Positions 1 through 64,000 of a DNA stretch of 64,000 nucleotides are shown piece by piece. How positions within the stretch are numbered: the stretch's first letter is position 1; every line of letters starts with the position of its first letter. The stretch is from sequence record OR455461.1. The stretch is one strand, 5' to 3'. Position numbers and translations under genes: made by a program. Source of the stretch: Staphylococcus phage AH12. The notes beneath the pieces are model-generated. The model was not told the origin of the DNA, searched no databases, and saw only the letters and a program-made list of their open reading frames with translations.

Positions 1-208
1 AAATATATGATAATCAAAACTATTTTCAAATTTATGATTTTCTTTATTAATTTGATCTATTAATTCATCTTTAATAACTTCATTATAAAAAGACTCATCA
101 ACTTGACTCAATGGTCTTAAATAAGATTCTTCCTGTATTTTAGGTTCTAATAATTTAATTTTTTGGTCTAAAGTTAAATCTGATGCAATTTTCTTTTCAT
201 TTGTCATT
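1..208 (-). CDS. hypothetical protein, N-terminal part; gene runs off the window start
   Basis: ATG at 208 (minus strand) preceded by an AGGAG-type RBS (rc of 214-228). The frame is open down to position 1. It is absent from the ORF track because no stop lies in the window. Confidence 0.4.
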
Positions 209-221
209 ATTTTAAATCTCC

Positions 222-449
222 TTATATAAATTTACTATTAATATCTTTAAAAAGTATTTTCTTTAACTCTTTTCTATCAACTTCATTATTCTGATAAATT
301 TTAAAAAGGAAGTCATGAAGTTCTTTATTCTCTTGTTTCAGTTCTTCAATTTTATCAAGTTTATCCTGACCTCTTACTGTTCTAGAAAGATTATTCAATG
401 CAGTGTTTAATTGATTTGAAACTTGATTAATTTGATTGTTATTTGCCAT
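222..449 (-). CDS. small hypothetical protein, 75 aa, coiled-coil/charged
   Basis: ORF track entry. Tightly packed between the helicase and the next minus-strand gene, with a 13-nt gap to the helicase stop. Confidence 0.5.
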   Translation of the reverse strand: MANNNQINQVSNQLNTALNNLSRTVRGQDKLDKIEELKQENKELHDFLFKIYQNNEVDRKELKKILFKDINSKFI

Positions 450-462
450 TGAAAAATCTCCT

Positions 463-1686
463 TTACTTAACTATAATTAAATTCTTTTTAGCACGAGTAA
501 TTGCAGTATATAATGATTTGTATCTATCTTTAGAATAATTTTCATCGAATACAATAACGTTATCAAATTCAGATCCTTGAGATTTATGAACAGTTATTCC
601 ATAAGCATAATTAAAAGGATTAACTTTCATACTAAAATTACTCATAGTGGTTACATAACGTTTTTTAAAGATCTTATTAATTTCATTATCTGTCTTTCTT
701 AATTCAAATAATTCTTGTTGATCTCTAATAGTTCCATTGAAAATTAAATCATCATAATATATTCTACTAAATCTTTCATCTTTAAAACCAACAGGTTTAA
801 AATCTAATTGTGTTGAAGCAGTAAAACTATTTTTCTTACCGGATCTTGTTATTTCTCCAATTAAACCATTTGTAAGATATTGATTTATATTTCCTTCAGT
901 AATAACTTTATTCCAGTTATTTTTTAAACAAATAATTTTTTCTCCTGATTTAGGGAAAGGATTTGATTCAATGTCAATTCCTTCAACTTGACTTCTATAG
1001 AAGCTATTAAATTGATTAACTGTTTTATTATAACTCATAAGAACTTGATCTGCATTTTTATACATATCTATTGTTAAATCATTTGAATTTATTACTTGTA
1101 AATTATCTCCATAAGAACCATATTCAATATCTTCTCCTTTACGGACTTCATTAGCCATTTTAAGAATAGGATTATCTAATGCCTGTCTAACAGGTTCATC
1201 TAAGAATATGTCTGGATTTTCTATTAATGAATTAGTACCAAATACTGGTGTCAATTGAGATTTATCTCCACAAACTAATATAGGTATTTCAAATTGTTTA
1301 ATCTCTTCAATCATTTTATCAGGAACCATAGATATTTCATCAATGATTATTAATTTAATTTCAGGATTAAATTCTTCTTTAGTTTTTAAAACAAATCTAA
1401 CTTCACCTGTTTTTTCATCTACGAAAGGATTATAGATAGTTCTATGAATGGTAGTAGCGTTTATACCTCTCTTAACTAATACTCCTGCTGCCATACCTGT
1501 ATATGCTATAAATGATACTTGAGATTCATGTAATCCTAAAGTATCTATTATTTTAGTCATCAAATAACTTTTACCACTTCCAGCAATTCCTGCTAAAACA
1601 AAAGGTCTTGATGTATCATTATTCCACCAGTACTTAGCTTTCATTAATCCTTCTTCTTGTTTTTTATTTAATCCCATGAAATTCAT
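463..1686 (-). CDS. SF1 DNA helicase, Dda/RecD-like
   Basis: Walker A GIAGSGKSY, DEISMV Walker B-like, and the C-terminal YAITVHKSQGSEFDNVIVF motif typical of RecD/Dda-family helicases. Confidence 0.8.
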   Translation of the reverse strand: MNFMGLNKKQEEGLMKAKYWWNNDTSRPFVLAGIAGSGKSYLMTKIIDTLGLHESQVSFIAYTGMAAGVLVKRGINATTIHRTIYNPFVDEKTGEVRFVLKTKEEFNPEIKLIIIDEISMVPDKMIEEIKQFEIPILVCGDKSQLTPVFGTNSLIENPDIFLDEPVRQALDNPILKMANEVRKGEDIEYGSYGDNLQVINSNDLTIDMYKNADQVLMSYNKTVNQFNSFYRSQVEGIDIESNPFPKSGEKIICLKNNWNKVITEGNINQYLTNGLIGEITRSGKKNSFTASTQLDFKPVGFKDERFSRIYYDDLIFNGTIRDQQELFELRKTDNEINKIFKKRYVTTMSNFSMKVNPFNYAYGITVHKSQGSEFDNVIVFDENYSKDRYKSLYTAITRAKKNLIIVK

Positions 1687-1840
1687 ACACCTCGATTATT
1701 TTTGTAAATTATTCACTTTATATTTTAATAATTATTGGTTAAGTCAGTTTAATAATTTTTTCTTTATAAAAAATTTGAAATCCACCACAATATATTATTT
1801 ATATATTTGTAAATAATAGATTTTTTATTAATTAATAAAT

Positions 1841-1890
1841 ATATTATAAAAAATAATAGTAATTAAAAATGTTATTAAAAATTAAGTAAT
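1841..1890. promoter_or_regulatory. conserved 50-bp intergenic element, copy 1
   Basis: ATATTATAAAAAATAATAGTAATTAAAAATGTTATTAAAAATTAAGTAAT, with an internal direct repeat of ATTAAAAAT. Lies in the divergent region between the helicase gene and gene 2051. Confidence 0.45.
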
Positions 1891-2050
1891 TAAAATTAAA
1901 GAAAAATTCATATAAATAAACTTAATTTGGATCATAGAAAAAATTAAAAATTCCAACTAATATTTTAAATATATATTATTTTAATGAGATTAGGTTAAAT
2001 ACTAATTTCAAATATATAAAAATATGTAAAATATAAGGAGAGAATATGGT

Positions 2051-2983
2051 ATGGCAATTACAAGAAGAAAAGTAACTAATGAGACTAAGGATTTAAGTGT
2101 ATTGGAATCAGCAGAATTAAAAGTAAGTGAAGAACAAGGTTATAAAGGTGATGTATTAACTTTTGAAATTGAAACAGTTCCAAAAGAATATGATAGAAAG
2201 AATTTAGTATTAATTCCAGAAGATGATAATGTAATTAAAATTAATTACAATAAGAATGAAATTAATATTGCTTCTGATGAATTAAAAGATGTAAGTATCA
2301 AATTAAAGGATATTCCAACAGATACAGAATATGATAATGTAACTATTACAGCTTCAGGAATTAATCCTGATAAAGAAAAAGAAATTAAAGAGGAAAAAGA
2401 AGAAAAAGAAGTTAAAGAAGAAAAAGTAGAAGAAGTTAAGAATCCAGTTAAAAAGAAACCTAGTACAAAAACTAAAACTAAAACAAATAAAAAGGATGAT
2501 AATAAAATGGAAAAAATTAAAGTTAATCGAGTTAAAAAAGACGTTAAGAAAACTGCTAAAAAGGAATACAGTGATAAATCATACACTAAAGATGAATTGT
2601 TAAATGATTTATTAACGAATCTTGTAGATGAATCAGGAGATGCTGCATACAGTAAGAAAGAATTAAAAGATATTATAACATTAGCAGATTCATTACGTAC
2701 ATCAGCTTTAAAAGATGGTAAAACAATTTCAATTAATAACATCAACTTTACACGTAAATTACAAAAAGCTCGTATTCATGCACCTAAATTAGATACAGTT
2801 AAATCACCTTCATATGTAACTCCACATGTAGTTATGCAAGCTAAAGTTGAATCTGATGATAAAAAAGTATTAAAAGGTGAGAAATTATCTGCTGATAAAT
2901 TTAAAACAGTAGATGGTGAAGAAATCGATTTAAATAAAGTTAATGAAGAGTATGAAAAAGAGTTTAAAAATAAATTTCAATAA
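2051..2983 (+). CDS. Lys/Glu-rich hypothetical protein, 310 aa
   Basis: AGGAG RBS about 10 nt upstream of the ATG. Contains a KEEKEEKE charged low-complexity segment. First gene of a divergent plus-strand unit. Confidence 0.6.
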   Translation: MAITRRKVTNETKDLSVLESAELKVSEEQGYKGDVLTFEIETVPKEYDRKNLVLIPEDDNVIKINYNKNEINIASDELKDVSIKLKDIPTDTEYDNVTITASGINPDKEKEIKEEKEEKEVKEEKVEEVKNPVKKKPSTKTKTKTNKKDDNKMEKIKVNRVKKDVKKTAKKEYSDKSYTKDELLNDLLTNLVDESGDAAYSKKELKDIITLADSLRTSALKDGKTISINNINFTRKLQKARIHAPKLDTVKSPSYVTPHVVMQAKVESDDKKVLKGEKLSADKFKTVDGEEIDLNKVNEEYEKEFKNKFQ

Positions 2984-2995
2984 TAAATAGATTGG

Positions 2996-3658
2996 ATGAT
3001 ATTAATGAAGCATTTTTACAATAAAAAAAGAAGTATTAATATTAATATAGAAAATTTATATTTAAATCATATTGATGTAATTAAACGTTACGATTTTGGT
3101 GATGAAGAATTACATCAAATGATTGATAGATTTTTACCTCAAGTAATTGAAGAATCTTATGAGTTTAATATTGAAATGTATAATTTATTAAAGACTGATA
3201 ATATTAAAGAACGCTATGAATTAACTTCATTAGCTTCTCTTGAATTATTAGATATAATTCTTTATTTCGTTTCTATAAATTCTACTTTAATTGAGAAGTA
3301 TAATTTAGAATACAAATATGTAATAGAGTTGAATGATTTAAATTTCAGTAAAGACTTTGTATTAAATACAGGTGAAAAAGTTAATGATGATAAATTCTAT
3401 CAAACAATAATTGATTCTGTAAGTAAAACAGTAGTTAATAACGGTGGTCATATAAGAAGATTAACTCCTAATAGAAAATATCATCAAGAGAATAAAGAAG
3501 TTAGTAAAAAAGAAATGAATCATATTATTGGTACTATTTTCTTTATTAATCATAGAACAATAGATTTCTTATTAACTGTATTATTTGAAAAACTATCTTT
3601 AGAAAAAGATGTAGATCCAATATTAGATAAAATTCAAGAAGTAGTTAAAAATAAATAA
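2996..3658 (+). CDS. hypothetical protein, 220 aa
   Basis: ORF track entry in the same operon as 2051..2983, followed by a strong terminator. Confidence 0.55.
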   Translation: MILMKHFYNKKRSININIENLYLNHIDVIKRYDFGDEELHQMIDRFLPQVIEESYEFNIEMYNLLKTDNIKERYELTSLASLELLDIILYFVSINSTLIEKYNLEYKYVIELNDLNFSKDFVLNTGEKVNDDKFYQTIIDSVSKTVVNNGGHIRRLTPNRKYHQENKEVSKKEMNHIIGTIFFINHRTIDFLLTVLFEKLSLEKDVDPILDKIQEVVKNK

Positions 3659-3663
3659 TTATT

Positions 3664-3737
3664 TTCCCTAACACTTATATTCCTTAAATGGAGTATTTGT
3701 GTTAGGGAAATTTTTGTTTTTTTTTTGTAAATTATTA
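3664..3737 (+). terminator. rho-independent terminator
   Basis: 11-bp stem TTCCCTAACAC / GTGTTAGGGAA followed by a long T-run. Confidence 0.65.
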
Positions 3738-3787
3738 TCAAATCATATATCTCGATGAAACATATTTGTATTAAGAAAATATGAGCG

Positions 3788-6700
3788 GTGGTGAAATTAA
3801 AAGTAATGGATAATAATAAAAAGAATATAAAGAGACTAGAGAAAAATAACAATTCAGAGATAATTAAAAATGCTTCTAAAAATACTAGTCGTATTCTTTT
3901 CAATGCATTTATTAAATCAAATCCAGCACTAGATAGTGTTATTGGTTCTGATGGATTAAATTTAATGAATCAAGAAGAAAGAAGAATTAAAAATGTTTCT
4001 GAAATTAAATCTTCTACTAAGAATTTAATAAAAAGTATTAAATCTAGTTCAGAAGAAAATGATATATTTTCAGAAGAAAGTGAAAAACTATCAAATTCTA
4101 AACCTGAGTATGAGACAGTTACTGAAATAATTGATAATGATGATGGTACAAAATCTGAAATAATAAACGTTTCAGATAAAAAGAAATCTAGTCTAGTAAA
4201 TTCACCTTTAATTGCTTTTAATAATCTCGCTACGATTAACCAAAAAGGTTTTACAGGAACTAATATAGCTTTAAGAAATTTAGCGGTATCAAATGAAGCT
4301 ACAAGTACTTTAATGAATTCAGCAGTATTGAATTTAGAATCAATACAGAATTCTATATATCAAAATACTTTACTTGAAGAAAACACTAAAAGAGGAAAAC
4401 AGAGTAAATTATTTGAAATAGTTAATGGTAATATAAGTTTATTAAAATATTTAGACAATAAAACAAATATTGAAAATAATTCAATGATAAGTATGTTAGG
4501 TGGTTCTGAAGGACTTAAGAATATATTAATGGGATTTGCAAAAAATCCTATTGAATTAGCATTAACTACAGGTGCTCAAATGGGCATGAAGAAATTAATG
4601 TATGGAAGTACTTCAGGATATGATCCAGATGATGTTGAAAATAAAGGTATATTTAGTAGACTTAATAGAAAATTTGATCCTAATAATTTAGGTTCTTTAT
4701 TAGTAAGTGAACTGACTGATGATGAAGGAAGAATATCAAATACCCTAGATAAACTTAAAGGTAATGATAATAAATATATTTCTAATTTAGGAGAAGCACT
4801 TAATAAGAGAATCGGAAATTTAAAAGATAATGTTTTAAGTGATGGAACAATATCAACTAAGAATAAAAGAGATAAAAATACTCCAGTTCAATTTGATAGA
4901 GAAAGTCATACTTCTATTAATAAAGCTATACCAGATCTTTTATCTAGATTACAAGGTAATCTAATTGCTAGAAGAGAAGGAAAATCTAATGGTTTAGTTA
5001 ATAATAGCGAATTAGGTAGTATATATAACTATTCTAAAGGAACTTGGGATAGTAGAGGGAATAATAGAAAAAATATAAATGACAAATTAAAAGAAAAATC
5101 ATTATTTAATTTTAAAGATACTAAGTTAGGAAAAGATTTATCTAATAATGGTATTGAAGATGAAGAAGTTAAAGACATCTTATTCTCTTTAAGTAAAATT
5201 AATAAACCAGTAAAAAATAAAGATGAATTATCTAAATATACTAAAGATATAAATTATTCAGATATTGTTGAAAATATTTTCAATAATGATATATCTAAAT
5301 TTAATATTGATCTTTTTAATATTAAGAAATCAATAGGTACTGAGTATAACAAGATTGATAAAGATGGTTCATCATTAATGACATTTACAGATATTAAAGG
5401 TTTAAAAAGAAGAAATAATGAAGTTCAATCAAGTTCTGCTAGAGTAAATAAAATTAATGAAGTTAAAGATTATTCTAATATCGAATGGAAGAATGATGAT
5501 CTTGATGAACTTAAAAAATTATTCTTAGAAATAGAAAGTAAATTAGATGATATTAACCCAGAAAATATAAGCAATAATAAAGATTATGTAAATGATAAAA
5601 TAGGAAGAATTAATAGTATTATAGATTCTTCTAGTAAGTTTAATTTACCTAGCTATTTATCTAATGAAAAAACAAAATCAGTTCAAGACAAATTAGGTAA
5701 ACTATCAAACTCCGTTAATAAATTTAATGATATACGTAAAGATCCTTCATCTATTTTAAAAGGAAACACTTATAATGATAATAATAATGAAGATCTTAAT
5801 TCTGGGATCATAGATAATAACTATACAGATAATCATCCTTTAATGAATTTAATAAATAATATTAAAGGAAAACAGAGTAATAATAAAGTTGATTTAAATA
5901 AAGAACCAACTAAAAGCATTGATGATTTATCTAGAGAAGAAAAGCAATCTAAAGCTAGAAAGTATCTTGAAAATATAATTAGCACTGCTTATCCTAAGCA
6001 AAGTAAAACTATGATAAATGACATGAATCAATCTGATGATAATAAAAAATTAGATGAAATGAAAAAAGGTTTATCAACTGCAAATGCTGCTGAAACTGGT
6101 GAAGATGTTATATCAAAATTATCAGGATCTAGTAAAACAAAAGTTGCTGAAGATTTAAGAGGAACTCTTAAATTTGGTTCTGGTGGAGCTGCTGAAAAAG
6201 AAATGGGTACTAAAAAATTAATGAATTCAATGTTAGATTTTAGTAAACCAGGAACAATTGCCTTTGCAGGACTATCCGCTACTGTTTTAGCTAAATTAAT
6301 GAACGGTAAAAAGAAAAAAGATCAAGAAAAAGGTCTAATGGGTAGCGTTGGAACAGGATTAGGTTTCTTAGGTAAAGCTGGATTAATGTTAGGTGGAGGA
6401 GTTTTAGCTGCTAAATTCTTACCTAAACTCTTAGGTAAATTTTTACCTAAAGGTGCTATGAATATGTTTGATACAATTAAAAATTTACCTGGAAAATTAA
6501 AAGGAACTTTTGGTAAAGTTTTTGATGCCGGTAAAAATTTCTTCGGTAAAGGTAAAAACCTAATTGGAAAAGGATTAGGATTAGGTAAAAATATATTCGG
6601 TAAAGGAATTAAGTTAGGTAAAAATATCTTAGGAAAAGGTGCTCAATTAGGAAAATCTTTAATGGGTAAAGGATCTTTAGGATTAATTAAAGATGGTTTC

Positions 6701-9700
6701 GGTAAAGGTGCTTCTATAGCTAAAAGTGGATTTAATAAATTATTTAATCTTGGTGGTAAAAATTCTTTTGCAACTAAAGGTCTTCCTAAATCAGGTGGGA
6801 TTTTAGGAAAAGGATTAAGTAAAGCTGGTTCCATCGGTAAAGGTCTATTTAGCTCTATGAAAAATGGTGGTAAAAAAGCATTAGGTTTCTTAGGTAAAGC
6901 TAAAAATAAATTATTCAGTAAAGGCGGTATGAAAGCTGCTGGAAAATTTGCTTTAAAAGCTGGTCTAAAAACAGCATTACCTTTTATACCTGTTGTTGGA
7001 CCTATTATAGGTGCTGCAATGTGGGCACCAGATATTGTTAAAACTATAAAACACCCTATTGAATCTCTTAAACATCCAATTAAAACTTTAGGAAGCTTTT
7101 TCGGATTGTCTAAGCATCCAGGAGATACTCTTGAGGCTAAACAAAAAGAAGAAAAAGAAAATGAAGATGAAACAGGTTTAGGAAGATTAATATTATCTAC
7201 TTCTAAAATGATGTTTAGATCATCTCCTTTATTCCCAATTTCCAAAGTTGGAGGAGATATGTTTAAAACAATAACTGATAATAAAATGAAGTCAGGTCCT
7301 AAAGCTGAAGAAGAAATACAAGAAAATATGTTCTATGATACTCCTTTAGGTAGCCTATATCAAATGGCTAAAGGTGGTATAGATTTCTCTACTAAAGGTG
7401 GAGGAGAAATTGGCGACTGGTTTGCTAGATTTTTAGTTAAAATGGAAGGCATGGTTGTGGCTATGTCTAAAATGAAGAATTCTAGTTCAGGAGGAGATTC
7501 ATCTTCGTCTTCATCAGATAGTGGTAGTGGACAATTACAAGGTAATGAAATTGAAATAGATAAAAATGCACCTTCTATTACATCACAATCTGTATTGAGT
7601 AAAATACCTGATAATGCTGCAGGTGCTTGGATTAAGAAACATCAATTCTGGCAACCTTTCGGTAACTATCAAGGACTATCATTTAATGGTAGTTCAAAAC
7701 ACTGGGGTATTGATATTGGTATGCCTACAGGAACAGATATATTGGCTATTGTACCTGGTACAGTAAGTAATATAATTAAAGATGTTGGTGGAGGTAATAT
7801 CGTTGAGGTCAAAAACGGTAGTATCTACACTTGGTATATGCATAATAGTAAAATAATTGCTAAAAAAGGTGATAAAGTAGGAGTAGGTCAAAAAATTGCC
7901 ATATCTGGTAATACAGGTGCTCAAACTACTGCACCACATATGCACTTCCAGGTCATGAAAGGAAGACCTTCAAATGAAACTGCGATTGATCCAGCACCTT
8001 ATGTATTTGCTAAGGTAAAAGGTAAAGGTTCAGATGATGATGACAAGAGCAGTTCTAAAGGTGGAAGTAGTAAAAAAGGTGAAAAAGATAAAGGTGGAGG
8101 ACATTCACTAATAGGTGATATGAATTCTGTATCTATGCAAAGACAACTTAAGAAGAAAAATATTCAAGATATGCAGAATAAGAGAAAAGAAATTGCTCAA
8201 CAAAAGAGAGATCAAGATAAAATTGATACACAAATAAATAGAATTAATAAGCAAGATGATTATAAAGTTAAAGAAAAAGCTAAAAAAGTAAATAAAGTAT
8301 TTAATGCAATTAAAGAAAGTAAAGAGAAAAAACAAACTGGAATATTAAGATCATCAAATCAATTTAATAAAATTTTGATTATAGGTGATGAAATAACTAA
8401 AGATGCTTCAAATGATCTTAGAATTAAAATTAAAGGTGCTAAAATAGAAGCTTCTGTAGGAAAACAATATTCTGGTGGATCTGAATCTGGTAGAAGAATA
8501 TTACAAAATAATATTGATGAGTATAACAGAACCGGTGTAGCAATAGTTATCCAATTAGGTTTAAACGGAGGATTATCTACAGGAGAAATATCAGAAATAC
8601 AGAATATGTATGATAAAGCTAATGTATATTTCGTTAATACTTATTTCAATAGTAATAAAAATGGTACTAGTTTAGATTTAACTGATTTAATGAATGCAGT
8701 CAATGAATCAATTAATGCTAGTGCAGCTAATATAATTGACTGGTTTAGCAAAGCTAATTCTGTTTTAGTTAAAGAAGATGGATATATGCCAACAAATAAA
8801 GGTAGAATGATATTAGTAGATTTAATAAAAATGTATGTAAATCCTTATATTGGTGGTGGCGGTGCTTCTGATGATAAAAAAGCAGAAGAAAAAATTGATA
8901 AAGAAGTAGAAAAAGAAAAATCTAAAGCTGATAAAAAAGATAATAAAGATGAAGATGAAAAAGGATCTGAATCTAAAGTTTCTAAAGATGAAGATGGAGA
9001 ATCTTCTGATAGTGATAGTTCTGATTCTTCTTCAGGTGCCGGAGAGTACAGTTTCAAAAATGGTACTTGGTATGGCTCTATTACTGGTAGAGATGATAGA
9101 CGAATGGATGAAGAAGAGCAAGAAGAGCTTAATGATCGTTTAATGAAACGTTATGCTAAAATCTATGGAATTGACTATGAAGAAGCTAAGAAAATAGATA
9201 AGGAACAACAAGAAGAACTTAAAGCTAAAGCAGGTAAAGAAGCTACAGAATCTGGTTCTTCAAGTGGATCAAGTTCATCTAAAGATGGAGATGATAAAGA
9301 TTCAGGATCTTCTGCAAGTTCTTCTAAAGACAAAGCTAAAGAAAATATCGAAAAAGCAGGAAGTCAAATTTCCAAATTAGGTAATGGTTTCCAATTACCT
9401 ACATTAGAGAATAGTGGTTTTTCTAATACTAATAAAACAACACAAAATAATCAAGGCGATACAAGTAATAGTACAACAAATAATAATTATAATCAAGGTC
9501 AAGAAAGCACTGTTAATAATACTGATGTGAAACAAGAATTTGTAAAAGGTAAAAATAAAACTACAAATCATTATAATAAAATTGTAAATAATTATAAAAA
9601 TTCAACTGTGACTAATGGTAATACAGATTATGTATATGATTATGAGCAATATTGGTATTCAGATGACCTCGTTAAAATGTTGTCAAATATAGATAGAAAT

Positions 9701-9751
9701 ACATTAGCTTCTACTAAAGAATTAGATAGACTTTTAGAAGAATTAAAATAA
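3788..9751 (+). CDS. giant multidomain virion protein, 1987 aa, with M23 peptidase domain; tape-measure-like or ejection-protein-like
   Basis: M23/LytM signature HWGIDIG...HMHFQ, encoded about 7620..7975. Gly/Lys 11-aa tandem repeats. HPIESLKHPIKTLGSF module and a C-terminal acidic module, both shared with the next gene. GTG start at 3788; the ATG at 3806 with a GGTGGTGA RBS is an alternative start. Confidence 0.75.
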   Translation: MVKLKVMDNNKKNIKRLEKNNNSEIIKNASKNTSRILFNAFIKSNPALDSVIGSDGLNLMNQEERRIKNVSEIKSSTKNLIKSIKSSSEENDIFSEESEKLSNSKPEYETVTEIIDNDDGTKSEIINVSDKKKSSLVNSPLIAFNNLATINQKGFTGTNIALRNLAVSNEATSTLMNSAVLNLESIQNSIYQNTLLEENTKRGKQSKLFEIVNGNISLLKYLDNKTNIENNSMISMLGGSEGLKNILMGFAKNPIELALTTGAQMGMKKLMYGSTSGYDPDDVENKGIFSRLNRKFDPNNLGSLLVSELTDDEGRISNTLDKLKGNDNKYISNLGEALNKRIGNLKDNVLSDGTISTKNKRDKNTPVQFDRESHTSINKAIPDLLSRLQGNLIARREGKSNGLVNNSELGSIYNYSKGTWDSRGNNRKNINDKLKEKSLFNFKDTKLGKDLSNNGIEDEEVKDILFSLSKINKPVKNKDELSKYTKDINYSDIVENIFNNDISKFNIDLFNIKKSIGTEYNKIDKDGSSLMTFTDIKGLKRRNNEVQSSSARVNKINEVKDYSNIEWKNDDLDELKKLFLEIESKLDDINPENISNNKDYVNDKIGRINSIIDSSSKFNLPSYLSNEKTKSVQDKLGKLSNSVNKFNDIRKDPSSILKGNTYNDNNNEDLNSGIIDNNYTDNHPLMNLINNIKGKQSNNKVDLNKEPTKSIDDLSREEKQSKARKYLENIISTAYPKQSKTMINDMNQSDDNKKLDEMKKGLSTANAAETGEDVISKLSGSSKTKVAEDLRGTLKFGSGGAAEKEMGTKKLMNSMLDFSKPGTIAFAGLSATVLAKLMNGKKKKDQEKGLMGSVGTGLGFLGKAGLMLGGGVLAAKFLPKLLGKFLPKGAMNMFDTIKNLPGKLKGTFGKVFDAGKNFFGKGKNLIGKGLGLGKNIFGKGIKLGKNILGKGAQLGKSLMGKGSLGLIKDGFGKGASIAKSGFNKLFNLGGKNSFATKGLPKSGGILGKGLSKAGSIGKGLFSSMKNGGKKALGFLGKAKNKLFSKGGMKAAGKFALKAGLKTALPFIPVVGPIIGAAMWAPDIVKTIKHPIESLKHPIKTLGSFFGLSKHPGDTLEAKQKEEKENEDETGLGRLILSTSKMMFRSSPLFPISKVGGDMFKTITDNKMKSGPKAEEEIQENMFYDTPLGSLYQMAKGGIDFSTKGGGEIGDWFARFLVKMEGMVVAMSKMKNSSSGGDSSSSSSDSGSGQLQGNEIEIDKNAPSITSQSVLSKIPDNAAGAWIKKHQFWQPFGNYQGLSFNGSSKHWGIDIGMPTGTDILAIVPGTVSNIIKDVGGGNIVEVKNGSIYTWYMHNSKIIAKKGDKVGVGQKIAISGNTGAQTTAPHMHFQVMKGRPSNETAIDPAPYVFAKVKGKGSDDDDKSSSKGGSSKKGEKDKGGGHSLIGDMNSVSMQRQLKKKNIQDMQNKRKEIAQQKRDQDKIDTQINRINKQDDYKVKEKAKKVNKVFNAIKESKEKKQTGILRSSNQFNKILIIGDEITKDASNDLRIKIKGAKIEASVGKQYSGGSESGRRILQNNIDEYNRTGVAIVIQLGLNGGLSTGEISEIQNMYDKANVYFVNTYFNSNKNGTSLDLTDLMNAVNESINASAANIIDWFSKANSVLVKEDGYMPTNKGRMILVDLIKMYVNPYIGGGGASDDKKAEEKIDKEVEKEKSKADKKDNKDEDEKGSESKVSKDEDGESSDSDSSDSSSGAGEYSFKNGTWYGSITGRDDRRMDEEEQEELNDRLMKRYAKIYGIDYEEAKKIDKEQQEELKAKAGKEATESGSSSGSSSSKDGDDKDSGSSASSSKDKAKENIEKAGSQISKLGNGFQLPTLENSGFSNTNKTTQNNQGDTSNSTTNNNYNQGQESTVNNTDVKQEFVKGKNKTTNHYNKIVNNYKNSTVTNGNTDYVYDYEQYWYSDDLVKMLSNIDRNTLASTKELDRLLEELK
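6523..6900 (+). repeat. in-frame tandem repeats, 33 nt (11 aa), consensus L-G-K-N-I-x-G-K-G
   Basis: Visible periodicity, e.g. ttcggtaaaggaattaagttaggtaaaaatatc / ttaggaaaaggtgctcaattaggaaaatcttta. Coding, so not a CRISPR array. Confidence 0.6.
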
Positions 9752-9772
9752 AAAGAGTGGTGAGAATAAAAA

Positions 9773-12700
9773 TTGGCTAAAGATAAATTTAATACTAAGA
9801 AATTAGAAAGAGAGTTCAATAGGAACTCTTCTTCTAATTCTTCTAGAAAATATATTGATAATGAATTCAAAAAGAATTTAAATAGTATGAAATCAAACAA
9901 CATGAAAAAACTTATTGATAACAATAATCCTTTAAAAGCTATCAAAGAAGTTAAAGATAATAGAAAAGAACAATTTAAGAAATTAACTGAAACTGGAAAA
10001 GATTTGTCTAAAGAAGCTCTTAAAAGTACTAAAAGAACTTTAAAAACTGGTGAAACAATCATAGATAAAGAAGCTTTAAGTAAATCATCTAATTTAGATG
10101 GTGGAACAATGGGCATGGGCGATGATTTTGATTTCAGTAGCTTTGATGATCTTGATATGGGTGATGAAAATCTAGATAATGATGAAGTAGGAGATTTTTC
10201 TTTCGATGATTTTGATGAAGAAGAAAGTAATAAATCTGAAGTAATTTCATCAACAACAATAGTTAGTGATAATTCATCTTCAGCTAAATCTTCTGCTCTT
10301 TTAACTTCTTCTATATCTAATTTATCTCAAATTAATGCCACAGGTTTTAATAATTTGATGGAAACTCTTCATTATATGAGAGAAACTAATGATAATGTTA
10401 GAACGGATTTATTTGAAGGATTAACAGGTTTAATCAAAACTAGTAATGATATTAGAAGTAATACAACCGTAAAAAATATAAGTGAAATTAAAAATAGCAA
10501 TTCTTTAGAAGATTTGTTCTTATCTAATATAACTCTTTCTAATATATTAAGTGGTAGTAAAGAAACTGGTTTTAAAGATAAAGCTAAAGACTTTGCTAAA
10601 AAACAAGGTATTGAATTAATTAAAGATGTTATTGGGAGTAGGTCTAAAGGTATACAAGGTGGACTTTTAGATAGTGCTAAAGGCAAAGCTTTTGATATAC
10701 TAAACAGTGACAAACTTAGTGAAAAGCTAACAAATATGTCAACAGTATTTACTAAAGATGAAGATAAAAAAGGTAAGAAGAAAACCAATCGTGATTTCAT
10801 AGATAAACAGAAAAGCAAACTTATAGATAAATTATTTAATAATATAGATGGTGGAATTTCAACAGCAAATAAAAAGAATAAAAATGAAAAAGTAGCTTTT
10901 GATGTTGAAACCCATAGTACTATTAATACAGTTATTCCTGGTTATTTATCTAAAATAGTTGGTTTAACTTCTGAAGATGGTCAAGAAATTCACTATGATT
11001 ATGATTCAGGTTCATTTAAAACTTCTAAATCTATTAATGATGAAATTAAAAAATCTATAGATAGTACTATTGAAAGTTCTGAATTCTTCAAGAGAGTTGA
11101 AAGTAAAGCTAAAGATAAAAATATAGACTCTAAAGATTATAAATCATTAGTAAAGAATATTATTAGTGAAAATGTTAATAGTTCTAAAGATAGTGATAAA
11201 GTTAAAACTAAGTCATCTAATGTAAATAGTCTTTTAGAAGAGCTATTTGAAGATAAAGAAGTAAAAACTAGTTTAACTAAAGCTAGAATGCAATTGAATC
11301 AAAAATCTAAATCAATTAGAAAAAATCTTGGCGGAAGTACTATAAATGCAGTTAATGATAAAGGTCAAAAACCTAAGTCATATGCTTCTAAAGGTAACAA
11401 TGAATTTTCTGACATTAATTTTAATATTATCAATAGCGATATAAGTGAAATTAAAAATATTGTATCTAGAATAAATGATAAACTAGATGTAAGAAAAAAT
11501 AATCAACAATCTTCACAAAATGATAATAATAATATTGTATCTGGAGATAGTCAAAAACAAGATAGTAAATTTGATGAAATTAAAGAAAAATTGGATGATA
11601 TTAAAGATACTAAGTCTTCTAATTCTAATAATTCTTCTAATTCTAATAATGGAAATAATTTAAATAATAGAGATGAACAAAAATCTACTTTGATTCCAGA
11701 TAGTAATGAAGCTCATGCTTCTGAAGTAAGCAGACAACAAGAAGAAAAAGAAGATAATCCATTAAAAGATGAAATTAAAGATAAAATAGAAGAAAAAGCT
11801 AAAGATAAAATTAAAGATATTGATAAAGATAAACTTAAAAGAAAAGTATTAGATAGTAAAATGGCTAATACTAAAATTGGTAAAAGTGTTATAGGTGCTG
11901 GTGAATCACTTGCCGGTAAATTTGCTGCTGGTGGAGCTTTGTTATCTGGTGCTGGAAGAGGATTACGTTCTAAACTAAGAAATAAAGCTAAAGGTAAATT
12001 TGGTGCAAGTAAAGTTGGAAGTAAATTAATGGGATCTAGAGTTGGTAAAGGTATAGCTAAAGCTGGTTTGAAAGTAGGTTCAAGAGTAGGACTAGCTGCA
12101 ACTGGTGTAGGATTACCTTTATCTATACTATTGTCTGCTCCTGAAATAATGAGTACTATAGCACATCCGATTGAATCTCTTAAACATCCAATTAAAACTT
12201 TAGGAAGCTTTATAGGTTTTAATGATCACCCTGCAAAACAGAAAAAAGAACAAGAAAAATTAGATTCAGAACAACCTAATGGTGAAAATGCTAAATTTAG
12301 TGTTGATCCTTTAATTGATTCTAAATTAACTGGTGATAAAGATAGTTCTTCATTAATTGGAAGTTTTATTAAAGACAATCCTTTATTAGCTCAAGTTCCT
12401 TTAATGGGATTAGCTGGAGTTGGACTTTATAAAGGAATTGTAAAACCTGCTTTCGGTCTAGGTATGAATATGGTACAGAAAACTACTGGAATGGCTAAAG
12501 GATTTGGTGATTCTACTGATAGTATGATGGAAGAAAAATCTGGCGGTTTTGGTGGTTTAATTAAAAAAGCTGTAGGTGGAGCTTCAATGTTATTAATGGC
12601 ACCTTTAGCTATGGCTGGAAAAGGAATTAGTAACATGGTAGGAGCTACTTCTAATCTTATTCAAGGTGGAATAGGCTTAGCTAAAAACTTATCAGGATTC

Positions 12701-15523
12701 CTTGATGACAAATTTTCTTCTCATGAAGAAGATATGTCTAATCAAAGTCGTGAAATGGTAGAAGCTAGTAAAGAAGAATTAGGTTCTTATCAAGAAGGTA
12801 TTGAAGATCATGCATCTGAAAGAGCTAAAAAAGAAATGGCTGAAATGCAAGGAATGTCTGATAAAGCTAGTAAAGATGCTAAAAAACAAGTAGAAGATTC
12901 AACTAATAAAACTAAAGATAGTATCGAGAAAGATGTTAATGGAGTGATGAAAAATTCTCCTTTATCTATCATGGGTAAAATTAGTGAAAAAATGCATAAA
13001 ATGATGCCTAATAATTTAATGAGTAAACTTAAAAAAGCTCCTAAAAAATTGGCTGAAACTATGTTAAGATTATCTCCTTTCTATTCTTTATTAAGTAAAA
13101 AGAAAAAGAAAAAATCTAAAAAAGATATAACTGATCCTGATGGTGAAGTAGTAAACAAAATTGGTGATTGGTTTGATAAACTTGGCGGAATGATGAACGA
13201 TATTATGGCAGGATTCATGGCCGGTTCATCAGGAAGTTCTTCTTCAGAAGGATCATCTGATGGAGGAGCAGAAAGTGTTGATGGTAAAGATGTTGCATCT
13301 AAAGTATGGAATTTCTTTGCTGAAAAGGGGTTAGAAGATCATCAAATAGCAGGTATATTAGGTAACTTTGAACGTGAATCCAAAATGGATCCTGGTGCTG
13401 AACAAAACTCTGGATGGGTTGGAGGTAAAGGGCTAGCTCAATGGGATGACCGTAAAGATAATCTTAAAGCATTTGCTGAAAAGAAAGGTAAGAAATGGTC
13501 TGACCTTGATGCTCAGTTAGACTTCATGTGGTATGAACTTCAAGGATCTGAATCTGCTGCTTGGTCTGCTATTAAGAAAGCTAAAAATGTTGATGAAGCA
13601 ACAGTTGTATGGGAGAATTTATATGAACGTGCAGGAGTTAAAGTTATTCCTGAAAGACAATCAAACGCTAAAAAATGGTTAGATAAACTAGGGGGTTCAT
13701 CTAAGAAATCCACTAAAGCTAAAGGTGGAGGTTCTAGTACTGTTTATAGTGATACGAACGTTAATCAATTTGCAAATATGGTATCATCTACATCTAATAA
13801 AAATAAAAAAGTTGGAAAAACTGGTTTAGTTTTAGAAAAACCTACTATTACTGGTGGAGTTTATGGTAAAGGTGGAGGTGGAGGATCCGGTGGATCTGAA
13901 AAAGATAAAATTAAACAAGCTGTACAATGGGCAATAGCTCAAGACGGTGCAACATACTCTCAGTCAAATAGACAAGGTAAAAATTCATTTGACTGTTCTA
14001 GTTTAATTGCTCGTTCATTTAAAAAAGCTGGTTTAGAAATGGATATTAATGCTACCACTTTTACTTTTAGAGATGGTGGTACTAAATTTAGAAAAATAAG
14101 TAAAGGTACTAAGAAAAAAATTGGTGATATTACTTTATGTGATAACGATAACCATGTTACTATGTATATAGGTGGAGGAAAACAAGTTGAATCATATTAT
14201 GGTCATGGTGTTGCTGTAACTCCTGCAAATAAATACCAAAAAATGGGATTACAAATTGGTATTACAATGAGATATGGCGGCGGTGGTCCTGATGATACAG
14301 GCAAACCTCTAGATGGTAGTGATAAAATAGGTGGAAGCGATAATGAAGGAGGAGACTCTAACGGTTCTTCTGCTGGAGCTTCTGAATATAGTTTCAAAAA
14401 TGGTACTTGGTACGGTTCTATTACTGGTAGAGATGATAACCGTATGGATGAAGAAGAACAAGAAGCTTTAAATGATAGATTAATGAAACGTTATGCTAGA
14501 ATTTATGGAATTGACTATGAAGAAGCTAAGAAAATAGATGAAGAACAACAGGCTGAACTTAAAGCTAAAGCAGGTAAGGAAGCTACTGAATCTGGAGCTT
14601 CAAGTGGATCAAGTTCATCATCTGACGGTTCAGAAGGGTCATCTGGCAAAGATGGTTCTGATGGAAAAGATGGTAAAGACGGTTCATCACCTTCATATAG
14701 TTCTGGAGCTGATGGTGACAATCAATCATCTTCAGGAAGTCAAGGAAATGTTAATAATAACCAAAATAATTCTAGTATAATTAATAATGGAGGAAACAAT
14801 AGTTCTACGGTTATTAATAATAATTATAATAATGGTAAGCCTACAACTAATAATAACTCTATTACAAATCAAACTATACAAGGCAACAATAATACAGTAA
14901 GAAATATCTATAATATTACTAATAATTATAATAATTCTAAAGTAAATTATGAAAATAAAGGACCTATGAAAGTAGATCCACAAAAACGTATGGATTTAGA
15001 TAATATAATTAAACATACAAGTAATATTGATAAAAATACTGCCAAAATGTTAGAACAACTTAAAGATATGTCCTTTAAAGGTAAAAATATTAATAAAGAT
15101 GGAAATACAACAAATATTTCTAATACTATTATTAATAATAAAGGTGATTTAGTAGATTCTAAAGGTAATGTAATTATTAAAGATATTCAAAAAGAGCTTG
15201 AAAAAATTATTAAAGAAAATCCTAATATTATTAATAATGGTTCTAATGGTCAAAATGGTTCTAATGGATCTAATGGTTCTAATGGAAATAGTAACAATAA
15301 TAATGGAAATGATAATCAATCAAATCCTAATAATCCTAATGATCCAAACAATTCTAATAATCCAAATAATCCTAATGATCCAAATAATCCTTATACTCCT
15401 GATGGTTCAAGTCAAGATCCATCTACAGGTAATCAGGATTTACAAGAAGCAATTAGAGATTCTTATGGAGATAGATTTGTTATTGACGTTAGACCAGCTA
15501 TACCTGTTTTCTCAGGAAAATAA
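9773..15523 (+). CDS. giant multidomain virion protein, 1916 aa, with tail-lysozyme-like and NlpC/P60 domains; paralog of the preceding gene
   Basis: TTG start with a GGTGAG RBS. GILGNFERES...AQWD lysozyme-like block about 13290..13690. DCSSLIARSF...DNDNHVTMYIGG Cys/His NlpC/P60-type block about 13900..14270. Shares an EYSFKNGTWYGSITGRDD...KAKAGKEATESG module and an HPIESLKHPIKTLGSF module with gene 3788..9751. Confidence 0.75.
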   Translation: MAKDKFNTKKLEREFNRNSSSNSSRKYIDNEFKKNLNSMKSNNMKKLIDNNNPLKAIKEVKDNRKEQFKKLTETGKDLSKEALKSTKRTLKTGETIIDKEALSKSSNLDGGTMGMGDDFDFSSFDDLDMGDENLDNDEVGDFSFDDFDEEESNKSEVISSTTIVSDNSSSAKSSALLTSSISNLSQINATGFNNLMETLHYMRETNDNVRTDLFEGLTGLIKTSNDIRSNTTVKNISEIKNSNSLEDLFLSNITLSNILSGSKETGFKDKAKDFAKKQGIELIKDVIGSRSKGIQGGLLDSAKGKAFDILNSDKLSEKLTNMSTVFTKDEDKKGKKKTNRDFIDKQKSKLIDKLFNNIDGGISTANKKNKNEKVAFDVETHSTINTVIPGYLSKIVGLTSEDGQEIHYDYDSGSFKTSKSINDEIKKSIDSTIESSEFFKRVESKAKDKNIDSKDYKSLVKNIISENVNSSKDSDKVKTKSSNVNSLLEELFEDKEVKTSLTKARMQLNQKSKSIRKNLGGSTINAVNDKGQKPKSYASKGNNEFSDINFNIINSDISEIKNIVSRINDKLDVRKNNQQSSQNDNNNIVSGDSQKQDSKFDEIKEKLDDIKDTKSSNSNNSSNSNNGNNLNNRDEQKSTLIPDSNEAHASEVSRQQEEKEDNPLKDEIKDKIEEKAKDKIKDIDKDKLKRKVLDSKMANTKIGKSVIGAGESLAGKFAAGGALLSGAGRGLRSKLRNKAKGKFGASKVGSKLMGSRVGKGIAKAGLKVGSRVGLAATGVGLPLSILLSAPEIMSTIAHPIESLKHPIKTLGSFIGFNDHPAKQKKEQEKLDSEQPNGENAKFSVDPLIDSKLTGDKDSSSLIGSFIKDNPLLAQVPLMGLAGVGLYKGIVKPAFGLGMNMVQKTTGMAKGFGDSTDSMMEEKSGGFGGLIKKAVGGASMLLMAPLAMAGKGISNMVGATSNLIQGGIGLAKNLSGFLDDKFSSHEEDMSNQSREMVEASKEELGSYQEGIEDHASERAKKEMAEMQGMSDKASKDAKKQVEDSTNKTKDSIEKDVNGVMKNSPLSIMGKISEKMHKMMPNNLMSKLKKAPKKLAETMLRLSPFYSLLSKKKKKKSKKDITDPDGEVVNKIGDWFDKLGGMMNDIMAGFMAGSSGSSSSEGSSDGGAESVDGKDVASKVWNFFAEKGLEDHQIAGILGNFERESKMDPGAEQNSGWVGGKGLAQWDDRKDNLKAFAEKKGKKWSDLDAQLDFMWYELQGSESAAWSAIKKAKNVDEATVVWENLYERAGVKVIPERQSNAKKWLDKLGGSSKKSTKAKGGGSSTVYSDTNVNQFANMVSSTSNKNKKVGKTGLVLEKPTITGGVYGKGGGGGSGGSEKDKIKQAVQWAIAQDGATYSQSNRQGKNSFDCSSLIARSFKKAGLEMDINATTFTFRDGGTKFRKISKGTKKKIGDITLCDNDNHVTMYIGGGKQVESYYGHGVAVTPANKYQKMGLQIGITMRYGGGGPDDTGKPLDGSDKIGGSDNEGGDSNGSSAGASEYSFKNGTWYGSITGRDDNRMDEEEQEALNDRLMKRYARIYGIDYEEAKKIDEEQQAELKAKAGKEATESGASSGSSSSSDGSEGSSGKDGSDGKDGKDGSSPSYSSGADGDNQSSSGSQGNVNNNQNNSSIINNGGNNSSTVINNNYNNGKPTTNNNSITNQTIQGNNNTVRNIYNITNNYNNSKVNYENKGPMKVDPQKRMDLDNIIKHTSNIDKNTAKMLEQLKDMSFKGKNINKDGNTTNISNTIINNKGDLVDSKGNVIIKDIQKELEKIIKENPNIINNGSNGQNGSNGSNGSNGNSNNNNGNDNQSNPNNPNDPNNSNNPNNPNDPNNPYTPDGSSQDPSTGNQDLQEAIRDSYGDRFVIDVRPAIPVFSGK
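15232..15400 (+). repeat. coding micro-tandem repeats (NGS x n; NPNNPND x n)
   Basis: Repeats of aatggttct and aatcctaat(gat) at the 3' end of the gene. Confidence 0.5.
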
Positions 15524-15566
15524 TATTTTGATGCAACATAAATTTATAGTAAATAAATTAAATTGG

Positions 15567-15607
15567 GGATATGACATTTATTATGTGTCATATCCTCTTT
15601 ATTATTT
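15567..15607 (+). terminator. rho-independent terminator
   Basis: Stem GGATATGACA / TGTCATATCC followed by TCTTTATTATTT. Confidence 0.55.
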
Positions 15608-15625
15608 AAAAGGAAGTGAAATAAA

Positions 15626-17101
15626 TTGGCTGAAGAAAAAGATAAAAAAGAGTCTAAAGAACAAGAACCTTTAAAAGTTGCTGACGATGATATGGCTTTA
15701 ATACCTCAAGCTGATGAGAAAAAAGGTGATTATGACTATCATGAATATGATCCTACTCAAAAAGATACTGGTGCTTTTATGGATGCTTTGGGTAATCAAA
15801 GACAAGCAACTGAATATTTAACAGATAAAAATGCTAAAGATAAAAAACAATTAAGAAATGTTAAAGGTGAACTAGATGTATTTGGAATGCCTATGTACTA
15901 TTCTAGTTTAGATGATCCTAATAGAAGAATATATAAAAGAACATTTGAATTAGATTTACCTTTAGTATTTATAATGCCGGGTATGCCTAAATTAAATGGT
16001 AAATTATTTGGTAAACCAGGAGAAGGTAAATTATGGAGTTTTGGTGAAGGAATGGATAGATTAGTAAACTCTGGGTTATCTTTAGTTGGTATCGGTAATA
16101 CTAAAGATGGTCGTATGATAAGCTTTGAACCTAAAATGGCTGAATATTATAAATATGTACAAACTATGGCTTCTCAAGTTCATGCATCAATGGGATTAAA
16201 AGGATCATTTGATCTAGGTGGATCTCTACAAGATGATAAAAACTATGGACTAGCTTACTATGCAGATAAATCAACTAGTATATCAGAATCTGCAATGCAT
16301 GAATATAATCAATCTGATATTGCTTCTCAAGTTAATAATAAAAACCAAGAAATACGAGAACAAAAAGAAATGGCTCGTATTGGAGGAGCTTCTATTTTAG
16401 GTAAAATTACAAGATCTATTAAAGATAGTGTTAATGATATGGTAGCAAATATGCCAGTTATTGGTGGTATTGTAGGTAACTTTATGGAACATTTAGATGG
16501 TGCAAGTATGTACTATCCCGATGTATGGATGAACTCGACATTCGATAGAACTTATAATCTAGAATTTAAATTCTATAGTGCTTATGGAGATCCTCAATCT
16601 ATCTTTGATAATGTATATTTACCATTCTTGTCACTATTAGTTTTAGCATTACCATTACAAGACTCAATTTTCTCTTATAAGCAACCATTTATTATTAGAG
16701 CTAATTGTCCTGGTAGATTTGAATGTAACACAGGTATAATAACTTCAATGAATATAGTTCGTGGTGAAGAGGGTACATGGACTGCAGATGGTTTCCCAAG
16801 AGAAATTACTGTATCTATTAATATTAGAGATATGTATCCAAACTTAATGGCATCAAAATCATTCCAACGTATGAAATTTAACACAGGATTATTATCTTAT
16901 ATTGATTGCTTAGCCGGAATTAGAAGGGATCAACTATCTATTATTGATAAAGCTCAAATTAATATGAAAACTCAATACTCTAGAAGTATGCAGGTAATTA
17001 AAGGAAGAGTCTTTCAACAACAAATTGATGATGCAATCTATGGATATAAATCCCAATATAATCCTCATCCAAATAGCCCGGGATTGAATATGTTTACTTA
17101 A
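15626..17101 (+). CDS. hypothetical structural protein, 491 aa
   Basis: TTG start with an AAAGGAAG RBS. Lies in the tail/virion module downstream of the giant proteins. Confidence 0.55.
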   Translation: MAEEKDKKESKEQEPLKVADDDMALIPQADEKKGDYDYHEYDPTQKDTGAFMDALGNQRQATEYLTDKNAKDKKQLRNVKGELDVFGMPMYYSSLDDPNRRIYKRTFELDLPLVFIMPGMPKLNGKLFGKPGEGKLWSFGEGMDRLVNSGLSLVGIGNTKDGRMISFEPKMAEYYKYVQTMASQVHASMGLKGSFDLGGSLQDDKNYGLAYYADKSTSISESAMHEYNQSDIASQVNNKNQEIREQKEMARIGGASILGKITRSIKDSVNDMVANMPVIGGIVGNFMEHLDGASMYYPDVWMNSTFDRTYNLEFKFYSAYGDPQSIFDNVYLPFLSLLVLALPLQDSIFSYKQPFIIRANCPGRFECNTGIITSMNIVRGEEGTWTADGFPREITVSINIRDMYPNLMASKSFQRMKFNTGLLSYIDCLAGIRRDQLSIIDKAQINMKTQYSRSMQVIKGRVFQQQIDDAIYGYKSQYNPHPNSPGLNMFT

Positions 17102-17135
17102 TTTAAAATTAATATAACTGAAAGGAACTAAAATT

Positions 17136-19298
17136 ATGAAATTATATAGAATAGAAGAATTAATTGATAAACACAATTCTGGAGACATTGTAATAACTAA
17201 AATTAAAGATAATGAAAATAAAACTTTAATAGAAACTAAAACAAAGAAAAGTGATAAATTAATATTAAGAGTGAAATTCAATTCTGAGGAATATAATAAA
17301 TTTATATTTAATGAAGATAATACACTTGATATTTTAAAATCAGAAGATTATATCAAAAGTGAATATGGATTAGAGAATCCAACTTTTAGATTAGAGGATA
17401 TTTCTTCAGATATTTTAGTATATGAAGAAAGACCTTATGAAATTATCGGTGATTTAAAATATGACTTATTTACTATATTCTATAATTATTTAGGTAAAAC
17501 AGAGAGAATTTATGATACAAACTTCATAGGTAATATAGAATATGAAGATTTGTCTTTTAATAGTATAGAAAGAAAGGAAGTGAAAATAGAACCTTACCCA
17601 CCAATATATCAAGATAATAGAAAGTACCCTAAAGATTATGCTTATAATAGTAAAGTATTAAAAGAATCTGAAATTATAGATGGTTTAATACATGAAGGGT
17701 TATTAGATGATGGCAGGATATTTTATGATGCATATCTAGGTGATATATATAAAACAAGGGAAAGCATCTTTGATGGAGCTTATAAAAGAAAATCAGGATA
17801 TGATAGATTTCTTGGAGAAGGCTATGTAACTATTGAAGATGGAATATTGGAAATGAATATTTATATTCCTAAGTCTTCTTATTATGAAGTTAGATGTAAA
17901 AATGGAAACCACTTTAGTAATGGTACAGTAAACAAAGTATTTGTGGACAATGTAGGATACTATTTTAGATCTCCGACAGATAGGGAATTTATATGGAATA
18001 GATCTATATTAGAATTTTACAAAGATTCAGAAAATGAATTTTATGAAGAAGTACCATTGTATTTGGAAAAAGGAAAACATACGTTTAAATTTGAATACGA
18101 TAAAAGATTCTCTACTAAAAATAATGATATAGATATTCTTATACTTCGAGAGACTGAAGTTCCTAAATCTAAAAATCCTTTTTATATTAAAACTTATAAT
18201 GACTTCAAGATTGGTACTCGTACTATAATTCCAATGAGTGATTTTTATGTAGATAATGATTCACTAAATATGGGTACTGGAAATATCTTAGAAACTGTAA
18301 AGATAAATGGTAAATTAACTTCTATTGATGAAGTTAATAGAATGAACAATAAATTTACAATTTTAACAGGTACACTTAGAAATGAAATAACATTAACTGA
18401 ATCTGGAATGTACACATTCAATTTACTGTTTAGAAGAAAAAATGAGAATGAAGTTAATAATAAAAAAGAAGAAGCAATAATTAGTATAAATGGTAAGAAT
18501 TACTTAGCCAAAGTATATGAAGATCATAATGATTTATGTACATTGTCTTTATACAAGAGAAATACTGTTTTAGGTATAGATGATCGTATTAAAGAAGTAT
18601 ATCTAAAAAAAGAAAATGAAATTAAAATAACAGTACCCGATGAAAATAATTTTTTATTTGATTCATTGATAATAAATTCAAATACTATTGAAAAACATTC
18701 AAATGTCAATCCAAAAGCATTATTATATCCTAATATTAAAGATCATTATTTCATATTTAAGGATTATGTAGAAACAAATAATGATGATGAGTTAAATAAT
18801 ATTGATGGTGAAAAATCAAGATCATTCAGAAGTATTAGTGAATATATAGATACTGAAGATAATATTGAGTTTTATATAGAAAAACCTCCTATATATTACG
18901 CTATTAATGAATTTGATTATAATACTAGAAAATTGGAATTCGATATTAGGTATAAAAACCCAATACAAAATTTAGATATTTCTTTCCAAATAAAATCTCA
19001 TTATTTACCTAAAATTTTAATGATACATGATGATATGCAATTTGATAGATATATGATATTTAAACCTTATGTATTTGAATCCATTAAATATCTGAGTCAG
19101 GATTATACTTATGATGGTTATATTAGTAAATTTAATAAGTATGATGCTAAATTAGTTCCACTACAGAATTTTACTGAAAGTGAAATTGGTGAAACAATAT
19201 ACGATCTCGGAGAAAATTGGAAAAACAAATTATTGAATGAAACTGAGAATTTAGACATTATAACATTATGTCACATATATTCTAGAATAAATTATTAA
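17136..19298 (+). CDS. hypothetical structural protein, 720 aa
   Basis: ORF track entry with an AAAGGAA RBS. Last gene of the plus-strand unit, followed by a terminator. Confidence 0.55.
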   Translation: MKLYRIEELIDKHNSGDIVITKIKDNENKTLIETKTKKSDKLILRVKFNSEEYNKFIFNEDNTLDILKSEDYIKSEYGLENPTFRLEDISSDILVYEERPYEIIGDLKYDLFTIFYNYLGKTERIYDTNFIGNIEYEDLSFNSIERKEVKIEPYPPIYQDNRKYPKDYAYNSKVLKESEIIDGLIHEGLLDDGRIFYDAYLGDIYKTRESIFDGAYKRKSGYDRFLGEGYVTIEDGILEMNIYIPKSSYYEVRCKNGNHFSNGTVNKVFVDNVGYYFRSPTDREFIWNRSILEFYKDSENEFYEEVPLYLEKGKHTFKFEYDKRFSTKNNDIDILILRETEVPKSKNPFYIKTYNDFKIGTRTIIPMSDFYVDNDSLNMGTGNILETVKINGKLTSIDEVNRMNNKFTILTGTLRNEITLTESGMYTFNLLFRRKNENEVNNKKEEAIISINGKNYLAKVYEDHNDLCTLSLYKRNTVLGIDDRIKEVYLKKENEIKITVPDENNFLFDSLIINSNTIEKHSNVNPKALLYPNIKDHYFIFKDYVETNNDDELNNIDGEKSRSFRSISEYIDTEDNIEFYIEKPPIYYAINEFDYNTRKLEFDIRYKNPIQNLDISFQIKSHYLPKILMIHDDMQFDRYMIFKPYVFESIKYLSQDYTYDGYISKFNKYDAKLVPLQNFTESEIGETIYDLGENWKNKLLNETENLDIITLCHIYSRINY

Positions 19299-19304
19299 AA
19301 TATA

Positions 19305-19343
19305 TCCCCTAACACATTTATTTGTGTTAGGGGATTTTTATTG
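19305..19343 (+). terminator. rho-independent terminator
   Basis: Stem ATCCCCTAACACA / TGTGTTAGGGGAT followed by a T-run. Confidence 0.65.
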
Positions 19344-19349
19344 CTAAAA

Positions 19350-20156
19350 TTATTTAATATCTCCGTTACCTGAACCTGTAATTCCACCTTTGTTATAATC
19401 AAAGTCAGAAAGCTGAGCTCCTGCTTCTTTAGGTGCATTAGGATCAAACATACCTTGTTCAACGAAGCTGTATACTTCTTTAAGTTTAGACTTAGCGAAG
19501 TCATTTACACGAGCAGAGATTTCCATATTACCTGCGAAATCTTGTTCAATTTGAACTTCTTCGTGAGTTTCCATAGTATAGTTATGGTGATCAATGCTAA
19601 TACGAGTAGGCATAACAGCTGTATAGTAAGCAGCAAATTCAATATTATTTTTACTAGTGTTATTAGCATCAGGACGAGTTTGGATGTATAGTAATTCTCC
19701 TGTATGGTTCTTAGCAGCATATTCTAAGTTATGAATCTTAGGATAAGTAGCAATACCAGTACGAGGATCACGGATACCAGATACCCAATATTGATACATA
19801 TTTTTAATTGGACTACCAGAGAATTCTTGGTGAGTCATTTGGAAACCAGTGTTCCCTTTAGTGATAGACGCAGCAGTACGATAGTTATTACCGTTAAATG
19901 TATGCATATAATCATTTGTAGTTAATTCAATATTTTCTAAACCTTGGAATGATTTAAAGTTCTTTTGAGTCATAGCTTTAAATCCAGGGAATTGTTTTTC
20001 AACCCATGAAGGAACTTTAGTCCATACGATAAAGCTGTAACCAGTTACGAACGGATCAAACTCAAGAGTTTGTAAGTTCATATGGCCATTGTAGAACCAT
20101 TTATTTTTAGCGATGTTATTATCAAATACACGCTGATTCTTACTTGGTAAAATCAT
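19350..20156 (-). CDS. putative tail tube protein, 268 aa
   Basis: Lies immediately downstream of the sheath gene on the same strand, which is the usual sheath-then-tube order. Assignment is by position only. Confidence 0.45.
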   Translation of the reverse strand: MILPSKNQRVFDNNIAKNKWFYNGHMNLQTLEFDPFVTGYSFIVWTKVPSWVEKQFPGFKAMTQKNFKSFQGLENIELTTNDYMHTFNGNNYRTAASITKGNTGFQMTHQEFSGSPIKNMYQYWVSGIRDPRTGIATYPKIHNLEYAAKNHTGELLYIQTRPDANNTSKNNIEFAAYYTAVMPTRISIDHHNYTMETHEEVQIEQDFAGNMEISARVNDFAKSKLKEVYSFVEQGMFDPNAPKEAGAQLSDFDYNKGGITGSGNGDIK

Positions 20157-20274
20157 AGATTATTTTCTCCTTTTCATAAATATTTATCCATAATGATATA
20201 TAATAAAGAGTTTATATAAACTTCATATTAGTATAAATAATTATAAGATAATATCTTTTATATTTTAAAATTTA

Positions 20275-20315
20275 TATAAATAAAAAATAGGATACGACTT
20301 ACATTGTCGTATCCT
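20275..20315 (-). terminator. rho-independent terminator or attenuator after the sheath gene
   Basis: Stem AGGATACGAC / GTCGTATCCT with a T-run on the minus strand (A-run 20278-20288 on the plus strand). Confidence 0.5.
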
Positions 20316-20337
20316 ATAATGGGTTTATATTAAACTA

Positions 20338-23300
20338 TTATTTTTCAACATTGATATCAATGAAGATACGTTCAATAACATTATTGAATTTAACAGAAAT
20401 ACGTACACGTACGATACGTTGAGCTTTATCATATTCATCAGCACTAACTTCAGCTTGAATAGTTTCACAGCTACGGTTAGATACATAACGAGTTAAATAA
20501 GAATTCAATTCTGTATTCATGATAGAACGAGTTTCATCATCATTAAGTTCAAATTGGTAATCAGATACAAGTAATTCTGCATCACGTTTAATTTGATTTA
20601 ATGTGAAGATATTATTAAGGTTAGATAATGGACCATCTGATTTAATAGATGTCATTTGAGAACCAAATTTAGTTCTATCAATATCTTTTTCAATGTAGTT
20701 AATTTTAGAAGTATAAAGTTTTTCTTTATAAGGTTCATTAGGAGCCCATGATAAAGCTTTATGTCCTTCTACTAGTCCACGTCTAGGTCCTGCAATAGGG
20801 AAGTGTAAACCAGAGTTAATTGCTTGATAAGGAATCATTGAAGCTAAACGATAAGTTGGTGTGAAACGAATGTCTCTACCAGTATACTCATCATAATAAG
20901 TTAAATCTTGAGAGTAAATAGCTGTGTACTCAGAAGATACTGCAAATTCTTCTTTTCTCCATTTAATTGCATCTTCAGGACTAACTGGGTAACGATCTGT
21001 AATAGTATCAGCTAAGAATACAAAGTCTTTACGGTTGTTTTTAGCTAATTCAGAAATAGCGAACTTAACTTCGTTAGAATAACGAGCATCAAGAACAACA
21101 TCAAACGGAACAGCTTTTGTATTTGTTAAATCTTCATCAATTAAACCTTTATAAGCTTTAATTAATTCACGATTAACTGCATTCTTACGTTCACTATATG
21201 ATAAATCATTTTCATAAGAGAAATCGCCATCTGAACCGAATAAGAATTTAACTGGACTAGCCACATCAATAAGGTTAGTATTGAAGTATTTAGAGTTAGC
21301 TTTATTCAAGTTAGCAACAGCTAATTCAATATTTTGATGAGCATTTGAAGTGATATCACGTTCAGTATAGTTAGAACGAGTTTGGATCATTTCATCAATA
21401 TTCTTACGGAAAATAGCAATATCATAATAGATAGTGTTAGCTGCAATACGTACAGCACGAGCAACTTTATAAGTTGAAGATACTGAAACCGCTCTATTAA
21501 TTAAGTCAACTAATTGATTAGCAATTTCATTACATGTAGTATAAACTTCTTCACGATTAGTTGCATTATCATCCATTAAACCTACACGAACATCATCAAT
21601 TAATAATTGACAATCTGCAATACGATTTAACATAGATTCAGGAGAAACTATTTCACGTTCACCGTCTCCATCTTCATCAGGAATAGTGTTAATGAATGTG
21701 ATAGCGTCTTCTGGTAATCCTTCTTTAACAGCAGGAATTAAATTGTCAGTAACATATTTAAGTTCAGTTTCAGTATCATTTAATACTTTACTCATACCTT
21801 CAATATTAGTTACAGATTTCATTCCAATACGTAATTCAGCAATATCATTAGTAATATCTAAGATATTAGATTTATGCTGAATACCAAAGATACGGATTTG
21901 GTCTTTTTGAGAAAGAATATCACGTAATTCTTTAACATCTGCTTGATATTTAGGATTTGAAGAAATACCTGAGTTAGATTTATAAACTAATTCATAAGCG
22001 GCATTAAGTTTATTACCATTGTCTAAGAATTCATTTAATAGTAAAGAACCAATTTCTTCAGAAGAAGCTAATACAGCTGATAAGTTTTCTTCATTAGAAT
22101 CTTCGAAATAAGTTTTATAGTTTTCAACTAATTCAGATACAACACCTGAAGGTTTACCACCAAAGTTAATTTCAGAAGGTTTGAATTTTTCAGCTAATTC
22201 TTTTTCTACTGCTTCTTCATCTTCGATATTAGCTGTAACATCTTCTTGAGTTAATTTATCAGAAACTAAATTCTCTTTAATTATCTTAGGAAGATCACCT
22301 GCATCATCAACAAATAGTCCACCATTAGGCACGATAATTTTGTTTAAGATTGATTTAAATTCAGAGAATTTATCAGAACGTAGAGTCTTATATTGATCTC
22401 TCATGTAAGATAAACGATCAGAATCTGTTACGAATGATTTCTCACGAATACCATTATCTAATGAAATTAAAGCATTTTCAACTGGATCGTTAAAATCAGG
22501 TTTATTTAATACTGGTTGTCCATTAATAGTTACTGGAATACCTTTATTATTATAACGTTGTAAAGAAACATGAACATCTTCTGAATCTTTAGTAACTTCA
22601 GAATAGAATGTTTCAGGTGCTCCGTCTAAACCTACTTTAGAACGTCCAGAAATAACATCAATACTAGCTGGATGAACATATGGATTAATTTGTTCAGCTA
22701 ATCTTTGGAAATTTTCAATATTAAATTTAATATTGATATATTTAGAATAACGATTAACTACTTCTTCGATAAACATTGATTCACCAGTATCAGAAATTGA
22801 ATCTGTATCAAATGTTACTAAGAAAGGTCCATCTATTACATTAACATTACCAAATTCATCGAAATCTAATACTTCTAGATTATAAACACGTTCTGTACGA
22901 CCACTAGTGTCATAAGAAGTATTTAAAGTTAAACGAATTCCTAGATCGTTATAAGATTCACCACGACCATTTGGATAAGCTAATAGTAAGAAATTATTAT
23001 TATATCCATCTACAGTTTGTTCTGCAGTACGATCTAATGAAATTTCATTTACTAATTCTTCAATATTTCTATTATTTTTCTTAACAAATGCAATAGTTGG
23101 ACGAATTTTAACATCATCAATTTCTACTAATTCATTTGCTTCTGTTAAAACTTTTTTGCCTTTACGTTGAACTCTACTTTGAACATTTAAAATGGCATGA
23201 GAATAAGTTGCGTTGTTAGGTAGTACACGTAATACGTAAGCTTGACCACCAGAACGTAACCAGTTTACCATGTTGTAAGCAGTTTGTCCATATTTTGCGT

Positions 23301-23487
23301 AATTTGGTTCACCATATTTAAAGATAAATTCTTCTTCAGTACCAACAAAGTCAATAACTCCATCTTTACCTTTTTCAAATGTGTCAGCTGCAAATAAAGT
23401 CACTGGACCTTGAGCTGTTTGGAAGTTATTTTGATAAGAGTTAACTTGAGTTTGTACAGAAGGATGGAGATACATAAAGTCTGCCAT
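20338..23487 (-). CDS. tail sheath protein, unusually large at 1049 aa
   Basis: The N-terminus (GPVTLFAADTFEKG...GVIDFVGTEEEF...YGQTAYNMVNWLRSGGQAYVLRV) resembles the conserved sheath N-terminal signature, in which NGG...VVRV is typical. Confidence 0.65.
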   Translation of the reverse strand: MADFMYLHPSVQTQVNSYQNNFQTAQGPVTLFAADTFEKGKDGVIDFVGTEEEFIFKYGEPNYAKYGQTAYNMVNWLRSGGQAYVLRVLPNNATYSHAILNVQSRVQRKGKKVLTEANELVEIDDVKIRPTIAFVKKNNRNIEELVNEISLDRTAEQTVDGYNNNFLLLAYPNGRGESYNDLGIRLTLNTSYDTSGRTERVYNLEVLDFDEFGNVNVIDGPFLVTFDTDSISDTGESMFIEEVVNRYSKYINIKFNIENFQRLAEQINPYVHPASIDVISGRSKVGLDGAPETFYSEVTKDSEDVHVSLQRYNNKGIPVTINGQPVLNKPDFNDPVENALISLDNGIREKSFVTDSDRLSYMRDQYKTLRSDKFSEFKSILNKIIVPNGGLFVDDAGDLPKIIKENLVSDKLTQEDVTANIEDEEAVEKELAEKFKPSEINFGGKPSGVVSELVENYKTYFEDSNEENLSAVLASSEEIGSLLLNEFLDNGNKLNAAYELVYKSNSGISSNPKYQADVKELRDILSQKDQIRIFGIQHKSNILDITNDIAELRIGMKSVTNIEGMSKVLNDTETELKYVTDNLIPAVKEGLPEDAITFINTIPDEDGDGEREIVSPESMLNRIADCQLLIDDVRVGLMDDNATNREEVYTTCNEIANQLVDLINRAVSVSSTYKVARAVRIAANTIYYDIAIFRKNIDEMIQTRSNYTERDITSNAHQNIELAVANLNKANSKYFNTNLIDVASPVKFLFGSDGDFSYENDLSYSERKNAVNRELIKAYKGLIDEDLTNTKAVPFDVVLDARYSNEVKFAISELAKNNRKDFVFLADTITDRYPVSPEDAIKWRKEEFAVSSEYTAIYSQDLTYYDEYTGRDIRFTPTYRLASMIPYQAINSGLHFPIAGPRRGLVEGHKALSWAPNEPYKEKLYTSKINYIEKDIDRTKFGSQMTSIKSDGPLSNLNNIFTLNQIKRDAELLVSDYQFELNDDETRSIMNTELNSYLTRYVSNRSCETIQAEVSADEYDKAQRIVRVRISVKFNNVIERIFIDINVEK

Positions 23488-23829
23488 ATTTTTTGTAACC
23501 TTCCTTTCGATATTTACATCTATGTGATTTTATTTTTTCAATAGACATTTTTAATATAATAAATTTTATAATAGTATGTTTAAAGTACAGAAGTATATAT
23601 GAAACACAATGTAGCTATTCCATAGAACTTTTAACTAATTTTTCTACATCAGATTTATATTCTTCAGGTACTTGATCTATACTTATTTCATTTTGAAAAA
23701 CTAAAAATGCTAAATAAGGTTTAAAATATTTTTTATTAGAATTAAATTTAGCAAATAACAGTAAAGATTTTACCAAAGGTAATAAATTTTTTGATAATTT
23801 CCATATCATATTATTAACACTTCTTTCTA

Positions 23830-24603
23830 TTAATATTTCATAACATCTTCTAAAGGTGTACGTTTTTCTTCTCCACCCTTAGCAGTTCTACCTATAGAAC
23901 TTACAATTGTATCGTCCATTCCTTCAAATGTAAATGAAGCAAATGTTGAATTAAGATTAGGTAGTTTCTTAAGGTTATAATTAATATAATCTAATGATCC
24001 TACATTATCTTTTTTATTCAAAGCTATTCTATAAGGCATTTCTACATTACCTTTATATCTACATATTTCAGCAATAATTAATTCATAAGTTAATGAATTT
24101 GATTTAAGATTTACTTTATTACTATTTAATACATCATAATGAAGTTTAATAATATCATTATAATCTACAAATGAAGGTAATTTACCTGCATGGAATAAAA
24201 ATAAAAAATTCTTAACAGTTTCAGCTGATTGTTCAATATGTACATTAGCCATAAACTGACATCCATTAGTTAATCTAAATACATCATACTGAATTGGATC
24301 TAAACCTTCTGATAATTTCCCATCAAATTTAAACTGTTCTGTATAGTTGAAATCCATTCTGTTAGGATATTTAATCTTTCTAACTTCTCCAGATTTACCT
24401 TCTTCAGCTTGTTTTTCAGTTTTAATTTCAAATTGGAACATACCATAAGCATTAATATATTCTCCACGATGTTCAGCTAAACCATTTTTAAATTGTTCTC
24501 TTGGTATATAAATATCTAATACTTCACCAGTAAAAATTATTGAATTTCCATCTCTTTTAAATTCTTTAATATTCAATTTTAAATATATCTCCCTTCCATT
24601 CAA
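23830..24603 (-). CDS. hypothetical protein, 257 aa
   Basis: ORF track entry between nrdF and the sheath gene. Confidence 0.5.
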   Translation of the reverse strand: MNGREIYLKLNIKEFKRDGNSIIFTGEVLDIYIPREQFKNGLAEHRGEYINAYGMFQFEIKTEKQAEEGKSGEVRKIKYPNRMDFNYTEQFKFDGKLSEGLDPIQYDVFRLTNGCQFMANVHIEQSAETVKNFLFLFHAGKLPSFVDYNDIIKLHYDVLNSNKVNLKSNSLTYELIIAEICRYKGNVEMPYRIALNKKDNVGSLDYINYNLKKLPNLNSTFASFTFEGMDDTIVSSIGRTAKGGEEKRTPLEDVMKY

Positions 24604-24644
24604 TATTTCATAAATATAAGAATGTTAAAGCTCAATTTTCGTGC

Positions 24645-24683
24645 GTAAAAAATACCCTAACATCTCAGTTAGAAATGTTAGGG
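24645..24683 (-). terminator. rho-independent terminator after nrdF
   Basis: 9-bp stem CCCTAACAT / ATGTTAGGG with a T-run on the minus strand. Confidence 0.55.
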
Positions 24684-24711
24684 CTGCAAATTAATCATAT
24701 ACATTTGTTTA

Positions 24712-25785
24712 TTAATCTATATAGTAGCTGTGTTTGAATCTATCATCTGCTTTATCTTTATATGAATTAATAATATTTTTATTAAGTTCATTAACATCAA
24801 TTACATCGTAATCTTCTTCTTTAGTATTTTCAGCTTTACCAATAAGATATCCGTTACCTTCTTGAGAGAAGAAATCATGATTACCAGTAGAAGTTTTTAA
24901 TCCAGCCATTACAATTGGATTTACATCTTCTTCAGTAGTTTCGAAAATAGGATCTAATTTAAGATTTAATAAAGCTTTATTGGCATTATATTGAGCAAAT
25001 ATTTTAACATCTTCAGCCCAACCAATTTCAGTATAAACTTCTTCAATGAATTCACATTCAACTTGATAAAGTTCAAATAGTAAATTAGTTACCCACATTT
25101 TAATTTCGTTTTGTTCATTTTCTTCTAATTTTTCATAACGTTTACCAAATTTATATCCAATATAAGAACCATGAAGTGACTCATCTCTTAAGATTAATTT
25201 AATGATTTCTAATACACTTTTAAGACTATCTTTTAATCTTAATGGAGTATAAAAACCTGAATAAAATAAGAATGACTCTAAGAATACTGAAGCGGCTTGC
25301 ACTTTAAGGATATCACCTGATTGATAAGCTTCATTAATCAATTTAATTTTCTTTTGAACATGTTCATTTTCTTCTACCCATTTGAAGTTTTCATCTACTT
25401 GTTTTGAATTTAACAAAGTAGTAAAAATAGTACTATACGAGCGATTGTGAATACTTTCCATAAATCTGATGTTGTTTAATACATCTTCTTCCATAGGTGT
25501 AAGAGCATGATGAAGTAAAGCATCTCCTCCTTCACGTGATTGAAGTGTATCAAGAGTAGTTAATTCGGCAAATACTTTATTAACTACATCTTTTGTATTA
25601 TCATCTAATCCATTCCAAGCTTTAATATCATTTGAAACTGGAATACGTGTTGAAGTCCAAAATTGTGATACTAAAGTATCAAATGTCATTAAATCTACAT
25701 AATCGTCTACTTTATTCCAATTCATAGGACTATAATAACTTTTATTATCATTACTACTTGTTAAGAAATTTCCTTTTGTTGTCAT
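24712..25785 (-). CDS. nrdF: ribonucleotide reductase class Ib small (beta) subunit
   Basis: Ferritin-like RNR beta sequence with di-iron ligand context (E..H motifs) and a C-terminal acidic tail. Adjacent to nrdE. Confidence 0.85.
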   Translation of the reverse strand: MTTKGNFLTSSNDNKSYYSPMNWNKVDDYVDLMTFDTLVSQFWTSTRIPVSNDIKAWNGLDDNTKDVVNKVFAELTTLDTLQSREGGDALLHHALTPMEEDVLNNIRFMESIHNRSYSTIFTTLLNSKQVDENFKWVEENEHVQKKIKLINEAYQSGDILKVQAASVFLESFLFYSGFYTPLRLKDSLKSVLEIIKLILRDESLHGSYIGYKFGKRYEKLEENEQNEIKMWVTNLLFELYQVECEFIEEVYTEIGWAEDVKIFAQYNANKALLNLKLDPIFETTEEDVNPIVMAGLKTSTGNHDFFSQEGNGYLIGKAENTKEEDYDVIDVNELNKNIINSYKDKADDRFKHSYYID

Positions 25786-25806
25786 CTAAGTAACTCTCCT
25801 TATTCT

Positions 25807-26052
25807 TTATACTAATATAAAATCAATTATCTTTACTTTTTTATCTCTAACATGTCTAAATTGATCATCATAATTTTCTAAGTAATAATGAACTTTATTA
25901 TCCAAGTCAGAGCTATTAGAGATGACCTCTTTAGCTCCACTTGGTAAATCTATTACTACTATTAATATTTCTGGTTCTTTATTTAAATTTCTATATTTAC
26001 TTTCAAATTTTTCTTTTAATGTCATATAATTTCCTCCAATTAGATAGAACAA
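25807..26052 (-). CDS. small hypothetical protein, 81 aa, between nrdE and nrdF
   Basis: ORF track entry that overlaps the nrdE stop by 13 nt. Confidence 0.35.
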   Translation of the reverse strand: MFYLIGGNYMTLKEKFESKYRNLNKEPEILIVVIDLPSGAKEVISNSSDLDNKVHYYLENYDDQFRHVRDKKVKIIDFILV

Positions 26053-27494
26053 GATTCACATTCAACAATACCTTGAGAATTTTCATCATGGTCTGGTGAA
26101 TAAATACGAGTATAATACATAGATTTAATACCTTTACTGTAAGCATAGTTACGTAATCTACTAATATCACGAGTAGTAGTTTCTTTATCTAAAGAATCTT
26201 TTTTCCATTCATACAATTCAGGATCAAGTTCATTCATTAAATAAATATTCATAGAGATACCTTGATCAACATGATATTGAGCTTCTGAATATAAATCAAT
26301 CATATCACGCATATCTAATTGATAAGCATTTTTCTTAAAGTAATCAAAGTTATCTGGTGTAATACCTGGTGCTGGATAGAAAGTAGTACCTGTTTTACCT
26401 TCTACACGTTCTTCAATTAATTCAACAATAGGGTGAATTGAAGGTGATACTTCTCTAACATAACCAATAGAACCATTAGGTGCTACAGCTAATCTATTTT
26501 GATTGTATAAACCATCCATAACGATATTATTTCTTAATTGTTCCCAATCACTATCAGATGGAATAAAGATATCTTCAAATAATTCTTTAACTTTTTCAGT
26601 ACGTGGTTGAATATTTTTACCAATATAACGTTTATCAAAGTAAGAACCATCAGCATATTCAGTTTTTTCAAATAAATAGAATGATTCATCTTTTTCTTTA
26701 GCAATTTTATTTGATTCAACTAACGTCCAATAGTTTAATAGCATGAAATAAATATTAGTGAAATCTTTAGATTCTTCTGATCCATATTGAATATGATTTT
26801 CAGCTAAATAAGTGTGTAATCCCATTGCACCTAAACCAACTGTATGGAATAAATCATTAGCTTTCTTAACTGTAGGTACAGCTTCAATATTAGATTTTTC
26901 TGCTACTGAATTTAAACTTCTTAACATAGTTCCAACTGATTTACCAAAGTCTTCTGATTTCATTAAACCAGGTACGATAGTTGAAGCTAAGTTACATGAA
27001 ACATCTGTTCCTGTTTTAACATATTGTTGATTATCGTCAACTAATGAAGGGTATTGTACTTGCAGAATTTCACTACACAAATTACTCATTTTAATTGTAC
27101 CATGACTAATTGGATTAGCTCTATTAGCTGTATCAATATTAATAATATAAGGATATCCAGATTCTTGTTGTAATTTACTAATAGTAGTTTCTAAATCACG
27201 AGCATACATTTTCTCTTTACCAATACGTTTATCATCTACAAAGATATCATAGTAAGTATTAAAGTCAATACTATCGAAATCTAAATCATAATATTTTTTA
27301 ATATCATATGGACTAAATGTATATAATGATTTATTTTCTTTAACTAATTGGTAATATTTATCTGGAACTGTTAAACCTAATGAAATAGTTTTTAGTCTTA
27401 CTTTCTCATCAGCATTTTCTTTCTTAGTATCTAAGAATTTCACTACATCTTTATGGAAAATATTTAAGTAAAGTGCACCTGCACCATTTCTTTG
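26040..27494 (-). CDS. nrdE: ribonucleotide reductase large subunit, exon 2 (C-terminal 484 aa)
   Basis: SNLCSEI active-site motif and a C-terminal CESCSI tail. The ATG the ORF finder reports at 27497 belongs to the intron; its G is the terminal omega-G. Confidence 0.85.
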   Translation of the reverse strand, partial: QRNGAGALYLNIFHKDVVKFLDTKKENADEKVRLKTISLGLTVPDKYYQLVKENKSLYTFSPYDIKKYYDLDFDSIDFNTYYDIFVDDKRIGKEKMYARDLETTISKLQQESGYPYIINIDTANRANPISHGTIKMSNLCSEILQVQYPSLVDDNQQYVKTGTDVSCNLASTIVPGLMKSEDFGKSVGTMLRSLNSVAEKSNIEAVPTVKKANDLFHTVGLGAMGLHTYLAENHIQYGSEESKDFTNIYFMLLNYWTLVESNKIAKEKDESFYLFEKTEYADGSYFDKRYIGKNIQPRTEKVKELFEDIFIPSDSDWEQLRNNIVMDGLYNQNRLAVAPNGSIGYVREVSPSIHPIVELIEERVEGKTGTTFYPAPGITPDNFDYFKKNAYQLDMRDMIDLYSEAQYHVDQGISMNIYLMNELDPELYEWKKDSLDKETTTRDISRLRNYAYSKGIKSMYYTRIYSPDHDENSQGIVECESCSI

Positions 27495-27656
27495 CATTTA
27501 TATTAACTATATGAAATTCATATAGATTAGACTATATCTTATACTATTAATAAGTATTATTATATTTAGTCGTTGAACAATCATCTTGATTGATGCTGAT
27601 TAAGTTTATAAACTTTTCCAGCAATTAATATTATTTATACTGAGCCATTAAAATTA
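27495..27656 (-). ncRNA. group I intron, 162 nt, ORF-less, in nrdE
   Basis: P AAUUGCUGGAAA, Q AAUCAGCAUC, R GUUCAACGACUAAAUAU and S AGAUAUAGUCU elements are present. P1 pairs exon CUGGGU with the guide sequence GCUCAG. P5, P6, P8 and P9 hairpins are present. The spliced junction YVNQLG|QRNGAGALYL matches the conserved RNR alpha region. Confidence 0.8.
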
Positions 27657-28403
27657 ACCCAGTTGATTTACATATGATAAAGTATCTTCAAATACTTTCA
27701 TAACTGGAACTACTCCTGAAGCAGCACCTTCAACACCTTTAATTGGATCATTATCAGCACGTAGATTACTTAAAGATACTCCTATTCCTCCACCACGTTT
27801 ACTTAATTGTGCCACATTAGAGATATTTCTATAAATAGATGATAAAGAATCCTCCATAGTTAATAAGAAACAACTTACTAACTCACCAGAACGTACTCTA
27901 CCTGCATTAAGAAATGTAGGTGTAGCTGGTTGGAAAGTACCTGTAATAATTTCATTAGCAATATCTCTAGCTAATTCTTCATCACCGTCAGCTAAGTATA
28001 AAGCTACAAATAAAATTCTATCTTCATATAGTTCTAATAAGATTTCCCCTGCATCATCTTTCATTGCATACTGTTCATAGAATTTTTTAGCTCCTAATAA
28101 ACGAGTAAAACGATGTTTATAAGCCATTAATTCTTTCATTAATCCTTTAATAAATTCAAAATTATAGTTATTGATCATATCTCCATCAATATAATCATTA
28201 TTAACTAAGTAATTAATTTTTTCCTTATATGTTTTAAAATATCTTACATTCTTATTAACTTTTTCATCGAAGTATTTACTAACAGAAGCTAACTCAAATT
28301 CTAGATCTAAATTACCGTCTTTTAATTGTGAACCTCTTGAATTCAATTCATTGTATGAATAATCTTTGAACTTTTCTGAGTTTAAGTCTATTTCTTTTGT
28401 CAT
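27657..28403 (-). CDS. nrdE: ribonucleotide reductase large subunit, exon 1 (N-terminal 249 aa)
   Basis: N-terminal RNR alpha region (ATPTFLNAGR..., GGGIGVSLS). Ends in GGU, directly before the intron-borne UAA. Confidence 0.85.
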
Positions 28404-28423
28404 TTTATCCTATCTCCTTATAT

Positions 28424-28846
28424 CTATACTAACTCTAAATCTTTATTTATAATACTAGAGTTACTTAAGTCTTTTAATTTTTTATTTAATTCGATATGTT
28501 CATTTTTAATTCCGAATAATTCTATACCCATTAATAATTCTAAATTAAAATCATTACATAATTTCTTAGGTGTAGTTAAGAATTCATAATTAAGATTTCT
28601 ATTACCTGAACCTACAATGCCAATACATCTACTTAGATTCATTCCATTACTAAAGAACTTTTTAACGTGATTATAAATTGCATGTGGAGTATTATAAGAT
28701 CCACATATAAGTATATAATCTTCATTCATTTCTATTTCTTCACAGTTATTTCTATTAAGTTCAATAGGTTCTCCAACTATTGTTTTGTCTAATTTATCTG
28801 CAAATTTTTTACTATTACCTGTTAGAGTAAAATAAACTAATTTCAT
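28424..28846 (-). CDS. nrdI: NrdI-like flavodoxin, 140 aa
   Basis: The N-terminal MKLVYFTLTGNSKKF resembles the NrdI VYxSxTGN motif, and the gene sits directly upstream of nrdE. Confidence 0.55.
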   Translation of the reverse strand: MKLVYFTLTGNSKKFADKLDKTIVGEPIELNRNNCEEIEMNEDYILICGSYNTPHAIYNHVKKFFSNGMNLSRCIGIVGSGNRNLNYEFLTTPKKLCNDFNLELLMGIELFGIKNEHIELNKKLKDLSNSSIINKDLELV

Positions 28847-28941
28847 GAAAATCTCTCCATTTAATTATATTTTCTAAATTCGAGGTTTAAAATAGATCCA
28901 TCATAAGTTATCCTTATGATAGATCATTTTAATTCATATAT

Positions 28942-29145
28942 TTAATATCCTACTTGACGATATTCCCAGTTCCAAAAACTACCATCAGACTCAAAGGTAT
29001 AATTCCAACCTTCAATACTGAAATTTTCTTTATAAGGTCCTTCGTATAAAGGTTTATCATTTAATTCTTTAACTTGACCGTTTTGAACCATTTCAGCAAG
29101 TTTTTTATAATCTACTGATTCTTTATTTTCAAAGATAGTATTCAT
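28942..29145 (-). CDS. small hypothetical protein, 67 aa
   Basis: ORF track entry inside the nrd cluster. Confidence 0.4.
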   Translation of the reverse strand: MNTIFENKESVDYKKLAEMVQNGQVKELNDKPLYEGPYKENFSIEGWNYTFESDGSFWNWEYRQVGY

Positions 29146-29163
29146 AATGATAAATCATCCTTT

Positions 29164-29397
29164 CTATAATGAAGATAATACTTGATTTAATTTAGCTGGA
29201 TCGTTTCCAACTACAACATCAGTACCGAAATCAATTACTGGTAAAGATTGATAGCCTTTAGATAAAAGATCTTCTTTAGCTTTTTCATCCTCATCAATAT
29301 TAATTTCTGTATATTCAATTCCTTGATTACCTAAAACCATTTTACTAAACATGCATTTACTACAATTATTCTTTGTATAAAATTTAATTTCTGGCAT
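29164..29397 (-). CDS. nrdH: glutaredoxin-like NrdH redoxin, 77 aa
   Basis: CSKC (CxxC) motif near the N-terminus and a thioredoxin-fold-sized protein sitting upstream of nrdI and nrdE. Confidence 0.7.
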   Translation of the reverse strand: MPEIKFYTKNNCSKCMFSKMVLGNQGIEYTEINIDEDEKAKEDLLSKGYQSLPVIDFGTDVVVGNDPAKLNQVLSSL

Positions 29398-29435
29398 AAC
29401 TAACTCTAACCTCTTTCTATTCTAATTTTTATAAT

Positions 29436-30188
29436 TTATTTTTGGTATCTAATTAAGATACTATTAATTACTTTGATAAAATCTTCGTTCTGTTCTAATT
29501 TATTACCGAATTTTCCAATATAATCAACATTTTCAGAAAGAGATTTTATATAATAAGGAGATTTTTCATAATTTTGTAACATGTATGAACCTAATGAACA
29601 CATAAATTTATACAATGAATTTGTTTCTTTGAAACTATCACTGTCTAATGCATTTTTTAGATTTTCATAGATCTCTTCTAGATCAATATAATTGTATTCA
29701 TTATTTTCATTTCCATGAATTTTATTATGATTATAAATTTTCATATTTAATTTTTCATTTACTTTTTTAAGTTTATTTTCTTTAACAGGTAATTTACTAA
29801 TAGTAATATTATCTAACATATGTTTAGCTTCTTTACTATCTTTAATTTGTTCAATGATATTTTCAATTTGTTTAGCATCATTAATCTTTAAATCTTTTAA
29901 AGGTTTTAATCTTTCAGGAATATCTTCATCTTTTTCAAAAGTTAAATCACCATTAATGAAATCTAATTTCTCTTGATATCTTTGAACTTTAGAATCTACA
30001 GATAGTACATCATTGATATCAATATTATCTTTACCATAGTAAGTTGATAATTCTTTATTGATATCTTCCTTTTTTTCTTCGATTTCTTTTTCTAATTTAT
30101 CATTCTCTTCATCAAATTCTTCCATAGCATTTTGTAAATCTTTTTCTAGTTCTTCAACATATTTATTCTCTTCTACCATTTTTGACAA
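29436..30188 (-). CDS. hypothetical protein, 250 aa, charged/coiled-coil
   Basis: ORF track entry downstream of the terminase gene. Confidence 0.5.
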   Translation of the reverse strand: MSKMVEENKYVEELEKDLQNAMEEFDEENDKLEKEIEEKKEDINKELSTYYGKDNIDINDVLSVDSKVQRYQEKLDFINGDLTFEKDEDIPERLKPLKDLKINDAKQIENIIEQIKDSKEAKHMLDNITISKLPVKENKLKKVNEKLNMKIYNHNKIHGNENNEYNYIDLEEIYENLKNALDSDSFKETNSLYKFMCSLGSYMLQNYEKSPYYIKSLSENVDYIGKFGNKLEQNEDFIKVINSILIRYQK

Positions 30189-30194
30189 ATCTCC

Positions 30195-30995
30195 TTATTT
30201 ATATTTATTAATGAAATAATACTGTATTTCTCTAAATAATACATTATTATCTTCAAATGTGTCTCTTAATACATTAATAAGATTATTATCAAATCTAACA
30301 TCAGTAATTGATTGTTCTACTAACATTTTATCAATTTGATAATTATTCAATTCAGATTCTTCATCTAGAATTACAGTTTCAATAATATCTTCATTATCTC
30401 CAATATAAACTCCTTCAATAATATCTGGAATAGAATAAATCATTGCAGTGTATTCATTATCAATAGTTTTCTTTAAATTGTTATATGATAATGAAGTATT
30501 AATATCATCATTTAAATTATCTTCATAAGTCTTAGATAAGTGTACAATATTTTTTTCAATATGATTAATAAATAGATTATTAATCATTTCTTTTTTATTT
30601 AATACAAAGAAATAATATAATGATTTAATATACTGAGCTTTATCTTCAACTAAAATATCTTCTGAAAATTCAATAGATAATTGATAAGTATCTTGAATTG
30701 ATTCTAATATTTCATTTAAAATATCATTATAAACTTCTTTAGTTCTATTTAAAATATCATTATCTTCTTTATATCTTTCTAATACAAAATTAAATCGGAT
30801 TTCAAAATATTCAAAAAAATTCTTATGGTGTTGATCCGTATAAAACTGTTTTGTGTTAGATTCATGAATTTGATCTTTAATATTATCTACCATAATATCT
30901 TCAGAGATATTCATAATAATCTCATCGTATTCCTCTTTAACCATTTCTAAATCATCTTTATCATCAATTAAGTATGTCTTAGTCAAAATTTTCAC
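30195..30995 (-). CDS. hypothetical protein, 266 aa
   Basis: ORF track entry. Confidence 0.5.
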   Translation of the reverse strand: MKILTKTYLIDDKDDLEMVKEEYDEIIMNISEDIMVDNIKDQIHESNTKQFYTDQHHKNFFEYFEIRFNFVLERYKEDNDILNRTKEVYNDILNEILESIQDTYQLSIEFSEDILVEDKAQYIKSLYYFFVLNKKEMINNLFINHIEKNIVHLSKTYEDNLNDDINTSLSYNNLKKTIDNEYTAMIYSIPDIIEGVYIGDNEDIIETVILDEESELNNYQIDKMLVEQSITDVRFDNNLINVLRDTFEDNNVLFREIQYYFINKYK

Positions 30996-31127
30996 TTCCC
31001 ATTTATCTTTTTATTTTTATATAATATATTATTCTAACGAATAATTAAAATTTTCTTTTATCTTTTCTAAAATTAACTCTACTATACAACTTAGTTAATA
31101 CTATTTTTTAAAAATTTCCAATAAAAT

Positions 31128-31159
31128 AGAGTAATGACGAAGTTAATCATCATTACTCT
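31128..31159 (-). terminator. rho-independent terminator after the terminase gene
   Basis: Stem AGAGTAATGA / TCATTACTCT with a T-rich tract on the minus strand. Confidence 0.45.
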
Positions 31160-31167
31160 TATATATT

Positions 31168-32403
31168 TTATTTGAATAAATCCATAATACGTTTATTATT
31201 GTTGTCCATTGGTTTTTGTTGTTGACCAAATATAGAATTACTCATATCATTTCCTTCAATAACACTATTGATACGTTTTATTGAAGTAATATCTTTTCTT
31301 CTAGCTTCTTGTTCTTTTCTGATTCCTTCTGCATTTTCTCCGTTAGATGAGAGTTTAGAACCATATTTAATTTTTACAAATTTATTAATATCCTTTTCAT
31401 AATAATATGCATATAAACAGAATAAATAAGACATCATTAAGTCATCGTGACCTCCCGGTGGATGGTCAATACGTCCTTTAATCATTTGTAAAGATTTTAC
31501 TTCTTGGAAGAGTGCTTTATTATTAATTAAATATGGTTTTTCTTCAACAAGCATAGATAGTATTTCATTTAACATTATATCACGAGATTTTTTAGTTGTA
31601 TCAATACCATATCTACGAGTTTCTTTTTTAACTTTTTCATTTTTACCATATCTAGATACTTCATTAAATAAACCTTTATCTTCTACTTGTTTTTCAGCTA
31701 CACGAGTTTTAAGTGTATAGAATAGATTAGATTCTAAACCATCATAAGTTATCATATGATCAATTACTGTTAAACCTGCATAGTTACGTTCAGGTATTAA
31801 TATAGCGTTAGGTATATAGAAACTAACCAATTCTTTAATTAATTTTCTGAATGTAGGTCCATTAATTACGTTATTTTTAAATGTCATCACTGGTTCCAAA
31901 GTAGCTGGATCCACTACAGTAAATGCTGTATTATCTCGTCCTAAACCACCAGACATATCAATACCAATAAGCCAATTTTTCTCTGTAATATTATCCATAT
32001 ATTTAATCATATTTACATAATAAGTTTTTCCATCAATATTAAATTCAAGAGTATTATATACTTCCTTATTAGCATACATAGATATTTCAGACATTTGCTC
32101 TTCAGAGAATAATGAATCATCAGAACTATAAGCCCATTCCAATAATATTTCACGTTTAACTGCTTCTAAAGAACCAATTTGTCTTTTTTGTTTTGCTAAC
32201 CAATCTTCATCTTTACCTAATTCTTTATATGAATATTCTATATACATGAATTCATTATTTGAATTATCTTCCATGTATTTTTCTAATTTAGAAATTCCTT
32301 CTTCTTCACCATTAATGAAATAATCATATATTTTTTCATTCCATTGAGCTGCTTCATTCATTTGTTGAAAGAAAAATTGCCCATTGTCTTCATCAAGAGT
32401 ACT
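31168..32403 (-). CDS. terL: terminase large subunit, exon 3 (nuclease domain)
   Basis: IDMSGGLGRDNTAFTVVD RNase-H-like nuclease motif. The apparent TTG start at 32406 is intron sequence; its G is the omega-G. Confidence 0.8.
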   Translation of the reverse strand, partial: STLDEDNGQFFFQQMNEAAQWNEKIYDYFINGEEEGISKLEKYMEDNSNNEFMYIEYSYKELGKDEDWLAKQKRQIGSLEAVKREILLEWAYSSDDSLFSEEQMSEISMYANKEVYNTLEFNIDGKTYYVNMIKYMDNITEKNWLIGIDMSGGLGRDNTAFTVVDPATLEPVMTFKNNVINGPTFRKLIKELVSFYIPNAILIPERNYAGLTVIDHMITYDGLESNLFYTLKTRVAEKQVEDKGLFNEVSRYGKNEKVKKETRRYGIDTTKKSRDIMLNEILSMLVEEKPYLINNKALFQEVKSLQMIKGRIDHPPGGHDDLMMSYLFCLYAYYYEKDINKFVKIKYGSKLSSNGENAEGIRKEQEARRKDITSIKRINSVIEGNDMSNSIFGQQQKPMDNNNKRIMDLFK

Positions 32404-32559
32404 CAAATTTATTTATTCTTTATAATTATATAAAGTTTAGACTATATCACAATAATTATAATAATTATTATCCATTATTTAGTCGTTGAACATCATTTAG
32501 ATGATGCTGATTAATTTTATAATATTTCAGCAATTAAATAGAAAAGCCCAGTTAATTTT
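32404..32559 (-). ncRNA. group I intron, about 156 nt, ORF-less, terminase intron 2
   Basis: P, Q, R and S core elements (minus-strand rc of ...cagcaattaaa..., gatgctgatta, tttagtcgttgaac, agactatatc) plus P6, P8 and P9 hairpins. The 3' end AAAUUUG| is firm. The 5' splice site after CCU (P of TTTP) is inferred from frame and a short P1 (GCCU/GGGC), so it is less certain. Confidence 0.65.
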
Positions 32560-32715
32560 AGGCGTAGTTGTAATTAGAAGTCCATAAGGAGTTCCGTTTC
32601 TTTTAGCAATTGCAGAAGCTGTGGAGTTAGCTGGACGCATGGCCTCAAACATTGTTTGATTATGTTTAATAAATGCCCACTCATCTAGCCAGAATAATGG
32701 CACAGTACCACCTCT
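32560..32715 (-). CDS. terL: terminase large subunit, exon 2 (Walker B, motif III)
   Basis: LFWLDEWAFI aligns with T4 gp17 MIYIDECAFI, followed by the ITTTP coupling motif. Confidence 0.75.
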
Positions 32716-32921
32716 CATTTTTCGTTAACTATATGAATTTCATATAGATCAGACTATATCTTAACAATTTCAATGATATTAATATTTAGTCGTTGAACTA
32801 CTATTTTAAGTAGATGCTGATTTATTTAATGATTTTCTCAGCAATTAATTAATTTTATAGCGAGCTAAGGTTATAAATTAATTTTTAAAAATAATTTCCA
32901 TATATGCCATGGAATGATTTA
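32716..32921 (-). ncRNA. group I intron, 206 nt, ORF-less, terminase intron 1
   Basis: P1 pairs exon GCGGGU with the guide sequence GCUCGC. P, Q, R and S are present, and P9 is CUAUAUGAAAUUCAUAUAG. The intron ends ...AAAAUG|, and its omega-G is the G of the ATG the ORF finder reports at 32718. Confidence 0.8.
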
Positions 32922-33569
32922 ACCCGCTTTATTTGCTTGCTCTTTATTGTTTGGAGGACTGACTGTCTTAATAGTGTTATTATTGGATGCTAATCTAAAT
33001 TCATTTTCAGCATCTTTATCATTCTTATCACCAAAATTTGCCATCACATAATCCGGTAAACATTTTTCTTTAAATAAGTTCTTAAGACGTTTTAAATTCT
33101 CCACTGTATCAGCATAAGCTTTATGTGTAAATAACATTGTATAGTTATTACCTACTAATAACATAATCCATGAATAATAACATACTGCAGAATATGTTTT
33201 ATAGTGCTGACGAGGTAACATTATTGCAGTATCTAAGTTATGCAACATACAGAATGTCATAGCCAAGTTACCTCTATGAAGTTCATACATTACTTTTCCA
33301 CCTGGAACAGGAACTCTAATAACTTCTCTTAAATAAAACCATATATTAAGTTTAGCTTCCCTAATAACACGAGTTTTCATTTCATTATCTAAATCTTCAT
33401 CCCAAGGATCAACACCAATTAATTTCTTATCATATAGAGTTAATGGTAAACCATAATTTTGTATATTATTGTCTTTAAGTTCTTTAGCAACTTTTAAAAA
33501 GCTTATATTATTAGTCTTATAATCGTAATAAACTTTTTTCTTTAATTTTGTTATAGCCATAATCTTCAT
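32922..33569 (-). CDS. terL: terminase large subunit, exon 1 (ATPase N-terminus)
   Basis: LPRQHYKT is a deviant Walker A (compare T4 SRQLGKT). Ends in GGU, directly before the intron-borne UAA. Confidence 0.75.
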
Positions 33570-33583
33570 TCACTTCTTTCTTA

Positions 33584-34753
33584 CTATCTTGTCTTAGTAT
33601 TAATTCTATTAGAATATTTTATTATTCTTTGAATTTCATCTAATTGTTTCTTGAGTTCTTTTTTAACTTCATTAGAATTATTATTGTTACTAATTTCAAA
33701 TTTTAATGTATTAATAACTGCATCAATTGAATCTGTTGGATAATCTTTATAACTTTTAATAAAACCACTCATAGGGTATAAAAGTCCTCTCATAGCTTTA
33801 GCTATTAAATTATTAGATCTTTTTTCAGATTTCATTCTAAATGCTTTATACACTAAATCATAAAATTTAACCATTTCTACAGAATATCCATAAAGAGCAG
33901 GTAATTGGTTAGCAGATCTTTCTGAAAGATTATAATCCATAGTAGTTTTTCTATTGAAACTTGCACTTGTTAGTAACATTCCTGTTCCCATAAATGAACC
34001 CATTGATAAGCTAGCACCTATAAACACAGCAGTTAAACACATTACTAATGTTGACATTGCAAGAATCATAGGAGCTGCTAATACTCTATTTCTTCTATTG
34101 TCAGTTTCTATTTCTTTAGTGTACTTAAACTGTACTGGTTTATTATCTCTATATTTGAGTTCGAATGTAGGAGTTTTGCCACCAGAGAGTACATTAATTT
34201 CTACAGGGAAAAATAAATTATGTCCTATTTCATGTAATAATAAAAAAGTATACATTCTACCATTAAGAGTAGTAAATTCTTTTTGACCTGATGCTTTCTT
34301 TTCGATAAAATATCTCAATGAAGATAATTCAATATTTACTTCAATTTCTCTAGGTTTAGAATAGTAAACACCATTCTTTTCTTCAATAACAATTTTAGTG
34401 ATTCCATCTGTAATATTTCTAATATCTTCAGGTTTAATTAATGTGTGTGCTACTGAACCTACTTTAAATTTATCTTTTCCACGTTTATCAGCTTCAATAA
34501 ATTTTAATTTCATATTAGTGTTAAATAATTTCTTAGTAATATCTGATATTCTTTTTGCAATATCATTATATTCATTCTTATCAATTACATCAAAATCAGA
34601 TTTTTCGAAGTTATATTTACTAATTAATGAATCAAATTCTTCATCTATTTCTCTAAGTAATGAAGTATTTTTACCAAAGTTAAAAGCATCTTCATTTAAA
34701 TTCATTACTTCTTTTATTTTTTTCATTTGCATTTCTTCTTGTAAAGATACCAT
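33584..34753 (-). CDS. membrane-anchored HExxH zinc-metallopeptidase-like protein, 389 aa
   Basis: LLLHEIGHNLF motif followed by two or three hydrophobic helices (LAAPMILAMSTLVMCLTAVFIGASL...). Lies between the terminase and capsid genes. Confidence 0.5.
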   Translation of the reverse strand: MVSLQEEMQMKKIKEVMNLNEDAFNFGKNTSLLREIDEEFDSLISKYNFEKSDFDVIDKNEYNDIAKRISDITKKLFNTNMKLKFIEADKRGKDKFKVGSVAHTLIKPEDIRNITDGITKIVIEEKNGVYYSKPREIEVNIELSSLRYFIEKKASGQKEFTTLNGRMYTFLLLHEIGHNLFFPVEINVLSGGKTPTFELKYRDNKPVQFKYTKEIETDNRRNRVLAAPMILAMSTLVMCLTAVFIGASLSMGSFMGTGMLLTSASFNRKTTMDYNLSERSANQLPALYGYSVEMVKFYDLVYKAFRMKSEKRSNNLIAKAMRGLLYPMSGFIKSYKDYPTDSIDAVINTLKFEISNNNNSNEVKKELKKQLDEIQRIIKYSNRINTKTR

Positions 34754-34771
34754 ATAATTTTCCTTTCTTTT

Positions 34772-34800
34772 TATAAAATAAACCCATACACCTCAGAGAG
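34772..34800 (-). terminator. terminator hairpin after the capsid gene
   Basis: 9-bp stem ACCCATACA / TGTATGGGT with a T-rich tract on the minus strand. Confidence 0.45.
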
Positions 34801-34837
34801 ATGTATGGGTATATAAATAACAAAAGTAAAGTTACTC

Positions 34838-36433
34838 TTAACGAGCGTATACTGAACCGTTGTTGTTTTTGATTGTAATACGTCCAATGATCGGAACGAA
34901 TGATTCAACTGTATATCTACGAGTCATCATCATGTTAGGAACATTAGGGTTACGAGTATTCAAGTATCCTCCACCATTTACAACATTGAATGTGTAAGGG
35001 TAGAACATGAATGTTTTATAGTTGTCTTGTTGAGGAATTGCAATAATAGTCAATTCACCTTGACGAACTAAGTCAGAACCGATAATACGGTAGTTAGCTG
35101 TACCAGAAGCAGCACCTAATGAATAGTTAATTTTAATTCCATTAGAGTAAGAATCTTCAGTACCACCATTAAATGTCCAAGAAACGTTAGGGATTAAACG
35201 AACGTCAACTGGGTTACCTACGATAACGAATTGTACATCGTAAAGTTTGTAATCATTTTTCATTGATTGAGTAGTATGGTCAATTACTTCACGTAGACCT
35301 TCTAACCAATCTTTAGGGTGAGCACTGTAATCACTATGTGGATAAACATCGAAGCTGAAGTGATATTTAGCGTCAGTTTCTCTGTATTCGTGATCTAAGA
35401 ATTCAATGATATCTAAGTCAACTTTTTGACTAGATAATTGAGACATTGTTTCAGATAAACGAGCAACTCCATCGATATCATAAGTAGCTTTCATATCTTG
35501 AATTACTTCAAGAGGTACTGTAGCCTCGATGTGTTGAGCTGTATCGATAGTGATATCTTTACGATCTAAACCAAGCTCGATGTTAGTAGCTGAAGTATGT
35601 TGTTCAGAAGCTACATAACCTTTAATTTTAATTGCTTCTAATTTACCAGAAGTTGAAGCTAAAGCTAAAGTACCGTTAGAAACGTCAACTTTACCTAATA
35701 CTGTATCAACAGCAACTTCACCGTCACCATTTGTAGGGTATTTAACTTCTGCCATTAGAGAGTCATTTTCCATTTTAATAACTTGAGAACCTAATTCAAC
35801 AAATCCTTTTTCATTTGTACGAACATCAAAAGAATCGCTCCATTTAGCTTCTACAACTTTGAATTTACGGTCAACACGATCAATGCCTTTACGAACTTCT
35901 TTACCTTCTTTTAAGCCATCGAATAAATCGTAAGCTTCAACTTTACCACCAGAAATTGCAACTTCTTCTTTAAGAGGAACTAATCCTACTAAAGTTTCAG
36001 GTGTGTTATTAATTGATTCAGGTAATGCATGTTTGTTTCCATCAGCATCTACAACGTAAGGTGTTAAGATTGGCACTGTGAATTGTGGTTTATTAGCAAC
36101 TTGAGTTGGTAAAGCTTCAGTTAAAGCTAAACGAGCCCAAAGTTTAACTAAGATAGGCATAGATAATGAAGCATAAGGTTGGATAGGCCCCATTGAAGAC
36201 TCTAATAAGATTTCTTCACGAGTGTTATCTAACATACTTTCTAAAGAAAGTTGCTCCTCTTCATCAAAACCTTCTAATAATTGATCTTTATAACTTTCAA
36301 ATACTACGTCATCAGTAGCAATTGAAGCGAAATCATTACCAACTGTACTTAATTTATATTGTTCGTTGATATTTTGTTCGATATCCTCTAAGAGTTTAGA
36401 GAATTCATCTTTAATTCTATTTGCACTCAACAT
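34838..36433 (-). CDS. putative major capsid protein, 531 aa
   Basis: Size and position (scaffold-like genes upstream, terminase downstream), a strong hairpin after its stop, and an SMPILVKLWARLALTE...VPILTP segment reminiscent of gp23-type capsid proteins. Confidence 0.55.
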   Translation of the reverse strand: MLSANRIKDEFSKLLEDIEQNINEQYKLSTVGNDFASIATDDVVFESYKDQLLEGFDEEEQLSLESMLDNTREEILLESSMGPIQPYASLSMPILVKLWARLALTEALPTQVANKPQFTVPILTPYVVDADGNKHALPESINNTPETLVGLVPLKEEVAISGGKVEAYDLFDGLKEGKEVRKGIDRVDRKFKVVEAKWSDSFDVRTNEKGFVELGSQVIKMENDSLMAEVKYPTNGDGEVAVDTVLGKVDVSNGTLALASTSGKLEAIKIKGYVASEQHTSATNIELGLDRKDITIDTAQHIEATVPLEVIQDMKATYDIDGVARLSETMSQLSSQKVDLDIIEFLDHEYRETDAKYHFSFDVYPHSDYSAHPKDWLEGLREVIDHTTQSMKNDYKLYDVQFVIVGNPVDVRLIPNVSWTFNGGTEDSYSNGIKINYSLGAASGTANYRIIGSDLVRQGELTIIAIPQQDNYKTFMFYPYTFNVVNGGGYLNTRNPNVPNMMMTRRYTVESFVPIIGRITIKNNNGSVYAR

Positions 36434-36617
36434 AATTTTTTCTGCTCCTTTTCAAATATATTAGCGTGTAGTTTTATATTATTAATTTTATTATATAAAT
36501 TTGTTAAGAAATAAAATAACCATTATATTCAAGGGTATTTTTACTTTCATATGTTATTGTTATTAAATTTAAAAAGAATAATAAAACTATTATTAAAAGT
36601 AATTAAAATCATTTATT

Positions 36618-37283
36618 TTACTTTTTACTACGCTTTTTTGTACTTTCTAATTTATTGTATTCTTTTAAATAATTGTCAAATATTTCTTTGTAAGTAGTTT
36701 CAAATTTTTTATATAACTTCTCAGATTTATCTACATCGACAATATTTATAAATTTATTGTTAAATAAATTTATATTATCTTTAAGTTGATCCAGAGATTT
36801 TGTAGTTAATTCAGTTATATCAAACATATCTTTTCTCTCTGAATCTGAAAAATTTTCCATATTTCTGTCATTGATAATGTAGTTAAATTTGTCCATTACA
36901 TCTTTTAATTCAATTAATTTATTAAATATTTGTAATTTTAAAAACTTATCTGAATTACTTTCTTTGGGTTCTTCTGGTGTTTCTTCTGGATTATCTGTAT
37001 CAGTTTCTTCAGATTCAGGTTGTTCAAGATCATTATCTAATCCATCTTCAGTTTCTTCTTGATCTTCCGTAGAATCGTCATTAGAATCATCATTAGAATT
37101 ATCTTCTTCAGTTTCTTCATTATTCTCTTCTTCTGATGAAGTTGATTCAGTATCATCTAATGAATTCTGATCTTGATCATTTTCATCATCTTCAGCTTCA
37201 TTAAGAATATTTTGTTTCATTAATTTATTTATTGATTCAGTGAGTAAATCTCTATTAATATCCATAGTCATTACCACTGTCAT
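36618..37283 (-). CDS. highly acidic scaffold-like or internal-core-like protein, 221 aa
   Basis: Long D/E/S/T-rich tract directly upstream of the capsid gene. Confidence 0.45.
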   Translation of the reverse strand: MTVVMTMDINRDLLTESINKLMKQNILNEAEDDENDQDQNSLDDTESTSSEEENNEETEEDNSNDDSNDDSTEDQEETEDGLDNDLEQPESEETDTDNPEETPEEPKESNSDKFLKLQIFNKLIELKDVMDKFNYIINDRNMENFSDSERKDMFDITELTTKSLDQLKDNINLFNNKFINIVDVDKSEKLYKKFETTYKEIFDNYLKEYNKLESTKKRSKK

Positions 37284-38289
37284 TTACATCTCCACGAGAG
37301 ATAGCATTTTTAGTTTTATCTATAGTTTTCTTTTGGAAATTTGCTTTTTTCAATTGACCTTCTAAATCTGATTTTAATATTCTTAATTCTTTTCTTTTAT
37401 TTTCATCATCAACTGTTTCTAATTTATCTTCTAATGATTGAATTCTTTCTTCTAGTACAATAATTAATCTATTAAGTTCACTATTTTTAGTACTATTATA
37501 CACAATAGCAACTAATAATCCTAATAATGCAGTTTTAGCTTTACCGATAACGCCAGAACTTACTTTTAATCCAATACAGAAGATTATTGCTGTTAAGATA
37601 GCTCTTACAAAACGAATTCTATTCGCTTTAGCTAATTGTTTATCATCCATATTTTTAGTTGAAGCAGTAGCTTTTTTAACAGAACCGATTAATTTATTTA
37701 AATTCTTTTCAGCAACTTTAGGTTCTTTAGATCGTTCAAAAGATGTATCAATATCATTAAGATAATCCTCATCATCATCTTCATAAGCTTCATTTAAATA
37801 ATTCATACTACCTTCCATTAAGAAATTAATAATTGCTTTTTTCTCTAAATTAGAATTAGAAGGTGTTTCAGCTAAAGCTACAGTTAATTGTTTAAAATTA
37901 AATTCTGCACTTTTATTTGAACTAAAGTCTTCTTTATATAAACTATCTATATAACCATTATTAGGAATACGATTATTAATATAAAGTGTATTATATCTAT
38001 CTTTAAGAGTTTCTATCTTATGAAGAACCATATTTATTGCCATTTCAGATTGTTCATTTTCAATTTCGTATCTTTCTAATGAATCTTTAATACCTACTAA
38101 ATATTTTACAATTTTTCTAATTTGATCATTTGTAAAACTATCAGTATTAGCATACTTCTCAATATCAACTAGATAATCATAAGCTTCATTAGGAAAAGAA
38201 TTTTCATCCGTTTGTTCTTTAATATTAAGTAATGTATCTTTTACTTCTTCAAAACTTTTCAAAGATTTTCCTCCTATCATATATTTCAT
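37255..38289 (-). CDS. hypothetical head-module protein, 344 aa, one hydrophobic helix
   Basis: ORF track entry that overlaps the next gene by 29 nt. Hydrophobic segment AILTAIIFCIGLKV...LLGLLVAIVY. Confidence 0.45.
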   Translation of the reverse strand: MKYMIGGKSLKSFEEVKDTLLNIKEQTDENSFPNEAYDYLVDIEKYANTDSFTNDQIRKIVKYLVGIKDSLERYEIENEQSEMAINMVLHKIETLKDRYNTLYINNRIPNNGYIDSLYKEDFSSNKSAEFNFKQLTVALAETPSNSNLEKKAIINFLMEGSMNYLNEAYEDDDEDYLNDIDTSFERSKEPKVAEKNLNKLIGSVKKATASTKNMDDKQLAKANRIRFVRAILTAIIFCIGLKVSSGVIGKAKTALLGLLVAIVYNSTKNSELNRLIIVLEERIQSLEDKLETVDDENKRKELRILKSDLEGQLKKANFQKKTIDKTKNAISRGDVNDSGNDYGY

Positions 38290-38376
38290 TAATCTAATAA
38301 AAGATTGTTAAATTCAGAAGAATAACATAGAAATATTCTTAATTTACAATCAAAATTTGAAAGGAAGTATAAATAA

Positions 38377-38599
38377 ATGTCTAAAGATATTAAAGCTTAC
38401 ATTATTAATGAATCTAATACAACTTCTCAACCAGAAGTAGTTCAAGATAATAATAAATCAGTTAGATTCATTGCTGAGTTACAAGAAGCTGATAGACAAA
38501 ACCGTAATGGTCGTGTTTATCGTAAAGATGTTATCCAAAGTGGTTTAGATAGTCCAGTAGTACAAGAAAAATTAGCAAGAAGAACTTTTTATGGTGAGT
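38377..38599 (+). CDS. prohead-protease-like protein, exon 1
   Basis: Ends ...RTFYGE plus one further nt. The NGRVY and GE-GHP segments resemble T4 gp21-type prohead proteases; this rests on recollection, not on a search. The TAG at 38602 is intron sequence. Confidence 0.55.
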
Positions 38600-38753
38600 T
38601 TTAGGTTAAAATGGCTCACGTTAAATTATATTAATTGCTGAAATCTTATTTAAAGTAATCAGCATCAACTTAATACAAGTTGTTCAACGACTAAATATAT
38701 AACCTAGATGATATAGTCTAATCTTTATTAAAATAATAAAGAATAATAATTTG
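38600..38753 (+). ncRNA. group I intron, 154 nt, protease intron 1
   Basis: P1 pairs exon GUGAGU with the guide sequence GGCUCAC. P UUAAUUGCUGAAA, Q AAUCAGCAUC, R GUUCAACGACUAAAUAU and S GAUAUAGUCU are present. Ends ...AAUUUG|. Confidence 0.75.
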
Positions 38754-39013
38754 CAGGTCATCCTTTAAGTGATGAACCTAAACGTCAAATGTATATTGAT
38801 CAACGTAATATTTCTCATATTATCACTAGAACTTGGTGGAATGGTAATAAATTAATGGGAGAAGTAGAAACAGCTCAAACATCAGCTGGTAAGGATATGA
38901 AAGGTTTAATTGGACAAAAATCTGATGTATCTTTCTCAATGCGTGGTTTTAGTAAAATAGAAAGAAAACCTAATGGTGAAGTAGAAGTTACTAAACCTTT
39001 AAGATTAATCTGT
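38754..39013 (+). CDS. prohead-protease-like protein, exon 2
   Basis: Reads (S)GHPLSDEPKRQ...SMRG...KPLRLIC. Ends UGU, directly before the intron-borne UAA. Confidence 0.55.
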
Positions 39014-39202
39014 TAAATTATAGCAGCTTTATATAGTGATATATAATGAAAAAGAATATTAATTGCTAAGAAGTTTAATTAAGCCAATTAGCATCAACTT
39101 AATACAAGTTGTTCAACGACTAAATATATTCGCTCTTACTAAGAGTATGATATAGTCTCGTCTATATGGAAACCATATAGCTAAGATGTACGTATGACTG
39201 GG
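39014..39202 (+). ncRNA. group I intron, 189 nt, protease intron 2a, with a P2 hairpin
   Basis: Variant P (UUGCUAAG) and Q (UUAGCAUC) carry compensatory changes. R, S, P8 and P9 (CUAUAUGG/CCAUAUAG) are present. Ends ...GAUGUACG|. Confidence 0.65.
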
Positions 39203-39213
39203 TAAAAAATTAT
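39203..39213 (+). CDS. inferred 11-nt micro-exon (UAUGACUGGGU; Y-D-W plus 2 nt) between the tandem introns
   Basis: Bounded by the 3' end of intron 2a and a CUGGGU| 5' splice site, which pairs with guide sequence GCUUAG of intron 2b. The four exon lengths (223, 260, 11, 349) sum to 843, a multiple of 3, and the frame is restored only if the micro-exon is included. Confidence 0.55.
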
Positions 39214-39362
39214 TGCTTAGTATAAATAATATTAATTGCTGGAAATCTTTATTAAGATAATCAGCATCGGATTAAATTCCGTTCAACGACTAAATATATT
39301 ACCTAATATAAATTAGGAAGATATAGTCTCGTCTATATGAAAATCATATAGTTAAGATAACG
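39214..39362 (+). ncRNA. group I intron, 149 nt, protease intron 2b; near-identical 5' half to the nrdE intron
   Basis: Guide sequence UGCUUAG, then UAUAAAUAAUAUUAAUUGCUGGAAA, which is identical to the nrdE intron. Q, R and S are present, and P9 is CUAUAUGAAAAUCAUAUAG. Ends ...GAUAACG|. Confidence 0.7.
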
Positions 39363-39711
39363 TGTAATTCCATCACATCAAGATTCTTATATCCAAAATA
39401 TAATTTCAGAGAATCATAATAATTACAATACTAGTGATTTACAAATGGTTAATGAATCAATTGATATGTTTTCTAACGGTAAAGTTACAGAATTTTCTCC
39501 TAGAGAAGTTTTAACTTATATTAAAGAAAATTCAGATAATATCAAATATATCGCTGAAGATATGGGATTTGATAAAGCTGATGAATCTAATATCATTTAT
39601 GATAAAGGATCTCAAATAGCTTCAATTAAAGAAAGTAATAAAACTATTAAAGTTTTCTTAGAAGAATCTGTTCTTAATGGACTTGATGATTTCTATAGAA
39701 ACTTTAAATAA
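39363..39711 (+). CDS. prohead-protease-like protein, exon 3
   Basis: Begins (V)VIPSHQDS..., which may carry a D-x-V-x-x-P-S catalytic-serine context. The in-frame open stretch starts just after the UAA at 39358-60. The ORF track reports only the part from the Met at 39445. Confidence 0.55.
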
Positions 39712-39734
39712 TATGTATGGAAGTGATATAGTTT

Positions 39735-40448
39735 ATGATAACTAATACAGAAGTACTTAATTATATAGAACGTGATACAGGATTTCTCTTTAATGAGTTA
39801 GAACTAAATCCTGATGAGATTATTAAAACAGTAGAAAGATTTACAATTCCTACTTTTAGTAAATTCCATCCTAAACAAGAAAGAATAGTAGTTAAACCTG
39901 AAGATAAAGTAGAAGGAACTCAGAATGTTTATTATATTGATTCACCAAACCCGATAGTTAATATTAATAGAGTGATTGGTGCTAATAACAATATTTCTAA
40001 TTTAACTGGTTATGCTGGGAGTATGAGTCCTTATGCAGGTTTTATGATGGGTTCACCTATTGACTCTCAAATGATGGCAGATTTAATGGCAATCAATTTA
40101 AATCCATCTACATTTAGATATCTTCATCCTAATAAAATAGAGATAATGAATGGATCTGTTATGAGTACAACTAATCTATTAATAATTGCAAATACTTATC
40201 ATGATAAACATTTTGGTTCAATACCAAATAATATGCATGATTACTTTTTAGAATTAGCTTCATATGATGTTCAAATGTCATTATACTCTATGAGAGGTAG
40301 ATTTCAAAATTTACAAACTACTTTTGGTGAATTGAATCTAAATATGGATGATTTAAGAGATGCTAGAGAAAAAAGAAGAGAATTAGTTGAAAAAATGGAA
40401 AATAACTCTATTTATAATTCCAATAGAAAAAAATTATTTTTCGGATAA
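39735..40448 (+). CDS. hypothetical protein, 237 aa
   Basis: ORF track entry immediately downstream of the protease gene, followed by a terminator. Confidence 0.5.
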   Translation: MITNTEVLNYIERDTGFLFNELELNPDEIIKTVERFTIPTFSKFHPKQERIVVKPEDKVEGTQNVYYIDSPNPIVNINRVIGANNNISNLTGYAGSMSPYAGFMMGSPIDSQMMADLMAINLNPSTFRYLHPNKIEIMNGSVMSTTNLLIIANTYHDKHFGSIPNNMHDYFLELASYDVQMSLYSMRGRFQNLQTTFGELNLNMDDLRDAREKRRELVEKMENNSIYNSNRKKLFFG

Positions 40449-40452
40449 TAAA

Positions 40453-40495
40453 ATCCCAATACCTATTAATTTAGGTATTGGGATATATTTTTAGG
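40453..40495 (+). terminator. rho-independent terminator
   Basis: Stem ATCCCAATACCT / AGGTATTGGGAT followed by ATATTTTT. Confidence 0.6.
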
Positions 40496-40646
40496 ATAAG
40501 GGAGTAATGGATATGGATAAAATTAAAGAACTTTGTATAAGTAATTTCATTATAACTATACGCTAATTTATTACTTAAAAAGGAATAAATTATAGAAAAA
40601 TAAATTTCTATAAAAATTTGTTACAATACTAATTTATATCATAAAT

Positions 40647-41231
40647 TTATTTCATTACATTATACGTGTTAAATTGATTTTTTAATCTTTGCTTATCAAA
40701 TTTAATCATTGATTTAGTTTCAAAACGATTTGTATTAAGTTTATCAATATAATCATCTGAATATATTTCATCTATTAATTTTATTTCATGAAAACTAAGT
40801 CTATGTCTTTTAGCTAAAGGAATTAATAATTTATCAGATAAATGTTTAAACATTCTAGTGTCAGGATTATATAAGCTAAAATCATCAGATATAGCTATTA
40901 GAATACTATTTCTATATTTTTGAGGTATGATACCCTTATCTGCTAATTCTTGTAAATAATAACTAGGTTTATAATCTGATAATCCTTCTATAACTACATA
41001 ATCCTTATCTATCAATTCAACAAAATAATGCATAGGTAAAGCTCTAATATTAGCATGTCTAATTAAATAATTCTGAACTTTACCCCAAGAATATTTATAA
41101 GATCCCTTTAATAGATTTCTATCATCAAACTTATTTTCTTTAAGTATTAAATTATTCATATGAGTAATAACTACATGAGTTTGAAATGTATTACTTCTTC
41201 TACGTCTATCTTGTTTTATATCATAATACAA
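40647..41231 (-). CDS. hypothetical protein, 194 aa
   Basis: ORF track entry. Confidence 0.5.
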   Translation of the reverse strand: MYYDIKQDRRRRSNTFQTHVVITHMNNLILKENKFDDRNLLKGSYKYSWGKVQNYLIRHANIRALPMHYFVELIDKDYVVIEGLSDYKPSYYLQELADKGIIPQKYRNSILIAISDDFSLYNPDTRMFKHLSDKLLIPLAKRHRLSFHEIKLIDEIYSDDYIDKLNTNRFETKSMIKFDKQRLKNQFNTYNVMK

Positions 41232-41255
41232 TATTTATTTCACTTCTTTCTAAAA

Positions 41256-41924
41256 TTAGCAATAACTAATTGAATTATATTTTTCTATTAATTTGTTAAA
41301 TGTAATCGGACCAACGTCTCCATCTTGTTTAAGATTATTATCACTCTGAAACTGTAATAAAGAACTTAACATAGTTCTATCAAATACATAGTTTTTACTA
41401 TCGTATTTATTAGCAGAATACCCCAAACCTGTCAGTGCGATACCAACTGTATTAACATCATTACCTTTCATATTATCTTCCCTATACATTAATAATCTGT
41501 AATAGCTTCCTTTAAGATTTCTATTATTTGAAATAGATGGTTCTTCAGGTTTATATTTTCTAGGTAAATGCATATCATAGTAATAAGGAAATTTAGGATT
41601 ACCATTATGGAATTTAAGTATAACTTTATCATAAAGGTTAGGTTTTCTTAAAGGTTTATCTAAATCATTATTCATTAATGGTTGACAAATTAAATAATTA
41701 CCTATGTCTACTTGACTTCTTACATCTAGATCTTCTATATTTATTATATTATTAATATTTAGGTTTCTTTTGATATTTCTTGGGGAATCCTGCAATTCAG
41801 TCATAATAAGTTCATACACAAATAGCTTTACTTCATATGTTTCATCGAAATCTGTATTATCTATAACTACAGCTTCAAAGTCTCGACCAAAATCAAATTC
41901 TTTAAACGATTCTTTATATTGCAT
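41256..41924 (-). CDS. hypothetical protein with C-terminal peptidoglycan-binding (PG_binding_1-like) domain, 222 aa
   Basis: The C-terminal LLQFQSDNNLKQDGDVGPITFNKL matches the peptidoglycan-binding repeat signature. No catalytic domain was recognised. Confidence 0.5.
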   Translation of the reverse strand: MQYKESFKEFDFGRDFEAVVIDNTDFDETYEVKLFVYELIMTELQDSPRNIKRNLNINNIINIEDLDVRSQVDIGNYLICQPLMNNDLDKPLRKPNLYDKVILKFHNGNPKFPYYYDMHLPRKYKPEEPSISNNRNLKGSYYRLLMYREDNMKGNDVNTVGIALTGLGYSANKYDSKNYVFDRTMLSSLLQFQSDNNLKQDGDVGPITFNKLIEKYNSISYC

Positions 41925-41973
41925 GTGTTTTATGAGCTCCTTTCTATTTAAAATGCATTGAGGGGGAAATGTC

Positions 41974-42198
41974 TTGTTACAGTTAGTCTTGCTATGCCTC
42001 TTTATTTATTTTTTGATTTTTAGTTTTCCACTGATTTTAAGTTATTTTAGAATTACTAAACAGTTGAATTCTTTAAAAGAAAAAATAACAAAAATAGAAA
42101 AGGAAACGAATAATCAAAGAAATTTAATTTTCAGATTATCTAAGTTTAATGAAGCTCTTTTAGAAGAAATAAAAGAACAAGAAAAAGATAAGCAATAA
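41974..42198 (+). CDS. small membrane protein, 74 aa (N-terminal TM plus coiled coil), antisense to the flanking operon
   Basis: TTG start with a strong AGGGGGAA RBS 5-6 nt upstream. Sits in an otherwise gene-free 317-bp gap. Confidence 0.4.
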   Translation: MLQLVLLCLFIYFLIFSFPLILSYFRITKQLNSLKEKITKIEKETNNQRNLIFRLSKFNEALLEEIKEQEKDKQ

Positions 42199-42230
42199 AA
42201 ATCCACAACGATAATAAAATATCGTTGTGG
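42192..42230 (-). terminator. terminator hairpin
   Basis: Stem CCACAACGAT / ATCGTTGTGG. The T-run on the minus strand corresponds to the A-run 42194-42202. Confidence 0.45.
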
Positions 42231-42241
42231 GAATTATTGCA

Positions 42242-43078
42242 CTAAATATAAATAATATATTCTATATCTAAACCATCAGATAGATTCTTTAATGAACGAC
42301 TATCAAATGTTAAACGTGTAGCTAATTCAGTTCCATCAAATTTATTAGTATCTTCATTATATTTAGCTAACCAAAGACCTAACTCATTAATAATACTTCC
42401 TCTACATTCATCTGGTTCTACAGACATTTTTAAAGAAAATGCAACTGAACCGTCTTCATTATCAATAATAAATCCTTTTGATTCACCTAACGGTTTATCT
42501 TTTGTAGCATTAGTAAATCTTTTACCATAAAAACTAGTAGTTCCATCTTGTTTATCTTCTGATAAATAATATTTTTTCTTTTGTTGTTCTGATAGTTCTT
42601 CTACCATACTAGGATTATTTGCAGTTAAATCAGAATTTTCTTTATCTGGATTTTCTACTACAAAAGGAACAGGACGATTTAATTTTTGATCAGAGAATTT
42701 TACAGTGTATGGAGTAAATGCAGAGTTATTTACATCAGCTCCACCTGAACCTACTGAAAATAAGCATATTGTTCTTCCTTCAGTTTCATCACCATTATAA
42801 TTAGACGGTATACCTTGACCGAATAGTTTTTCTAAAATCCAAACTCTAGTTCTCATTAAAACTAAATTTTCTTCTTGATGAATTAATTCACCTGTTTTAG
42901 GATTTGTAAATCTAACAATACCCTTAATATAATTATTTAAATTTTCTTTAAAACCAGATTTTACATCTATAGAATTTGAATCTCTTGTTTCAACTCTAGA
43001 ACTTATATCATCTATTTGATTTTGTTCCATAGCTCCATTTTCAACCAATTTACGTGAAAAACGTTCAAAATTGAACAT
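42242..43078 (-). CDS. hypothetical structural protein, 278 aa
   Basis: ORF track entry whose start overlaps the upstream gene's stop. Confidence 0.5.
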   Translation of the reverse strand: MFNFERFSRKLVENGAMEQNQIDDISSRVETRDSNSIDVKSGFKENLNNYIKGIVRFTNPKTGELIHQEENLVLMRTRVWILEKLFGQGIPSNYNGDETEGRTICLFSVGSGGADVNNSAFTPYTVKFSDQKLNRPVPFVVENPDKENSDLTANNPSMVEELSEQQKKKYYLSEDKQDGTTSFYGKRFTNATKDKPLGESKGFIIDNEDGSVAFSLKMSVEPDECRGSIINELGLWLAKYNEDTNKFDGTELATRLTFDSRSLKNLSDGLDIEYIIYI

Positions 43079-45642
43079 TAGTTTTCCTCCCTTTTGATTA
43101 TTGAAATGTTAACTTTATCTTCCATTTCAATATTTTCTTTTCTGATGATCTTATCAGTTATATTTTTATTATCTAATGTATTAATCTTATCTACATATTT
43201 TGTAGTTCCAGTATATTTAATATTTCCTTCATCAATTAAATGGATACTATTTTCAAATTTATCATCTAATTTAAATAATAGACTTGTATAAATTAAATCA
43301 GTTGTATATGATTTGAATAGAGTTATCAATATAGTAATATAATCTCTAATAAAATTAACAATACCTACAAAATTACTATTTGTGAAATACTGTTCTTTAA
43401 GATTAAGATGATTATCAATACTGCTTACTAATTCGAATATTCTCTCTCTAAAAATATTTTCTCTATCAAAAATATCTTCATCATATATTTCACTTTCAAC
43501 GACTGTATAATAATACAAATCAGGTTCTTTAAATTTAAGATAATCTGAATAAGTTTTAAAACCTTTAAAAATATCGTTACTAGAATTAGTAATAAATAGC
43601 TGTTTATGAAGATTATTAAATTTTTTTCGTAAATGAGGATCATTTGAATTATATATTAACTCTTCTAATTCTTTACGAAATTCTTCATTATACTTATAAA
43701 TTTCAATAATATCATAAATGTTAATAAGATCTTTATCTGAATCACTGTAAGATAATATATCACTGATGTAAGAATTTAAAGCTGGATATCTAGTTATTTG
43801 CTTTTTAGGAGTGTATAATTTATTTTTAATTGAATAATCTATTGATCTTCTTATAGATGTTACTAGCTTATCTATATTTTCTTCATTTTTATTTTGTTTA
43901 TAATCTTGATAAGATTTACTTAAAAAATTAACATTCATAACTTTAACAAATTCATCAATATCTTTATCAATAGAATTATCTTCTATCATAATCAAATATA
44001 CATCTTCTTTATTTATACGACCATCACGAATCATTACATTTAAAAATTTTTTGTAAATTTCCATAAAGTTCTTATAGTAAGATATATTTTTGAAATCAAA
44101 TTCTCTTTCATGTTTAGATATTTGTGTCCATAAATATCTCATACCATCTATAATTAAATCATTTTCAATATAGTATTCTAATTGTGTAGAACCATTTATA
44201 CCAGTCATTATTTCTGAAATAAATTTAAATTGTCTCTGAGCTAAATCAGACATTTCATATTCTCTAACAATATCTTCATAGCTTAGTGTATTTCTATTTT
44301 TAAATTTCTTAATATTAAGGAAATTTAGTTCTCTAGCAAAATCAGTATAATCCGATTTATCAAATTGTCTAGAATAAATATAGTTACGAATATCATCTAC
44401 AGTTTCTTTAATATCTGAATTAAAATTATAACCATAAATATTCATATTCTTATCATTCTTGATTCTATCATTCCATTTAATATAATTTATGACAAGTGTA
44501 TTAAGTGTAACAATTCCGTCAAAAACATTAAACTTTCTAGAACTGATTCTTGAGTTAGTCATATTAAAACTATCATCTTCAATAATGTCTTCATCTTCCT
44601 TCATTAAGTTAATTAAACTGTATAAGAATGATAAAGATTTACTATTATTAATTATGTCTATAACTGCGTCTGTAGAGATATATTTAGTTTGTATTACATT
44701 AAATGCTTTATCCATAACCTCTTCTTTAGTGTTTCTCCAATATGGATCAAGATCAATGATTTCATTATAACCGTATTGATTATCATTATATACATCAAGG
44801 TTATCATTTACATTTGTTTTATAAAATTTTAGATCATCTTCATGTTTAGCCAAGTAATATTTATTAATATCTATTGAGTTAATGGAGAATATATCTTCTA
44901 TAATTGGAAATATCTCATTTGTACCTTTATTACGGATTAAATCATTTATGCGTTTGTATGTTCTTCTTTGATATTCTAAAGGGAAATCGTCAAAGTAATC
45001 AAGTCCATTAGAAATAAAAGCATTCTTTAAATCTCTTTTAGTATATCTATCAACATCAAATACTCTATACATTGTTTTATTTATATATCTATGTATAGTT
45101 GCGTTAATTAAATACATATAATACATTTCTCTATAATAGACTTGATTATTAAAAGCTCTAGTGTGTGTTACCTTTTTAAAATAATTAAGAGCTTCAGAAT
45201 AACTTTCTAATAATAAAGATTCTTCTTTTTTATCTAATGTATGGTTACTTATTTTAATGATATCAAAATCATTTGATGTACGTGATATATATGGATCAAT
45301 ATCATACATATTTTGTAATTTCCCATAGTATGGATTACGTTCTTTATAATTTCTTAAAATACTATCTTTATCAAATACTGAATAGTAATCATCTAACGTA
45401 TTTTCTTTAGCTCTAATATATAAATCTGACTCCATCATAGAATCATTAGATTCTAATCTATCTGCAAATTCTTGATCCTTTATTATTAAACCTTGACAGA
45501 ATTTAACTATATCGTCTAAATTTTCTATATCTTCTTCAGTAAAGGCTTTATAAAAATAAAGAGGATTGTATTTTCTTAAATCATCTTTACTGAAGTTCTT
45601 ATAATCAGTGAATTCTATGGCCATTGAAATCCTCTCTTTCAT
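43078..45642 (-). CDS. large hypothetical protein, 854 aa; portal candidate by size only
   Basis: ORF track entry. First gene transcribed from the 45.6-46.1 kb divergent promoter region. Confidence 0.5.
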   Translation of the reverse strand: MKERISMAIEFTDYKNFSKDDLRKYNPLYFYKAFTEEDIENLDDIVKFCQGLIIKDQEFADRLESNDSMMESDLYIRAKENTLDDYYSVFDKDSILRNYKERNPYYGKLQNMYDIDPYISRTSNDFDIIKISNHTLDKKEESLLLESYSEALNYFKKVTHTRAFNNQVYYREMYYMYLINATIHRYINKTMYRVFDVDRYTKRDLKNAFISNGLDYFDDFPLEYQRRTYKRINDLIRNKGTNEIFPIIEDIFSINSIDINKYYLAKHEDDLKFYKTNVNDNLDVYNDNQYGYNEIIDLDPYWRNTKEEVMDKAFNVIQTKYISTDAVIDIINNSKSLSFLYSLINLMKEDEDIIEDDSFNMTNSRISSRKFNVFDGIVTLNTLVINYIKWNDRIKNDKNMNIYGYNFNSDIKETVDDIRNYIYSRQFDKSDYTDFARELNFLNIKKFKNRNTLSYEDIVREYEMSDLAQRQFKFISEIMTGINGSTQLEYYIENDLIIDGMRYLWTQISKHEREFDFKNISYYKNFMEIYKKFLNVMIRDGRINKEDVYLIMIEDNSIDKDIDEFVKVMNVNFLSKSYQDYKQNKNEENIDKLVTSIRRSIDYSIKNKLYTPKKQITRYPALNSYISDILSYSDSDKDLINIYDIIEIYKYNEEFRKELEELIYNSNDPHLRKKFNNLHKQLFITNSSNDIFKGFKTYSDYLKFKEPDLYYYTVVESEIYDEDIFDRENIFRERIFELVSSIDNHLNLKEQYFTNSNFVGIVNFIRDYITILITLFKSYTTDLIYTSLLFKLDDKFENSIHLIDEGNIKYTGTTKYVDKINTLDNKNITDKIIRKENIEMEDKVNISIIKREEN

Positions 45643-46000
45643 TTATTTTTCTTAATATTTAGTTGTTACTTGAGAATTTATATTTTTATCAAATAAAAAT
45701 AATATATTATTATATTTCTATCAAAATATAATAATATATTTATTATGATTTTTAATTTTTTATATTAAAATTGGTATTAATAAATATATTAAATTGAAAA
45801 TCATAATGAAATTCATACAAATAAAATTAACTTAATAATATATTAATGAAGATTATTAAAACTAAAGAAATAAAATATTTATACAAATTTTTTTTGAAAA
45901 CCTCCAGAATATATTATTATATTTTAATATAAAATTATATAAATAATAAATAAATATTTTTTAGGGGAATAATTTTTAAGATTTTCTTTAATTTTAATTA

Positions 46001-46050
46001 ATATTATAAAAAATAATAGTAATTAAAAATATTATTAAAAATTAAGTAAT
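46001..46050. promoter_or_regulatory. conserved 50-bp intergenic element, copy 2 (one mismatch to copy 1)
   Basis: Same 50-mer in the divergent region between genes 43078..45642 (minus) and 46134 (plus). Confidence 0.45.
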
Positions 46051-46133
46051 ATATTAAATTTAATAAAAGAAAATTTCAAAGAAAAAGTAATAATGAATTT
46101 GATATTAATTAATAAAAAGGAATTGAATAAAAA

Positions 46134-46769
46134 ATGGATAATAAAAATATTGATATAAAATTCAATAACTTAAATAATAAAAAAGTAAAGTTAAATAAAA
46201 ATAATAAGATCAATAATGTATTAATAAAAAAAGATTCTAATAATAATACAATATTAGTAAATAAACAAAGTAAGTTTCAAATATCAAGTTTATATTTTGA
46301 AATAGAATCAGAAAATAGTTTAAAGAAATTTATTAAGAATGTAGAAGGATTAGTAAGAAGATCAAATGAATATAAAAAATATTTATCAATATTAAAAGAA
46401 GAATACAATTTGAAAAATGATATAATAATGTCAAATATTACAGAAGATATGGCAACTACAGAATATCATCACTTTCCTTTTACTCTTTATGAAATTGTTG
46501 AAATTGTTACAAATAAAGCTATTATGGAAGATGAACAGTTTACATCAATAGATATAGCTGAAAGAGTTTTAAAATTACATTTTGAGAATAAAGTAGGATT
46601 AGTATTATTAACAAAAACAAATCATCAATTAGCTCATGCAGGTAAAATAATAATTCCATTATCCTCTATATTTGGTAAAGTAAATGAATTTGTAAGTTAT
46701 TATAAAGACTATATACTTGATCATCAAATAGAACAATACAATGAACTTATAGAAGCTTCAGATATATAA
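46134..46769 (+). CDS. hypothetical protein, 211 aa; possible degenerate HNH (His-Me finger) motifs
   Basis: AAAGGA RBS. Contains EYHHFPF and TKTNHQLAH segments; this is a weak call. Confidence 0.45.
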   Translation: MDNKNIDIKFNNLNNKKVKLNKNNKINNVLIKKDSNNNTILVNKQSKFQISSLYFEIESENSLKKFIKNVEGLVRRSNEYKKYLSILKEEYNLKNDIIMSNITEDMATTEYHHFPFTLYEIVEIVTNKAIMEDEQFTSIDIAERVLKLHFENKVGLVLLTKTNHQLAHAGKIIIPLSSIFGKVNEFVSYYKDYILDHQIEQYNELIEASDI

Positions 46770-46852
46770 ATTTTTAATATTTATTTTAAATATATATTAT
46801 ATAAATGTAAATCATTAAAGATTTATATAATATATAAAAATTAGGAGATGAA

Positions 46853-47644
46853 ATGGATATGACAGAAGAAGCTTTAATTAAGGCTATATATTTATTTAAG
46901 GAAGATAAGAACGATATTGAAATTGATATAGCTAAGAATATTATGGATGAACTTAAAGAAGAGGATAATCGAAAAGAATTTGATGATTTAGAAAGAAGAA
47001 TAATCAATATTGAAGATACAAAAACATTTAGAGATTTTTATAGCTTTAAAATGATTAGAAGAAAATCAGATTTTATTAAAGGAATTGCTTTTGATAATTT
47101 TAATGATTTCTTTTTAGATAGTTTAGAACTTAATAAAGATTATAACTTTGCTAAAAATATATTTGAGTTTTTAACAATCTTAAGAAAACAAGATAAATCA
47201 GAAATGTTTCCAGATGGAAAAGAAAATATTGAAGATAGATTAATTGCATTAATGTCTAGTTATATTACAGAAGAATATAATAAGAAATATAATTTAAATT
47301 ATTATAATATATATAATATTATGGTAGCTACTTATATCGATATGTATATTTTCTTCTATAAAGAAGAATTGATGAACGGTAACAATATTTTAGAATTAAA
47401 AGAAGAATCTAATGAAATTAAATTATTCTCTGAAAGTTATATTAATGATTTCTTAAATGAATCTATAAAAGCTACAGAAATATTTGATGAAATTAATAGT
47501 AATATATTAAAGAATTTTCCACCACAAGTTAAACCTGACATTAATAGTTTACTACATGAAATTAAGAAACAGGCAAATAAAATTGCTAGTGAAAATAATG
47601 TAGATATGTCACTAGTAAATACTCTAATTGAATATAAACAATAA
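46853..47644 (+). CDS. hypothetical protein, 263 aa
   Basis: AGGAG RBS; ORF track entry. Confidence 0.5.
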   Translation: MDMTEEALIKAIYLFKEDKNDIEIDIAKNIMDELKEEDNRKEFDDLERRIINIEDTKTFRDFYSFKMIRRKSDFIKGIAFDNFNDFFLDSLELNKDYNFAKNIFEFLTILRKQDKSEMFPDGKENIEDRLIALMSSYITEEYNKKYNLNYYNIYNIMVATYIDMYIFFYKEELMNGNNILELKEESNEIKLFSESYINDFLNESIKATEIFDEINSNILKNFPPQVKPDINSLLHEIKKQANKIASENNVDMSLVNTLIEYKQ

Positions 47645-47655
47645 TTAATAAAATT

Positions 47656-47701
47656 GAGGTAATGATCATTAATTTGATCATTACCTCTAATATTTTTTTT
47701 T
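47656..47701. terminator. terminator between convergent genes
   Basis: 13-bp stem GAGGTAATGATCA / TGATCATTACCTC followed by a T9 run. Confidence 0.6.
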
Positions 47702-48964
47702 CTAAAAGATATCCATTTTATGAATATCTTTTTTTCTTCCTTGATTAATTAATTCATTAATCATATTAATCTTTCTCATATCTGCATATAATACAAGTGT
47801 ATGAACTACATTAGATTGTGGTTCTTTAACAATCAATTCGAAATTATCATAGTCAATATAAAATTCACTTTTATCCATAGATTTATTATTTCTAAATAAT
47901 TTGAATTCAATGATTTTTTCTATATTTCCTCCAAGTTTATTAATTTCTTTAATAGATTTTATTATGTTTTTATCCATTATAGACTCTATTGGAGTACTAT
48001 CAAATTTAACATTCATTTCAGTATTGAAATTTCTTTCAAGTAATAATTTCATTCCTCTATCATTCTCTTTAGGAATCATATCTTGTAATATTGCAATATC
48101 AAATTGTAATATATCTTCTCCAGGGTTTTCTATCTCTCTTTGAATATTAAAGTCTTCTTCAATTTCCAATATATAACTACCAGGTACCCATAATTCAGCA
48201 GATATTGCATATTTGACTGCACTTTGTTTATTTATTAAATTACTTATTTCATTTTCATAATTAACTAAATCTGGATAATTTAAAAGTATATTAGTTGTAA
48301 AATCATAAGTATATTTTTCTTTACCATTGGCTAGATTTTTTTTGTTAGTTATTGGACCTAATCCATTAGACATCATATAATCATTTAACTTAAGTCTATC
48401 ATCATTATTATTAATATCTAAATTTAATTTCTTACATATATTTACAATAAATATTTCTGGTAATTGTGTTGGTATTCTTATTTCATTTGCAAAATTATAA
48501 CCACCAGATTCAAAAGTTTGATTAATATGATTAAGGGTATTCCAAGCACCCATTTGTGTTTGTAATAATATACCATAATTAAATACTATTTTATATCTTT
48601 GAGGTACCATGAATATTCTTATACCTCTTGTATCATCTTCAAATATCATTCTATAATTTCTTTTTAAATTCTTCATTACAAATCTATCTGTTTTATGCCA
48701 CATTGGTAAACTAGACATAAAACCATCACCCAATTCAAATTGTGTAGTCATAGCTAAATGGGGATATCCCTTTTTTAGATTCTTCATATCTTTTAAAGAA
48801 TTTGAATTCAAAGCTGTACTTACATAAGTTGAAGCAAAAAAATTGCTAGGGAACATTGATTTAAAATAATTCCACATAAATGACTGTACACCACTTATAA
48901 CACTTGATAATGAAGGCGATGCAGTACACATTGAATAATTACTATTTTCTCCTAATTGAGGCAT
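47702..48964 (-). CDS. hypothetical protein, 420 aa
   Basis: ORF track entry. Confidence 0.5.
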   Translation of the reverse strand: MPQLGENSNYSMCTASPSLSSVISGVQSFMWNYFKSMFPSNFFASTYVSTALNSNSLKDMKNLKKGYPHLAMTTQFELGDGFMSSLPMWHKTDRFVMKNLKRNYRMIFEDDTRGIRIFMVPQRYKIVFNYGILLQTQMGAWNTLNHINQTFESGGYNFANEIRIPTQLPEIFIVNICKKLNLDINNNDDRLKLNDYMMSNGLGPITNKKNLANGKEKYTYDFTTNILLNYPDLVNYENEISNLINKQSAVKYAISAELWVPGSYILEIEEDFNIQREIENPGEDILQFDIAILQDMIPKENDRGMKLLLERNFNTEMNVKFDSTPIESIMDKNIIKSIKEINKLGGNIEKIIEFKLFRNNKSMDKSEFYIDYDNFELIVKEPQSNVVHTLVLYADMRKINMINELINQGRKKDIHKMDIF

Positions 48965-49075
48965 ATATTTACCTACTTTCTATTATCATTATAATAATAA
49001 AAATGTTGAGTAATTTTTTAAAGTCCATTATTAACTTTTATTATATATTATTAAAAATAAAGGAGAAATTTAAAA

Positions 49076-49494
49076 TGACTGAAACAATTGAAAGAGTAAA
49101 AATTAAAAATAAAGATCTTAATAAGGTATATGAAATTCTTTTCAATATCCCATTAAATGGTAATAAATCTAGACATCGTACTAAATTTATTAATAATATT
49201 AAAGAAGCTCATGAAGAGTTTGCTAAAGATAGAGAAGAAATGATAAATGAATTTTCTAAAAAAGATAATGAAGGAAATTTAATTCAAGATCCTAATGATC
49301 CTAATAGTATTATTCTTAATACTCAAGAATTCCCAAACGCTAAAGAAGATATACTCGCTATTGATGTTGAATATGCGTATATTCCTGTAAAAGATAGAGA
49401 AATATTATTAAATATTATCGATGGAATGGAAACTCAATTATCAGGAGAAACTGCAATTATTATTGATAGTGTAGCAGAGCAGTTAGAAGATTAA
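49076..49494 (+). CDS. hypothetical protein, 139 aa, upstream of the giant fiber gene
   Basis: ATG at 49076 with an AAAGGAGAAA RBS. The longer ORF-track version (from 48904) overlaps the minus-strand gene and is unlikely. Confidence 0.5.
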
Positions 49495-49538
49495 TAAAAC
49501 ACATTAATATCAATAAGACGGAAGGATGGTGAAAAAAT

Positions 49539-52500
49539 TTGATTAGTATTCTTAATACTGATAGAAATAGAATTGAAAATAAAATAATATCAGACACTTT
49601 TGAAAATGTATTATCTTATGAAAAATTAGTGTATGATTTTAAAAATAAAACTGAAGTAATTAACTTAACTTTTAAAAATAAAAATTATATTCCATTAAAT
49701 TCATATATAACTGTATTAGATGAAAGTAAAAATGAATCAGAATTTGTATGTATTAAAGAAAATGATAAAGATTCAATTTTAATTCCTGCTTATACTAAAG
49801 ATTTGAATAATAAATTTACTTCTTCAACTCAAGAATTAAAAGGTTCATTGAAATCAATTATACAAACTTTACTACTTAACACAGGGTATAAAGTTGAATT
49901 TAATGATTTAGTTCAAGATGAAGAAATAATTGTTAAAGAAAGCAAAAAAACTATATATGAGAAATTATTAGATATTTTATTTGAAAAAGATTTATCTATT
50001 AGACATAAATATGATTTAGATAAAAATGAAAGAACTTTAATAATTAATAAAGGTAAAGATTTAAGAAAATCTAATCCTAAAGAAATTAATGGTAGAATTC
50101 CTGGATTTGAATTTAATATCGATAAGTCTAATATTAAAACTGCTTTAATTGTCTATGATAAAACGAGCAAAGAATCAATCACAGTTAGAGATTCTATTAA
50201 TCAAAAACGTTTCATTAAAAATAATGAATATATCTTTGATACTATTGAAGTAGAAAATAAATCTAAAGAAGAAATGGAAGATATTGCTAATTTAAAACTT
50301 AAAGAGAGTTCTTTAAATTCTATTGAGTTAAAATTAACTGGTTTAGTTTTAAGACAATGGACAAATTGTCATTATAATAAATTTATTTCTAGTCAAATTT
50401 TCATCGATTATAAAATAGTTTCTCCTGAACTTATTTCAGGATTTCAAATAAATAAATTAGAGAGAAGTTTATTTGATTATAATATAGAAAGATTTAATTT
50501 TTTTGCTAGTTATAAGTCTTCTAATGAAGTTAATTCACCTGAACTTATATCTAATTATCTTAATGAAGGTAATACAAATATTATAATTGACGAAAATTCT
50601 TATTCAGATAGTAACGATATGAAATTATTAGAAAATTTAATTAATAAGAAAATGGAATCTATTAAAGAATATATAGATAATATTACTAATAATTCAAATA
50701 GTGAAGGTTCAATAGGATTAGGTAATTTAAAATCTAATAAAGAACTCAATTTCGATGCCATTATTTCTGATTATAATATAATTAAATCTCAAAAAGATAC
50801 TGTTAATAATCAATTAAAATCAATATTTGATTCATCTTATCTTAAAGAAGATTCAATTAAAATTCAGGTTAGAGATAAAATTAAAGAAATTGATAATGGT
50901 TTTGAGAACCTTAAGTCTAGTGTGAATACTCTTAATAGAGCTGATCAAGATGAAGAGTTAATGAAAAACATTAATAAAGATTTTATAAGCTTTTATAATA
51001 TCATAAAATCTACTAAAAATATTATCGAAATTTCTAATGAAGCAATTAATTTAGAAATGAATAAACTTCAAAATGAATATTCTCATGGTATTAAAGATAC
51101 TGTATTTAATGAAATTGCTAGAGTTTTAGGTTTAAGTTACGATAGTAAAACTCAAGTTCTTAAAGGTAATATTAATTTAATGTCAGATATAAATGATATT
51201 AGAAATTCAATGGACTTAATGAGAGATAAAGTAAGTAGAATTGAAAATGATCTAAGTGATTCAGGAGTTGTTTTAAGAGGTCAATTAGATAATCTTAAAG
51301 AAAATATAGCTAATGTATTAGGTTTACCTTTAAATTCTGAATCTGGTATGATTGATGGGTCTATTGACAATCAAGATTTAATAGATAAAATTAAACAACA
51401 AATTTCTGATGTAAAAGATAATATTGAAACTTCTAAAAATAATTTAATTGAAGTTAAAAAAGATTTAGAAACTCAACAAGATGAATTACAACAAAAATCA
51501 TTAGATATAGATTCTGTAATGGCAGAAGCTAACTTAGTTAGAGAAGAATTAACTCAAGAATTGGAAACTTCTCAAAAAGAATTTGATTACTATATGGATT
51601 CTCGTGGAGACAATTTAATATTCAATGGTAATGCGGATCAAGGTGATGAATCTAATTTCCCTGGTATGTATTATGATCGTAGTGATGCATTCCAGTCAGC
51701 CGCTTCTTTTAGAATGGATGGATTTAATACAACTACTCAAACAGAACGATTAATTCCAGTTAATCCAGAAAAAACTTATAAGCTTTCAATGTTCTTAAAG
51801 AATAATAATTCATTACCTTCTTCAATAGGTCATTTAAGTTATGATAAAGATGGACAATTAATTGAATCTCAACATGTAATGGGTTCTGAAAAACCAGTTA
51901 TAACTTTAGCACAAGAATTAAGACAAGGAGATAAAGTTATATATTTCAATAGTCTAGATGGTCTTGATGATACTTATAGATTCCAATCAGCATCTTTAGA
52001 TGAAGAAGATGACACACCTAATTATGATTATGATAGAGACGGTTCTGTAGAGATAACTCAAAATGATGATATGTTGTCTATAGACGATCCAAATGCTGTT
52101 CCAGATCCTGAAGAAGAAAATATTTTATATGCTGAAGATACATCTGTAGTTTCTCCGGAAGATGCTACCGACCCTGAAGATATAGATATCCCTATGAGCG
52201 AATCTGATACCCCTACAGAAACAAACTCAGAAGTTGTTGACGAAGATGAAGCAATTAAAAATATGTCAAATAATTATAACATATCTAACGCAGGGATAGT
52301 TAATAGAAATATTAATCCTAATTTAATTGATTATAATGATAATCATTCATTAGTTATTTGGGATTTTAGAAGTAATGACGGTTATAGATATGGAGAATCT
52401 ACTTATTCTAGAAACGTATTTATGAATGCTTGGGATTATGGAGCTATTGATAGAGAAAATAACTGTATTTATCTTAATAGACCTTTTGATTTAATTAACT

Positions 52501-55500
52501 ATGATTCTGAAGATGGAGCATTTCCTGCTGGTACTAAAGTATCTGGTACATTTACTGATGATAATGTACAATGGTCTTTAATTAAAGACGAAGATGTTCC
52601 TAATGAAGATAAAGATGATGATCCAGAAGAATTTAATGGTTGGTACCATAGACAAGCATTAATAACTAAAGAAAATATTAGAGGTACTAATGGATTCTTA
52701 TACGGTACATTCTATACTACGTTATTCTTTAAAGTAAACCAATCTGAAGATTCTGATATAGTTGAATTTGAAGATGGATCTGATGAACCTAAATTCTGGA
52801 TAACTAATTTAGAAATGTATGATGTTACTGGATTAGAATCTGTTAGAAAAACTGTAATAGATACTAATGAATTAGTAGCTACTATGATGACTAAAAAAGA
52901 AATGGATGATTACCGTAAGCAAGTTATAGAAGGTTTCTCTGAAGTTAGTCAAACAGTAGATATGATTCGTCAAGAAGTAACTAAAAAGATTAATGATCTT
53001 GATGATAAAGTTATTAATGAAGTTACTTCTCGCATAGAAACTATAGCAGGACAAATAGACTTAGTTTCTGAAGCTCAAAGGGTAGATAAAGAAGAAGTAG
53101 ATAAACAACTAGGTGAACTTAAAATAGAAACTGATAAGATTTCATCTATAGTTCAAAGAGTAACTTCCACTGAAAGTAGTTTTAGTGATTTATCAACTAA
53201 AGTTGATCAACTTAATGATAGTTATTCAATCACCGCTGAGAAAGTTACCAAACAAGGTGAAAATATAACAGATCTTACAGGTCAATTAACAGTAGCTAAT
53301 GATGCTATTTCACAAGAAGTCCAAGATAGAAAATCTGCAATTAATGATACTACTGAAACTTTAACTGGTAAAATAACAACCACTGCAGATTCTATTAGAC
53401 AAGAAGTATCTAAAGATTATGCAACTAAAAGTAGTGTTAATGAAACAGTTTCATCTTTAAACACTTCAATAACTGCAGAAATTGGTAGAATTGATCAACG
53501 TGTTACTTCTGAAACTAGTACTGAATCTATTTCTGGTAAAGTTAAAATTGGTGCCAAAAATATGATTGCTGGAACAGAAAAATTTGATTTACCTTTCTTA
53601 GCTAGTATTACTAAAAAAGATAATAATGGTATTACTTATGCTAATACCAAAACAAATTTAGCTGAAGTTTCCCAAATAGTTGCAGTTAAACCTAATACAA
53701 ATTATGTATTGAGTTATGATGCTTATTCAGCAGCTGCATCTCCAGTAATTAAAACACCTATTACGAAAGCTTCAACATTAACTACTGAAGTTTCTCCTAA
53801 AGACTATTTAATTACTTTAACTGAAAGTGCTAAAACATTAACTACTACACCTACTAGATATGAATTGAAATTTAACTCTAAAACTAATAATTTCCTTAAA
53901 ATTCAGTTCACTGCGGATAATACAACCAAGGATACTTATGTAGGTCATATTCAATTAGAAGAAGGTAATGTAGCATCTACATGGGATATTTCTCCAGAAG
54001 ATTATAAGAGTAGATTTGCTAAGAATGAAACTCGTATAACTCAAACTGAGAAGGATATTACACTTAATGCTTCTTCTATTACACAATTAGATACTAAAAC
54101 TACTAACCAATATAGTGAATTAAAAGTAGAAACTGATAAGATCACTTCCATTGTTAGTAAGCAAGACGAAATGGATGGTAAAATTGCATCTAATACTTCT
54201 AGCATTCAACAGTTACCAGGTCAAATAACATCACAAGTTTCTGCTGTTGAAAGTAGAGTTAATGAGAATATTAATAATATACAAGTCGGTGCTAGAAATT
54301 TATTAGAGGATAGTAGGTCTTATAATAAAGGAATTAATGATAATTCGAATAACACTTACACGCAATTATGGTATATCAATATCAATTCAATTAAAGATAA
54401 AGTCTCTCTAGATGATAATCTTACGATTTCATTTGATTTACAGATGCAAAAAGGACTATATTTTAGTATATATGATACTCAAAAACATGGAACGATTCAA
54501 TTTGGTAAAGTCACTAAAACTAATTTAGGAACTAATAAATTTAGATATTCTGCAACTATGAAATTAACTTCCGCTACTAAAAATAGTGATGATTGGTATA
54601 TTTATGCATATAATAATAATGCTACTGATGATAAATTTACTATTGAAAATATTAAGATAGAAAAAGGTAATAAAGCTACTGACTGGTCTCCAGCTCCTGA
54701 AGATATTAATTCACAAATCAATAATATACAAGTAGGGTCTAGAAATTTATTAAAAGATTCTAAAATAAATAAAACTACTAGTATTTATGAAATTAATGAT
54801 TTCTATCTAACAGAAAATATAGAAGAAGGAACCGAAGTCACATTCACTATGAAAGCTGATTTAGGTTCAGATAGAAAATACTTTTCTTTGTATAATTCCG
54901 GTGGTTTGGTTATGCAACAAGTTAATTTATATCCTTCTGATAAAAATAGTAGAGGTATATTCTCTAGAACATTTAAATGGAAAAAAACGAGAGATGGTGG
55001 GACTGTTGCATCCAATACTTTCTTAAGAGTATATCATATGGAAAAAACAAATACGAGTAATTCTACTATTTATTGGGCTAAACTTGAATATGGAAATAAA
55101 TCCACTGACTGGACTCCAGCACCAGAAGATATTGATAATAAAATAGATAATAGTGTAACTTCATTAACTACTTCTATCAATCAATTACCAGATCAAATAT
55201 TATTAGAAGCTAAGAAAACCACTATAACTGAAATTGGTAAAATTGAGGTTGGTGGTAGAAATTTATTAAATGATAGTAAACCATCTTCAAGTTCTTATTG
55301 GAGATTTACTGAATCTAGTAAAAGTAGTGATAATATTAATCATACTCAAATTAATGGTGAGTTACCTATTGTAAATAAACAGAATTCATGGAAACAGTGG
55401 CAAATATATAGTAATGATAAATTTAGTGATAAATATGTAGATAATTTGAATAAATTAGATGCCGGTTCCTTATATACACTATCAGTAGATATTAAAAAAA

Positions 55501-58169
55501 TAGACATTAATTCTACAGGTAATGCCCAAATAATGATTAGATTTGACTCTCCATCAGGAGCAACTAATAAACTTAGTAGAGATATAGATATAGAAAGTGA
55601 ATTAACTAGTAGCTGGAAGAGATTTTCCATAACTGATACAATAACATCTGAAGATTTAGCATCAAATACACTTGTAAGAATTATATTATCATATGCAGGT
55701 GGTAGTAAAACTAATAATGGTTCTATTTCTTTTAAAAATGTTAAATTAGAAAAAGGTAATAAAGCTACTGACTGGACACCGTCTACAGAAGATATAGAGA
55801 CTTCCATATCAACTGTATCATCTAAAATAGATCAACGAGCTGATTCAATTGAATTAAGCGTAAATAAAATTAATGATACGCTTAATGCAGACAATATATT
55901 AATAAATTCAGACTTGAGTAATGGATGGGAAGGCTGGACTCAAAGTGATACAGCTACTTCTAAAAGCTTAAATTACGTTGAAGAAGTGTCTAATGCATAT
56001 TGGATCTTTACTAATTCTGGAACTGAAGTTGCTGTTACTAATAAAGATCTTAAAGATCAAGATTATTTATCCTTAACTTCAAAATCAGAAGGTTGGAAAC
56101 AATGGCAAGTATCAGACATAGATTATAAAGATGGTAATGGTAGTCCTAAGATGTCTAAAATAACTGCTGGAACATATACAATGAGTATGCAAGTTAGAAA
56201 AGATGCTGGAAGTACTGGTATACTTAAACCTTTTATCAGAATTAATAAAGGATCTTCAACTACTGATCCATTAGTTTATGAAATGGATGTAGATAGTACT
56301 TTAGATACTGAATGGAAATGGATTACTGCTAAAGCTACAATAACTGCAGCTCAATTAACTGATAAAACACAAATTCGTTTTATTATAGTATATCAAGGTT
56401 CAGGAACAGGAACCGTTTATGCTAGAAATATTCGTCTAGATAAAGCGGACAATCCACAACCACCTAGATTTAGTATCCCTGAAGACAATGACTTCTCTAT
56501 AAATACAGATGGTAATATGGCAATTTCACCTAGATATAGAGACGATTTTATATCTAGAGGAGTTTATAAACGTACAGTAATTAATCTATCAAAACCTTTT
56601 GTAAAAGGTAAAACTTATAAATTTGCTTTTGATTATAGTATATTAACAGGAAGTAATTCTGCTAGTAAAATATCAATATTTCCTTATAGATATCCTTGGG
56701 GTGGAAATTTCCCAAATGAAGCTAGCTCTGCTAATAGAGTTGATTATTCTGTTAATATTAATTCTAGAAATATTATTGAATTTACTGTTAATGAAGAAGG
56801 ATGTAATCAATTATTATTATATGGTGCACCTGCTGGAAGCTCAGATAACTCAGGAATTAATGCATTATTCGAAAATATTAAACTGGTTGAAAAAGTTGAT
56901 GGAAATGAAGATATGACATTTAATCCAAGTGCTGTTAAAAGTGTTTTTAGATATAAGCATAATAACTTCGGCTCAAGTTGGCCTTCCATAATATCTAACT
57001 ATATATCTATTGGTAGAGGTAGTGACTTTAGTGTAGGTGATGAAATTACAATGTCAGCTTATATTTATGTACCTTCAAGTGCTAAATATAAAATGAAAGG
57101 TTCAATATATTTTGAAACTGCCACATATGAAAATGTAAATCAAAATGGAAATCCTATGTTTGGTAGGTATTCTTCTACTCAAAATCCTATACAATATGAT
57201 ACTTGGGTAAGATACAGTTTTACTGCAAAAATTCCTAGAACATCATCCAATGGTATTACTAACTATGTAAGAGTTCTATTAAGATATAATAATGGAACTG
57301 TGAGTAATGATGTTGATGATGATAATGTGTTTTATTATGCTTTACCTAAATTGGAGAAAGGTAATAAAACAGTAACACAATGGACTCCATCTACTTTAGA
57401 TAGATTTAGTACAGAATCAATGTCAAGTAAAATTGCAATGAATAGTGAAGCAATTAAAATGATTTCTAGAAATATTGATTTAAATACAGATAAAGTTAGA
57501 ATTTATAATGATAAAGGTAACTTAAGTTTCACTAATGATGTTCTGAGAATATCTAAAACTGCGTTAGATGCAGATAATTATGTAGAGATAAATTCAGCTG
57601 GATTAAACATTAGAAAAAATGGCGTAGACACTATGGTCGATGGAATGTTTAAAGGTGAGACTAACGTTCAAGCTACATTTCCTTCAGTAAGAAGTGCAAA
57701 CCCTCCAGGTTCAGGTTCATATGACGGTCTTTACCATATAGCAGAAGATCATGTTACTGGTGCATATTATATAGATGCAGCAATGTATAAATATAGTGCC
57801 GATAAAAAATATCTAGTTGAGAATGGTGGATCTCAGAATGCATTAGCTGGAACATATTCTTACTTTCATGATAAGAGATATTTAGTTGTAAGTTTAAGTT
57901 ATACTACTACTAAAAATGCAAACTTACACGTAACTGTTGCTGCAGGTGTTGGTTGGAAAACAGATTCAAAAACTGATCTACACTTTGATAAAAAATATAC
58001 AACTTCAAGCAATGGAGTCATTGTTGAATATATAGATATAGGAAAACCTACAAATATGTATAGAACACTAGTTATTGAATTAGGTGTAACAGGGACTACT
58101 ACTAAGGGTGAAGGCGGTTTCGTTCAATTTAAGAGACTTGCACTTAGCAATTTCAATTCAATATCATAA
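49539..58169 (+). CDS. giant modular tail fiber or adhesin, 2876 aa
   Basis: TTG start with an AAGGATGGTG RBS. Has long coiled-coil stretches and at least five beta-rich modules. Each module opens with V-G-x-R-N-L-L-x-D-S and closes with L-E-K-G-N-K-A-T-D-W-T-P-A-P-E-D-I-type motifs. Confidence 0.8.
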   Translation: MISILNTDRNRIENKIISDTFENVLSYEKLVYDFKNKTEVINLTFKNKNYIPLNSYITVLDESKNESEFVCIKENDKDSILIPAYTKDLNNKFTSSTQELKGSLKSIIQTLLLNTGYKVEFNDLVQDEEIIVKESKKTIYEKLLDILFEKDLSIRHKYDLDKNERTLIINKGKDLRKSNPKEINGRIPGFEFNIDKSNIKTALIVYDKTSKESITVRDSINQKRFIKNNEYIFDTIEVENKSKEEMEDIANLKLKESSLNSIELKLTGLVLRQWTNCHYNKFISSQIFIDYKIVSPELISGFQINKLERSLFDYNIERFNFFASYKSSNEVNSPELISNYLNEGNTNIIIDENSYSDSNDMKLLENLINKKMESIKEYIDNITNNSNSEGSIGLGNLKSNKELNFDAIISDYNIIKSQKDTVNNQLKSIFDSSYLKEDSIKIQVRDKIKEIDNGFENLKSSVNTLNRADQDEELMKNINKDFISFYNIIKSTKNIIEISNEAINLEMNKLQNEYSHGIKDTVFNEIARVLGLSYDSKTQVLKGNINLMSDINDIRNSMDLMRDKVSRIENDLSDSGVVLRGQLDNLKENIANVLGLPLNSESGMIDGSIDNQDLIDKIKQQISDVKDNIETSKNNLIEVKKDLETQQDELQQKSLDIDSVMAEANLVREELTQELETSQKEFDYYMDSRGDNLIFNGNADQGDESNFPGMYYDRSDAFQSAASFRMDGFNTTTQTERLIPVNPEKTYKLSMFLKNNNSLPSSIGHLSYDKDGQLIESQHVMGSEKPVITLAQELRQGDKVIYFNSLDGLDDTYRFQSASLDEEDDTPNYDYDRDGSVEITQNDDMLSIDDPNAVPDPEEENILYAEDTSVVSPEDATDPEDIDIPMSESDTPTETNSEVVDEDEAIKNMSNNYNISNAGIVNRNINPNLIDYNDNHSLVIWDFRSNDGYRYGESTYSRNVFMNAWDYGAIDRENNCIYLNRPFDLINYDSEDGAFPAGTKVSGTFTDDNVQWSLIKDEDVPNEDKDDDPEEFNGWYHRQALITKENIRGTNGFLYGTFYTTLFFKVNQSEDSDIVEFEDGSDEPKFWITNLEMYDVTGLESVRKTVIDTNELVATMMTKKEMDDYRKQVIEGFSEVSQTVDMIRQEVTKKINDLDDKVINEVTSRIETIAGQIDLVSEAQRVDKEEVDKQLGELKIETDKISSIVQRVTSTESSFSDLSTKVDQLNDSYSITAEKVTKQGENITDLTGQLTVANDAISQEVQDRKSAINDTTETLTGKITTTADSIRQEVSKDYATKSSVNETVSSLNTSITAEIGRIDQRVTSETSTESISGKVKIGAKNMIAGTEKFDLPFLASITKKDNNGITYANTKTNLAEVSQIVAVKPNTNYVLSYDAYSAAASPVIKTPITKASTLTTEVSPKDYLITLTESAKTLTTTPTRYELKFNSKTNNFLKIQFTADNTTKDTYVGHIQLEEGNVASTWDISPEDYKSRFAKNETRITQTEKDITLNASSITQLDTKTTNQYSELKVETDKITSIVSKQDEMDGKIASNTSSIQQLPGQITSQVSAVESRVNENINNIQVGARNLLEDSRSYNKGINDNSNNTYTQLWYININSIKDKVSLDDNLTISFDLQMQKGLYFSIYDTQKHGTIQFGKVTKTNLGTNKFRYSATMKLTSATKNSDDWYIYAYNNNATDDKFTIENIKIEKGNKATDWSPAPEDINSQINNIQVGSRNLLKDSKINKTTSIYEINDFYLTENIEEGTEVTFTMKADLGSDRKYFSLYNSGGLVMQQVNLYPSDKNSRGIFSRTFKWKKTRDGGTVASNTFLRVYHMEKTNTSNSTIYWAKLEYGNKSTDWTPAPEDIDNKIDNSVTSLTTSINQLPDQILLEAKKTTITEIGKIEVGGRNLLNDSKPSSSSYWRFTESSKSSDNINHTQINGELPIVNKQNSWKQWQIYSNDKFSDKYVDNLNKLDAGSLYTLSVDIKKIDINSTGNAQIMIRFDSPSGATNKLSRDIDIESELTSSWKRFSITDTITSEDLASNTLVRIILSYAGGSKTNNGSISFKNVKLEKGNKATDWTPSTEDIETSISTVSSKIDQRADSIELSVNKINDTLNADNILINSDLSNGWEGWTQSDTATSKSLNYVEEVSNAYWIFTNSGTEVAVTNKDLKDQDYLSLTSKSEGWKQWQVSDIDYKDGNGSPKMSKITAGTYTMSMQVRKDAGSTGILKPFIRINKGSSTTDPLVYEMDVDSTLDTEWKWITAKATITAAQLTDKTQIRFIIVYQGSGTGTVYARNIRLDKADNPQPPRFSIPEDNDFSINTDGNMAISPRYRDDFISRGVYKRTVINLSKPFVKGKTYKFAFDYSILTGSNSASKISIFPYRYPWGGNFPNEASSANRVDYSVNINSRNIIEFTVNEEGCNQLLLYGAPAGSSDNSGINALFENIKLVEKVDGNEDMTFNPSAVKSVFRYKHNNFGSSWPSIISNYISIGRGSDFSVGDEITMSAYIYVPSSAKYKMKGSIYFETATYENVNQNGNPMFGRYSSTQNPIQYDTWVRYSFTAKIPRTSSNGITNYVRVLLRYNNGTVSNDVDDDNVFYYALPKLEKGNKTVTQWTPSTLDRFSTESMSSKIAMNSEAIKMISRNIDLNTDKVRIYNDKGNLSFTNDVLRISKTALDADNYVEINSAGLNIRKNGVDTMVDGMFKGETNVQATFPSVRSANPPGSGSYDGLYHIAEDHVTGAYYIDAAMYKYSADKKYLVENGGSQNALAGTYSYFHDKRYLVVSLSYTTTKNANLHVTVAAGVGWKTDSKTDLHFDKKYTTSSNGVIVEYIDIGKPTNMYRTLVIELGVTGTTTKGEGGFVQFKRLALSNFNSIS

Positions 58170-58177
58170 AAATATTT

Positions 58178-58200
58178 AAACATTCTCTTATAATATAAAA
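58178..58200 (+). promoter_or_regulatory. 22-23-bp conserved upstream motif AAACATTCTCTTATAATATAAAA, copy 1
   Basis: Contains TATAAT and sits about 20 nt upstream of gene 58220. It also forms a 10-bp stem with GAGAATGTTT at 58206-58215. Confidence 0.4.
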
Positions 58201-58219
58201 TGAAGGAGAATGTTTAAAT

Positions 58220-58582
58220 ATGATAAAATCAAATGGTGTTGTTCCTGTTTTTGATACAAAATATGATACGACTGGAAATTTAATTTCAGGAAGATTGTCT
58301 CTTGTTATTGATACCGATCAAATAAAGTCGAATGGTGAATTTAATGAATATAAAGCAGGTCAAGTATTTTCTTCTGGTCCTTCTATAGTATTTATCATAG
58401 ATATGAATACTTATAATCAAGTTGAAAAATTAAAAATTGCTTTTATAGATGGATTACCTAATCTGCTTGTAAAAGATGGAGAAGAATTTGAAGAAATTGA
58501 AGATCAAGAAACTCCTGAAGAAAAAGAAATTCGTGAACTTCAAGAGAAATTAGCTGCATTAATGGCTAGTAGAAGTAAATAG
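58220..58582 (+). CDS. hypothetical protein, 120 aa
   Basis: GAAGGAGAA RBS; ORF track entry. Confidence 0.5.
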   Translation: MIKSNGVVPVFDTKYDTTGNLISGRLSLVIDTDQIKSNGEFNEYKAGQVFSSGPSIVFIIDMNTYNQVEKLKIAFIDGLPNLLVKDGEEFEEIEDQETPEEKEIRELQEKLAALMASRSK

Positions 58583-58597
58583 GAGGAATTTTAGATT

Positions 58598-59035
58598 ATG
58601 GAAATTAATAAAAAATCTTTTATAGTAACATTTCATGCATCTTTAGTTGCTAAAGGTGTATTGGAATTAGAAGAAGTATCTGTAAATAACAATTTACAAG
58701 GATTGGTTGAAGAAGTTTTAAATGAAGTTGGTTTTGGAGAAAAAGAAAATAATGATGGTGTGGATACATCTTCATTCCAATCTACAGATACAGTATTACC
58801 AAAATCTCTACCTAAATCTTTACCAGATTATGAATATTCAGATGCGGAACCAGTTCCTTCAAAACCTGAAAATACACCTGTTGAAGCTGAGATCGATCCG
58901 ATTGATGAAGAACATCGTGTAGAAGGTTTTAATGAAGATTCAGAAGTTCAAGGTATTGGTAGAGCTACTGAAGTTGAACCTCAAGAAGATTCTGAAAATG
59001 AAAATTCTGCTCGTGGAGGAATTTTACCTCAATAA
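58598..59035 (+). CDS. acidic hypothetical protein, 145 aa
   Basis: GGAGGAA RBS; ORF track entry. Confidence 0.5.
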   Translation: MEINKKSFIVTFHASLVAKGVLELEEVSVNNNLQGLVEEVLNEVGFGEKENNDGVDTSSFQSTDTVLPKSLPKSLPDYEYSDAEPVPSKPENTPVEAEIDPIDEEHRVEGFNEDSEVQGIGRATEVEPQEDSENENSARGGILPQ

Positions 59036-59191
59036 TAGAGTTCATTAAGTTAATAAAAATAGAACAAAAATATATGAAAGTTACTTACATAGTATTTAGC
59101 TTTCATACTAACTTTTTCTTTGTTCTTTTCTGAGTTGACTCTATAAAGCTTTATTCTTTTTCTATTAATTTTTGGCAAAGTCTTCAAAATG

Positions 59192-59231
59192 TCCTAACAA
59201 TCTCAATGATTGTTAGGACTATTTATTTGTA
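59192..59231 (+). terminator. rho-independent terminator
   Basis: 11-bp stem GTCCTAACAAT / ATTGTTAGGAC followed by TATTTATTTGT. Confidence 0.6.
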
Positions 59232-59326
59232 AGTTGATCAAATCTATCATAACTCTTGTTCATTCTATTGGAACAATGATTTATAAATAAATTAATTAAA
59301 TAGAAGAAAGGAAGGTAATTTATAAA

Positions 59327-59833
59327 ATGGAAAATAGTAAAGATAAAAATATTGTAGAAGATGAAAATGAAATTGACATTAATAATGATACTAATGAAAA
59401 TCTAATTGTAAAGATATACTACTATATTAAGCAATTTAAATTTTATTTAACCCCAATTTTCCTTTCTGTTTACGCAATAATTTACGGTATTCAATTTGTT
59501 TTTAGAACTAGAGAAGCGTATAGGACATCTGAATTATATATTGCGTTATCAAAATTTATGGATTTGCAAATATACGGTGTATTTTTATTAGTCTCGGGTT
59601 TTTGTATAGGTATTTCAATATTTTTAAATAAATATATAGGAAGACCTTTTTTAATTGTCGGTTCATTTATATCTTTTGTATTATTCTTCATATACGCTGT
59701 TATATCTTTAGATAGTGCAGGTATGCAATCTACTATGATTATTCGAATTGTATTTTCTTTTGTTAACTTATTCTTAGCAGTATTTACATTTTTAGAAATG
59801 AAAGTTGAGAATATTATAGATGAACGAAAATAA
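59327..59833 (+). CDS. membrane protein with four predicted TM helices, 168 aa
   Basis: GAAAGGAAGG RBS and four hydrophobic helices. Holin- or antiholin-like by topology only. Confidence 0.5.
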   Translation: MENSKDKNIVEDENEIDINNDTNENLIVKIYYYIKQFKFYLTPIFLSVYAIIYGIQFVFRTREAYRTSELYIALSKFMDLQIYGVFLLVSGFCIGISIFLNKYIGRPFLIVGSFISFVLFFIYAVISLDSAGMQSTMIIRIVFSFVNLFLAVFTFLEMKVENIIDERK

Positions 59834-60368
59834 ACATTTTCAAAATAACAAAAATATAACAGAATTAGACTTATATAAAGTTAATAATTCGTTAAAAGAG
59901 GAAATAGAAGAAAAATTCGATAAAAAGATTGAAGATATAAAAACAGACAATGTTAAAACTAATAGTACTTTAGTGAGAGTTGAAGTACTATTAGAGAATA
60001 TGGGAAAAAATACAGAAGAAATTAGAAAAGAAATGAAAGAAGATCGTGCAGTCAGAAAACTAGAAGAAGAAGACAGAATTAGAAGACATAATGATTTAGA
60101 AAAACAAATAATGTCTGTTAAAGATGAATTGAATGATAATGTAGAGACTGTAGAGAGAAAGCTTAGTGATGAAATTAAAGGAGTTAAATTAGGATTAGAT
60201 ACAAAACTTAATATTGATGATTTTGAGACTAAATTTGATAATATAGAAAAAGCTGAAAATGATAGTAACAAAGAGTCTAAAGCTTTTAGACGTAATGCTG
60301 CTTTAACTTTACTAACGGTATTACTATCACCTTCAGTTGTTTTATATTTAGTTCAAAAATTTTGGTAA
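59820..60368 (+). CDS. coiled-coil protein with a C-terminal TM anchor, 182 aa
   Basis: Overlaps the previous gene by 14 nt. C-terminal hydrophobic segment AALTLLTVLLSPSVVLYLV. Confidence 0.5.
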   Translation: MNENKHFQNNKNITELDLYKVNNSLKEEIEEKFDKKIEDIKTDNVKTNSTLVRVEVLLENMGKNTEEIRKEMKEDRAVRKLEEEDRIRRHNDLEKQIMSVKDELNDNVETVERKLSDEIKGVKLGLDTKLNIDDFETKFDNIEKAENDSNKESKAFRRNAALTLLTVLLSPSVVLYLVQKFW

Positions 60369-60396
60369 CGATAACATAGAAAGTAGGAAAATTTTA

Positions 60397-60921
60397 ATGG
60401 CAAAGAATTTAAAAGTAGGTAAAGATAAATATATTAATGTATTAGTTAGATTTAAAAATAAAGCATGGACGGCTGCTTTATTAGTTCAATTAGTCAACGT
60501 AGTTATTTTCTTAATTCGTGCTTTTGGTGGAGAAGTTACTGGTGACACTGAAACTAATGTTTTAAGTATTGTTCAAGTTTTAGCAGGTGTTATATCTAGT
60601 TTAATTGGTCGTTTTATAGACAGTACTACTGAAGGATTAGCTGACTCTGAACGTAACCTAGTTAAAAGTAGACCTACTGTAAATAATGAAAAATCTCTTC
60701 AAGCAGTGGACTATGACGGTACAGTTCTTCCTCCAGTAAAGCCTTTTTTGGAGCAAGAGAACAGCCAAGAAACTACAAACTTACAAAACAATCAAAATTC
60801 AAATGAAAGTAATTTTGGCGGTGGATCAGTAGGTAGTGAAACTATTGATAATGAAGTTAATATAGATTCTAATTACAATCCAGAAATATTTGGTGGAGGA
60901 TCTTCTTCTGAAGATAATTAA
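60397..60921 (+). CDS. single-pass membrane protein, 174 aa, with a Gly/Ser-rich C-terminus
   Basis: N-terminal TM segment WTAALLVQLVNVVIFLI. AGGAAAA RBS. Confidence 0.5.
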   Translation: MAKNLKVGKDKYINVLVRFKNKAWTAALLVQLVNVVIFLIRAFGGEVTGDTETNVLSIVQVLAGVISSLIGRFIDSTTEGLADSERNLVKSRPTVNNEKSLQAVDYDGTVLPPVKPFLEQENSQETTNLQNNQNSNESNFGGGSVGSETIDNEVNIDSNYNPEIFGGGSSSEDN

Positions 60922-60943
60922 AATTAATAATAAACATAATTTA

Positions 60944-60980
60944 CGGTAACACTCTTAGTTGAGTGTTACCGTTATTTTAT
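60944..60980 (+). terminator. rho-independent terminator
   Basis: Stem CGGTAACACTC / GAGTGTTACCG followed by TTATTTTAT. Confidence 0.6.
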
Positions 60981-61049
60981 AAAAATTTTTAATACATATA
61001 TAACGTTAATATTATAAATTAATGTGTTACTTAGAAAGGGAGTTTAGGG

Positions 61050-61679
61050 GTGGCAAAAAAGAAAAAAGAAGTTCCTAAGAAGATACTAGATAAAATTGAA
61101 GAAGCTAAAAAATGTAATATAGATATGAATAAAAAAGAAAATTCTATTATAATAAATATTGAAGACCATGAAGTTTATCAATATTTAAGACACCGTAGAA
61201 ATGGTTATAGAATGTATGATCCTCTACATGCTTATAAAAAAGTATTAGAAGATATGTTTAAAAATTTATTAATAATAAATGATGATGTAAATGAATTAAT
61301 TAAAGAAAATTTCAATAATGCAATAGATATAACTTTAATAGTAGAATGTAATCCAGTTAACAATACAGATTCTATTAAAAAAATATTATATAAATTATTA
61401 GGTAAAGTTTTTAGAGTTAAAACACCTGATACAGATAATTTTCAAAAAACTATATTCGATATTATGAATGATATATTTTGGAAAGATGATGCACAAATTG
61501 TTAAAATTAATGCAGAGAAAAAATACTCATATGATTTTAAAGATAAGACTTACATAAAACTAACTTATCATGAAGATCATAAAGATTATGAAAAAGGTTC
61601 ATTAACTAAAGAAGAAAAAGAGCAATATAAAGAATTAATCGAAAAAATTAAAATGTATAAAGAAAGAGGTATTTTATAA
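61050..61679 (+). CDS. hypothetical protein, 209 aa
   Basis: GTG-proximal AGGGGTGG RBS with an ATG at 61050. Confidence 0.5.
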   Translation: MAKKKKEVPKKILDKIEEAKKCNIDMNKKENSIIINIEDHEVYQYLRHRRNGYRMYDPLHAYKKVLEDMFKNLLIINDDVNELIKENFNNAIDITLIVECNPVNNTDSIKKILYKLLGKVFRVKTPDTDNFQKTIFDIMNDIFWKDDAQIVKINAEKKYSYDFKDKTYIKLTYHEDHKDYEKGSLTKEEKEQYKELIEKIKMYKERGIL

Positions 61680-61680
61680 A

Positions 61681-62196
61681 ATGGCTGAAATGAAAAATAG
61701 TAGAGATGTATTAATCGGAGAAGAAAAAGATATTAGAGATTTACAATTATTAATGAGAATTAGAAATAATATTATGAATTATGTAGATGTAGAAAATACA
61801 ATTGATATTATTCGAAATGTAATTAATGATTCTGAAAACTTTAGCTTTAGATCTAAACAGGCAGAAAAATTTATTGATGTTAAAAAACCTGTATTTGTTA
61901 TTAAATTAGATGATAGTGAATTATCTGCTAAGAACAAACAAAGCTTTGAAGGTAGTGAAAGTGATTATCAAAGTTATATAGATAATTATGAAAAAGATGT
62001 AGCTGATAAACTTGATAGAGAAGTTTTAAAATATATAGGTAAAGCTATTTTTGATTCTATTAAAGATGATAGTGAATTGGATAGATTATTAAAAGATAAT
62101 GAGCTAGAAATGAAAGATTTAATGATTACAAATATTTATGTGTATAAATTATCAGATCCTTATACTAATGCAATCAATCTTTCATTATTTATTTAA
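61681..62196 (+). CDS. hypothetical protein, 171 aa
   Basis: Translationally coupled; start is 2 nt after the previous stop. Confidence 0.5.
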   Translation: MAEMKNSRDVLIGEEKDIRDLQLLMRIRNNIMNYVDVENTIDIIRNVINDSENFSFRSKQAEKFIDVKKPVFVIKLDDSELSAKNKQSFEGSESDYQSYIDNYEKDVADKLDREVLKYIGKAIFDSIKDDSELDRLLKDNELEMKDLMITNIYVYKLSDPYTNAINLSLFI

Positions 62197-62221
62197 TACA
62201 TGAATACTATTAAAACTAGTA

Positions 62222-62244
62222 AAACATTCTCTTATAATAATAAA
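62222..62244 (+). promoter_or_regulatory. conserved upstream motif AAACATTCTCTTATAATAATAAAAA, copy 2
   Basis: Same 19-bp core, including TATAAT, as at 58178, about 30 nt upstream of the start of gene 62276. Confidence 0.4.
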
Positions 62245-62275
62245 AATAAGAGCGAAAGTTTGGTGAATATTCATA

Positions 62276-64000
62276 ATGGAAGATAAAGATAAAAATCTCT
62301 TACAAATAAGTGAAGAGATGAACTCTATTAAGTCTAAAATAAATTCTTTAGTTCAAGATCAAGATAGTATTAAGAATTTATCAGAAGATAATAAGAATAA
62401 GATTAATGTACTCAATGAAAATTTGGATAATATTGATAAAGAAAATGATAACTTAATAGAAAAATTAAGAAATTTAGATGGTAGTCATGATATTGATTTA
62501 GATCTTTCTAATTATGTTACACTCGATACACTTAAAACAGAATTAAGAAAATATCAAAAATTAAGTATTGATTATATTGATAGATTAGCTGAAGGTGGTT
62601 GGGATTCTGATATTAAAGGTAATTTGGAAAACCTTAATGGCAGAGTCTCAGCTAATGAAGAATCAATTTCTTCAACTATGTCTAAAGTTAATAAGTATGA
62701 ATCATATATACAATATTTAAGCACTAAAGTTGAACAAACAGCTGAGTCTATTAAGAGTATTGCTACTGATTACACACTTAATGAAATCAATCAAAGTATT
62801 ACTAAATTAGAATCATTTAGAGAACAAACAGCTAGAGTTTTACAAGATACAGTTACTAGAGCTGACATAGACACTATGAATAATAAAGTAACTGAATTTG
62901 AAAGTCAAGTATCTCAGTTTGCAGATTTAATAGAACAAACTGTTTCTAAATCAGAAATTGATGGAATCACTATTGGTGGTAAAAACTTACTAGAGAATTC
63001 ATTAGCTATTAAAGGTAATTGGTTATTATATCCTGAAAGTTTATCTTCAACTAATGAAAATGCTTTAACGTTTGGTCAAGATAATAACGGTAAGAGTTAT
63101 TTTACTATTAATACAGATGGAATAGAAGGAGAAGTTGGAGCTATAAGCTATAATTCTTTCTCTTTAAAATATAATGAGACTTATACTATTTCATTTGATT
63201 TTAGATCAGATACATTTAATAGACTTGATCATTGTTACTTCATTGATCCTTCAGGTAATTATACTACACCTATTGCTGAAAAATATTTAGATATTGATGA
63301 AGAATGGCATAGATACTCATTTGTATATAAACAAACTTTAACTGGAAGAAATAGTACAAAATTATTAATTGGTGTAGATACTGATTTAAACCAATTAAAT
63401 GGTACATTTGATATATCTAGTGTTAAAGTTGAAAGAGGTAGTGTATCATCTGACTGGACTCCTGCACCAGAAGACTTTGATAATATGTTAGAGAATTATA
63501 ATAAAGATATCAATAGTAAAATAATTAATATTGAAGAGAATGCCATTGGATTAGGAGATACTGTTACTGAAGCTTTTAAAGATGGTATTATATCTAATGC
63601 AGAAAAAATAGCTATTGAAAAGCAAAAGAATATTATTGATAAAGATAAAAAAGAAATAGATCAAATATTTAATTCATTATATGCAAATAAAATGATGACA
63701 AATAGTGTTAAAACTGAATTGAAAAATAATTACGATTTATTCAATGAAAAATATAATATACTATTACAAGATATAACTAATACAATTTCAGATGGAATAG
63801 CTACTAAAGAAGAAGTAGCTCAATTTAATACAAATTTCTTAAGATATAATGAATCTCAATCAAATATTAAAGCATCCATTCAAAAGGCAGTAGATAATAT
63901 TTCTAATGGCTATGCAGTTGATGAAGCTAGTAAAATCACTGTAGGTGGAATGAACTTAGTAAGTTATGCAAATATTTTAGCTATAGGATCTGCAACTTTA
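62276..64000 (+). CDS. second fiber-like protein, N-terminal 575 codons; runs off the window end
   Basis: ATG at 62276 with an open frame to the window end. Shares module-boundary motifs with the giant fiber (ITIGGKNLLENS..., VERGSVSSDWTPAPEDF, ITVGGMNLVSYANIL). Confidence 0.6.
   Translation, partial: MEDKDKNLLQISEEMNSIKSKINSLVQDQDSIKNLSEDNKNKINVLNENLDNIDKENDNLIEKLRNLDGSHDIDLDLSNYVTLDTLKTELRKYQKLSIDYIDRLAEGGWDSDIKGNLENLNGRVSANEESISSTMSKVNKYESYIQYLSTKVEQTAESIKSIATDYTLNEINQSITKLESFREQTARVLQDTVTRADIDTMNNKVTEFESQVSQFADLIEQTVSKSEIDGITIGGKNLLENSLAIKGNWLLYPESLSSTNENALTFGQDNNGKSYFTINTDGIEGEVGAISYNSFSLKYNETYTISFDFRSDTFNRLDHCYFIDPSGNYTTPIAEKYLDIDEEWHRYSFVYKQTLTGRNSTKLLIGVDTDLNQLNGTFDISSVKVERGSVSSDWTPAPEDFDNMLENYNKDINSKIINIEENAIGLGDTVTEAFKDGIISNAEKIAIEKQKNIIDKDKKEIDQIFNSLYANKMMTNSVKTELKNNYDLFNEKYNILLQDITNTISDGIATKEEVAQFNTNFLRYNESQSNIKASIQKAVDNISNGYAVDEASKITVGGMNLVSYANILAIGSATL

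Follow-up and report, generated by a model that had tools for sequence, protein, structure and literature searches.

Phage replication origins that combine repeated boxes with an AT-rich unwinding region include the iterons of the lambda origin and the oriL and oriR sites of SPP1, which amount to two copies per genome. The oriF and oriG sites of T4 and the primary origin of T7 are coupled to promoters and are transcribed downstream of the promoter. In phi29, the divergent early/late control region A2c/A2b-A3 carries a nucleoprotein complex of p4 and p6, and in SPO1 the HU-family protein TF1 has sites on hydroxymethyluracil DNA. T4-type phages additionally contain PeSLs, promoter-early stem-loop repeats that mediate the exchange of gene cassettes. 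The subject of this study, a 50-bp element that recurs in divergent intergenic regions of a jumbo Staphylococcus phage, resembles each of these systems in part.

The window, by which we mean the whole 64,000-nt stretch of Staphylococcus phage AH12 (OR455461.1) that was analysed, is 96% identical over its first 20 kb to Staphylococcus phage vB_StaM_PB50 (PB50, 273.7 kb) and phage Machias, and 78–80% identical to the S6/MarsHill/Madawaska/PALS_2/LY01/DC4 group and SA1. These are AR9/PBS1-like jumbo phages, which encode both a virion and a non-virion multisubunit RNA polymerase. Uracil replaces thymine in the DNA of S6, and MarsHill-like phages behave likewise. In AR9, early genes are preceded by the promoter AAATATATATTAT-N6-G, at which the polymerase reportedly does not tolerate even one mismatch, and late genes by AACA-N6-TA/G (PMC5312081). 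In MarsHill, a TATATTAT motif upstream of 29 genes is the one intergenic element that was reported (bioRxiv 10.1101/2020.12.14.422802). Our literature search found no papers on PB50, nor any on replication origins in this phage group.

The initial annotation had pointed out a near-identical pair of 50-bp sequences in the window. This pair was confirmed: the 50-mer ATATTATAAAAAATAATAGTAATTAAAAATGTTATTAAAAATTAAGTAAT at 1841–1890 on the plus strand recurs at 46001–46050 on the same strand with a G/A exchange at 1871/46031 as the sole difference. No further match with up to 3 mismatches occurs within the window, and 100 dinucleotide shuffles of the window contained no match, indicating that none is expected by chance. 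The search for copies was then extended to the whole genome of PB50 (273,701 bp, joined from six pieces), where a Hamming scan and nhmmer returned exactly three copies with E ~1e-6 each, the next match having E = 1.6. The one extra copy is also intergenic and located in a divergent region, and all three copies are present in Machias as well. Many copies scattered inside genes had been named as the pattern that would speak for a selfish repeat. Because none of the three PB50 copies is genic and every one lies in a divergent region, that objection does not apply and a cis-acting site stays plausible. The copies, the intergenic regions that hold them (IGR1, IGR2 and IGR3) and the neighbouring features are collected in Table 1.

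Table 1. Copies of the 50-bp element, their intergenic regions and associated features (positions are those of the window unless PB50 is named)
Feature	Position	Strand	Details
Copy 1	1841..1890	+	Exact pattern match; equals PB50 3186-3235; nhmmer E ~1e-6
Copy 2	46001..46050	+	One mismatch to copy 1 (A at 46031); equals PB50 49965-50014
Copy 3	PB50 170169-170218, outside window	- (inverted)	Hamming scan and nhmmer
IGR1	1687-2050		364 bp, GC 13.2%; between Dda/RecD-like helicase gene 463-1686 (-) and ORF 2051-2983 (+)
IGR2	45643-46133		491 bp, GC 9.4%; between 43078-45642 (-) and 46134-46769 (+)
IGR3	PB50 170055-170384		Divergent; virion structural gene on one side, operon on the other
22-nt core AAAAATAATAGTAATTAAAAAT in copy 1	1849..1870	+	Pattern AAAAATAATAKTAATWAAAAAT
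22-nt core in copy 2	46009..46030	+	Pattern AAAAATAATAKTAATWAAAAAT
3' extension TAAAATTAAAGAAAA	1891..1905	+	In copies 1 and 3, not in copy 2; three-way and local alignments
TTAATTAAT box (palindromic core TTAATTAA)	1828..1836	.	Just upstream of copy 1
TTAATTAAT box	45994..46002	.	Abuts 5' edge of copy 2
IGR1 upstream block (T/A run, GAAA, C-rich, AATATATTAT)	1766..1817	+	Left-flank likeness
IGR2 upstream block (CAAATTTTTTTTGAAAACCTCCAGAATATATTATTATATTTT)	45884..45925	+	Left-flank similarity, copy 2 vs copy 3, p ~0.003
Early promoter AAATATATATTAT-N6-G, gene 2051	1967..1986	+	Perfect match; predicted start G1986, 96 nt downstream of copy 1
Early promoter, gene 46853	46788-46807		Perfect consensus
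Late-type variant AACC-N6-TA, helicase gene	1729..1740	-	Reverse complement of ATTGGTTA block
AR9-type late promoter AACAACTAAATA, 854-aa virion protein gene	45656..45667	-	43 nt upstream of ATG

Both window sites are gene-free, AT-rich and divergent, as had been described from the sequence, and their AT content is extreme on the scale of the genome. The copy-bearing regions are the three lowest-GC intergenic regions of PB50 (9.2, 10.8 and 12.6%), and the three lowest-GC 200-nt intervals of the entire 273,701 bp (6.0, 6.5 and 7.5%) coincide with the copies; these intervals have the minimal duplex stability expected of an iteron/DUE-type origin. Against an origin, extreme AT content is also expected of unconstrained DNA under strong AT mutation bias. 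The lengths of the regions are alike across clades, with ~330–373 nt for IGR1, 454–510 nt for IGR2 and 330–347 nt for IGR3. Since the AR9 counterpart of IGR2, between the g260/g261 pair, measures just 57 bp, a large spacer is no family-wide requirement. At the other divergent switch points of PB50 (~192, 207 and 271 kb) the element is absent. Replication genes adjoin two of the three regions, namely the Dda/RecD-like helicase gene at IGR1 and, at IGR3, an operon that encodes a hypothetical protein, a MazG-like protein, a metallophosphatase and a helicase. Paralogy of the flanking genes was rejected as an explanation for the repeat, because their products belong to unrelated families.

Within the element, the composition is A29 T18 G3 C0, and all three copies are A-rich on the strand of the right-hand gene. 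A 45-nt core, ATAAAAAATAATAGTAATTAAAAATRTTATTAAAAATWAAKTAAT, is common to the three copies, and copies 1 and 3 share the extension TAAAATTAAAGAAA beyond it. The direct repeat noted earlier was found as ATTAAAAAT-GTT-ATTAAAAAT at 1862–1870 and 1874–1882, the two ATTAAAAAT units having a 12-nt spacing. TRF resolved the element into ~2.2 copies of a 27–28-nt unit ending AGTAAT, which describes it better than the short direct repeat alone. In each of the three copies, a TTAATTAAT box adjoins the core on its 5' side. The density of TTAATTAA is 3.9–12 per kb in the three regions compared to 0.63 per kb in other intergenic DNA (6–19 times), and TATTAATTAA is found in 9 of 9 orthologous regions from three clades, with 17 occurrences observed against 1.9 expected. 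Viewed as the initiator boxes of an origin, the repeats (2.2 units of 27–28 nt, two ATTAAAAAT units and flanking TTAATTAA boxes) are few.

The proposal that the flanks are similar too held for one side only. The left flanks share an older, diverged block ~50–90 nt upstream of the element, composed of a T/A run, GAAAA, a C-rich patch and AATATATTAT (copy 1 versus copy 2, local alignment with dinucleotide shuffles, p ~0.01), whereas no significant likeness was found between the right flanks of the two window copies. The IGR1 block carries an 8-bp AT hairpin formed by ATTATTTA at 1794–1801 and TAAATAAT at 1810–1817. This block is kept in IGR1 of MarsHill, LY01 and SA1, and the hairpin arms show a compensatory change (ATTACTTA/TAAGTAAT).

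Functions at the level of RNA or protein found no place for the element. Its predicted folding on both strands was no better than that of shuffles (z = 0.07, 0.69 and 0.24), Rfam and tRNA searches gave no match, and no terminator-like sites were found in the three regions. A structured RNA, an sRNA or a terminator was ruled out by the absence of a fold signal, of an Rfam match and of a tRNA. A small ORF was likewise ruled out, the only frames being AT-driven ones of 20–46 aa, none of which covers the element.

A shared promoter was among the functions initially suggested for the element, a reading that did not survive comparison with the promoters of this phage group. PB50 contains 26 perfect AAATATATATTAT-N6-G early sites, and those at window 1967 and PB50 170231 flank the element without overlapping it. 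The former (1967–1986) is invariant in MarsHill, LY01, SA1 and Machias; the latter stands back-to-back with copy 3. Late AACA-N6-TA sites number 42 in sense and 22 in antisense orientation, many of them before virion genes, and they adjoin the minus-side genes. The AR9 orthologue of the 854-aa virion protein gene is g260, a late gene with an AACA promoter; the virion gene at IGR3 also has a late AACA-N6-TA promoter, and the ATTGGTTA block at the helicase gene is conserved in 5 of 5 aligned IGR1 sequences. The element itself matches neither class. First, in the 13-mer of the early promoter, copy 1 has ATAAATATATTAT, with 2 mismatches, and copies 2 and 3 have at least 4. Second, the position 6 nt downstream, where the start G belongs, is occupied by T, and the nearest G lies 10–11 nt downstream. 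Third, when the genome was scored with a weight matrix derived from the 26 perfect early sites, the element did not reach the top 75. Lastly, as regards the late promoter, the top strand is without C, and on the bottom strand AACA occurs only in copy 1, with the wrong spacing, and is lost in copies 2 and 3. With both promoter classes recognisable and located elsewhere in the same regions, a shared core promoter was rejected. A host sigma-70-type promoter was rejected too, there being no conserved site over the element; sigma-70-type scans of the three regions were uninformative (0 sites against 6.1±2.1 expected, 7 against 9.0±3.1, and 6 against 4.0±2.1).

The promoters nevertheless define the setting of the element. 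In IGR1 it precedes the early start by 96–145 nt and points the same way; in IGR3 it precedes the early start by 32–81 nt and is inverted, with a late promoter 61 nt past its other end. Judged from consensus sites, the element of IGR1 and IGR3 would thus be situated between outward-facing promoters, in DNA that is predicted to be untranscribed. For IGR2, no AACA/AACC-N6-TA site is present on the plus strand between 44300 and 46133. As the search yielded no promoter for gene 46134, transcription may run through copy 2. AR9 g261 is driven from 491 nt upstream; an analogous far-upstream late promoter reading through copy 2 was rejected for want of an AACA/AACC-N6-TA site in this interval.

To trace the element in relatives, we used the 22-nt pattern AAAAATAATAKTAATWAAAAAT, which has 3 exact matches in PB50 and none at 1–2 mismatches. 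It occurs with 0 mismatches in IGR3 of MarsHill and with 1 mismatch in IGR2 of SA1, and local alignment with shuffles identified significant counterparts of the element in the same two regions (p = 0.0025 and p = 0.005, respectively). Extended alignment to SA1 IGR2 gave p = 0.03 for copy 2 and p = 0.005 for copy 3. A lineage-specific insertion, suggested by the seeming absence of the element from MarsHill, LY01 and SA1, was dropped because of these counterparts, and the presence of the core in MarsHill IGR3 and SA1 IGR2 indicates that the element family predates the clade split. The cross-clade core has 2–3 true mismatches in 22, which is only weakly above the ~70% background when post hoc selection is allowed for. 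MarsHill IGR1 and IGR2 have an exact common 27-mer of their own at the equivalent place. Three near-identical copies are confined to the PB50/Machias/window lineage, and the region holding a good core copy differs by lineage.

Three observations bear on why the copies are so similar. First, identity among them drops from 90–98% in the 45-nt core to ~70% in the flanks. Second, the element diverges between close genomes as fast as its spacer: window and PB50 differ at 1/50 and 2/50 positions inside the element and at 11/364 and 12/493 across IGR1 and IGR2, that is, 3 differences per 100 nt inside compared to ~20 per 757 nt outside. Third, window copy 2 follows copy 1 at its 3' end, and copy 2 of PB50 and Machias differs there. 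Together these point to copying between regions and not to unusually strong purifying selection, and we infer from the aligned sequences that ectopic gene conversion, without extra purifying selection, would account for the near-identity of the three copies. A recombination or mosaic boundary at the sites was ruled out, since identity to PB50 is flat at 96–98% across both window sites, with no mosaic boundary, and gene order is collinear in all clades.

We regard the 50-mer as a candidate DNA-level cis element, neither RNA nor core promoter. Its best reading, which we put forward tentatively and from sequence features, is a replication-origin module. The element changes place, orientation and copy number between genomes, yet each genome retains one good copy or more, suggesting that the element acts autonomously and not as part of a particular promoter; the same variability favours an autonomous, origin-like site over a promoter-tied operator. 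Each copy is the centre of one of the three large ultra-AT-rich regions with diverging transcription. In the proposed module, an initiator or an architectural protein would attach to the repeats and the TTAATTAA boxes, and the Bac_DNA_binding (HU/IHF) family protein encoded by PB50 at 94784–95095 may be a candidate for this; the AT-only stretch would serve as the unwinding element; and the back-to-back transcription units would generate negative supercoiling that helps melting. The fuller proposal makes the copies the three origins of a jumbo phage with uracil DNA, their number and location turning over between close relatives by copying among three fixed intergenic "landing pads"; it is possible and slightly more tentative still. 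GC skew was discarded as an origin indicator because it is confounded by gene orientation, which it tracks closely (r = 0.94; residual p = 0.064).

The arrangement of the promoters is also what recommends a regulatory role. The element may be an architectural or regulatory protein-binding site of divergent early/late control regions, where a phage protein on the repeats and TTAATTAA boxes would bend or coat the spacer and tune or switch the back-to-back promoters, a possibility that we hold to be real and somewhat doubtful. In IGR1 and IGR3 the element sits between divergent promoters of different temporal class, in IGR3 it begins only 32 nt upstream of the early start, and it contains direct repeats, while the palindromic boxes at its flanks are over-represented in all nine orthologous regions. 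An HU/IHF-family protein, acting like SPO1 TF1 on modified DNA, or a regulator like p4/p6 of phi29 could conceivably occupy such a site, with similar doubt attached; the gene for the former is present. A site tied to promoters is, however, difficult to reconcile with an element that keeps no fixed distance or orientation to any of them (96–145 nt in IGR1; 32–81 nt and inverted in IGR3). Moreover, all three regions retain their promoters in MarsHill and SA1, but only one region in each of these phages has a good core, and ~24 other early promoters work without the element.

About as possible, and open to comparable doubt, is that the element has no function and is the decayed relic of a duplicated early promoter with its leader, spread among the three weakly homologous spacers by phage recombination. 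Leaving its copies aside, the 50-mer finds its best match in the PB50 genome at an early promoter with leader, and the element aligns better to early promoter-leader segments than to low-GC intergenic controls (p = 8e-5), a likeness driven in part by the 5' edge of copy 1 only; copy 3 is placed back-to-back with a genuine early promoter. The rise in identity from flanks to core, the equal divergence inside and outside the element, the copy-1-type 3' end of window copy 2 and the exact 27-mer in MarsHill speak for such a relic, a UvsX-like recombinase is encoded, and the lowest GC content is the expectation for neutral DNA. Several features resist this explanation. The genome is compact (91% coding) and yet keeps its spacer lengths across clades that are ~25% diverged; the 22-nt core persists in MarsHill and SA1 at 0–1 mismatch to the degenerate pattern; and no decayed copies with 1–2 mismatches are found elsewhere in the genome. 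The likeness to promoters is further weakened by its partial origin in one edge of one copy and by the place of the element outside the top 75 weight-matrix scores.

The element could also be a transcribed leader, or else it or the upstream block (CACA/CAGA-N6-TA) could be an unconventional promoter that starts rightward transcription. We judge this to be unlikely, and no less so the version in which an A-rich, unstructured element in the 5' UTR affects the translation or stability of the right-hand gene. The A-rich strand and lack of structure fit a leader, gene 46134 is without a recognisable promoter, and AR9 5' UTRs reach 491 nt, the orthologue g261 included. However, AACA is near-invariant in AR9 late promoters and the upstream block has CACA or CAGA in its place, the element matches neither promoter class, and canonical promoters lie downstream of it in IGR1 (early, 76 nt) and IGR3 (late, 61 nt), so the genes there need no upstream start.

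A packaging (pac) recognition site for a headful terminase, also raised in the initial annotation, is more unlikely again: MarsHill-like phages are reported to be pac-type and circularly permuted, and at least one good core copy per genome fits a required site, but pac sites usually occur once per genome and close to the terminase genes, whereas the element is present three times, once inverted, and never near those genes (window 31168–33569 and ~38.5 kb). A selfish mobile repeat, whether MITE-like or the target or footprint of a homing endonuclease, is highly improbable even in a genome rich in homing endonucleases and introns, being mostly refuted by copy count (three only, none genic, all in homologous intergenic contexts), by structure (no terminal inverted repeats, target duplications or associated ORF) and by database scans, in which two cores gave only chance matches to unrelated AT-rich viruses with unrelated flanks in IMG/VR and none in metagenomes.

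The finding is a solid and modestly interesting lead and not a surprise. It provides three precise, easily mutated coordinates, which mark the AT minima of the genome and have transcription units diverging on either side, and a 22-nt core that is usable as a probe. If the copies are origins, the AR9/PBS1-like group would gain in them its first defined cis-acting replication determinants. Were the element an origin or an architectural site, it would help the engineering of Staphylococcus phages that are therapeutic candidates and would show cis-sites turning over among a few homologous spacers. If the element is neutral, it documents gene conversion between phage-genome spacers 46 and 120 kb apart.

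Compared with the known systems, the element resembles T4-type PeSLs in that it is a short intergenic repeat akin to early promoters and has several copies per genome that can recombine with one another; it was rejected as a module of this type, having no stem-loop, no functional promoter match, and neither a mosaic boundary nor a change in divergence at the sites, where the profile is flat. Like the AR9/PBS1 early promoter it is AT-only, and copy 1 has a 5' unit (ATAAATATATTAT-AAAAAA-T...AGTAAT) that looks like a promoter followed by the common GxGTAAT leader; unlike that promoter it has at least 2 mismatches in the 13-mer, no start G and a spacing of 10–11 instead of 6 nt. With phi29 and SPO1 it shares an AT-rich spacer between back-to-back early and late promoters, a Gram-positive lytic phage, modified DNA and an HU-family protein, but it differs in having no fixed promoter geometry and in being missing from the corresponding site of relatives whose promoters are retained. 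Unlike the origins of T4 and T7, it seems to be placed upstream of both flanking promoters, and as a candidate origin it has 2–3 repeat units only. Like phage origins, it places short direct repeats beside the most easily melted DNA of the genome, occurs in more than one copy per genome, and is found in promoter-containing intergenic DNA, beside replication genes in two of three cases.

The gap between the RNR alpha exons in the window is just 156 nt (27498-27653), and the corresponding intron in Staphylococcus phage vB_StaM_PB50 contains an HNH endonuclease ORF (PB50 28770-29309). In addition, window 32501-33000 showed no alignment whatever to PB50. Together, the short gap and the unalignable stretch suggest that two phages with 96% identity differ in which intron or homing-endonuclease insertions they carry (presence/absence polymorphism). 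A repeat family with a unit of ~140-160 nt was also observed in the window, adjoining the split RNR, terminase and prohead genes. Boxes in these repeats resemble the P (AATTGCTGAAA), Q (AATCAGCATC), R (GTTCAACGACTAAAT) and S (AAGATATAGTCT) elements of group I intron cores. Compensatory change has occurred in one hairpin internal to the family (CAACTT/AAGTTG vs CGGA/TCCG), and a search of Rfam over the repeat sites at E ≤ 1 matched no family. The repeats probably represent mini group I introns that lack an ORF and escape the Rfam model.

Intron-like repeats and inverted repeats located in the window
Feature	Window coordinates	Strand	Sequence
Intron-like repeat	27498-27663	(-)	
Intron-like repeat	32406-32449 and 32725-32865	(-)	
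Intron-like repeat	38610-38752	(+)	
Intron-like repeat	39051-39180	(+)	
Intron-like repeat	39197-39360	(+)	
Inverted repeat with G+C, then long T run	3647-3726		AAAAATAAATAATTATTTTCCCTAACAC... / ...GTGTTAGGGAAATTTTTGTTTTTTTTTT
Long AT-only inverted repeat in IGR2	arms 45675-45717 and 45724-45766		

The ORF for a 2876-aa tail fibre (49539-58169) is 68-87% identical to PB50 or cannot be aligned, compared to 94-99% for the remaining window, and by sequence comparison window 49500-58500 is a putative host-range mosaic segment. Repeats of 85-104 nt occur inside the same ORF at 54603-55814, and one more copy lies in the next fibre gene at 63412-63496. Two adjacent giant ORFs, 3788-9751 and 9773-15523, whose PB50 annotations are tape measure protein and tail lysin, have two segments in common, one of 255 nt with 87% identity (9025-9279 vs 14365-14619) and one of 88 nt with 81% identity (7020-7107 vs 12132-12219); this sharing suggests that the pair are partial paralogues.

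Predicted early transcripts open with a 5' hairpin, which at window 1986 (feature 1986-2009) has arms GAGATTAG...CTAATTTC and whose counterpart in MarsHill, from another Staphylococcus jumbo phage clade, has the compensatory arm pair GAAGTTAG...TTAACTTC. In PB50, a perfect 24-bp palindrome, GAGTAATATTAATTAATATTACTC (PB50 ~79058-79035, minus strand), lies downstream of the early promoter at 79077. These sequences may form 5' stem-loops that stabilise early mRNAs. The early gene at 2051-2983, beside the first copy of the 50-bp element, encodes a 310-aa product with no family match; 9-nt repeats in the gene (2367-2439) give this product a K/E-rich stretch. The product also has a sub-threshold hit to Pfam Histone (E=0.0038, 17.9 bits; cut-off 26.4), which probably reflects composition and is an artefact. 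Directly after ORF 2996-3658, and before the late promoter of the tape measure gene, lies the inverted repeat with a T run, which looks from its sequence like an intrinsic terminator ending a two-gene early unit. A related sequence, GTGTTAGGGG, occurs at window 19316-19354.

The AT-only inverted repeat in IGR2, the gene-free region around the second copy of the element, is annotated in Machias, a phage of the same lineage, as a bidirectional terminator despite its position between divergent genes. IGR2 also contains a GGGG run at 45964-45967 in surroundings that are otherwise 95% AT, kept in MarsHill and SA1 as GGGGGATT(T)AGGGGG.

Beyond the window, PB50 has a gene for a protein of the HU/IHF family at 94784-95095 (match to Pfam Bac_DNA_binding, E=2e-8), a lone plus-strand gene amid minus-strand genes, with a late-type AACA promoter upstream. 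AT-only sites in uracil DNA are candidate targets of this protein. Its counterpart in the related uracil-DNA jumbo phage AR9, annotated 'DNA binding protein' and taken here as g257 from its place in the source table, shows high expression from 5 min.

What the first reader, a model, noticed from the sequence alone, without database searches (positions are those of the whole stretch)
3788..15523. Two tandem paralogous giant virion proteins carrying four different cell-wall hydrolase domains
Adjacent genes of 1987 and 1916 codons share at least two modules. One is a hydrophobic-helix module ending HPIESLKHPIKTLGSF, encoded at about 7000..7110 and 12120..12230. The other is an acidic module of roughly 85 aa, EYSFKNGTWYGSITGRDD(R/N)RMDEEEQE...KAKAGKEATESG, at about 9040..9290 and 14385..14640.

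Between them the two proteins carry an M23/LytM peptidase domain (HWGIDIG...HMHFQ), an SGNH-like block (IIGDEIT...LGLNGG) whose nucleophile Ser is replaced by Glu, a tail-lysozyme-like domain (GILGNFERES) and an NlpC/P60-type Cys/His domain (DCSSLIARSF...NHVTMYIGG).

They are transcribed divergently from the sheath and tube genes, and no other tape-measure candidate is obvious. They may be a duplicated tape-measure or ejection-protein pair that punctures Gram-positive-type peptidoglycan. Duplication followed by domain swapping in such a large gene is unusual.
Basis: partly seen in the sequence, partly recalled or inferred. Interest (0 to 1): 0.7.

Follow-up and report, generated by a model that had tools for sequence, protein, structure and literature searches.

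The report
Duplicated giant tail lysin / tape-measure genes
A giant Staphylococcus phage carries two tandem copies of the huge tail protein that relatives such as phiKZ have once; each copy holds different cell-wall-cutting enzymes, and the gene pair itself has already been noted in print.

Summary
The window comes from a Staphylococcus jumbo phage, 96% identical to PB50 and Machias. The two ORFs are real and are paralogs.

Domains:
- A has an intact LytM/lysostaphin-type M23 domain. It also has an SGNH domain closest to the S. aureus OatA C-terminal O-acetyltransferase domain, with both the catalytic Ser (to Glu) and His (to Met) lost.
- B has a phi29-gp13-like lysozyme domain and an intact NlpC/P60 domain.

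Family: both carry an N-terminal module shared with Bacillus phage AR9 gp203, Goslar gp204 and phiKZ gp181. Both lie just upstream of a homolog of phiKZ gp182 / Goslar gp203, the tail-tube initiator. They therefore belong to the phiKZ-gp181 family of tail-associated muralytic putative tape-measure proteins.

Duplication: every non-staphylococcal relative sampled has one such gene, and all nine staphylococcal jumbo phages have two. The duplication is old. The ~75-aa acidic module shows concerted evolution.

Corrections: the pair converges on the tube and sheath genes rather than diverging from them. Enzyme-cassette swapping is the norm in this family. Korn et al. already reported two potential tape-measure proteins. 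No available proteomics detects either protein.

Verdict: a modest new variant of a known kind.

The parts
3664..3726 (+). Terminator-like hairpin and T-run between the upstream gene (stop at 3658) and gene A. It marks the 5' boundary of the A-B unit.
   Evidence: Read from the sequence. Terminators are annotated at the same place in Machias and MarsHill. The pattern scan missed it because the loop is long.
3788..9751 (+). Gene A, giant protein of 1987 codons from GTG 3788 (probable start ATG 3806, 1981 aa). The PB50 and Machias orthologs are annotated 'tape measure protein'.
4805..5095 (+). N-module of A (V.FD..sH..IN..IP..LS...Y.Y..G). It carries a 12-aa insertion that is absent from B and from single-copy relatives.
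   Evidence: BLASTP, HMM, alignment A3. The module is also found in AR9 gp203, BpSp gp263, LPJP1, Goslar gp204 and phiKZ gp181.
6550..6655 (+). Tandem repeat of 33 nt (11 aa), GKNILGKGIKL x ~3-4, inside the Lys/Gly-rich basic region of A (about aa 800-1100).
   Evidence: TRF, translation, composition
6965..7099 (+). Single TM-like hydrophobic helix of A (aa 1060-1084), followed by the invariant motif HPIESLKHPIKTLGSF (7052-7099).
   Evidence: Hydropathy, BLASTP, blastn 89% identity to the B copy, conserved in all staphylococcal orthologs
7697..7993 (+). Peptidase M23 domain of A, LytM/lysostaphin type, with HxxxD (HWGID) and HxH (HMHF) intact.
   Evidence: Pfam E 4e-22. PDB matches: 5KQB 4e-27, LytM 7e-26, lysostaphin 5e-19. 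Motifs checked. The nearest phage relatives lie inside the tape-measure proteins of staphylococcal siphophages.
8336..8866 (+). OatA-C-terminal-like SGNH domain of A. It is catalytically dead: block I is GDE (Ser to Glu) and block V is DGYMP (His to Met). The block III Asn is kept.
   Evidence: PDB 6WN9 E 2e-9 / profile 2.5e-43. AF2 pLDDT 90 with Foldseek top hit 6WN9. Of 44 representative homologs with a full-length domain match (46 hits), 42 have GDS. Lineage distribution.
9025..9279 (+). Acidic module C of A (EYSFKNGTWYGSITGRDD.RMDEEEQE...KAKAGKEATESG).
   Evidence: blastn 87.5% identity to the B copy, 88% aa identity, concerted-evolution signal
9575..9748 (+). C-terminal module of A (Cend), homologous to B aa 1715-1764.
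   Evidence: BLASTP, HMM
9773..15523 (+). Gene B, giant protein of 1916 aa with a TTG start. It is in the same frame as A, separated by three in-frame stops, and has an RBS similar to A's. Orthologs are annotated 'tail lysin'.
10814..11095 (+). N-module of B. It lacks A's insertion and is the copy closer to AR9, BpSp and LPJP1.
12086..12211 (+). TM-like hydrophobic helix of B (aa 772-790) and the motif HPIESLKHPIKTLGSF (12164-12211).
13292..13690 (+). Phage_lysozyme2 domain of B (GILGNFERES), related to the N-terminal lysozyme domain of phi29 gp13.
   Evidence: Pfam E 2e-40, PDB 3CSQ 1e-6. The nearest phage relatives lie inside the tape-measure proteins of Twort and SPbeta-like staphylococcal phages.
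13910..14230 (+). NlpC/P60 (also matching Amidase_5) cysteine peptidase domain of B. The Cys (FDCSS) and His (NHVTMYIG) are present.
   Evidence: Pfam 30.9 bits against a cut-off of 23. PDB matches: CwlO and the diffocin hub-hydrolase 8V3W. Motifs checked.
14365..14619 (+). Acidic module C of B.
14915..15064 (+). Cend module of B.
15065..15520 (+). B-specific C-terminal extension, Asn/Pro-rich with 9-nt repeats (NGS and NPN units at 15235-15400). The SA1 ortholog is collagen-like here.
15565..15597 (+). Intrinsic-terminator-like hairpin (13 pairs, T-run) just after gene B. It marks the 3' boundary of the A-B unit.
   Evidence: terminators are annotated at this place in Machias and MarsHill
15626..17101 (+). 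Conserved neighbour, a 491-aa protein homologous to AR9 gp204, phiKZ gp182 and Goslar gp203 (the tail-tube initiator seen by cryo-EM).
   Evidence: tblastn, BLASTP 4e-14 / 2e-14, Goslar structure text

Best explanation
Genes A and B are tandem paralogs. They arose by duplicating the single giant 'gp181-type' gene that phiKZ-like and PBS1/AR9-like jumbo myophages carry immediately upstream of their tail-tube-initiator gene.

Both copies keep the same scaffold, in this order:
- an N-terminal ~430-aa region containing the family-wide N-module;
- a basic Lys/Gly-rich amphipathic stretch, with 11-aa repeats in A;
- one hydrophobic helix followed by the motif HPIESLKHPIKTLGSF;
- an enzyme cassette flanked by Ser/Gly/Asp linkers;
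- an acidic module C;
- a short C-terminal module.

The cassettes differ:
- A carries a Gly-Gly-endopeptidase-type M23 domain plus an OatA-like SGNH domain. In this phage lineage the SGNH domain has lost its Ser and His and is most likely a non-catalytic, wall-binding or purely structural module.
- B carries a muramidase-type lysozyme domain plus an NlpC/P60 peptidase.

Inferred mechanism. Both proteins are built into the tail, inside the tube and anchored at the hub end by the shared C-terminal modules. This is by analogy with phiKZ gp181, which is reported as a virion murein hydrolase and a likely tape measure. On sheath contraction they are expelled. The three active domains cut the glycan strand, the stem peptide and the pentaglycine bridge of the thick staphylococcal wall. 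The hydrophobic and basic region engages the membrane.

Module C is kept nearly identical in the two paralogs by repeated gene conversion. This suggests that both must fit the same partner, or each other.

Shown: paralogy, family membership by sequence and synteny, domain identities and catalytic-residue states, lineage-specific duplication, and concerted evolution of module C.
Inferred: virion location, a length-ruler role, co-residence in one tail, and substrate bonds.
For: - Paralogy: three collinear significant matches, similar N-termini and RBSs, and module HMMs that hit only A and B in the six-frame window.
- Family: the N-module HMM hits AR9 gp203 (2e-9), BpSp gp263 (1e-7), LPJP1 (6e-12), Goslar gp204 (4.6e-10) and phiKZ gp181 (1.6e-8). 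These E-values are for small targeted searches.
- Synteny: the downstream 491-aa protein matches phiKZ gp182 and Goslar gp203. Goslar gp203 is a tube-initiator protein by cryo-EM.
- Copy number: one giant gene in AR9, BpSp, LPJP1 and six further IMG/VR relatives. Two in all nine staphylococcal jumbo phages.
- Enzyme domains. The M23 and lysozyme cassettes are closest to those embedded in the tape-measure proteins of other staphylococcal phages.
- Other tape-measure-like traits: an 11-aa tandem repeat, one TM-like helix per protein, and the MarsHill annotation notes and Korn et al. text on alpha-helical content.
- Co-transcription: terminator-like hairpins flank the A-B pair.
- Age and conversion: in the N-module core, informative sites split 16-25 by paralog against 0-1 by genome. 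In module C they split 2-5 by paralog against 5-10 by genome in five of six clade pairs.
Against: - No experimental evidence places A or B in particles. The SA1 virion LC-MS/MS table lists both ORFs without peptides, although it also lists none for the tail fibres. The shallow DC4 set did not find them either.
- The BpSp proteome did not list gp263.
- No canonical tape-measure model in Pfam, NCBIfam or PHROGs matches the non-enzymatic parts. PHROG 'tape measure' hits cover only the enzyme domains.
- At 1.5 Å per residue, ~1900-2000 aa would give ~290 nm, longer than the reported 233-237 nm tails. The simple ruler relation therefore does not hold without discounting the globular domains.
- phiKZ gp181 has also been described as a baseplate cell-puncturing device rather than a tube-lumen ruler.
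- Co-residence of both paralogs in one tail is purely inferential. A rough volume estimate allows 3+3 copies (~53% of a 4-nm-wide lumen) but not 6+6.
Confidence: 0.65

Rival explanations
1. The published annotation is correct as written. A alone is the tape measure inside the tube. B is a separate baseplate or hub 'tail lysin', like the tail-associated lysins of Twort/K-like phages, and does not occupy the lumen.
For: GenBank annotations for PB50, Machias and MarsHill and the reasoning in Korn et al.. The NlpC/P60 domain of B resembles the diffocin hub-hydrolase 8V3W. phiKZ gp181 has itself been placed at the baseplate.
Against: A also carries lytic domains (M23), so the annotation criterion is arbitrary. 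B shares every scaffold module with A. B, not A, is the copy closer to the single-copy proteins of AR9, BpSp and LPJP1. Its N-module lacks A's insertion and its BLAST E-values are better. LPJP1's C-terminus has the same order, NlpC/P60 followed by a module-C-like helix, as B.
Confidence: 0.2
2. A and B are head-packaged ejection (inner-body-type) proteins. They leave through the tail after contraction and are not tail components.
For: phiKZ-like phages package many large proteins in the head (general knowledge). Neither protein was seen in two tail-containing virion proteomes, so their location is open.
Against: The genes lie between terminators in a tail-gene neighbourhood, directly upstream of the tube-initiator homolog and converging on tube and sheath. 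The family member phiKZ gp181 is described as tail-associated. The enzyme cassettes are closest to those inside tape-measure proteins.
Confidence: 0.07
3. The two paralogs are alternatives, not partners. Each tail contains a homo-oligomer of either A or B, or one copy is largely redundant. This would give a mixed particle population with different wall-degrading abilities.
For: Both have complete scaffolds and could in principle each replace the single ancestral protein. Lengths are similar, 1981 and 1916 aa. The shared docking modules would allow either to assemble.
Against: Both genes are intact and retained in all nine staphylococcal jumbo genomes, across clades only 55-63% identical. The two appear to form one terminator-bounded transcription unit. 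The enzyme sets are complementary rather than redundant. None of this excludes the model.
Confidence: 0.08

Closest known systems
phiKZ gp181 (2237 aa; virion-associated peptidoglycan hydrolase, likely tape measure) and Goslar gp204
   Same: Giant size, the N-module (HMM E 1.6e-8 / 4.6e-10 in a targeted search), a muralytic domain in the C-terminal third, and a position immediately upstream of the gp182 / Goslar-gp203 tube-initiator gene.
   Different: Those phages have a single copy, with a lytic-transglycosylase or lysozyme-type domain for Gram-negative hosts. They lack the HPIES motif and acidic module C. Sequence similarity outside the N-module is not detectable.
Bacillus phage AR9/PBS1 gp203 and BpSp gp263 (annotated tail tape measure protein); the split ORFs 97-99 of Listeria phage LPJP1
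   Same: Closest phage group, with the same gene order (giant gene, then the gp204 homolog), the N-module, and weak similarity in the hydrophobic helix. LPJP1 also has NlpC/P60 followed by a module-C-like helix.
   Different: They have one gene, not two. The cassette is T6SS_VgrG3-like_C (plus NlpC/P60 in LPJP1) rather than M23+SGNH or lysozyme2+NlpC/P60.
Tape-measure proteins with embedded muralytic domains in staphylococcal siphophages and myophages (phi12, 3A, 47, Twort, SPbeta-like) and T5 Pb2
   Same: The M23 domain of A is 46-52% identical, and the lysozyme domain of B 48-55% identical, to domains embedded in those tape-measure proteins. The concept is the same: a tube-lumen protein that digests wall on ejection (T5 Pb2 is listed).
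   Different: There is no detectable homology outside the enzyme domains, and those proteins are single genes of ~1000-2000 aa. The canonical tape-measure models that name those proteins do not hit A or B.
phi29 gp13 (tail-knob protein with N-terminal lysozyme and C-terminal LytM-type M23 domains)
   Same: The same pair of activities, lysozyme-like plus M23. The lysozyme domain of B matches gp13 (PDB 3CSQ, E 1e-6).
   Different: In phi29 both domains sit in one 365-aa protein. Here they are split between two ~2000-aa paralogs.
C-terminal SGNH domain of peptidoglycan O-acetyltransferase OatA (S. aureus 6WN9/6VJP; S. pneumoniae 5UFY/5UG1)
   Same: Fold and sequence family (profile E 2.5e-43, Foldseek TM 0.70-0.79). 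GD of block I, LGxNG of block III and DG of block V are conserved.
   Different: It is not fused to an AT3 membrane domain. The catalytic Ser and His are replaced (Glu/Met here and in SA1, Asp/Thr in LY01). The MarsHill/S6 clade keeps Ser and His.

Membership tests
phiKZ gp181 / AR9 gp203-type giant tail-associated muralytic (putative tape-measure) protein | Conserved N-module (V.FD..tH..I...IP..L...Y.Y..G) about 350-550 aa from the N-terminus | tested here: met
   Present in both A and B. An HMM built from the staphylococcal copies hits AR9, BpSp and LPJP1. An HMM built from alignment A3 hits phiKZ gp181, Goslar gp204 and six further IMG/VR giants plus AR9 itself. E-values are for small targeted searches.
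phiKZ gp181 / AR9 gp203-type giant tail-associated muralytic (putative tape-measure) protein | Gene lies immediately upstream of the gp182 / Goslar-gp203 (tail-tube initiator) homolog | tested here: met
   The order is A-B-491-aa protein. The 491-aa protein matches phiKZ gp182 (4e-14) and Goslar gp203 (2e-14). The tube-initiator role comes from the Goslar cryo-EM text.
phiKZ gp181 / AR9 gp203-type giant tail-associated muralytic (putative tape-measure) protein | About 1700-2700 aa with peptidoglycan-degrading domain(s) in the C-terminal third | tested here: met
phiKZ gp181 / AR9 gp203-type giant tail-associated muralytic (putative tape-measure) protein | Physically present in the virion tail | not testable with these tools
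   The published SA1 and DC4 LC-MS/MS data list no peptides for either protein, but coverage is poor.
Tape measure protein in the functional sense (tail-length ruler) | Protein length determines tail length, and the protein occupies the tube lumen | not testable with these tools
   Only indirect traits are available: an 11-aa repeat, a TM-like helix, and no other candidate in the window. The length is ~25% too long for a 235-nm tail at 1.5 Å per residue.
Canonical tape-measure sequence families (Pfam, NCBIfam and PHROG tape-measure models) | Significant match of the non-enzymatic scaffold to a curated tape-measure model | tested here: not met
   No tape-measure model hit in Pfam or NCBIfam. 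PHROG tape-measure hits cover only the M23 and lysozyme regions. The scaffold segments alone give nothing.
Peptidase M23 (LytM/lysostaphin-type glycyl-glycine endopeptidase) | Pfam match above the gathering score, with Zn-ligand motifs HxxxD and HxH | tested here: met
   78.5 bits against a cut-off of 28.7. HWGID and HMHF are present. LytM E 7e-26 and lysostaphin 5e-19. Bond specificity was not tested.
SGNH hydrolase / OatA C-terminal domain | SGNH fold and sequence-family match | tested here: met
SGNH hydrolase / OatA C-terminal domain | Catalytic Ser in block I (GDS) | tested here: not met
   GDE in the window, PB50, Machias and SA1; GDD in LY01; GDS in MarsHill, Madawaska, S6 and PALS_2 and in 42 of 44 representative homologs.
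SGNH hydrolase / OatA C-terminal domain | Catalytic His in block V (DxxH) | tested here: not met
   DGYMP here, against DG(V/I)H(P/L) in homologs.
Phage_lysozyme2 (PF18013) | Pfam match above the gathering score and a conserved Glu in the N-terminal (E-S) motif | tested here: met
   138.6 bits against a cut-off of 28.2. GILGNFERES aligns with GMLGNMQSES of phi29 gp13. That this Glu is catalytic rests on my memory of the gp13 literature.
NlpC/P60 (PF00877) | Pfam match above the gathering score, with catalytic Cys and His | tested here: met
   30.9 bits against a cut-off of 23. FDCSS and NHVTMYIG align with the Cys and His of CwlO. The third triad residue was not examined.

The most novel reading that the evidence does not exclude
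The two paralogs co-assemble as a hetero-oligomeric tape measure or ejection complex in every tail. Module C, kept near-identical by gene conversion, would be the shared docking or oligomerisation element at the hub. The OatA-derived SGNH domain would have been converted from an esterase/transferase (still intact in the MarsHill/S6 clade) into a non-catalytic reader of staphylococcal glycan strands. To my knowledge a tape measure made of two different proteins has not been described.
Probability: 0.3. Interest if true: 0.65.

Novelty: new variant of a known kind. Interest (0 to 1): 0.4.

Why it matters
- It re-reads a published annotation. 'Tape measure protein + tail lysin' in staphylococcal jumbo phages is really two paralogs of one phiKZ-gp181-type gene, and the copy called 'tail lysin' is the more ancestral-looking one.
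- If both sit in one tail, this would be a natural case of a two-protein tape measure. It would also show how a phage extended its wall-degrading repertoire by gene duplication rather than by adding domains to one protein.
- The pair offers three apparently active staphylolytic domains as enzybiotic leads.
- It also offers a natural active/dead series of an OatA-like SGNH domain: MarsHill/S6 against the PB50/Machias/SA1/LY01 lineages. This could show whether removal of peptidoglycan O-acetyl groups, or binding to them, matters during infection of a lysozyme-resistant host.
- The N-module plus synteny links the PBS1/AR9-like Gram-positive jumbo phages to phiKZ-like phages at the tail-lumen and hub genes.

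Tried and rejected
- The search for homologous proteins with the SGNH segment returned nothing. The exhaustive representative search then found 46 relatives.
- Pfam alone does not see the SGNH domain, even at E<10.
- A profile of the N-module against the PDB gave only noise.
- PHROGs on the scaffold-only segments gave nothing below E 0.02.
- NCBIfam gave only enzyme-domain hits.
- AlphaFold on module C with a two-sequence alignment gave a low-confidence beta-hairpin plus two helices (pLDDT 64.5). I did not use it for fold search.
- A neighbour-joining tree of module C was unresolved, with bootstraps of 25-69%. The quartet site counts with the N-module as control were more informative.
- The two small upstream genes (2051..2983, 2996..3658) are not paralogs of each other and match no family. 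There is therefore no evidence of a duplicated chaperone pair.
- A read-through fusion of A and B was considered because they share a frame. I rejected it because three in-frame stops lie between them.
- Recent capture of the SGNH domain from host OatA was considered and rejected. Identity to S. aureus OatA is only ~24-30%. Closer relatives (34-40%) sit in other large mobile-element-type proteins, and the same domain co-occurs with M23/NlpC/P60 or lysozyme2 elsewhere.
- The Lavysh et al. AR9 paper could not be read. Whether AR9 gp203 was detected in virions therefore remains unknown to me.
Full report
**Identity of the window**

The 11.7-kb region is 95.7% identical at the nucleotide level to Staphylococcus phage vB_StaM_PB50 and 96% to Machias. 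It is more distantly related to S6, PALS_2, DC4, MarsHill, Madawaska, LY01 and SA1. These are ~260-275-kb jumbo myophages related to Bacillus phages PBS1/AR9. In PB50 and Machias the two genes are annotated 'tape measure protein' and 'tail lysin'.

**The observation**

Two ORFs, 3788..9751 and 9773..15523, lie head to tail on the + strand. BLASTP between them gives three collinear significant matches:
- the hydrophobic-helix + HPIESLKHPIKTLGSF module (E 2e-18);
- the C-terminal region, including the acidic module (E 7e-45).

A longer but weaker alignment covers B147-427 / A115-436. At the DNA level only the two short modules are recognisable, at 87.5% identity over 255 nt and 89% over 65 nt.

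Several details indicate that a whole gene was duplicated:
- The N-termini are similar. The window's A has MDNNKKNIKRLE, orthologs of A have (L)AKNN-type starts, and B has LAKDKFNTKKLE.
- The RBSs are similar, GAGCGGTGGTGA and GAGTGGTGA.
- HMMs of the four modules hit nothing else in the six-frame translation of the window.

**Enzyme domains**

- A carries Peptidase_M23 (Pfam E 4e-22). Its best solved relatives are a staphylococcal M23 domain (5KQB), LytM and lysostaphin, and the HxxxD and HxH motifs are intact.
- B carries Phage_lysozyme2 (E 2e-40), related to the lysozyme domain of phi29 gp13.
- B also carries NlpC/P60 above the Pfam cut-off, with its Cys and His present.

- The single sequence matches the C-terminal SGNH domain of S. 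aureus peptidoglycan O-acetyltransferase OatA (6WN9/6VJP) at E 2e-9. A 12-sequence profile matches it at 2.5e-43, and the pneumococcal OatA domain at 3.5e-14.
- An AlphaFold model built on 33 homologs has pLDDT 90. Its top Foldseek hits are the OatA domain (TM 0.70/0.79), followed by many SGNH esterases.
- Of 44 representative homologs with a full-length domain match, out of 1.84 billion proteins searched, 42 have GDS. Only the phage itself (GDE) and one other protein (GDN) do not, and His is at least 90% conserved in the 33-sequence alignment.
- Within the phage group, MarsHill, Madawaska, S6 and PALS_2 keep GDS, and MarsHill, the one checked in alignment, also keeps the block V His (GVHP). 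The window, PB50, Machias and SA1 have Glu/Met. LY01 has Asp/Thr.
- The domain is about as conserved between lineages (41-59% identity) as the rest of the protein (55-62%). It is therefore retained without its catalytic residues.
- The same domain type occurs with M23+NlpC/P60 and with Phage_lysozyme2 in unrelated large proteins. This suggests it is a recurrent accessory of muralytic proteins.

**Context**

- The pair is bounded by terminator-like hairpins at 3664-3726 (read by eye, and annotated in relatives) and at 15565-15597.
- Downstream on the same strand are a 491-aa protein and a 720-aa protein.
- After these comes a bidirectional terminator (19304-19335). The tube (PF23806) and sheath genes follow on the opposite strand.
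- The pair therefore converges on tube and sheath.
- The only other giant ORF in the window (49539..58169, 2876 aa) is a tail-fibre / receptor-binding type.

**Relatives**

All nine staphylococcal jumbo phages have both genes, of similar sizes and in the same order.

Relatives outside staphylococci have one giant gene:
- AR9 and BpSp have a single giant gene (1925 and 1797 aa) at the equivalent position, directly upstream of the homolog of the 491-aa protein.
- Listeria phage LPJP1 has one gene-sized stretch split into three ORFs.
- A scan of IMG/VR with the N-module found seven loci, one of them AR9 itself. Each has a single giant ORF of 1681-2669 aa.
- The 491-aa protein is homologous to phiKZ gp182 and to Goslar gp203. 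The Goslar cryo-EM study identifies gp203 as part of the tail-tube initiator complex.
- The genes just upstream in those phages, phiKZ gp181 (2237 aa) and Goslar gp204 (2252 aa), carry the N-module (HMM E 1.6e-8 and 4.6e-10 in a targeted search).
- phiKZ gp181 is described as a virion-associated murein hydrolase. [quoted passage not shown]

A and B are therefore both members of the gp181 family, and the duplication is specific to the staphylococcal lineage among everything sampled.

The enzyme cassette differs from member to member:
- VgrG3-like_C in AR9 and BpSp;
- VgrG3-like_C + NlpC/P60 in LPJP1;
- M23 + VgrG3-like_C in L009;
- VanY + SLT in L013.

Cassette exchange is therefore the rule in this family, not a peculiarity of this pair. 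The M23 and lysozyme domains here are closest (46-55% identity) to domains embedded in the tape-measure proteins of other staphylococcal phages.

**Which copy is 'the' ortholog?**

B looks closer to the single-copy ancestor:
- The N-module of B lacks a 12-aa insertion that A has, and it gives better scores to AR9, BpSp and LPJP1.
- LPJP1's C-terminus has NlpC/P60 followed by a module-C-like helix, as B does.

The labels 'tape measure' for A and 'tail lysin' for B are thus not supported by the sequence.

**Age of the duplication and concerted evolution**

- In an ungapped 81-nt core of the N-module, informative sites in four-sequence comparisons (A and B from two clades) group by paralog 16-25 times and by genome 0-1 times. 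The duplication therefore predates the split of the four clades.
- In the 186-nt core of module C the pattern is reversed in five of six clade pairs: 5-10 sites by genome, 2-5 by paralog and 1-3 crosswise. The excess of by-genome over crosswise sites is nominally significant in two pairs, uncorrected for the six tests (P 0.006 and 0.03).
- Within-genome A-B nucleotide identity in module C (80-89%) equals or exceeds that between orthologs of different clades (72-88%).
- This is the signature of gene conversion, or at least of tightly coupled co-evolution. The region is short and its tree is unresolved, so I rate this as supported rather than proven.

**Mechanism**

What the sequence shows directly:
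- Each paralog has a long N-terminal part.
- Then comes a basic Lys/Gly-rich segment, which in A has an 11-aa tandem repeat, a periodicity known from tape-measure proteins.
- Then come one TM-like helix, the enzyme cassette, and shared C-terminal modules.

What I infer, by analogy with gp181 and with tape measures that carry muralytic domains:
- Both proteins are assembled inside the tail, with the C-terminal end at the hub.
- They are expelled on contraction.
- They open the thick, pentaglycine-cross-linked, O-acetylated staphylococcal wall with three complementary activities.
- The dead SGNH domain would act as a binding or structural module in this lineage. It may be an esterase in the MarsHill/S6 clade.

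Whether both paralogs share one tail is unknown. A rough volume estimate allows 3+3 copies (about half of a 4-nm lumen over 235 nm) but not 6+6.

**Weaknesses**

- I found no proteomic evidence for either protein in particles. The SA1 table lists both without peptides, but it also lists none for the tail fibres. The DC4 set is very shallow, and BpSp gp263 was not listed either.
- No curated tape-measure model matches the scaffold.
- The proteins are longer than the 233-237-nm tail requires.
- The gp181 literature is itself divided between 'puncturing device' and 'tape measure'.

**Novelty**

The existence of two tape-measure candidates, the PF18013/PF00877 domains and the M23 domain are already published. 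The following were not reported in the papers I could read:
- explicit paralogy and placement in the gp181 family;
- restriction of the duplication to the staphylococcal lineage;
- concerted evolution of module C;
- the OatA-like SGNH domain and its lineage-specific loss of catalytic residues.

This is a new variant of a known kind, of moderate interest.

Noticed in passing
window 49539..58169 (+): A third giant ORF (2876 aa) with PHROG hits to tail proteins, PblB-type receptor binding and host-range/adsorption proteins. Only the first ~57-60% matches PB50, Machias, S6 and PALS_2 at the DNA level, so the C-terminal part (likely receptor-binding) differs from the closest known phages.
   Followed up: partly
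L002 (Machias) 17825-20942, compared with window 15626..17101: In Machias the homolog of the 491-aa tube-initiator-like gene is annotated as two exons interrupted by a 'transposase' (noted HHpred hit to CasX, TnpB-like). The window and PB50 have an uninterrupted gene. AR9 gp204 is likewise joined from three pieces.
   Followed up: no
L007 (Listeria phage LPJP1) 10789-15375: The LPJP1 counterpart of the giant gene is annotated as three ORFs (565, 269 and 594 aa) with a ~300-nt gap. This could be frameshifts, sequencing errors, an intron, or a genuinely split gene.
   Followed up: no
proteins P0002, P0003, P0007, P0008, P0011: The OatA-like SGNH domain recurs in other large proteins. Two have a signal peptide + SGNH + multiple TM helices + a ~900-aa coiled-coil-like Gln/Ala-rich tail (P0002, P0003). 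Two have M23-SGNH-NlpC/P60 (P0007, P0008). One has SGNH-Phage_lysozyme2 (P0011). All have intact GDS and His. Their genomic context was not examined.
   Followed up: partly
window 9749-9775: A and B are in the same reading frame, separated by three in-frame stop codons (TAA, TGA, TAA) within 24 nt. The RBSs of the two genes are near-identical.
   Followed up: yes
window 6001-8000 and 12001-14000: G+C rises to 0.33-0.34 against ~0.23-0.29 elsewhere. This coincides with the Gly/Ala/Lys-rich hydrophobic regions and the enzyme cassettes, and is probably a compositional effect of Gly/Ala codons. It also produces long spurious ORFs on the opposite strand (for example 6643..7245 -).
   Followed up: partly
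window 15235-15400; L003 (SA1) gene B C-terminus: The B-specific C-terminal tail is built of 9-nt repeats (NGS and NPN/NPD units). The SA1 ortholog gives a weak collagen-repeat hit (E 0.0018, below cut-off). This tail varies between phages.
   Followed up: no
window 2051..2983 and 2996..3658 (+); 17136..19298 (+): Three conserved neighbours have no family match in Pfam or PHROGs, apart from a sub-threshold histone-fold hit (E 0.004) in the 310-aa protein. Whether the two upstream ones act as assembly chaperones for A and B is unknown.
   Followed up: partly

Follow-up and report, generated by a model that had tools for sequence, protein, structure and literature searches.

Three essential genes of an S6/Machias-like Staphylococcus jumbo phage, nrdE (ribonucleotide reductase), terL (DNA-packaging terminase) and the prohead protease gene, are interrupted by six segments that, judging from sequence comparison across the 64 kb of phage DNA analysed here (the window), are very probably group I introns of a single multi-copy family. 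The six introns, designated I1 to I6, are 162, 206, 156, 154, 179 and 159 nt long, have a G+C content of only 19–27%, and are overlooked by default annotation tools. The anatomy of the segments, the covariation of their helices and the exact collinearity of the joined exons with intron-free alleles are established directly. An earlier sequence-only reading of this DNA had already proposed group I introns, and that identification is supported by restoration of the interrupted genes, the conserved core, the U·G pair, the terminal G, matches to Rfam RF00028 and covariation.

The nrdE gene (26040..28403, minus strand; exons 28403-27657 and 27494-26040) holds I1 (27495..27656, minus strand) between Gly249 and Gln250, in the motif YVNQLG|QRNGAG, and excision of I1 gives a 733 aa product that aligns without gaps, at 98% identity, to the uninterrupted NrdE of phage MarsHill. 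Two introns lie in terL (31168..33569, minus strand; exons 33569-32922, 32715-32560 and 32403-31168), whose 679 aa spliced product matches PHROGs terminase families. I2 (32716..32921, minus strand) falls between Gly214 and Arg215, with the Walker B motif LFWLDE 7 residues downstream, a site placed by tblastn with the intronless SA1 TerL, and I3 (32404..32559, minus strand) falls between Pro266 and Ser267 in LLITTTP|STLD. The prohead core protease gene (38377..39711, plus strand; exons 38377-38599, 38754-39013, 39193-39203 and 39363-39711) carries the remaining three: I4 (38600..38753, plus strand) in phase 1 inside the Ser75 codon (GAG U|CA), I5 (39014..39192, plus strand) after Cys161, and I6 (39204..39362, plus strand) in phase 2 within the Val165 codon. 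Its spliced form of 843 nt encodes 280 aa, and a Pfam Peptidase_S77 match (E=5.3e-9) covers all three intron sites. Like TerL, the spliced protease is collinear with its uninterrupted SA1 counterpart. Aligning the spliced products had been suggested earlier as a check, and removal of the six segments restores NrdE, TerL and the Peptidase_S77 protease alike.

Between I5 and I6 lies a micro-exon of 11 nt, TATGACTGGGT (39193..39203, plus strand), which encodes Tyr-Asp-Trp and the first two bases of a Val codon. It is recognized from the SA1 protease, which has YDWV between the flanking exons, and from intronless alleles that read TGT TAT GAC TGG GTA. The 5' end of this micro-exon is able to pair as P10 of I5, while its last 7 nt are the exon side of P1 of I6. 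The coordinates first proposed for I1 to I4 were exact; those of I5 and I6 are revised here, I5 ending at 39192 instead of 39202 and I6 starting at 39204 instead of 39214, and the length range, first given as 149–206 nt, is corrected to 154–206 nt.

Membership of the six introns in one family is reflected in covariance searches of the window. A model built from the six introns themselves (model R1) finds exactly these six, at 77–141 bits (126.5, 117.3, 76.6, 112.5, 141.2 and 137.9 bits for I1 to I6), with the next match at 17 bits. The sequences GTTCAACGACTAAAT and GATATAGTCT each occur in exactly six copies, correctly ordered and on the same strand as the coding sequence that they interrupt. 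Rfam RF00028 aligns over its full length, with E-values from 2.7e-10 to 2.2e-4 in five of the six: I5 (45.5 bits, E=2.7e-10), I6 (41.6 bits, E=4.2e-9), I1 (36.9 bits, E=3.8e-8), I3 (27.0 bits, E=7.7e-5) and I4 (25.8 bits, E=2.2e-4); I2 scores only 16.5 bits (E=0.11). None of the six reaches the RF00028 gathering threshold of 50 bits, and default scans are empty. In our reading, the low scores reflect a model ill suited to core-only, A+U-rich introns and do not speak against membership. The RF00028 search that had been recommended is thus informative by E-value for five introns, but at default settings it would give a false negative.

The core blocks P, Q, R and S, which the sequence-only reading had picked out, match the group I consensus in all six introns, and the catalytic-core nucleotides of J4/5, J6/7, J8/7 and P7 are all intact. 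The putative guanosine-binding site in P7, ACGACUA/UAGUCU, is invariant in the six, and its predicted G-C pair is kept in 80 of 80 distinct relatives. In an alignment of 84 distinct family members, 88.6% of the cells expected to pair do so, vs 61% after shuffling and 32–49% when the alignment is slid, although the alignment was fitted to the model and such counts are therefore biased toward the structure. P7 is 99% paired, the covariation score is 0.54 vs 0.14 for shuffled sequences, and helices P3–P9 covary strongly, with compensatory changes at every pair of P6, P8 and P9. The exon side and the guide side of P1 also change together, as in the family helices ACUGGGU/GCUCAGU, AGCGGGU/GCUCGCU, GUGAGU/GCUCAC, GUUGGGU/GCUCAAU and UGAGAGU/GCUCUCA. 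Unconstrained minimum free energy (MFE) folds recover most of P1 and P4–P9, with z-scores of -2.0 to -4.6.

Around this core the introns are sparing in structure. A P1 of 4–7 bp is possible in each, and the preceding exon base is U in all six. P1 had been written out earlier for four introns, and in the other two it has only 4 bp, GCCU/GGGC in I3 and CUGU/GCAG in I5. In I1 it is ACUGGGU/GCUCAGU, in I4 GUGAGU/GCUCAC, in I6 ACUGGGU/GCUUAGU, and in I2 it is long and extended. P2 is missing in I1, I3, I4 and I6; in I5, P2 is a hairpin capped by a GUGA tetraloop, and P4 shows a compensatory change (UGCUAA/UUAGCA). P3 consists of merely 4–5 A-U pairs. P3–P9 are present in I1, and the P9 hairpin described from the sequence is seen in all six. 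The statement that short P5, P6 and P8 hairpins occur in every intron needs two exceptions: by alignment with its orthologues, I4 has an 11-nt linker at the position of P8, and I2 has no convincing P5 (it is absent from the MFE fold) and a weak P3. No obvious tetraloop-receptor contacts were found in the six introns, except for a possible one through L2 in I5, which makes autonomous self-splicing in vitro uncertain.

From this anatomy we infer that the segments are removed from the transcripts and that the RNA itself catalyses the removal. The six introns would be co-transcribed within the nrdE, terL and prohead-protease mRNAs. The last 4–7 exon bases would pair with the internal guide sequence to form P1, placing a U·G pair at the point of cleavage; P4–P6 would stack, P3 and P7 would form the pseudoknot with the guanosine-binding G-C pair, and P8 (in all but I4) and P9 would follow. 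Free guanosine would then attack after the terminal exon U, and the freed 3'-OH of the exon would attack after the terminal intron G, joining the exons and restoring the reading frame. Given the lack of P2/L9 tetraloop contacts and the low G+C content, the six introns may depend on chaperones or protein cofactors in vivo.

A stronger form of such dependence, unlikely but deserving serious weight, is that these are group I-derived introns which no longer self-splice and are excised with the help of a phage or host maturase, a chaperone or intact sibling introns. This would suit I4, with its missing P8, and the degenerate I2 best, I2 having both the lowest RF00028 score and the missing P5, and the A+U-rich composition and frequent loss of P2 point the same way. 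Other group I ribozymes, when cut down to the core, usually require high Mg2+ or proteins. Against it, the core nucleotides are intact throughout, and the short form of I4 is conserved within an essential gene of four viable phages, so that I4 at least must be efficiently removed. This alternative departs from self-splicing group I introns solely in the need for a cofactor.

The junctions bear on two other explanations. All six introns end in G, as first noted, at boundaries that the intronless alleles set independently. At four junctions no shift in either direction is possible, and each of the four conforms to the U|...G| rule. U stands at position -1 in every intron-carrying allele, whereas A or G is frequent at this position in empty alleles (GGA or GGG vs GGT, CCG vs CCT, and Ser AGT vs T|CA). 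It is very improbable that the segments are a dispersed intergenic repeat (REP-like, MITE-like or a regulatory RNA) lying between truly split, separately translated genes, although a mechanical list of open reading frames gives separate frames and, in the annotations deposited for sister phages, the fragments appear as individual proteins. Internal fragments have no start codons and one is just 11 nt long, the repeat is confined to the sense strand within coding sequence, and the corresponding genes of sister phages are single and unbroken, reading the same across the junction; two junctions interrupt codons (phase 1 and phase 2), which excludes separately translated gene fragments. Skipping of the segments during translation or in the protein, whether by ribosomal bypassing of the T4 gene 60 kind or as inteins, has a negligible probability even though the clade does have inteins (in gyrA of Machias), since there are stops in every frame with a longest open stretch of 30 codons, an in-frame stop falls within the first two intron codons of I1, I2, I4 and I5, intein motifs are absent, and segments of 154–206 nt with conserved, covarying RNA structure fit an RNA-level mechanism.

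The Machias genome contains approximately 30 copies of the family, and sister phages show presence/absence polymorphism at the same insertion sites, with three alternative sites clustered within 11 nt. The description of the introns as ORF-less holds: no homing endonuclease ORF is present in any of the six, in which the longest stop-free stretches are 23–30 codons, and no endonuclease domain was found in the ten neighbouring non-intron ORFs (25.8–41.9 kb). Without an encoded endonuclease the six introns are unable to home alone. They would persist through vertical descent and recombination, and their spread would probably rely on endonucleases supplied in cis from ORF-bearing siblings or in trans; the PB50 nrdE intron, an orthologue of I1, has an HNH ORF in P8. 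Reverse splicing at guide-matching sites is a possible further route.

The family may hold the smallest natural functional group I introns, with peripheral helices, even P8 or P9, each dispensable in vivo; we hold this tentatively, at somewhat less than even likelihood. The observations behind it are the introns of 154–162 nt without P2, I4 without P8, and a 127-nt family member in MarsHill without P2 and P9, all in essential genes of viable phages. If true, either a bare core suffices for catalysis or a phage or host factor scaffolds some 30 cores per genome, and the clustered insertion sites with their guide-exon matches would offer a natural system for studying intron spread without endonucleases, for example by reverse splicing.

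The closest classical parallel is phage Twort, in which group I introns, three in orf142 and two in nrdE, were reportedly described by Landthaler and Shub in 1999 and by Landthaler and colleagues in 2002. Twort too is a staphylococcal myovirus whose group I introns interrupt both nrdE and a structural gene at conserved motifs, and one of its short genes likewise has three introns. Twort introns are approximately 250–430 nt or larger and of subgroup IA2, possessing P2 and P7.1/P7.2; some carry endonuclease ORFs. In contrast, the introns described here have no space for P7.1/P7.2, which were not found in any of the six (the gap between P3' and J8/7 is only 11–38 nt, with at most one hairpin), and the IA2 feature P2 is seen in I5 only. 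A blastn search with I1 gave no Twort-like or K-like match. The record for the smallest natural self-splicing group I intron is usually given to that of the Azoarcus pre-tRNA-Ile (IC3, 205 nt), which is likewise compact and ORF-less with a minimal helix set. The Azoarcus intron has P2, P8 and two GNRA tetraloop-receptor contacts, is G+C-rich and lies in a tRNA anticodon loop, whereas the introns here are 40–50 nt shorter, A+U-rich, mostly without P2, and in mRNAs.

IStrons are fusions of a group I intron with an IS200/605 element (PMC4227781, PMC10690162). Three family cores in Machias resemble them, lying directly 5' of TnpB genes (OrfB_IS605 with a Cas12f1-like TNB domain); the six window copies have no IS200/605 module and no ORF, and each ends approximately 12 nt past P9. 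Intron-interrupted genes had already been annotated in Bacillus phage AR9 and, within the clade of the present phage, in MarsHill, Madawaska and Machias (Korn et al., bioRxiv 10.1101/2020.12.14.422802). The genes in this clade are the same as here (protease and terL, and nrdE in Machias), and the Machias protease introns are identical or 99% identical to I4–I6. In that work the exons were inferred from protein alignment alone, the group I ribozyme nature, size and family structure of the introns were not described, and TerL could not be reconstructed (Korn et al., bioRxiv 10.1101/2020.12.14.422802). For the Machias protease the annotation gives three exons, so that the 11-nt exon was missed. 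Jumbo phages of the gut, the 'Jug' phages of Bacteroides/Phocaeicola, have a mean of 18.5 introns per genome, approximately 206 nt on average, that split terL, RNR and polymerase genes, with splicing supported by metatranscriptome reads (PMC12880540). These introns resemble ours in number, size and genes. IMG/VR jumbo contigs with an identical R element, Jug phages or not, give more than 200 model matches at 38–72 bits, far below the 75–141 bits of the Staphylococcus-phage copies against each other. The family is compact, as the sequence-only reading held, but less unprecedented than it assumed in view of the preprint of Korn et al. and the Jug phages (PMC12880540). Intron interruption in this phage clade and the abundance of small introns in gut jumbo phages are known; what is unusual is the minimal architecture, and the six introns are among the smallest group I introns seen.

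The window, with a G+C content of 26.5%, belongs to a jumbo phage of Staphylococcus grouped with S6, MarsHill, Machias and PB50, and megablast with its 24–42 kb portion matched nine such phages only, at 82–97% identity. The mechanical ORF list divides nrdE into two fragments and the large terminase gene (terL) into three, as the sequence-only reading had already remarked, all of them on the minus strand, and it also divides the small gene at 38377–39711 on the plus strand, which encodes the prohead protease, into three. Uninterrupted forms of all three genes are present in phage SA1; nrdE is also uninterrupted in MarsHill, S6 and Madawaska, and terL in S6. We infer that the six segments responsible, I1 (27495–27656, minus strand) in nrdE, I2 (32716–32921, minus) and I3 (32404–32559, minus) in terL, and I4 (38600–38753, plus), I5 (39014–39192, plus) and I6 (39204–39362, plus) in the protease gene, are group I introns, which by their sequence would be excised through RNA catalysis.

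Four conserved core blocks, named P, Q, R and S in the sequence-only reading, were found as named in six copies with the right order and orientation. The motifs GTTCAACGACTAAAT and GATATAGTCT occur exactly six times each, and the blocks always run P-Q-R-S in the sense direction of the gene that they interrupt. The six cores follow the classical group I consensus nearly base for base, with AAUUGCUGRAA corresponding to J3/4-P4-J4/5, AAUCAGCAUC to P4'-P6, GUUCAACGACUAAAUA to J6/7-P7-P3' and AGAUAUAGUCU to J8/7-P7'. A covariance model built from these cores (R1), run over the whole 64 kb with filters off, returned the six only, at 77–141 bits, the next match scoring 17 bits. The Rfam gathering scan of the whole window gave no group I match, nor did an Rfam scan of a 14-kb stretch at E≤10, and these negative results on large stretches are explained by the speed filters and the threshold. 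The Rfam group I intron model RF00028, which the sequence-only reading had named as a check, gave matches on short stretches only (281 to 801 nt), where the alignments were full-length. There it supported five of the six introns, namely I5 (45.5 bits, E = 2.7e-10), I6 (41.6 bits, E = 4.2e-9), I1 (36.9 bits, E = 3.8e-8), I3 (27.0 bits, E = 7.7e-5) and I4 (25.8 bits, E = 2.2e-4), but not I2 (16.5 bits, E = 0.11). All six scores fall under the 50-bit gathering cut-off, which accounts for the empty gathering scan and for the fact that no introns were reported by Rfam in the DC4 genome paper.

Covariation was assessed in 136 R1-aligned relatives (84 distinct) from the window, four sister phages and IMG/VR contigs. 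Among the 84 distinct relatives, 88.6% of cells are paired, versus 61% when shuffled and 32–49% with partners slid, and the covariation score is 0.54 versus 0.14 in the control; the alignment was fitted to R1, which biases these counts toward the structure, yet a wide distance remains to the slid controls and in the number of pair types. Compensatory changes of several types are found at every pair of P6, P8 and P9. In P4, as I5 illustrates, G-C pairs are exchanged for A-U, and helix P7, part of the pseudoknot, is 99% paired with an invariant G-C pair. Unconstrained minimum-energy folds recovered most of P1, P4, P5, P6, P7, P8 and P9, with z-scores of -2.0 to -4.6. The exon also covaries with its P1 partner among family members (ACUGGGU/GCUCAGU, AGCGGGU/GCUCGCU, GUGAGU/GCUCAC, GUUGGGU/GCUCAAU and UGAGAGU/GCUCUCA). 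Every intron-bearing allele has U at position -1, where empty alleles frequently have another base, for example Gly GGA/GGG versus GGU and Pro CCG versus CCU. At the I4 site (window 38596–38601) every allele with the intron has U|CA as its Ser codon, where intronless SA1 (around 15830) has AGU, a switch of codon family that provides the U required at the splice site.

Excision of 27495–27656 yields a NrdE of 733 aa that aligns without gaps to MarsHill NrdE at 98% identity, and excision of 32716–32921 and 32404–32559 yields a TerL of 679 aa, collinear with SA1 TerL, with junctions at ...ANKAG|RGGTVPLFWLDEWAF and ...LLITTTP|STLD. Across the I5/I6 region the SA1 protease reads ...LRLIC-YDWV-VIPSHQ, and an 11-nt exon, TATGACTGGGT, at 39193–39203 supplies YDW and the first two bases of a Val codon; the protease introns are therefore 38600–38753, 39014–39192 and 39204–39362. 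The spliced gene is 843 nt, equal to the SA1 length, and residues 37–179 of its product, a span that takes in all three intron sites, align with Pfam Peptidase_S77 (prohead core protease; E = 5.3e-9). Alignment of the spliced products to the NrdE, TerL and prohead-protease families, another check suggested beforehand, came out in favour of the introns. The boundaries first proposed for them hold against the intronless alleles except at the end of I5 and the start of I6, each placed 10 nt too far downstream, and the intron taken to be 149 nt long is in fact 159 nt. Codons are split at two junctions (I4 in phase 1, I6 in phase 2). Sliding by one base is impossible at four of the six junctions, and all four follow the rule of U before the intron and G as its last base. 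As read from the sequence, the 11-nt micro-exon is wholly in use, its first five bases being able to pair with bases upstream of the I5 guide (P10) and its last seven forming the P1 of I6.

The introns I1 to I6 are 162, 206, 156, 154, 179 and 159 nt long, with a G+C content of 19–27%. No open stretch in them exceeds 30 codons, in keeping with the earlier view that they carry no homing-endonuclease ORF, and I1, I2, I4 and I5 each run into an in-frame stop by their second codon. P3 consists of 4–5 A-U pairs only in all six. P2 is found in I5 only, with a GUGA tetraloop, I2 having an extended P1 loop instead. The short P5, P6 and P8 hairpins that had been attributed to each intron are mostly recovered by the folds; the exceptions are I4, with an 11-nt linker in place of P8, and I2, in which P5 is not convincing and P3 is weak. 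The P8-less short form of I4 also occurs in Machias, LY01 and Madawaska, and in the orthologue from PB50 P8 is an ordinary hairpin.

Occupancy of the intron sites varies among sister phages, so that insertion sites are polymorphic even between close relatives. At the nrdE site, the window, LY01 and Machias carry the mini-intron, PB50 carries the same intron with an HNH ORF in P8, and MarsHill, S6, SA1 and Madawaska have no insertion. In the protease gene, introns can sit at any of three points that lie within 11 nt of one another in the sequence TGT|TAT GAY|TGG GT|N. The first and third are used in the window and Machias, leaving the 11-nt exon; the first and second in LY01 (21260–21660), leaving a 6-nt exon, TACGAT (Tyr-Asp); the second only, with a single intron, in PB50 and Madawaska; and none in MarsHill, S6 and SA1, where this stretch is uninterrupted. 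MarsHill (15592–16759) and S6 (about 14669–15839) have, 4 nt upstream of where I4 sits, a larger and unrelated group I-like intron bearing a LAGLIDADG ORF. It was rejected as an ORF-bearing form of I4 on account of that different position and a different core (P7 GACCA/UGGUC), and neither R1 nor Rfam matched it. No endonuclease domain was found in the ten neighbouring non-intron ORFs of window 25.8–41.9 kb. The exon heptamer ACUGGGU precedes both I1 and I6, and their downstream exons are unrelated; this single coincidence of one 7-mer would fit guide-directed target choice by reverse splicing. A recent transposition between these two sites is unsupported, as the core identity of 82% lies within the 68–83% of other pairs.

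Matches to I1 were found by blastn at 30 places in Machias, 34 in LY01, 21 in PB50, 12 in Madawaska and 10 in MarsHill, and a search of 269 kb of Machias with R1 gave about 30 cores, most of them within RNA polymerase, DNA polymerase, gyrB, terL, nrdE and protease genes. Paralogues are 68–90% identical, with no pair above 90% apart from the Machias orthologues, which argues that the family is old in the clade and gives no support to a recent burst. The Machias counterparts of I4–I6 are identical to them or 99% so. In MarsHill, terL resolves into four exons and three mini-introns, the introns falling within 9362–9888 on the minus strand: intron A (9888–9762; 127 nt) has neither P2 nor P9 and its terminal G lies 7 nt past P7', a 14-nt micro-exon, CGTGGTTCTACTGT, separates it from intron B (9747–9591; 157 nt), and a 70-nt exon follows before intron C (9520–9362; 159 nt). 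The spliced MarsHill TerL is collinear with that of SA1, and R1-based reconstruction gives the exact TerL in this phage as well, where the authors of its genome had been unable to piece the protein together. Three family cores in Machias stand directly 5' of genes annotated as 'transposase' (sequences L132 8936–10356, L131 36363–37788 and L129 8407–9818) that are TnpB genes, with HTH_OrfB_IS605, OrfB_IS605 and Cas12f1-like TNB domains; judged by its predicted parts, this arrangement is an IStron-like architecture inside a phage. One of the copies interrupts a virion protein gene. The conserved R element, a general group I motif rather than a marker of this family, is shared by numerous IMG/VR jumbo contigs and by the genomes of 83 bacterial or archaeal species, none of them Staphylococcus. 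In the jumbo contigs R1 gave more than 200 matches of 38–72 bits, frequently with five to seven of them inside 3 kb. Clusters of five to seven R1 matches per ~3 kb occur in contigs L075 (3946–7050) and L037 (4785–7953). The contigs with such clusters are uncultivated, viral, A+T-rich and 200–400 kb long, and some of the matched stretches span 98–136 nt.

Default tools fail on these introns, and deposited genomes consequently show terL, nrdE and the protease gene as fragments, at times misnamed. In the PB50 deposit (18254–19440) protease exon 1 is named 'terminase large subunit' and exon 2 'homing endonuclease', and nrdE and terL are given as separate fragments. The PHROGs profile phrog_32359 ('terminase large subunit', 210 positions) covers the first exon only (window 32922–33569), matching residues 11–216 of the spliced TerL, and phrog_31489 ('head maturation protease', 91 positions) likewise covers only the first exon of the protease (window 38377–38599; residues 3–77); both profiles probably derive from gene calls cut short by introns. 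The reduced group I cores of this family, 127–206 nt long, form a natural series whose individual members have dispensed with P2, P8 or P9, and with such a series it becomes directly testable how small a natural group I ribozyme can be and how the loss of peripheral contacts is made good. One ribozyme family here takes three forms: the ORF-less mini-intron, the HNH-bearing intron and the TnpB fusion.

Several group I introns in a single Staphylococcus phage gene, together with introns in nrdE, are classical findings reportedly made in phage Twort. The Azoarcus intron, at 205 nt, is usually quoted as the smallest group I intron, and the window introns of 154–162 nt are 40–50 nt shorter than that quoted length. 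From gut jumbo phages, the Jug-phage paper (PMC12880540) describes 2513 group I introns with a mean length of about 206 nt and splicing backed by metatranscriptomics. Korn et al. (bioRxiv 10.1101/2020.12.14.422802) described interrupted genes, including those for the protease, TerL and others; the RNAs were left unanalysed there, and TerL proved impossible to reconstruct. In the record for Machias the protease is assigned three exons, and the 11-nt micro-exon was thus missed. The kind of intron, and the presence of introns in this clade, were therefore known from what is reported of Twort, the gut jumbo phages and these interrupted genes; new here are the identification of the ribozymes, the exact junctions, the micro-exon, the structure of the family and the degree of its reduction.

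Follow-up and report, generated by a model that had tools for sequence, protein, structure and literature searches.

Small exons between two group I introns are known from mitochondria, where mini-exons between introns 'occur regularly' (PMC10352661). Mini- and micro-exons have been described in the fungal and placozoan cox1 and rnl genes, and exons of 1–3 nt have been reported (PMC10352661, PMC12308204, PMC5436844). In these genes, group I introns enclose exons of less than four codons, which annotation pipelines routinely overlook, so that residues otherwise conserved vanish from the predicted proteins. In Bacillus phage phiNIT1, cDNA sequencing found a 'small exon between two introns', both of group I, that protein-based exon prediction had overlooked (PMC11878797). 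In Staphylococcus phage Twort, the structural gene orf142 contains several small ORF-less group I introns, and guide-compatible neighbours allow exon skipping (PMC11878797). In collaborative or trans homing and in competition between neighbouring sites, ORF-less introns occupy a conserved target, an endonuclease ORF is present in related introns of that site and insertion sites are clustered (PMC3984707). In the clade of intron-rich AR9-like jumbo phages to which the present phage also belongs, the prohead protease gene of the Staphylococcus phages MarsHill, Madawaska and Machias has been described as intron-disrupted with a varying number of exons by Korn et al., who predicted the exons solely from protein alignment to AR9 and gave Machias three exons (bioRxiv 10.1101/2020.12.14.422802).

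The window analysed here is a 64,000-nt stretch of Staphylococcus phage AH12 (OR455461.1). Its prohead protease gene (38377-39711, plus strand) consists of four exons and three small group I introns, and the best explanation of the sequence, held with high confidence, is that two independent ribozymes, introns 2a and 2b, flank a retained exon of 11 nt. Like orf142 of Twort, this is a structural gene of a Staphylococcus phage with several small ORF-less group I introns, but its internal exon, which belongs to a catalytic motif, is only 11 nt long (6 nt in phage LY01), its introns are smaller (154–184 nt) and its host, a jumbo phage, is akin to Bacillus phage AR9 and is no Twort-like phage. It differs from phiNIT1, as that case is presented in PMC11878797, in gene and in phage group and in its allelic series, which runs from intronless genes through single introns to various intron pairs; the phiNIT1 exon has RNA evidence, whereas the exons given here are deduced from the DNA sequence. 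The mitochondrial cases are organellar and usually involve large, ORF-bearing, maturase-dependent introns, whereas the present introns are ORF-less ribozymes of about 160–180 nt in a virulent phage. The features of the homing systems listed above are found at this locus as well, although the endonuclease ORF is that of a relative and none acting on this site was recognised in the window; the mode of mobility here is judged from sequence comparison. Given these precedents in mitochondria and in one Bacillus phage, the micro-exon is of a known type and not a new kind; what sets it apart is its small size, the probable catalytic residue that it encodes and the series of alleles found in nature. 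An earlier note on this DNA had called micro-exons of this size rare, which is true of phages but not in general, organellar mini-exons being regular (PMC10352661).

Organization of the prohead protease gene

The segment 38300-39800 is 99.7% identical to the Staphylococcus jumbo phage Machias (MW349128) and 87–92% identical to the phages LY01, Madawaska, MarsHill, PALS_2, S6, UFV_DC4, SA1 and PB50. The window as a whole is 93–97% identical to Machias, with several indels involving introns and endonuclease genes; within it, the protease gene and its introns at 38400-39300 show 100% identity, against 91–98% in the flanks. The PALS_2 protease gene is intronless and encodes 280 residues in 843 nt. 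Its alignment to the window consists of three long blocks and an unaligned stretch, which is TATGACTGGGT.

Exon 1 (38377..38599, 223 nt), exon 2 (38754..39013, 260 nt) and exon 3 (39363..39711, 349 nt including the stop codon), all on the plus strand, were delimited by alignment to the PALS_2 coding sequence and by translation. Exon 1 ends with ...GGTGAGT, the final T being the first nucleotide of the Ser75 codon, and is followed by intron 1 (38600..38753, 154 nt, plus strand), which is inserted two codons 5' of His77. Exon 2 contains Ser136 in the FSMRG motif and closes on the Cys161 codon TGT (...TTAATCTGT at 39013). The next triplet, TAA, is the in-frame UAA with which intron 2a (39014..39192, 179 nt, plus strand; insertion at CDS 483|484) opens. 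Then come the micro-exon TATGACTGGGT (39193..39203, 11 nt, plus strand), which codes for Tyr162, Asp163, Trp164 and the first two nucleotides of Val165, and intron 2b (39204..39362, 159 nt, plus strand; insertion at CDS 494|495). Exon 3 begins with TGTAATTCC at 39363 and reads T|GTA ATT CCA, that is, the last nucleotide of Val165 and the start of VIPSH.

The micro-exon matches TATGATTGGGT of PALS_2 at 10 of 11 positions and in register, precisely at the gap left between the long alignment blocks. The PALS_2 gene reads ...RLICYDWVVIPSH, with TATGATTGGGT at the position of the micro-exon, and its protein reads ...KPLRLICYDWVVIPSHQDS..., including RLIC-YDWV-VIPSH. The protease genes of UFV_DC4 and SA1 are likewise free of introns and have the same 11 nt in place. 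The four exons (223 + 260 + 11 + 349) add up to 843 nt, the length of the intronless PALS_2 gene, and give an uninterrupted protein of 280 aa that is 93% identical to the PALS_2 protein and reads ...LICYDWVVIPSH across the junctions. Translation of the exons joined without the 11 nt gives a product of 832 nt whose frame breaks directly after Cys161, and read-through from the micro-exon into unspliced intron 2b meets a stop after seven codons. The earlier note had proposed, from the letters of the window, that 39014-39362 holds two cores in tandem with an 11-nt exon between them, that the exon lengths sum to 843 nt, that exon 2 ends on a codon boundary while exon 3 needs two nucleotides which the micro-exon supplies, and that the micro-exon has to be kept. 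The interval is accounted for exactly by intron 2a, the micro-exon and intron 2b, and the comparison with PALS_2 and the translations agree with each of these points.

Structure of the tandem group I introns

In local searches of 1.5 kb with the Rfam group I model RF00028, intron 2a scores 45.5 bits (E = 5e-10, 39004-39180), intron 2b 41.6 bits (E = 8e-9, 39194-39351) and intron 1 32.6 bits (E = 4e-6), all three below the gathering score of 50 bits. The RF00028 model has 253 positions and includes a long P8 loop and further peripheral elements that are absent here. Rfam scans of the whole window yielded zero matches at the gathering threshold and zero in E-value mode, the latter because filters tighten as the search size grows. 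Default Rfam scans therefore miss such mini-introns, since their scores lie below the gathering threshold. A family profile run with nhmmer detects intron 2a at E = 3e-41, intron 2b at E = 2e-33 and intron 1 at E = 2e-34. Together with the match of the 11 nt to PALS_2, the RF00028 and profile values for 2a and 2b go far beyond what chance would produce.

Each of the two introns can be folded into a core of its own. In intron 2a, the P10 guide TTATA (39018-39022) and the guide sequence GCAG (39023-39026) are followed by P2 (39029-39046), P3 (39054-39059 / 39126-39131), P4 (39064-39069 / 39088-39093), P5 (39073-39084), P6 (39095-39111), P7 (39118-39122 / 39153-39157), P8 (39133-39145) and P9 (39162-39180), and the intron ends ...GCTAAGATGTACG with its terminal G at 39192. 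Intron 2b has the P10 guide AATTAT (39208-39213), the guide sequence GCTTAGT (39215-39221), P3 (39227-39232 / 39296-39301), P4 (39237-39242 / 39261-39266), P5 (39245-39258), P6 (39268-39281), P7 (39288-39292 / 39324-39328), P8 (39302-39317) and P9 (39333-39351); it lacks P2 and ends ...GATAACG with the terminal G at 39362. All of these elements are on the plus strand, and the P4 and P7 strands are identical between the two cores. P1 of intron 2a is formed by CUGU with GCAG and has only four exon base pairs. In intron 2b the guide GCUUAGU pairs with ACUGGGU, as the earlier note had recognised for GCUUAG, and three of the seven pairs are G-U. The P10 helix would be 5 bp long in intron 2a and 6 bp in intron 2b. 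In intron 1 the guide GCTCAC pairs with the exon sequence GTGAGT to give a P1 of 6 bp, the last nucleotide is G, and the family alignment has no P8 hairpin at this intron. All ten introns examined are preceded by U, end with G, and have a P1 of 4–7 bp with a U-G pair at the splice site.

Minimum-free-energy folding recovers P1, P4-P5, P6, P8 and P9 for both 2a and 2b. The fold of intron 2b is more stable than expected (z = -4.3), while that of intron 2a, with z = -1.15, is not unusually stable. To look for covariation, 12 introns, some of the window and some of related phages, were aligned with MAFFT and assigned a hand-written P3-P9 structure with the P3/P7 pseudoknot. This structure is 94.6% paired over the 12 family members, with compensatory changes in 20 of its 38 pairs. 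None of 500 shuffles matched the observed pairing and covariation, and controls with a slid register were 28–45% paired. In agreement with this, RNAalifold applied to the same alignment found P4, P6, P7 and P9 independently. No endonuclease ORF was found inside 2a or 2b, the longest ORFs being 30 and 26 aa and the opposite strand unremarkable. These sequence data strongly support the assignment of 2a and 2b as independent group I introns in tandem. Autocatalytic splicing is presumed, as are the order of the reactions and the mode of intron mobility. Group I cores of 154–184 nt are very compact and may be of interest for ribozyme structure and engineering.

Probable role of the micro-exon in the protease and in splicing

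The spliced product matches the Pfam family Peptidase_S77 (PF03420) over residues 37-179 with 36.3 bits against a cutoff of 27, and a PHROG annotated 'head maturation protease' with E = 3e-25; the Machias record annotates the gene as 'prohead core scaffold and protease'. In 12 homologues His77 (in GHP), Ser136 (in FSMRG), Asp163 and Val165 are invariant and Trp164 is nearly so; Ser169 of VIPSH is also invariant. The family profile aligns to T4 gp21 (PDB 5JBL) with E = 7e-10. His77 and Ser136 fall opposite two alanines of the crystallised 5JBL chain, which are taken to be engineered inactivating substitutions, and Asp163 aligns with the Asp of the GVDAVWGPS motif of gp21. The catalytic triad of gp21-type proteases has been reported to be His-Ser-Asp (PMC5694885). 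On the basis of this alignment and of that statement in the secondary literature, Asp163, which is coded by the micro-exon, is most probably the catalytic Asp, which would complete a triad with His77 and Ser136. The earlier note had placed the micro-exon next to a putative catalytic serine, and this has to be revised: the Ser of VIPSH was considered for this role and rejected, the residue that aligns to the gp21 nucleophile being Ser136. In the alignment to gp21, which the same note had suggested as a check, a residue coded by the micro-exon, Asp163, thus faces the gp21 Asp.

The micro-exon is at the same time the 3' exon of intron 2a and the 5' exon of intron 2b, and so nearly all of its bases are engaged in guide pairing. 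Its nucleotides 1-5, UAUGA, pair with the P10 guide UUAUA of intron 2a, and its nucleotides 5-11, ACUGGGU, pair with the guide GCUUAGU of intron 2b. Both pairings covary with the exon sequence. At the 483 site the exon and P10 guide are UAUGA and UUAUA in the window and UACGA and UUGUA in LY01. At the 494 site a contig of a distant phage (L013) has the exon AUUGGGU with the guide GCUCAAU, and a second contig (L014) and the window have the exon ACUGGGU with the guides GCUCAGU or GCUUAGU.

These pairings lead to a probable scheme of splicing. The protease transcript would carry three small ORF-less group I introns, of which 2a and 2b are inserted 11 nt apart. Each of these two would fold its own P3-P9 core and pair its own internal guide with the upstream exon bases, and guanosine attack would cut after the U of the U-G wobble at the splice site. 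P10 would then align the 3' exon, and ligation would occur after the terminal G, separately for each intron. Only the removal of both introns with retention of the micro-exon would restore Tyr162-Asp163-Trp164-Val165, the motif that is conserved best in the enzyme, and skipping of the micro-exon would shift the frame and truncate the protein after Cys161.

Some skipping is plausible, for the P10 guide of intron 2a can form 7 bp with exon 3 and 5 bp with the micro-exon. It has to be considered, therefore, whether splicing of two genuine introns frequently bypasses the micro-exon, the truncated, inactive protein serving as a control of dosage or timing. Among phage group I introns, those of a SIOphi gene and of Twort orf142 are documented cases of exon skipping (PMC11878797), and the identical P4 and P7 strands of the two cores could favour cross-folding between them. 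However, the 7-bp match is short and AT-rich, uses G-U pairs and may be fortuitous, the skipped product would be out of frame and would lack the catalytic Asp and the entire C-terminal half, and the protease is presumably essential in a phage that is viable. Regulatory skipping thus seems unlikely, and retention of the micro-exon between two separately acting ribozymes is preferred. The locus offers a test system in which two adjacent group I ribozymes have one very short exon in common, so that one can ask how P10 of the first intron competes with P1 of the second, in what order the two are spliced and whether the exon is skipped; natural variants with no intron, a single one or other pairs are available.

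Intron alleles, origin of the introns and annotation

The 11-nt segment is interrupted in different ways in related phages. Madawaska and PB50 have a single intron at CDS 489|490 (TACGAT|TGGGTA). In LY01 a homologue of intron 2a, 86% identical to it, lies at 483|484 and the 489|490 intron comes next, with a 6-nt exon, TACGAT, between them; on this exon the upstream P10 and the downstream P1 fully overlap, which predicts that splicing is strictly sequential. The 483 intron is thus seen with two different downstream partners. The sole intron of MarsHill and S6 is 1.17 kb long, contains a LAGLIDADG endonuclease gene and lies at the site of intron 1. In contigs from IMG/VR and metagenomes whose proteases are about 42–57% identical, single introns occur at 494|495 (L013/L037, L014, L044 and L039/L040) and at 489|490 (L015-17), and the site beside the catalytic His is occupied in three (L036, L041 and L044). 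The 494|495 introns of these distant phages are larger than 2b and have the guides GCUCAAU or GCUCAG. That of L013 reaches 75 bits with RF00028 and so passes the gathering score, and that of the metagenomic contig L039 contains an ORF of 203 aa matching PHROG 559, 'HNH endonuclease' (E = 7e-20). Among the relatives, 483|484 was never seen to be the only occupied site, and IMG/VR, scanned for the exact patterns of the 2a and 2b junctions, returned no matches. Three insertion sites, CDS 483, 489 and 494, lie within 11 nt, and 489 and 494 are established ones. Because the cluster at the Asp motif and the site two codons from the catalytic His recur in distant phages, introns target catalytic motifs repeatedly. 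The most likely origin of the tandem arrangement is that this conserved motif is a recurrent intron target and that introns at 483, 489 and 494 have been combined variously by homing or recombination.

A paralogue of intron 2b is present in the window itself, a group I intron of 162 nt (27495..27656, minus strand) in a gene annotated nrdE in Machias. Its 5' exon heptamer is ACTGGGT, as in 2b, which includes the hexamer CTGGGT that the earlier note had identified at both splice sites. Its guide is GCTCAGT against GCTTAGT in 2b. The identity downstream of the guide that had also been pointed out is seen as a string of 25 nt, TATAAATAATATTAATTGCTGGAAA, present in both introns. From this likeness a recent intron transposition into a CUGGGU site had been suggested; the nrdE intron would have moved by reverse splicing, and the site would be a fortuitous one. 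The target heptamer in common, the nearly identical guide and a single mismatch in 31 nt from the guide (IGS) through P4 are in favour of such an event, and the flanking exons are unrelated beyond the heptamer, which favours guide-directed over endonuclease-directed integration (PMC3984707). However, the near-identity claimed for the two introns holds for the guide-to-P4 segment only; overall they are about 78% identical, as measured on sequences displaced by one base with negligible effect, and P5, P6 and P8 differ. Moreover, at least four distant phage lineages have introns at 494|495, all of them larger than 2b and one with an HNH-endonuclease-like ORF, so that the site is an old one, which argues against a recent event. 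Recombination between paralogous introns could explain the nearly identical 5' segment equally well. A recent transfer from nrdE is therefore doubtful, and the pattern fits a guide-directed, reverse-splicing relatedness of the two introns at some past point.

The alleles also bear on the proposal that a single intervening sequence of 349 nt, either one intron or a twintron, separates exons 2 and 3. This is the three-exon model of the GenBank record of Machias, in which the coding sequence is joined from three pieces into a protein of 277 aa (QQO92457.1) that reads LIC-R-VIPSH, within ...RLIC-R-VIPSH, at the junction; the ability of the 2a P10 guide to pair 7 bp with exon 3 could be cited in its support. 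With group I boundaries, after a U and ending in G, a single intron would leave 832 nt and a shifted frame. The junction of the record requires an intron ending ...GATAA instead of G, being 2 nt too early at the 3' side, omits the micro-exon and deletes the invariant Asp163 and Val165 together with Trp164. The 11 nt are exon sequence in the intronless alleles, and other phages have each core singly or in another pairing. A twintron, which by the argument of the earlier note would need a 5' splice site with no usable P1, was rejected because both cores are complete and adjacent, not nested, with the 11 nt between them exonic in intronless alleles. A single intervening sequence is thus highly improbable in the face of intronless, single-intron and LY01 mixed-pair alleles, and two introns flanking an exon remain the explanation of the interval.

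That the gene is a decaying pseudogene with intron remnants devoid of splicing function, as the missing P8 of intron 1 and Rfam scores uniformly below the gathering score might suggest, is scarcely credible, since the exons give a perfect 280-aa frame 93% identical to PALS_2 with all catalytic residues kept, Machias with an essentially identical protease gene is an isolated, propagating phage, and the ribozyme helices are maintained by compensatory changes.

The three protease introns belong to a larger set. The core strings TCAACGACTAAATATA and GATATAGTCT occur six times each in the window against 0.16 and 0.36 expected, and the family profile finds the same six elements with nhmmer. On Machias from 26 to 274 kb, the census starting after the first 26 kb, the profile gives 31 hits, several of them in tandem. 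A speculative extension, to which little weight is given, is that ORF-less mini group I introns of 154–206 nt form a proliferating family of this genome that spreads by guide-directed reverse splicing into sites ending in U, possibly aided by a phage-encoded reverse transcriptase. Repeated hits on conserved catalytic motifs would then produce micro-exons of 6, 11 and 16 nt, and possibly 18 nt, wholly consumed by guide pairings, so that splicing would have to be ordered and exon skipping could act as a control of protease production.

The micro-exon and the tandem insertion were missed in Machias because the exons had been predicted by protein alignment to AR9 only. The public annotation can be corrected accordingly, as QQO92457.1 is without the invariant YDWV segment that includes the probable catalytic Asp. 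The LY01 and PB50 records list fragments of the protease exons as separate, wrongly named ORFs. Phage genes can thus conceal exons of 6–16 nt that prediction from protein alignment misses, and the same annotation error is present in at least one other gene of Machias: a second micro-exon, of 16 nt, lies in the gene for the virion RNA polymerase beta-prime subunit (mid-domain), where it was verified against the intronless PALS_2 gene and is likewise missed by the GenBank record.

Small exons between tandem introns in LY01 and Machias

The protease gene of phage LY01 contains tandem introns (L004 2186-2556) inserted at CDS positions 483|484 and 489|490, and a 6-nt exon, TACGAT (L004:2367-2372), is located between them. 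The predicted P10 helix of the upstream intron is formed by UACGAU and AUUGUA, and the predicted P1 helix of the downstream intron is formed by CGAU and GUCG. The upstream P10 and the downstream P1 overlap on the 6-nt exon, and so the two splicing-competent pairings cannot form simultaneously. The deposited records of LY01 (L004 1549-2910) and PB50 (L007 2578-3764) list the protease exon fragments as individual ORFs, and two of the fragments in PB50 are misnamed 'terminase large subunit' and 'homing endonuclease'.

Machias has a second micro-exon of 16 nt, ACTCAAGAAGGTGGGT, which is flanked by two mini-introns (L023, Machias 164560-165020) in the gene for the mid-domain of virion RNA polymerase beta-prime. 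This micro-exon has been verified by colinearity with the intronless gene of phage PALS_2, and the GenBank record of the Machias gene is annotated with 2 exons, the 16-nt micro-exon being missing. A candidate 18-nt exon, ACTTACATGTTAAGAGGT, is located in the gene for the N-terminal part of virion RNA polymerase beta (L025, Machias about 243400-244080).

Introns at the protease insertion sites

Intron 1 (154 nt, window 38600-38753) lacks the P8 hairpin, and AACCTAGATG alone lies between the 3' strand of P3 and the run-up to P7. P8 is also absent from intron 1 of Madawaska and LY01, and the PB50 homologue of intron 1 retains it. The intron 1 site is 2 codons upstream of the predicted catalytic residue His77, and in MarsHill and S6 it is occupied by an intron of 1.17 kb that encodes a LAGLIDADG endonuclease. 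The introns at 494|495 in distant uncultured phages (contigs L013, L014, L039 and L044) are larger, being about 380-410 nt long or ORF-bearing, and their guides are GCUCAAU or GCUCAG. The 494|495 intron of L039 contains an ORF of 203 aa (L039 2058-2669), the product of which matches PHROG 559, 'HNH endonuclease' (E = 7e-20).

The mini-intron family and its detection

Mini group I introns of 154-206 nt without an ORF form one family, of which the window has 6 copies at 27495-27656 (-), 32404-32559 (-), 32716-32921 (-) and 38600-39362 (+). The region from 26 to 274 kb of Machias has 31 matches to the family profile. All six mini-introns in the window score below the Rfam gathering score and are therefore invisible to default Rfam annotation. 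Consistent with such blindness, the genome paper of phage UFV_DC4 states that Rfam detected no introns. Machias encodes an RNA-directed DNA polymerase outside the window (Machias 219310-220863), and the related phages MarsHill and Madawaska also encode one (Korn et al., bioRxiv 10.1101/2020.12.14.422802). It is pure speculation that the Machias enzyme may matter for any spread of the mini-introns through reverse splicing.

Comparison of the window with Machias

Across the protease gene and all three of its introns (window 38400-39300), identity to Machias is 100%, whereas the flanks are 91-98% identical, suggesting that the whole intron-laden protease allele was recently exchanged or converted between the two lineages. 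At other sites, an intron with a TnpB-like transposase gene, about 1.6 kb of Machias sequence in a virion protein gene, is absent from the window (about 16526). The nrdE gene of the window (27774-27787) is likewise without about 1 kb of Machias sequence, corresponding to an intron that encodes an HNH endonuclease. Within the gene for the large terminase, 555 nt of the window (32407-32962) stand against about 3.25 kb in Machias, including a homing endonuclease gene.
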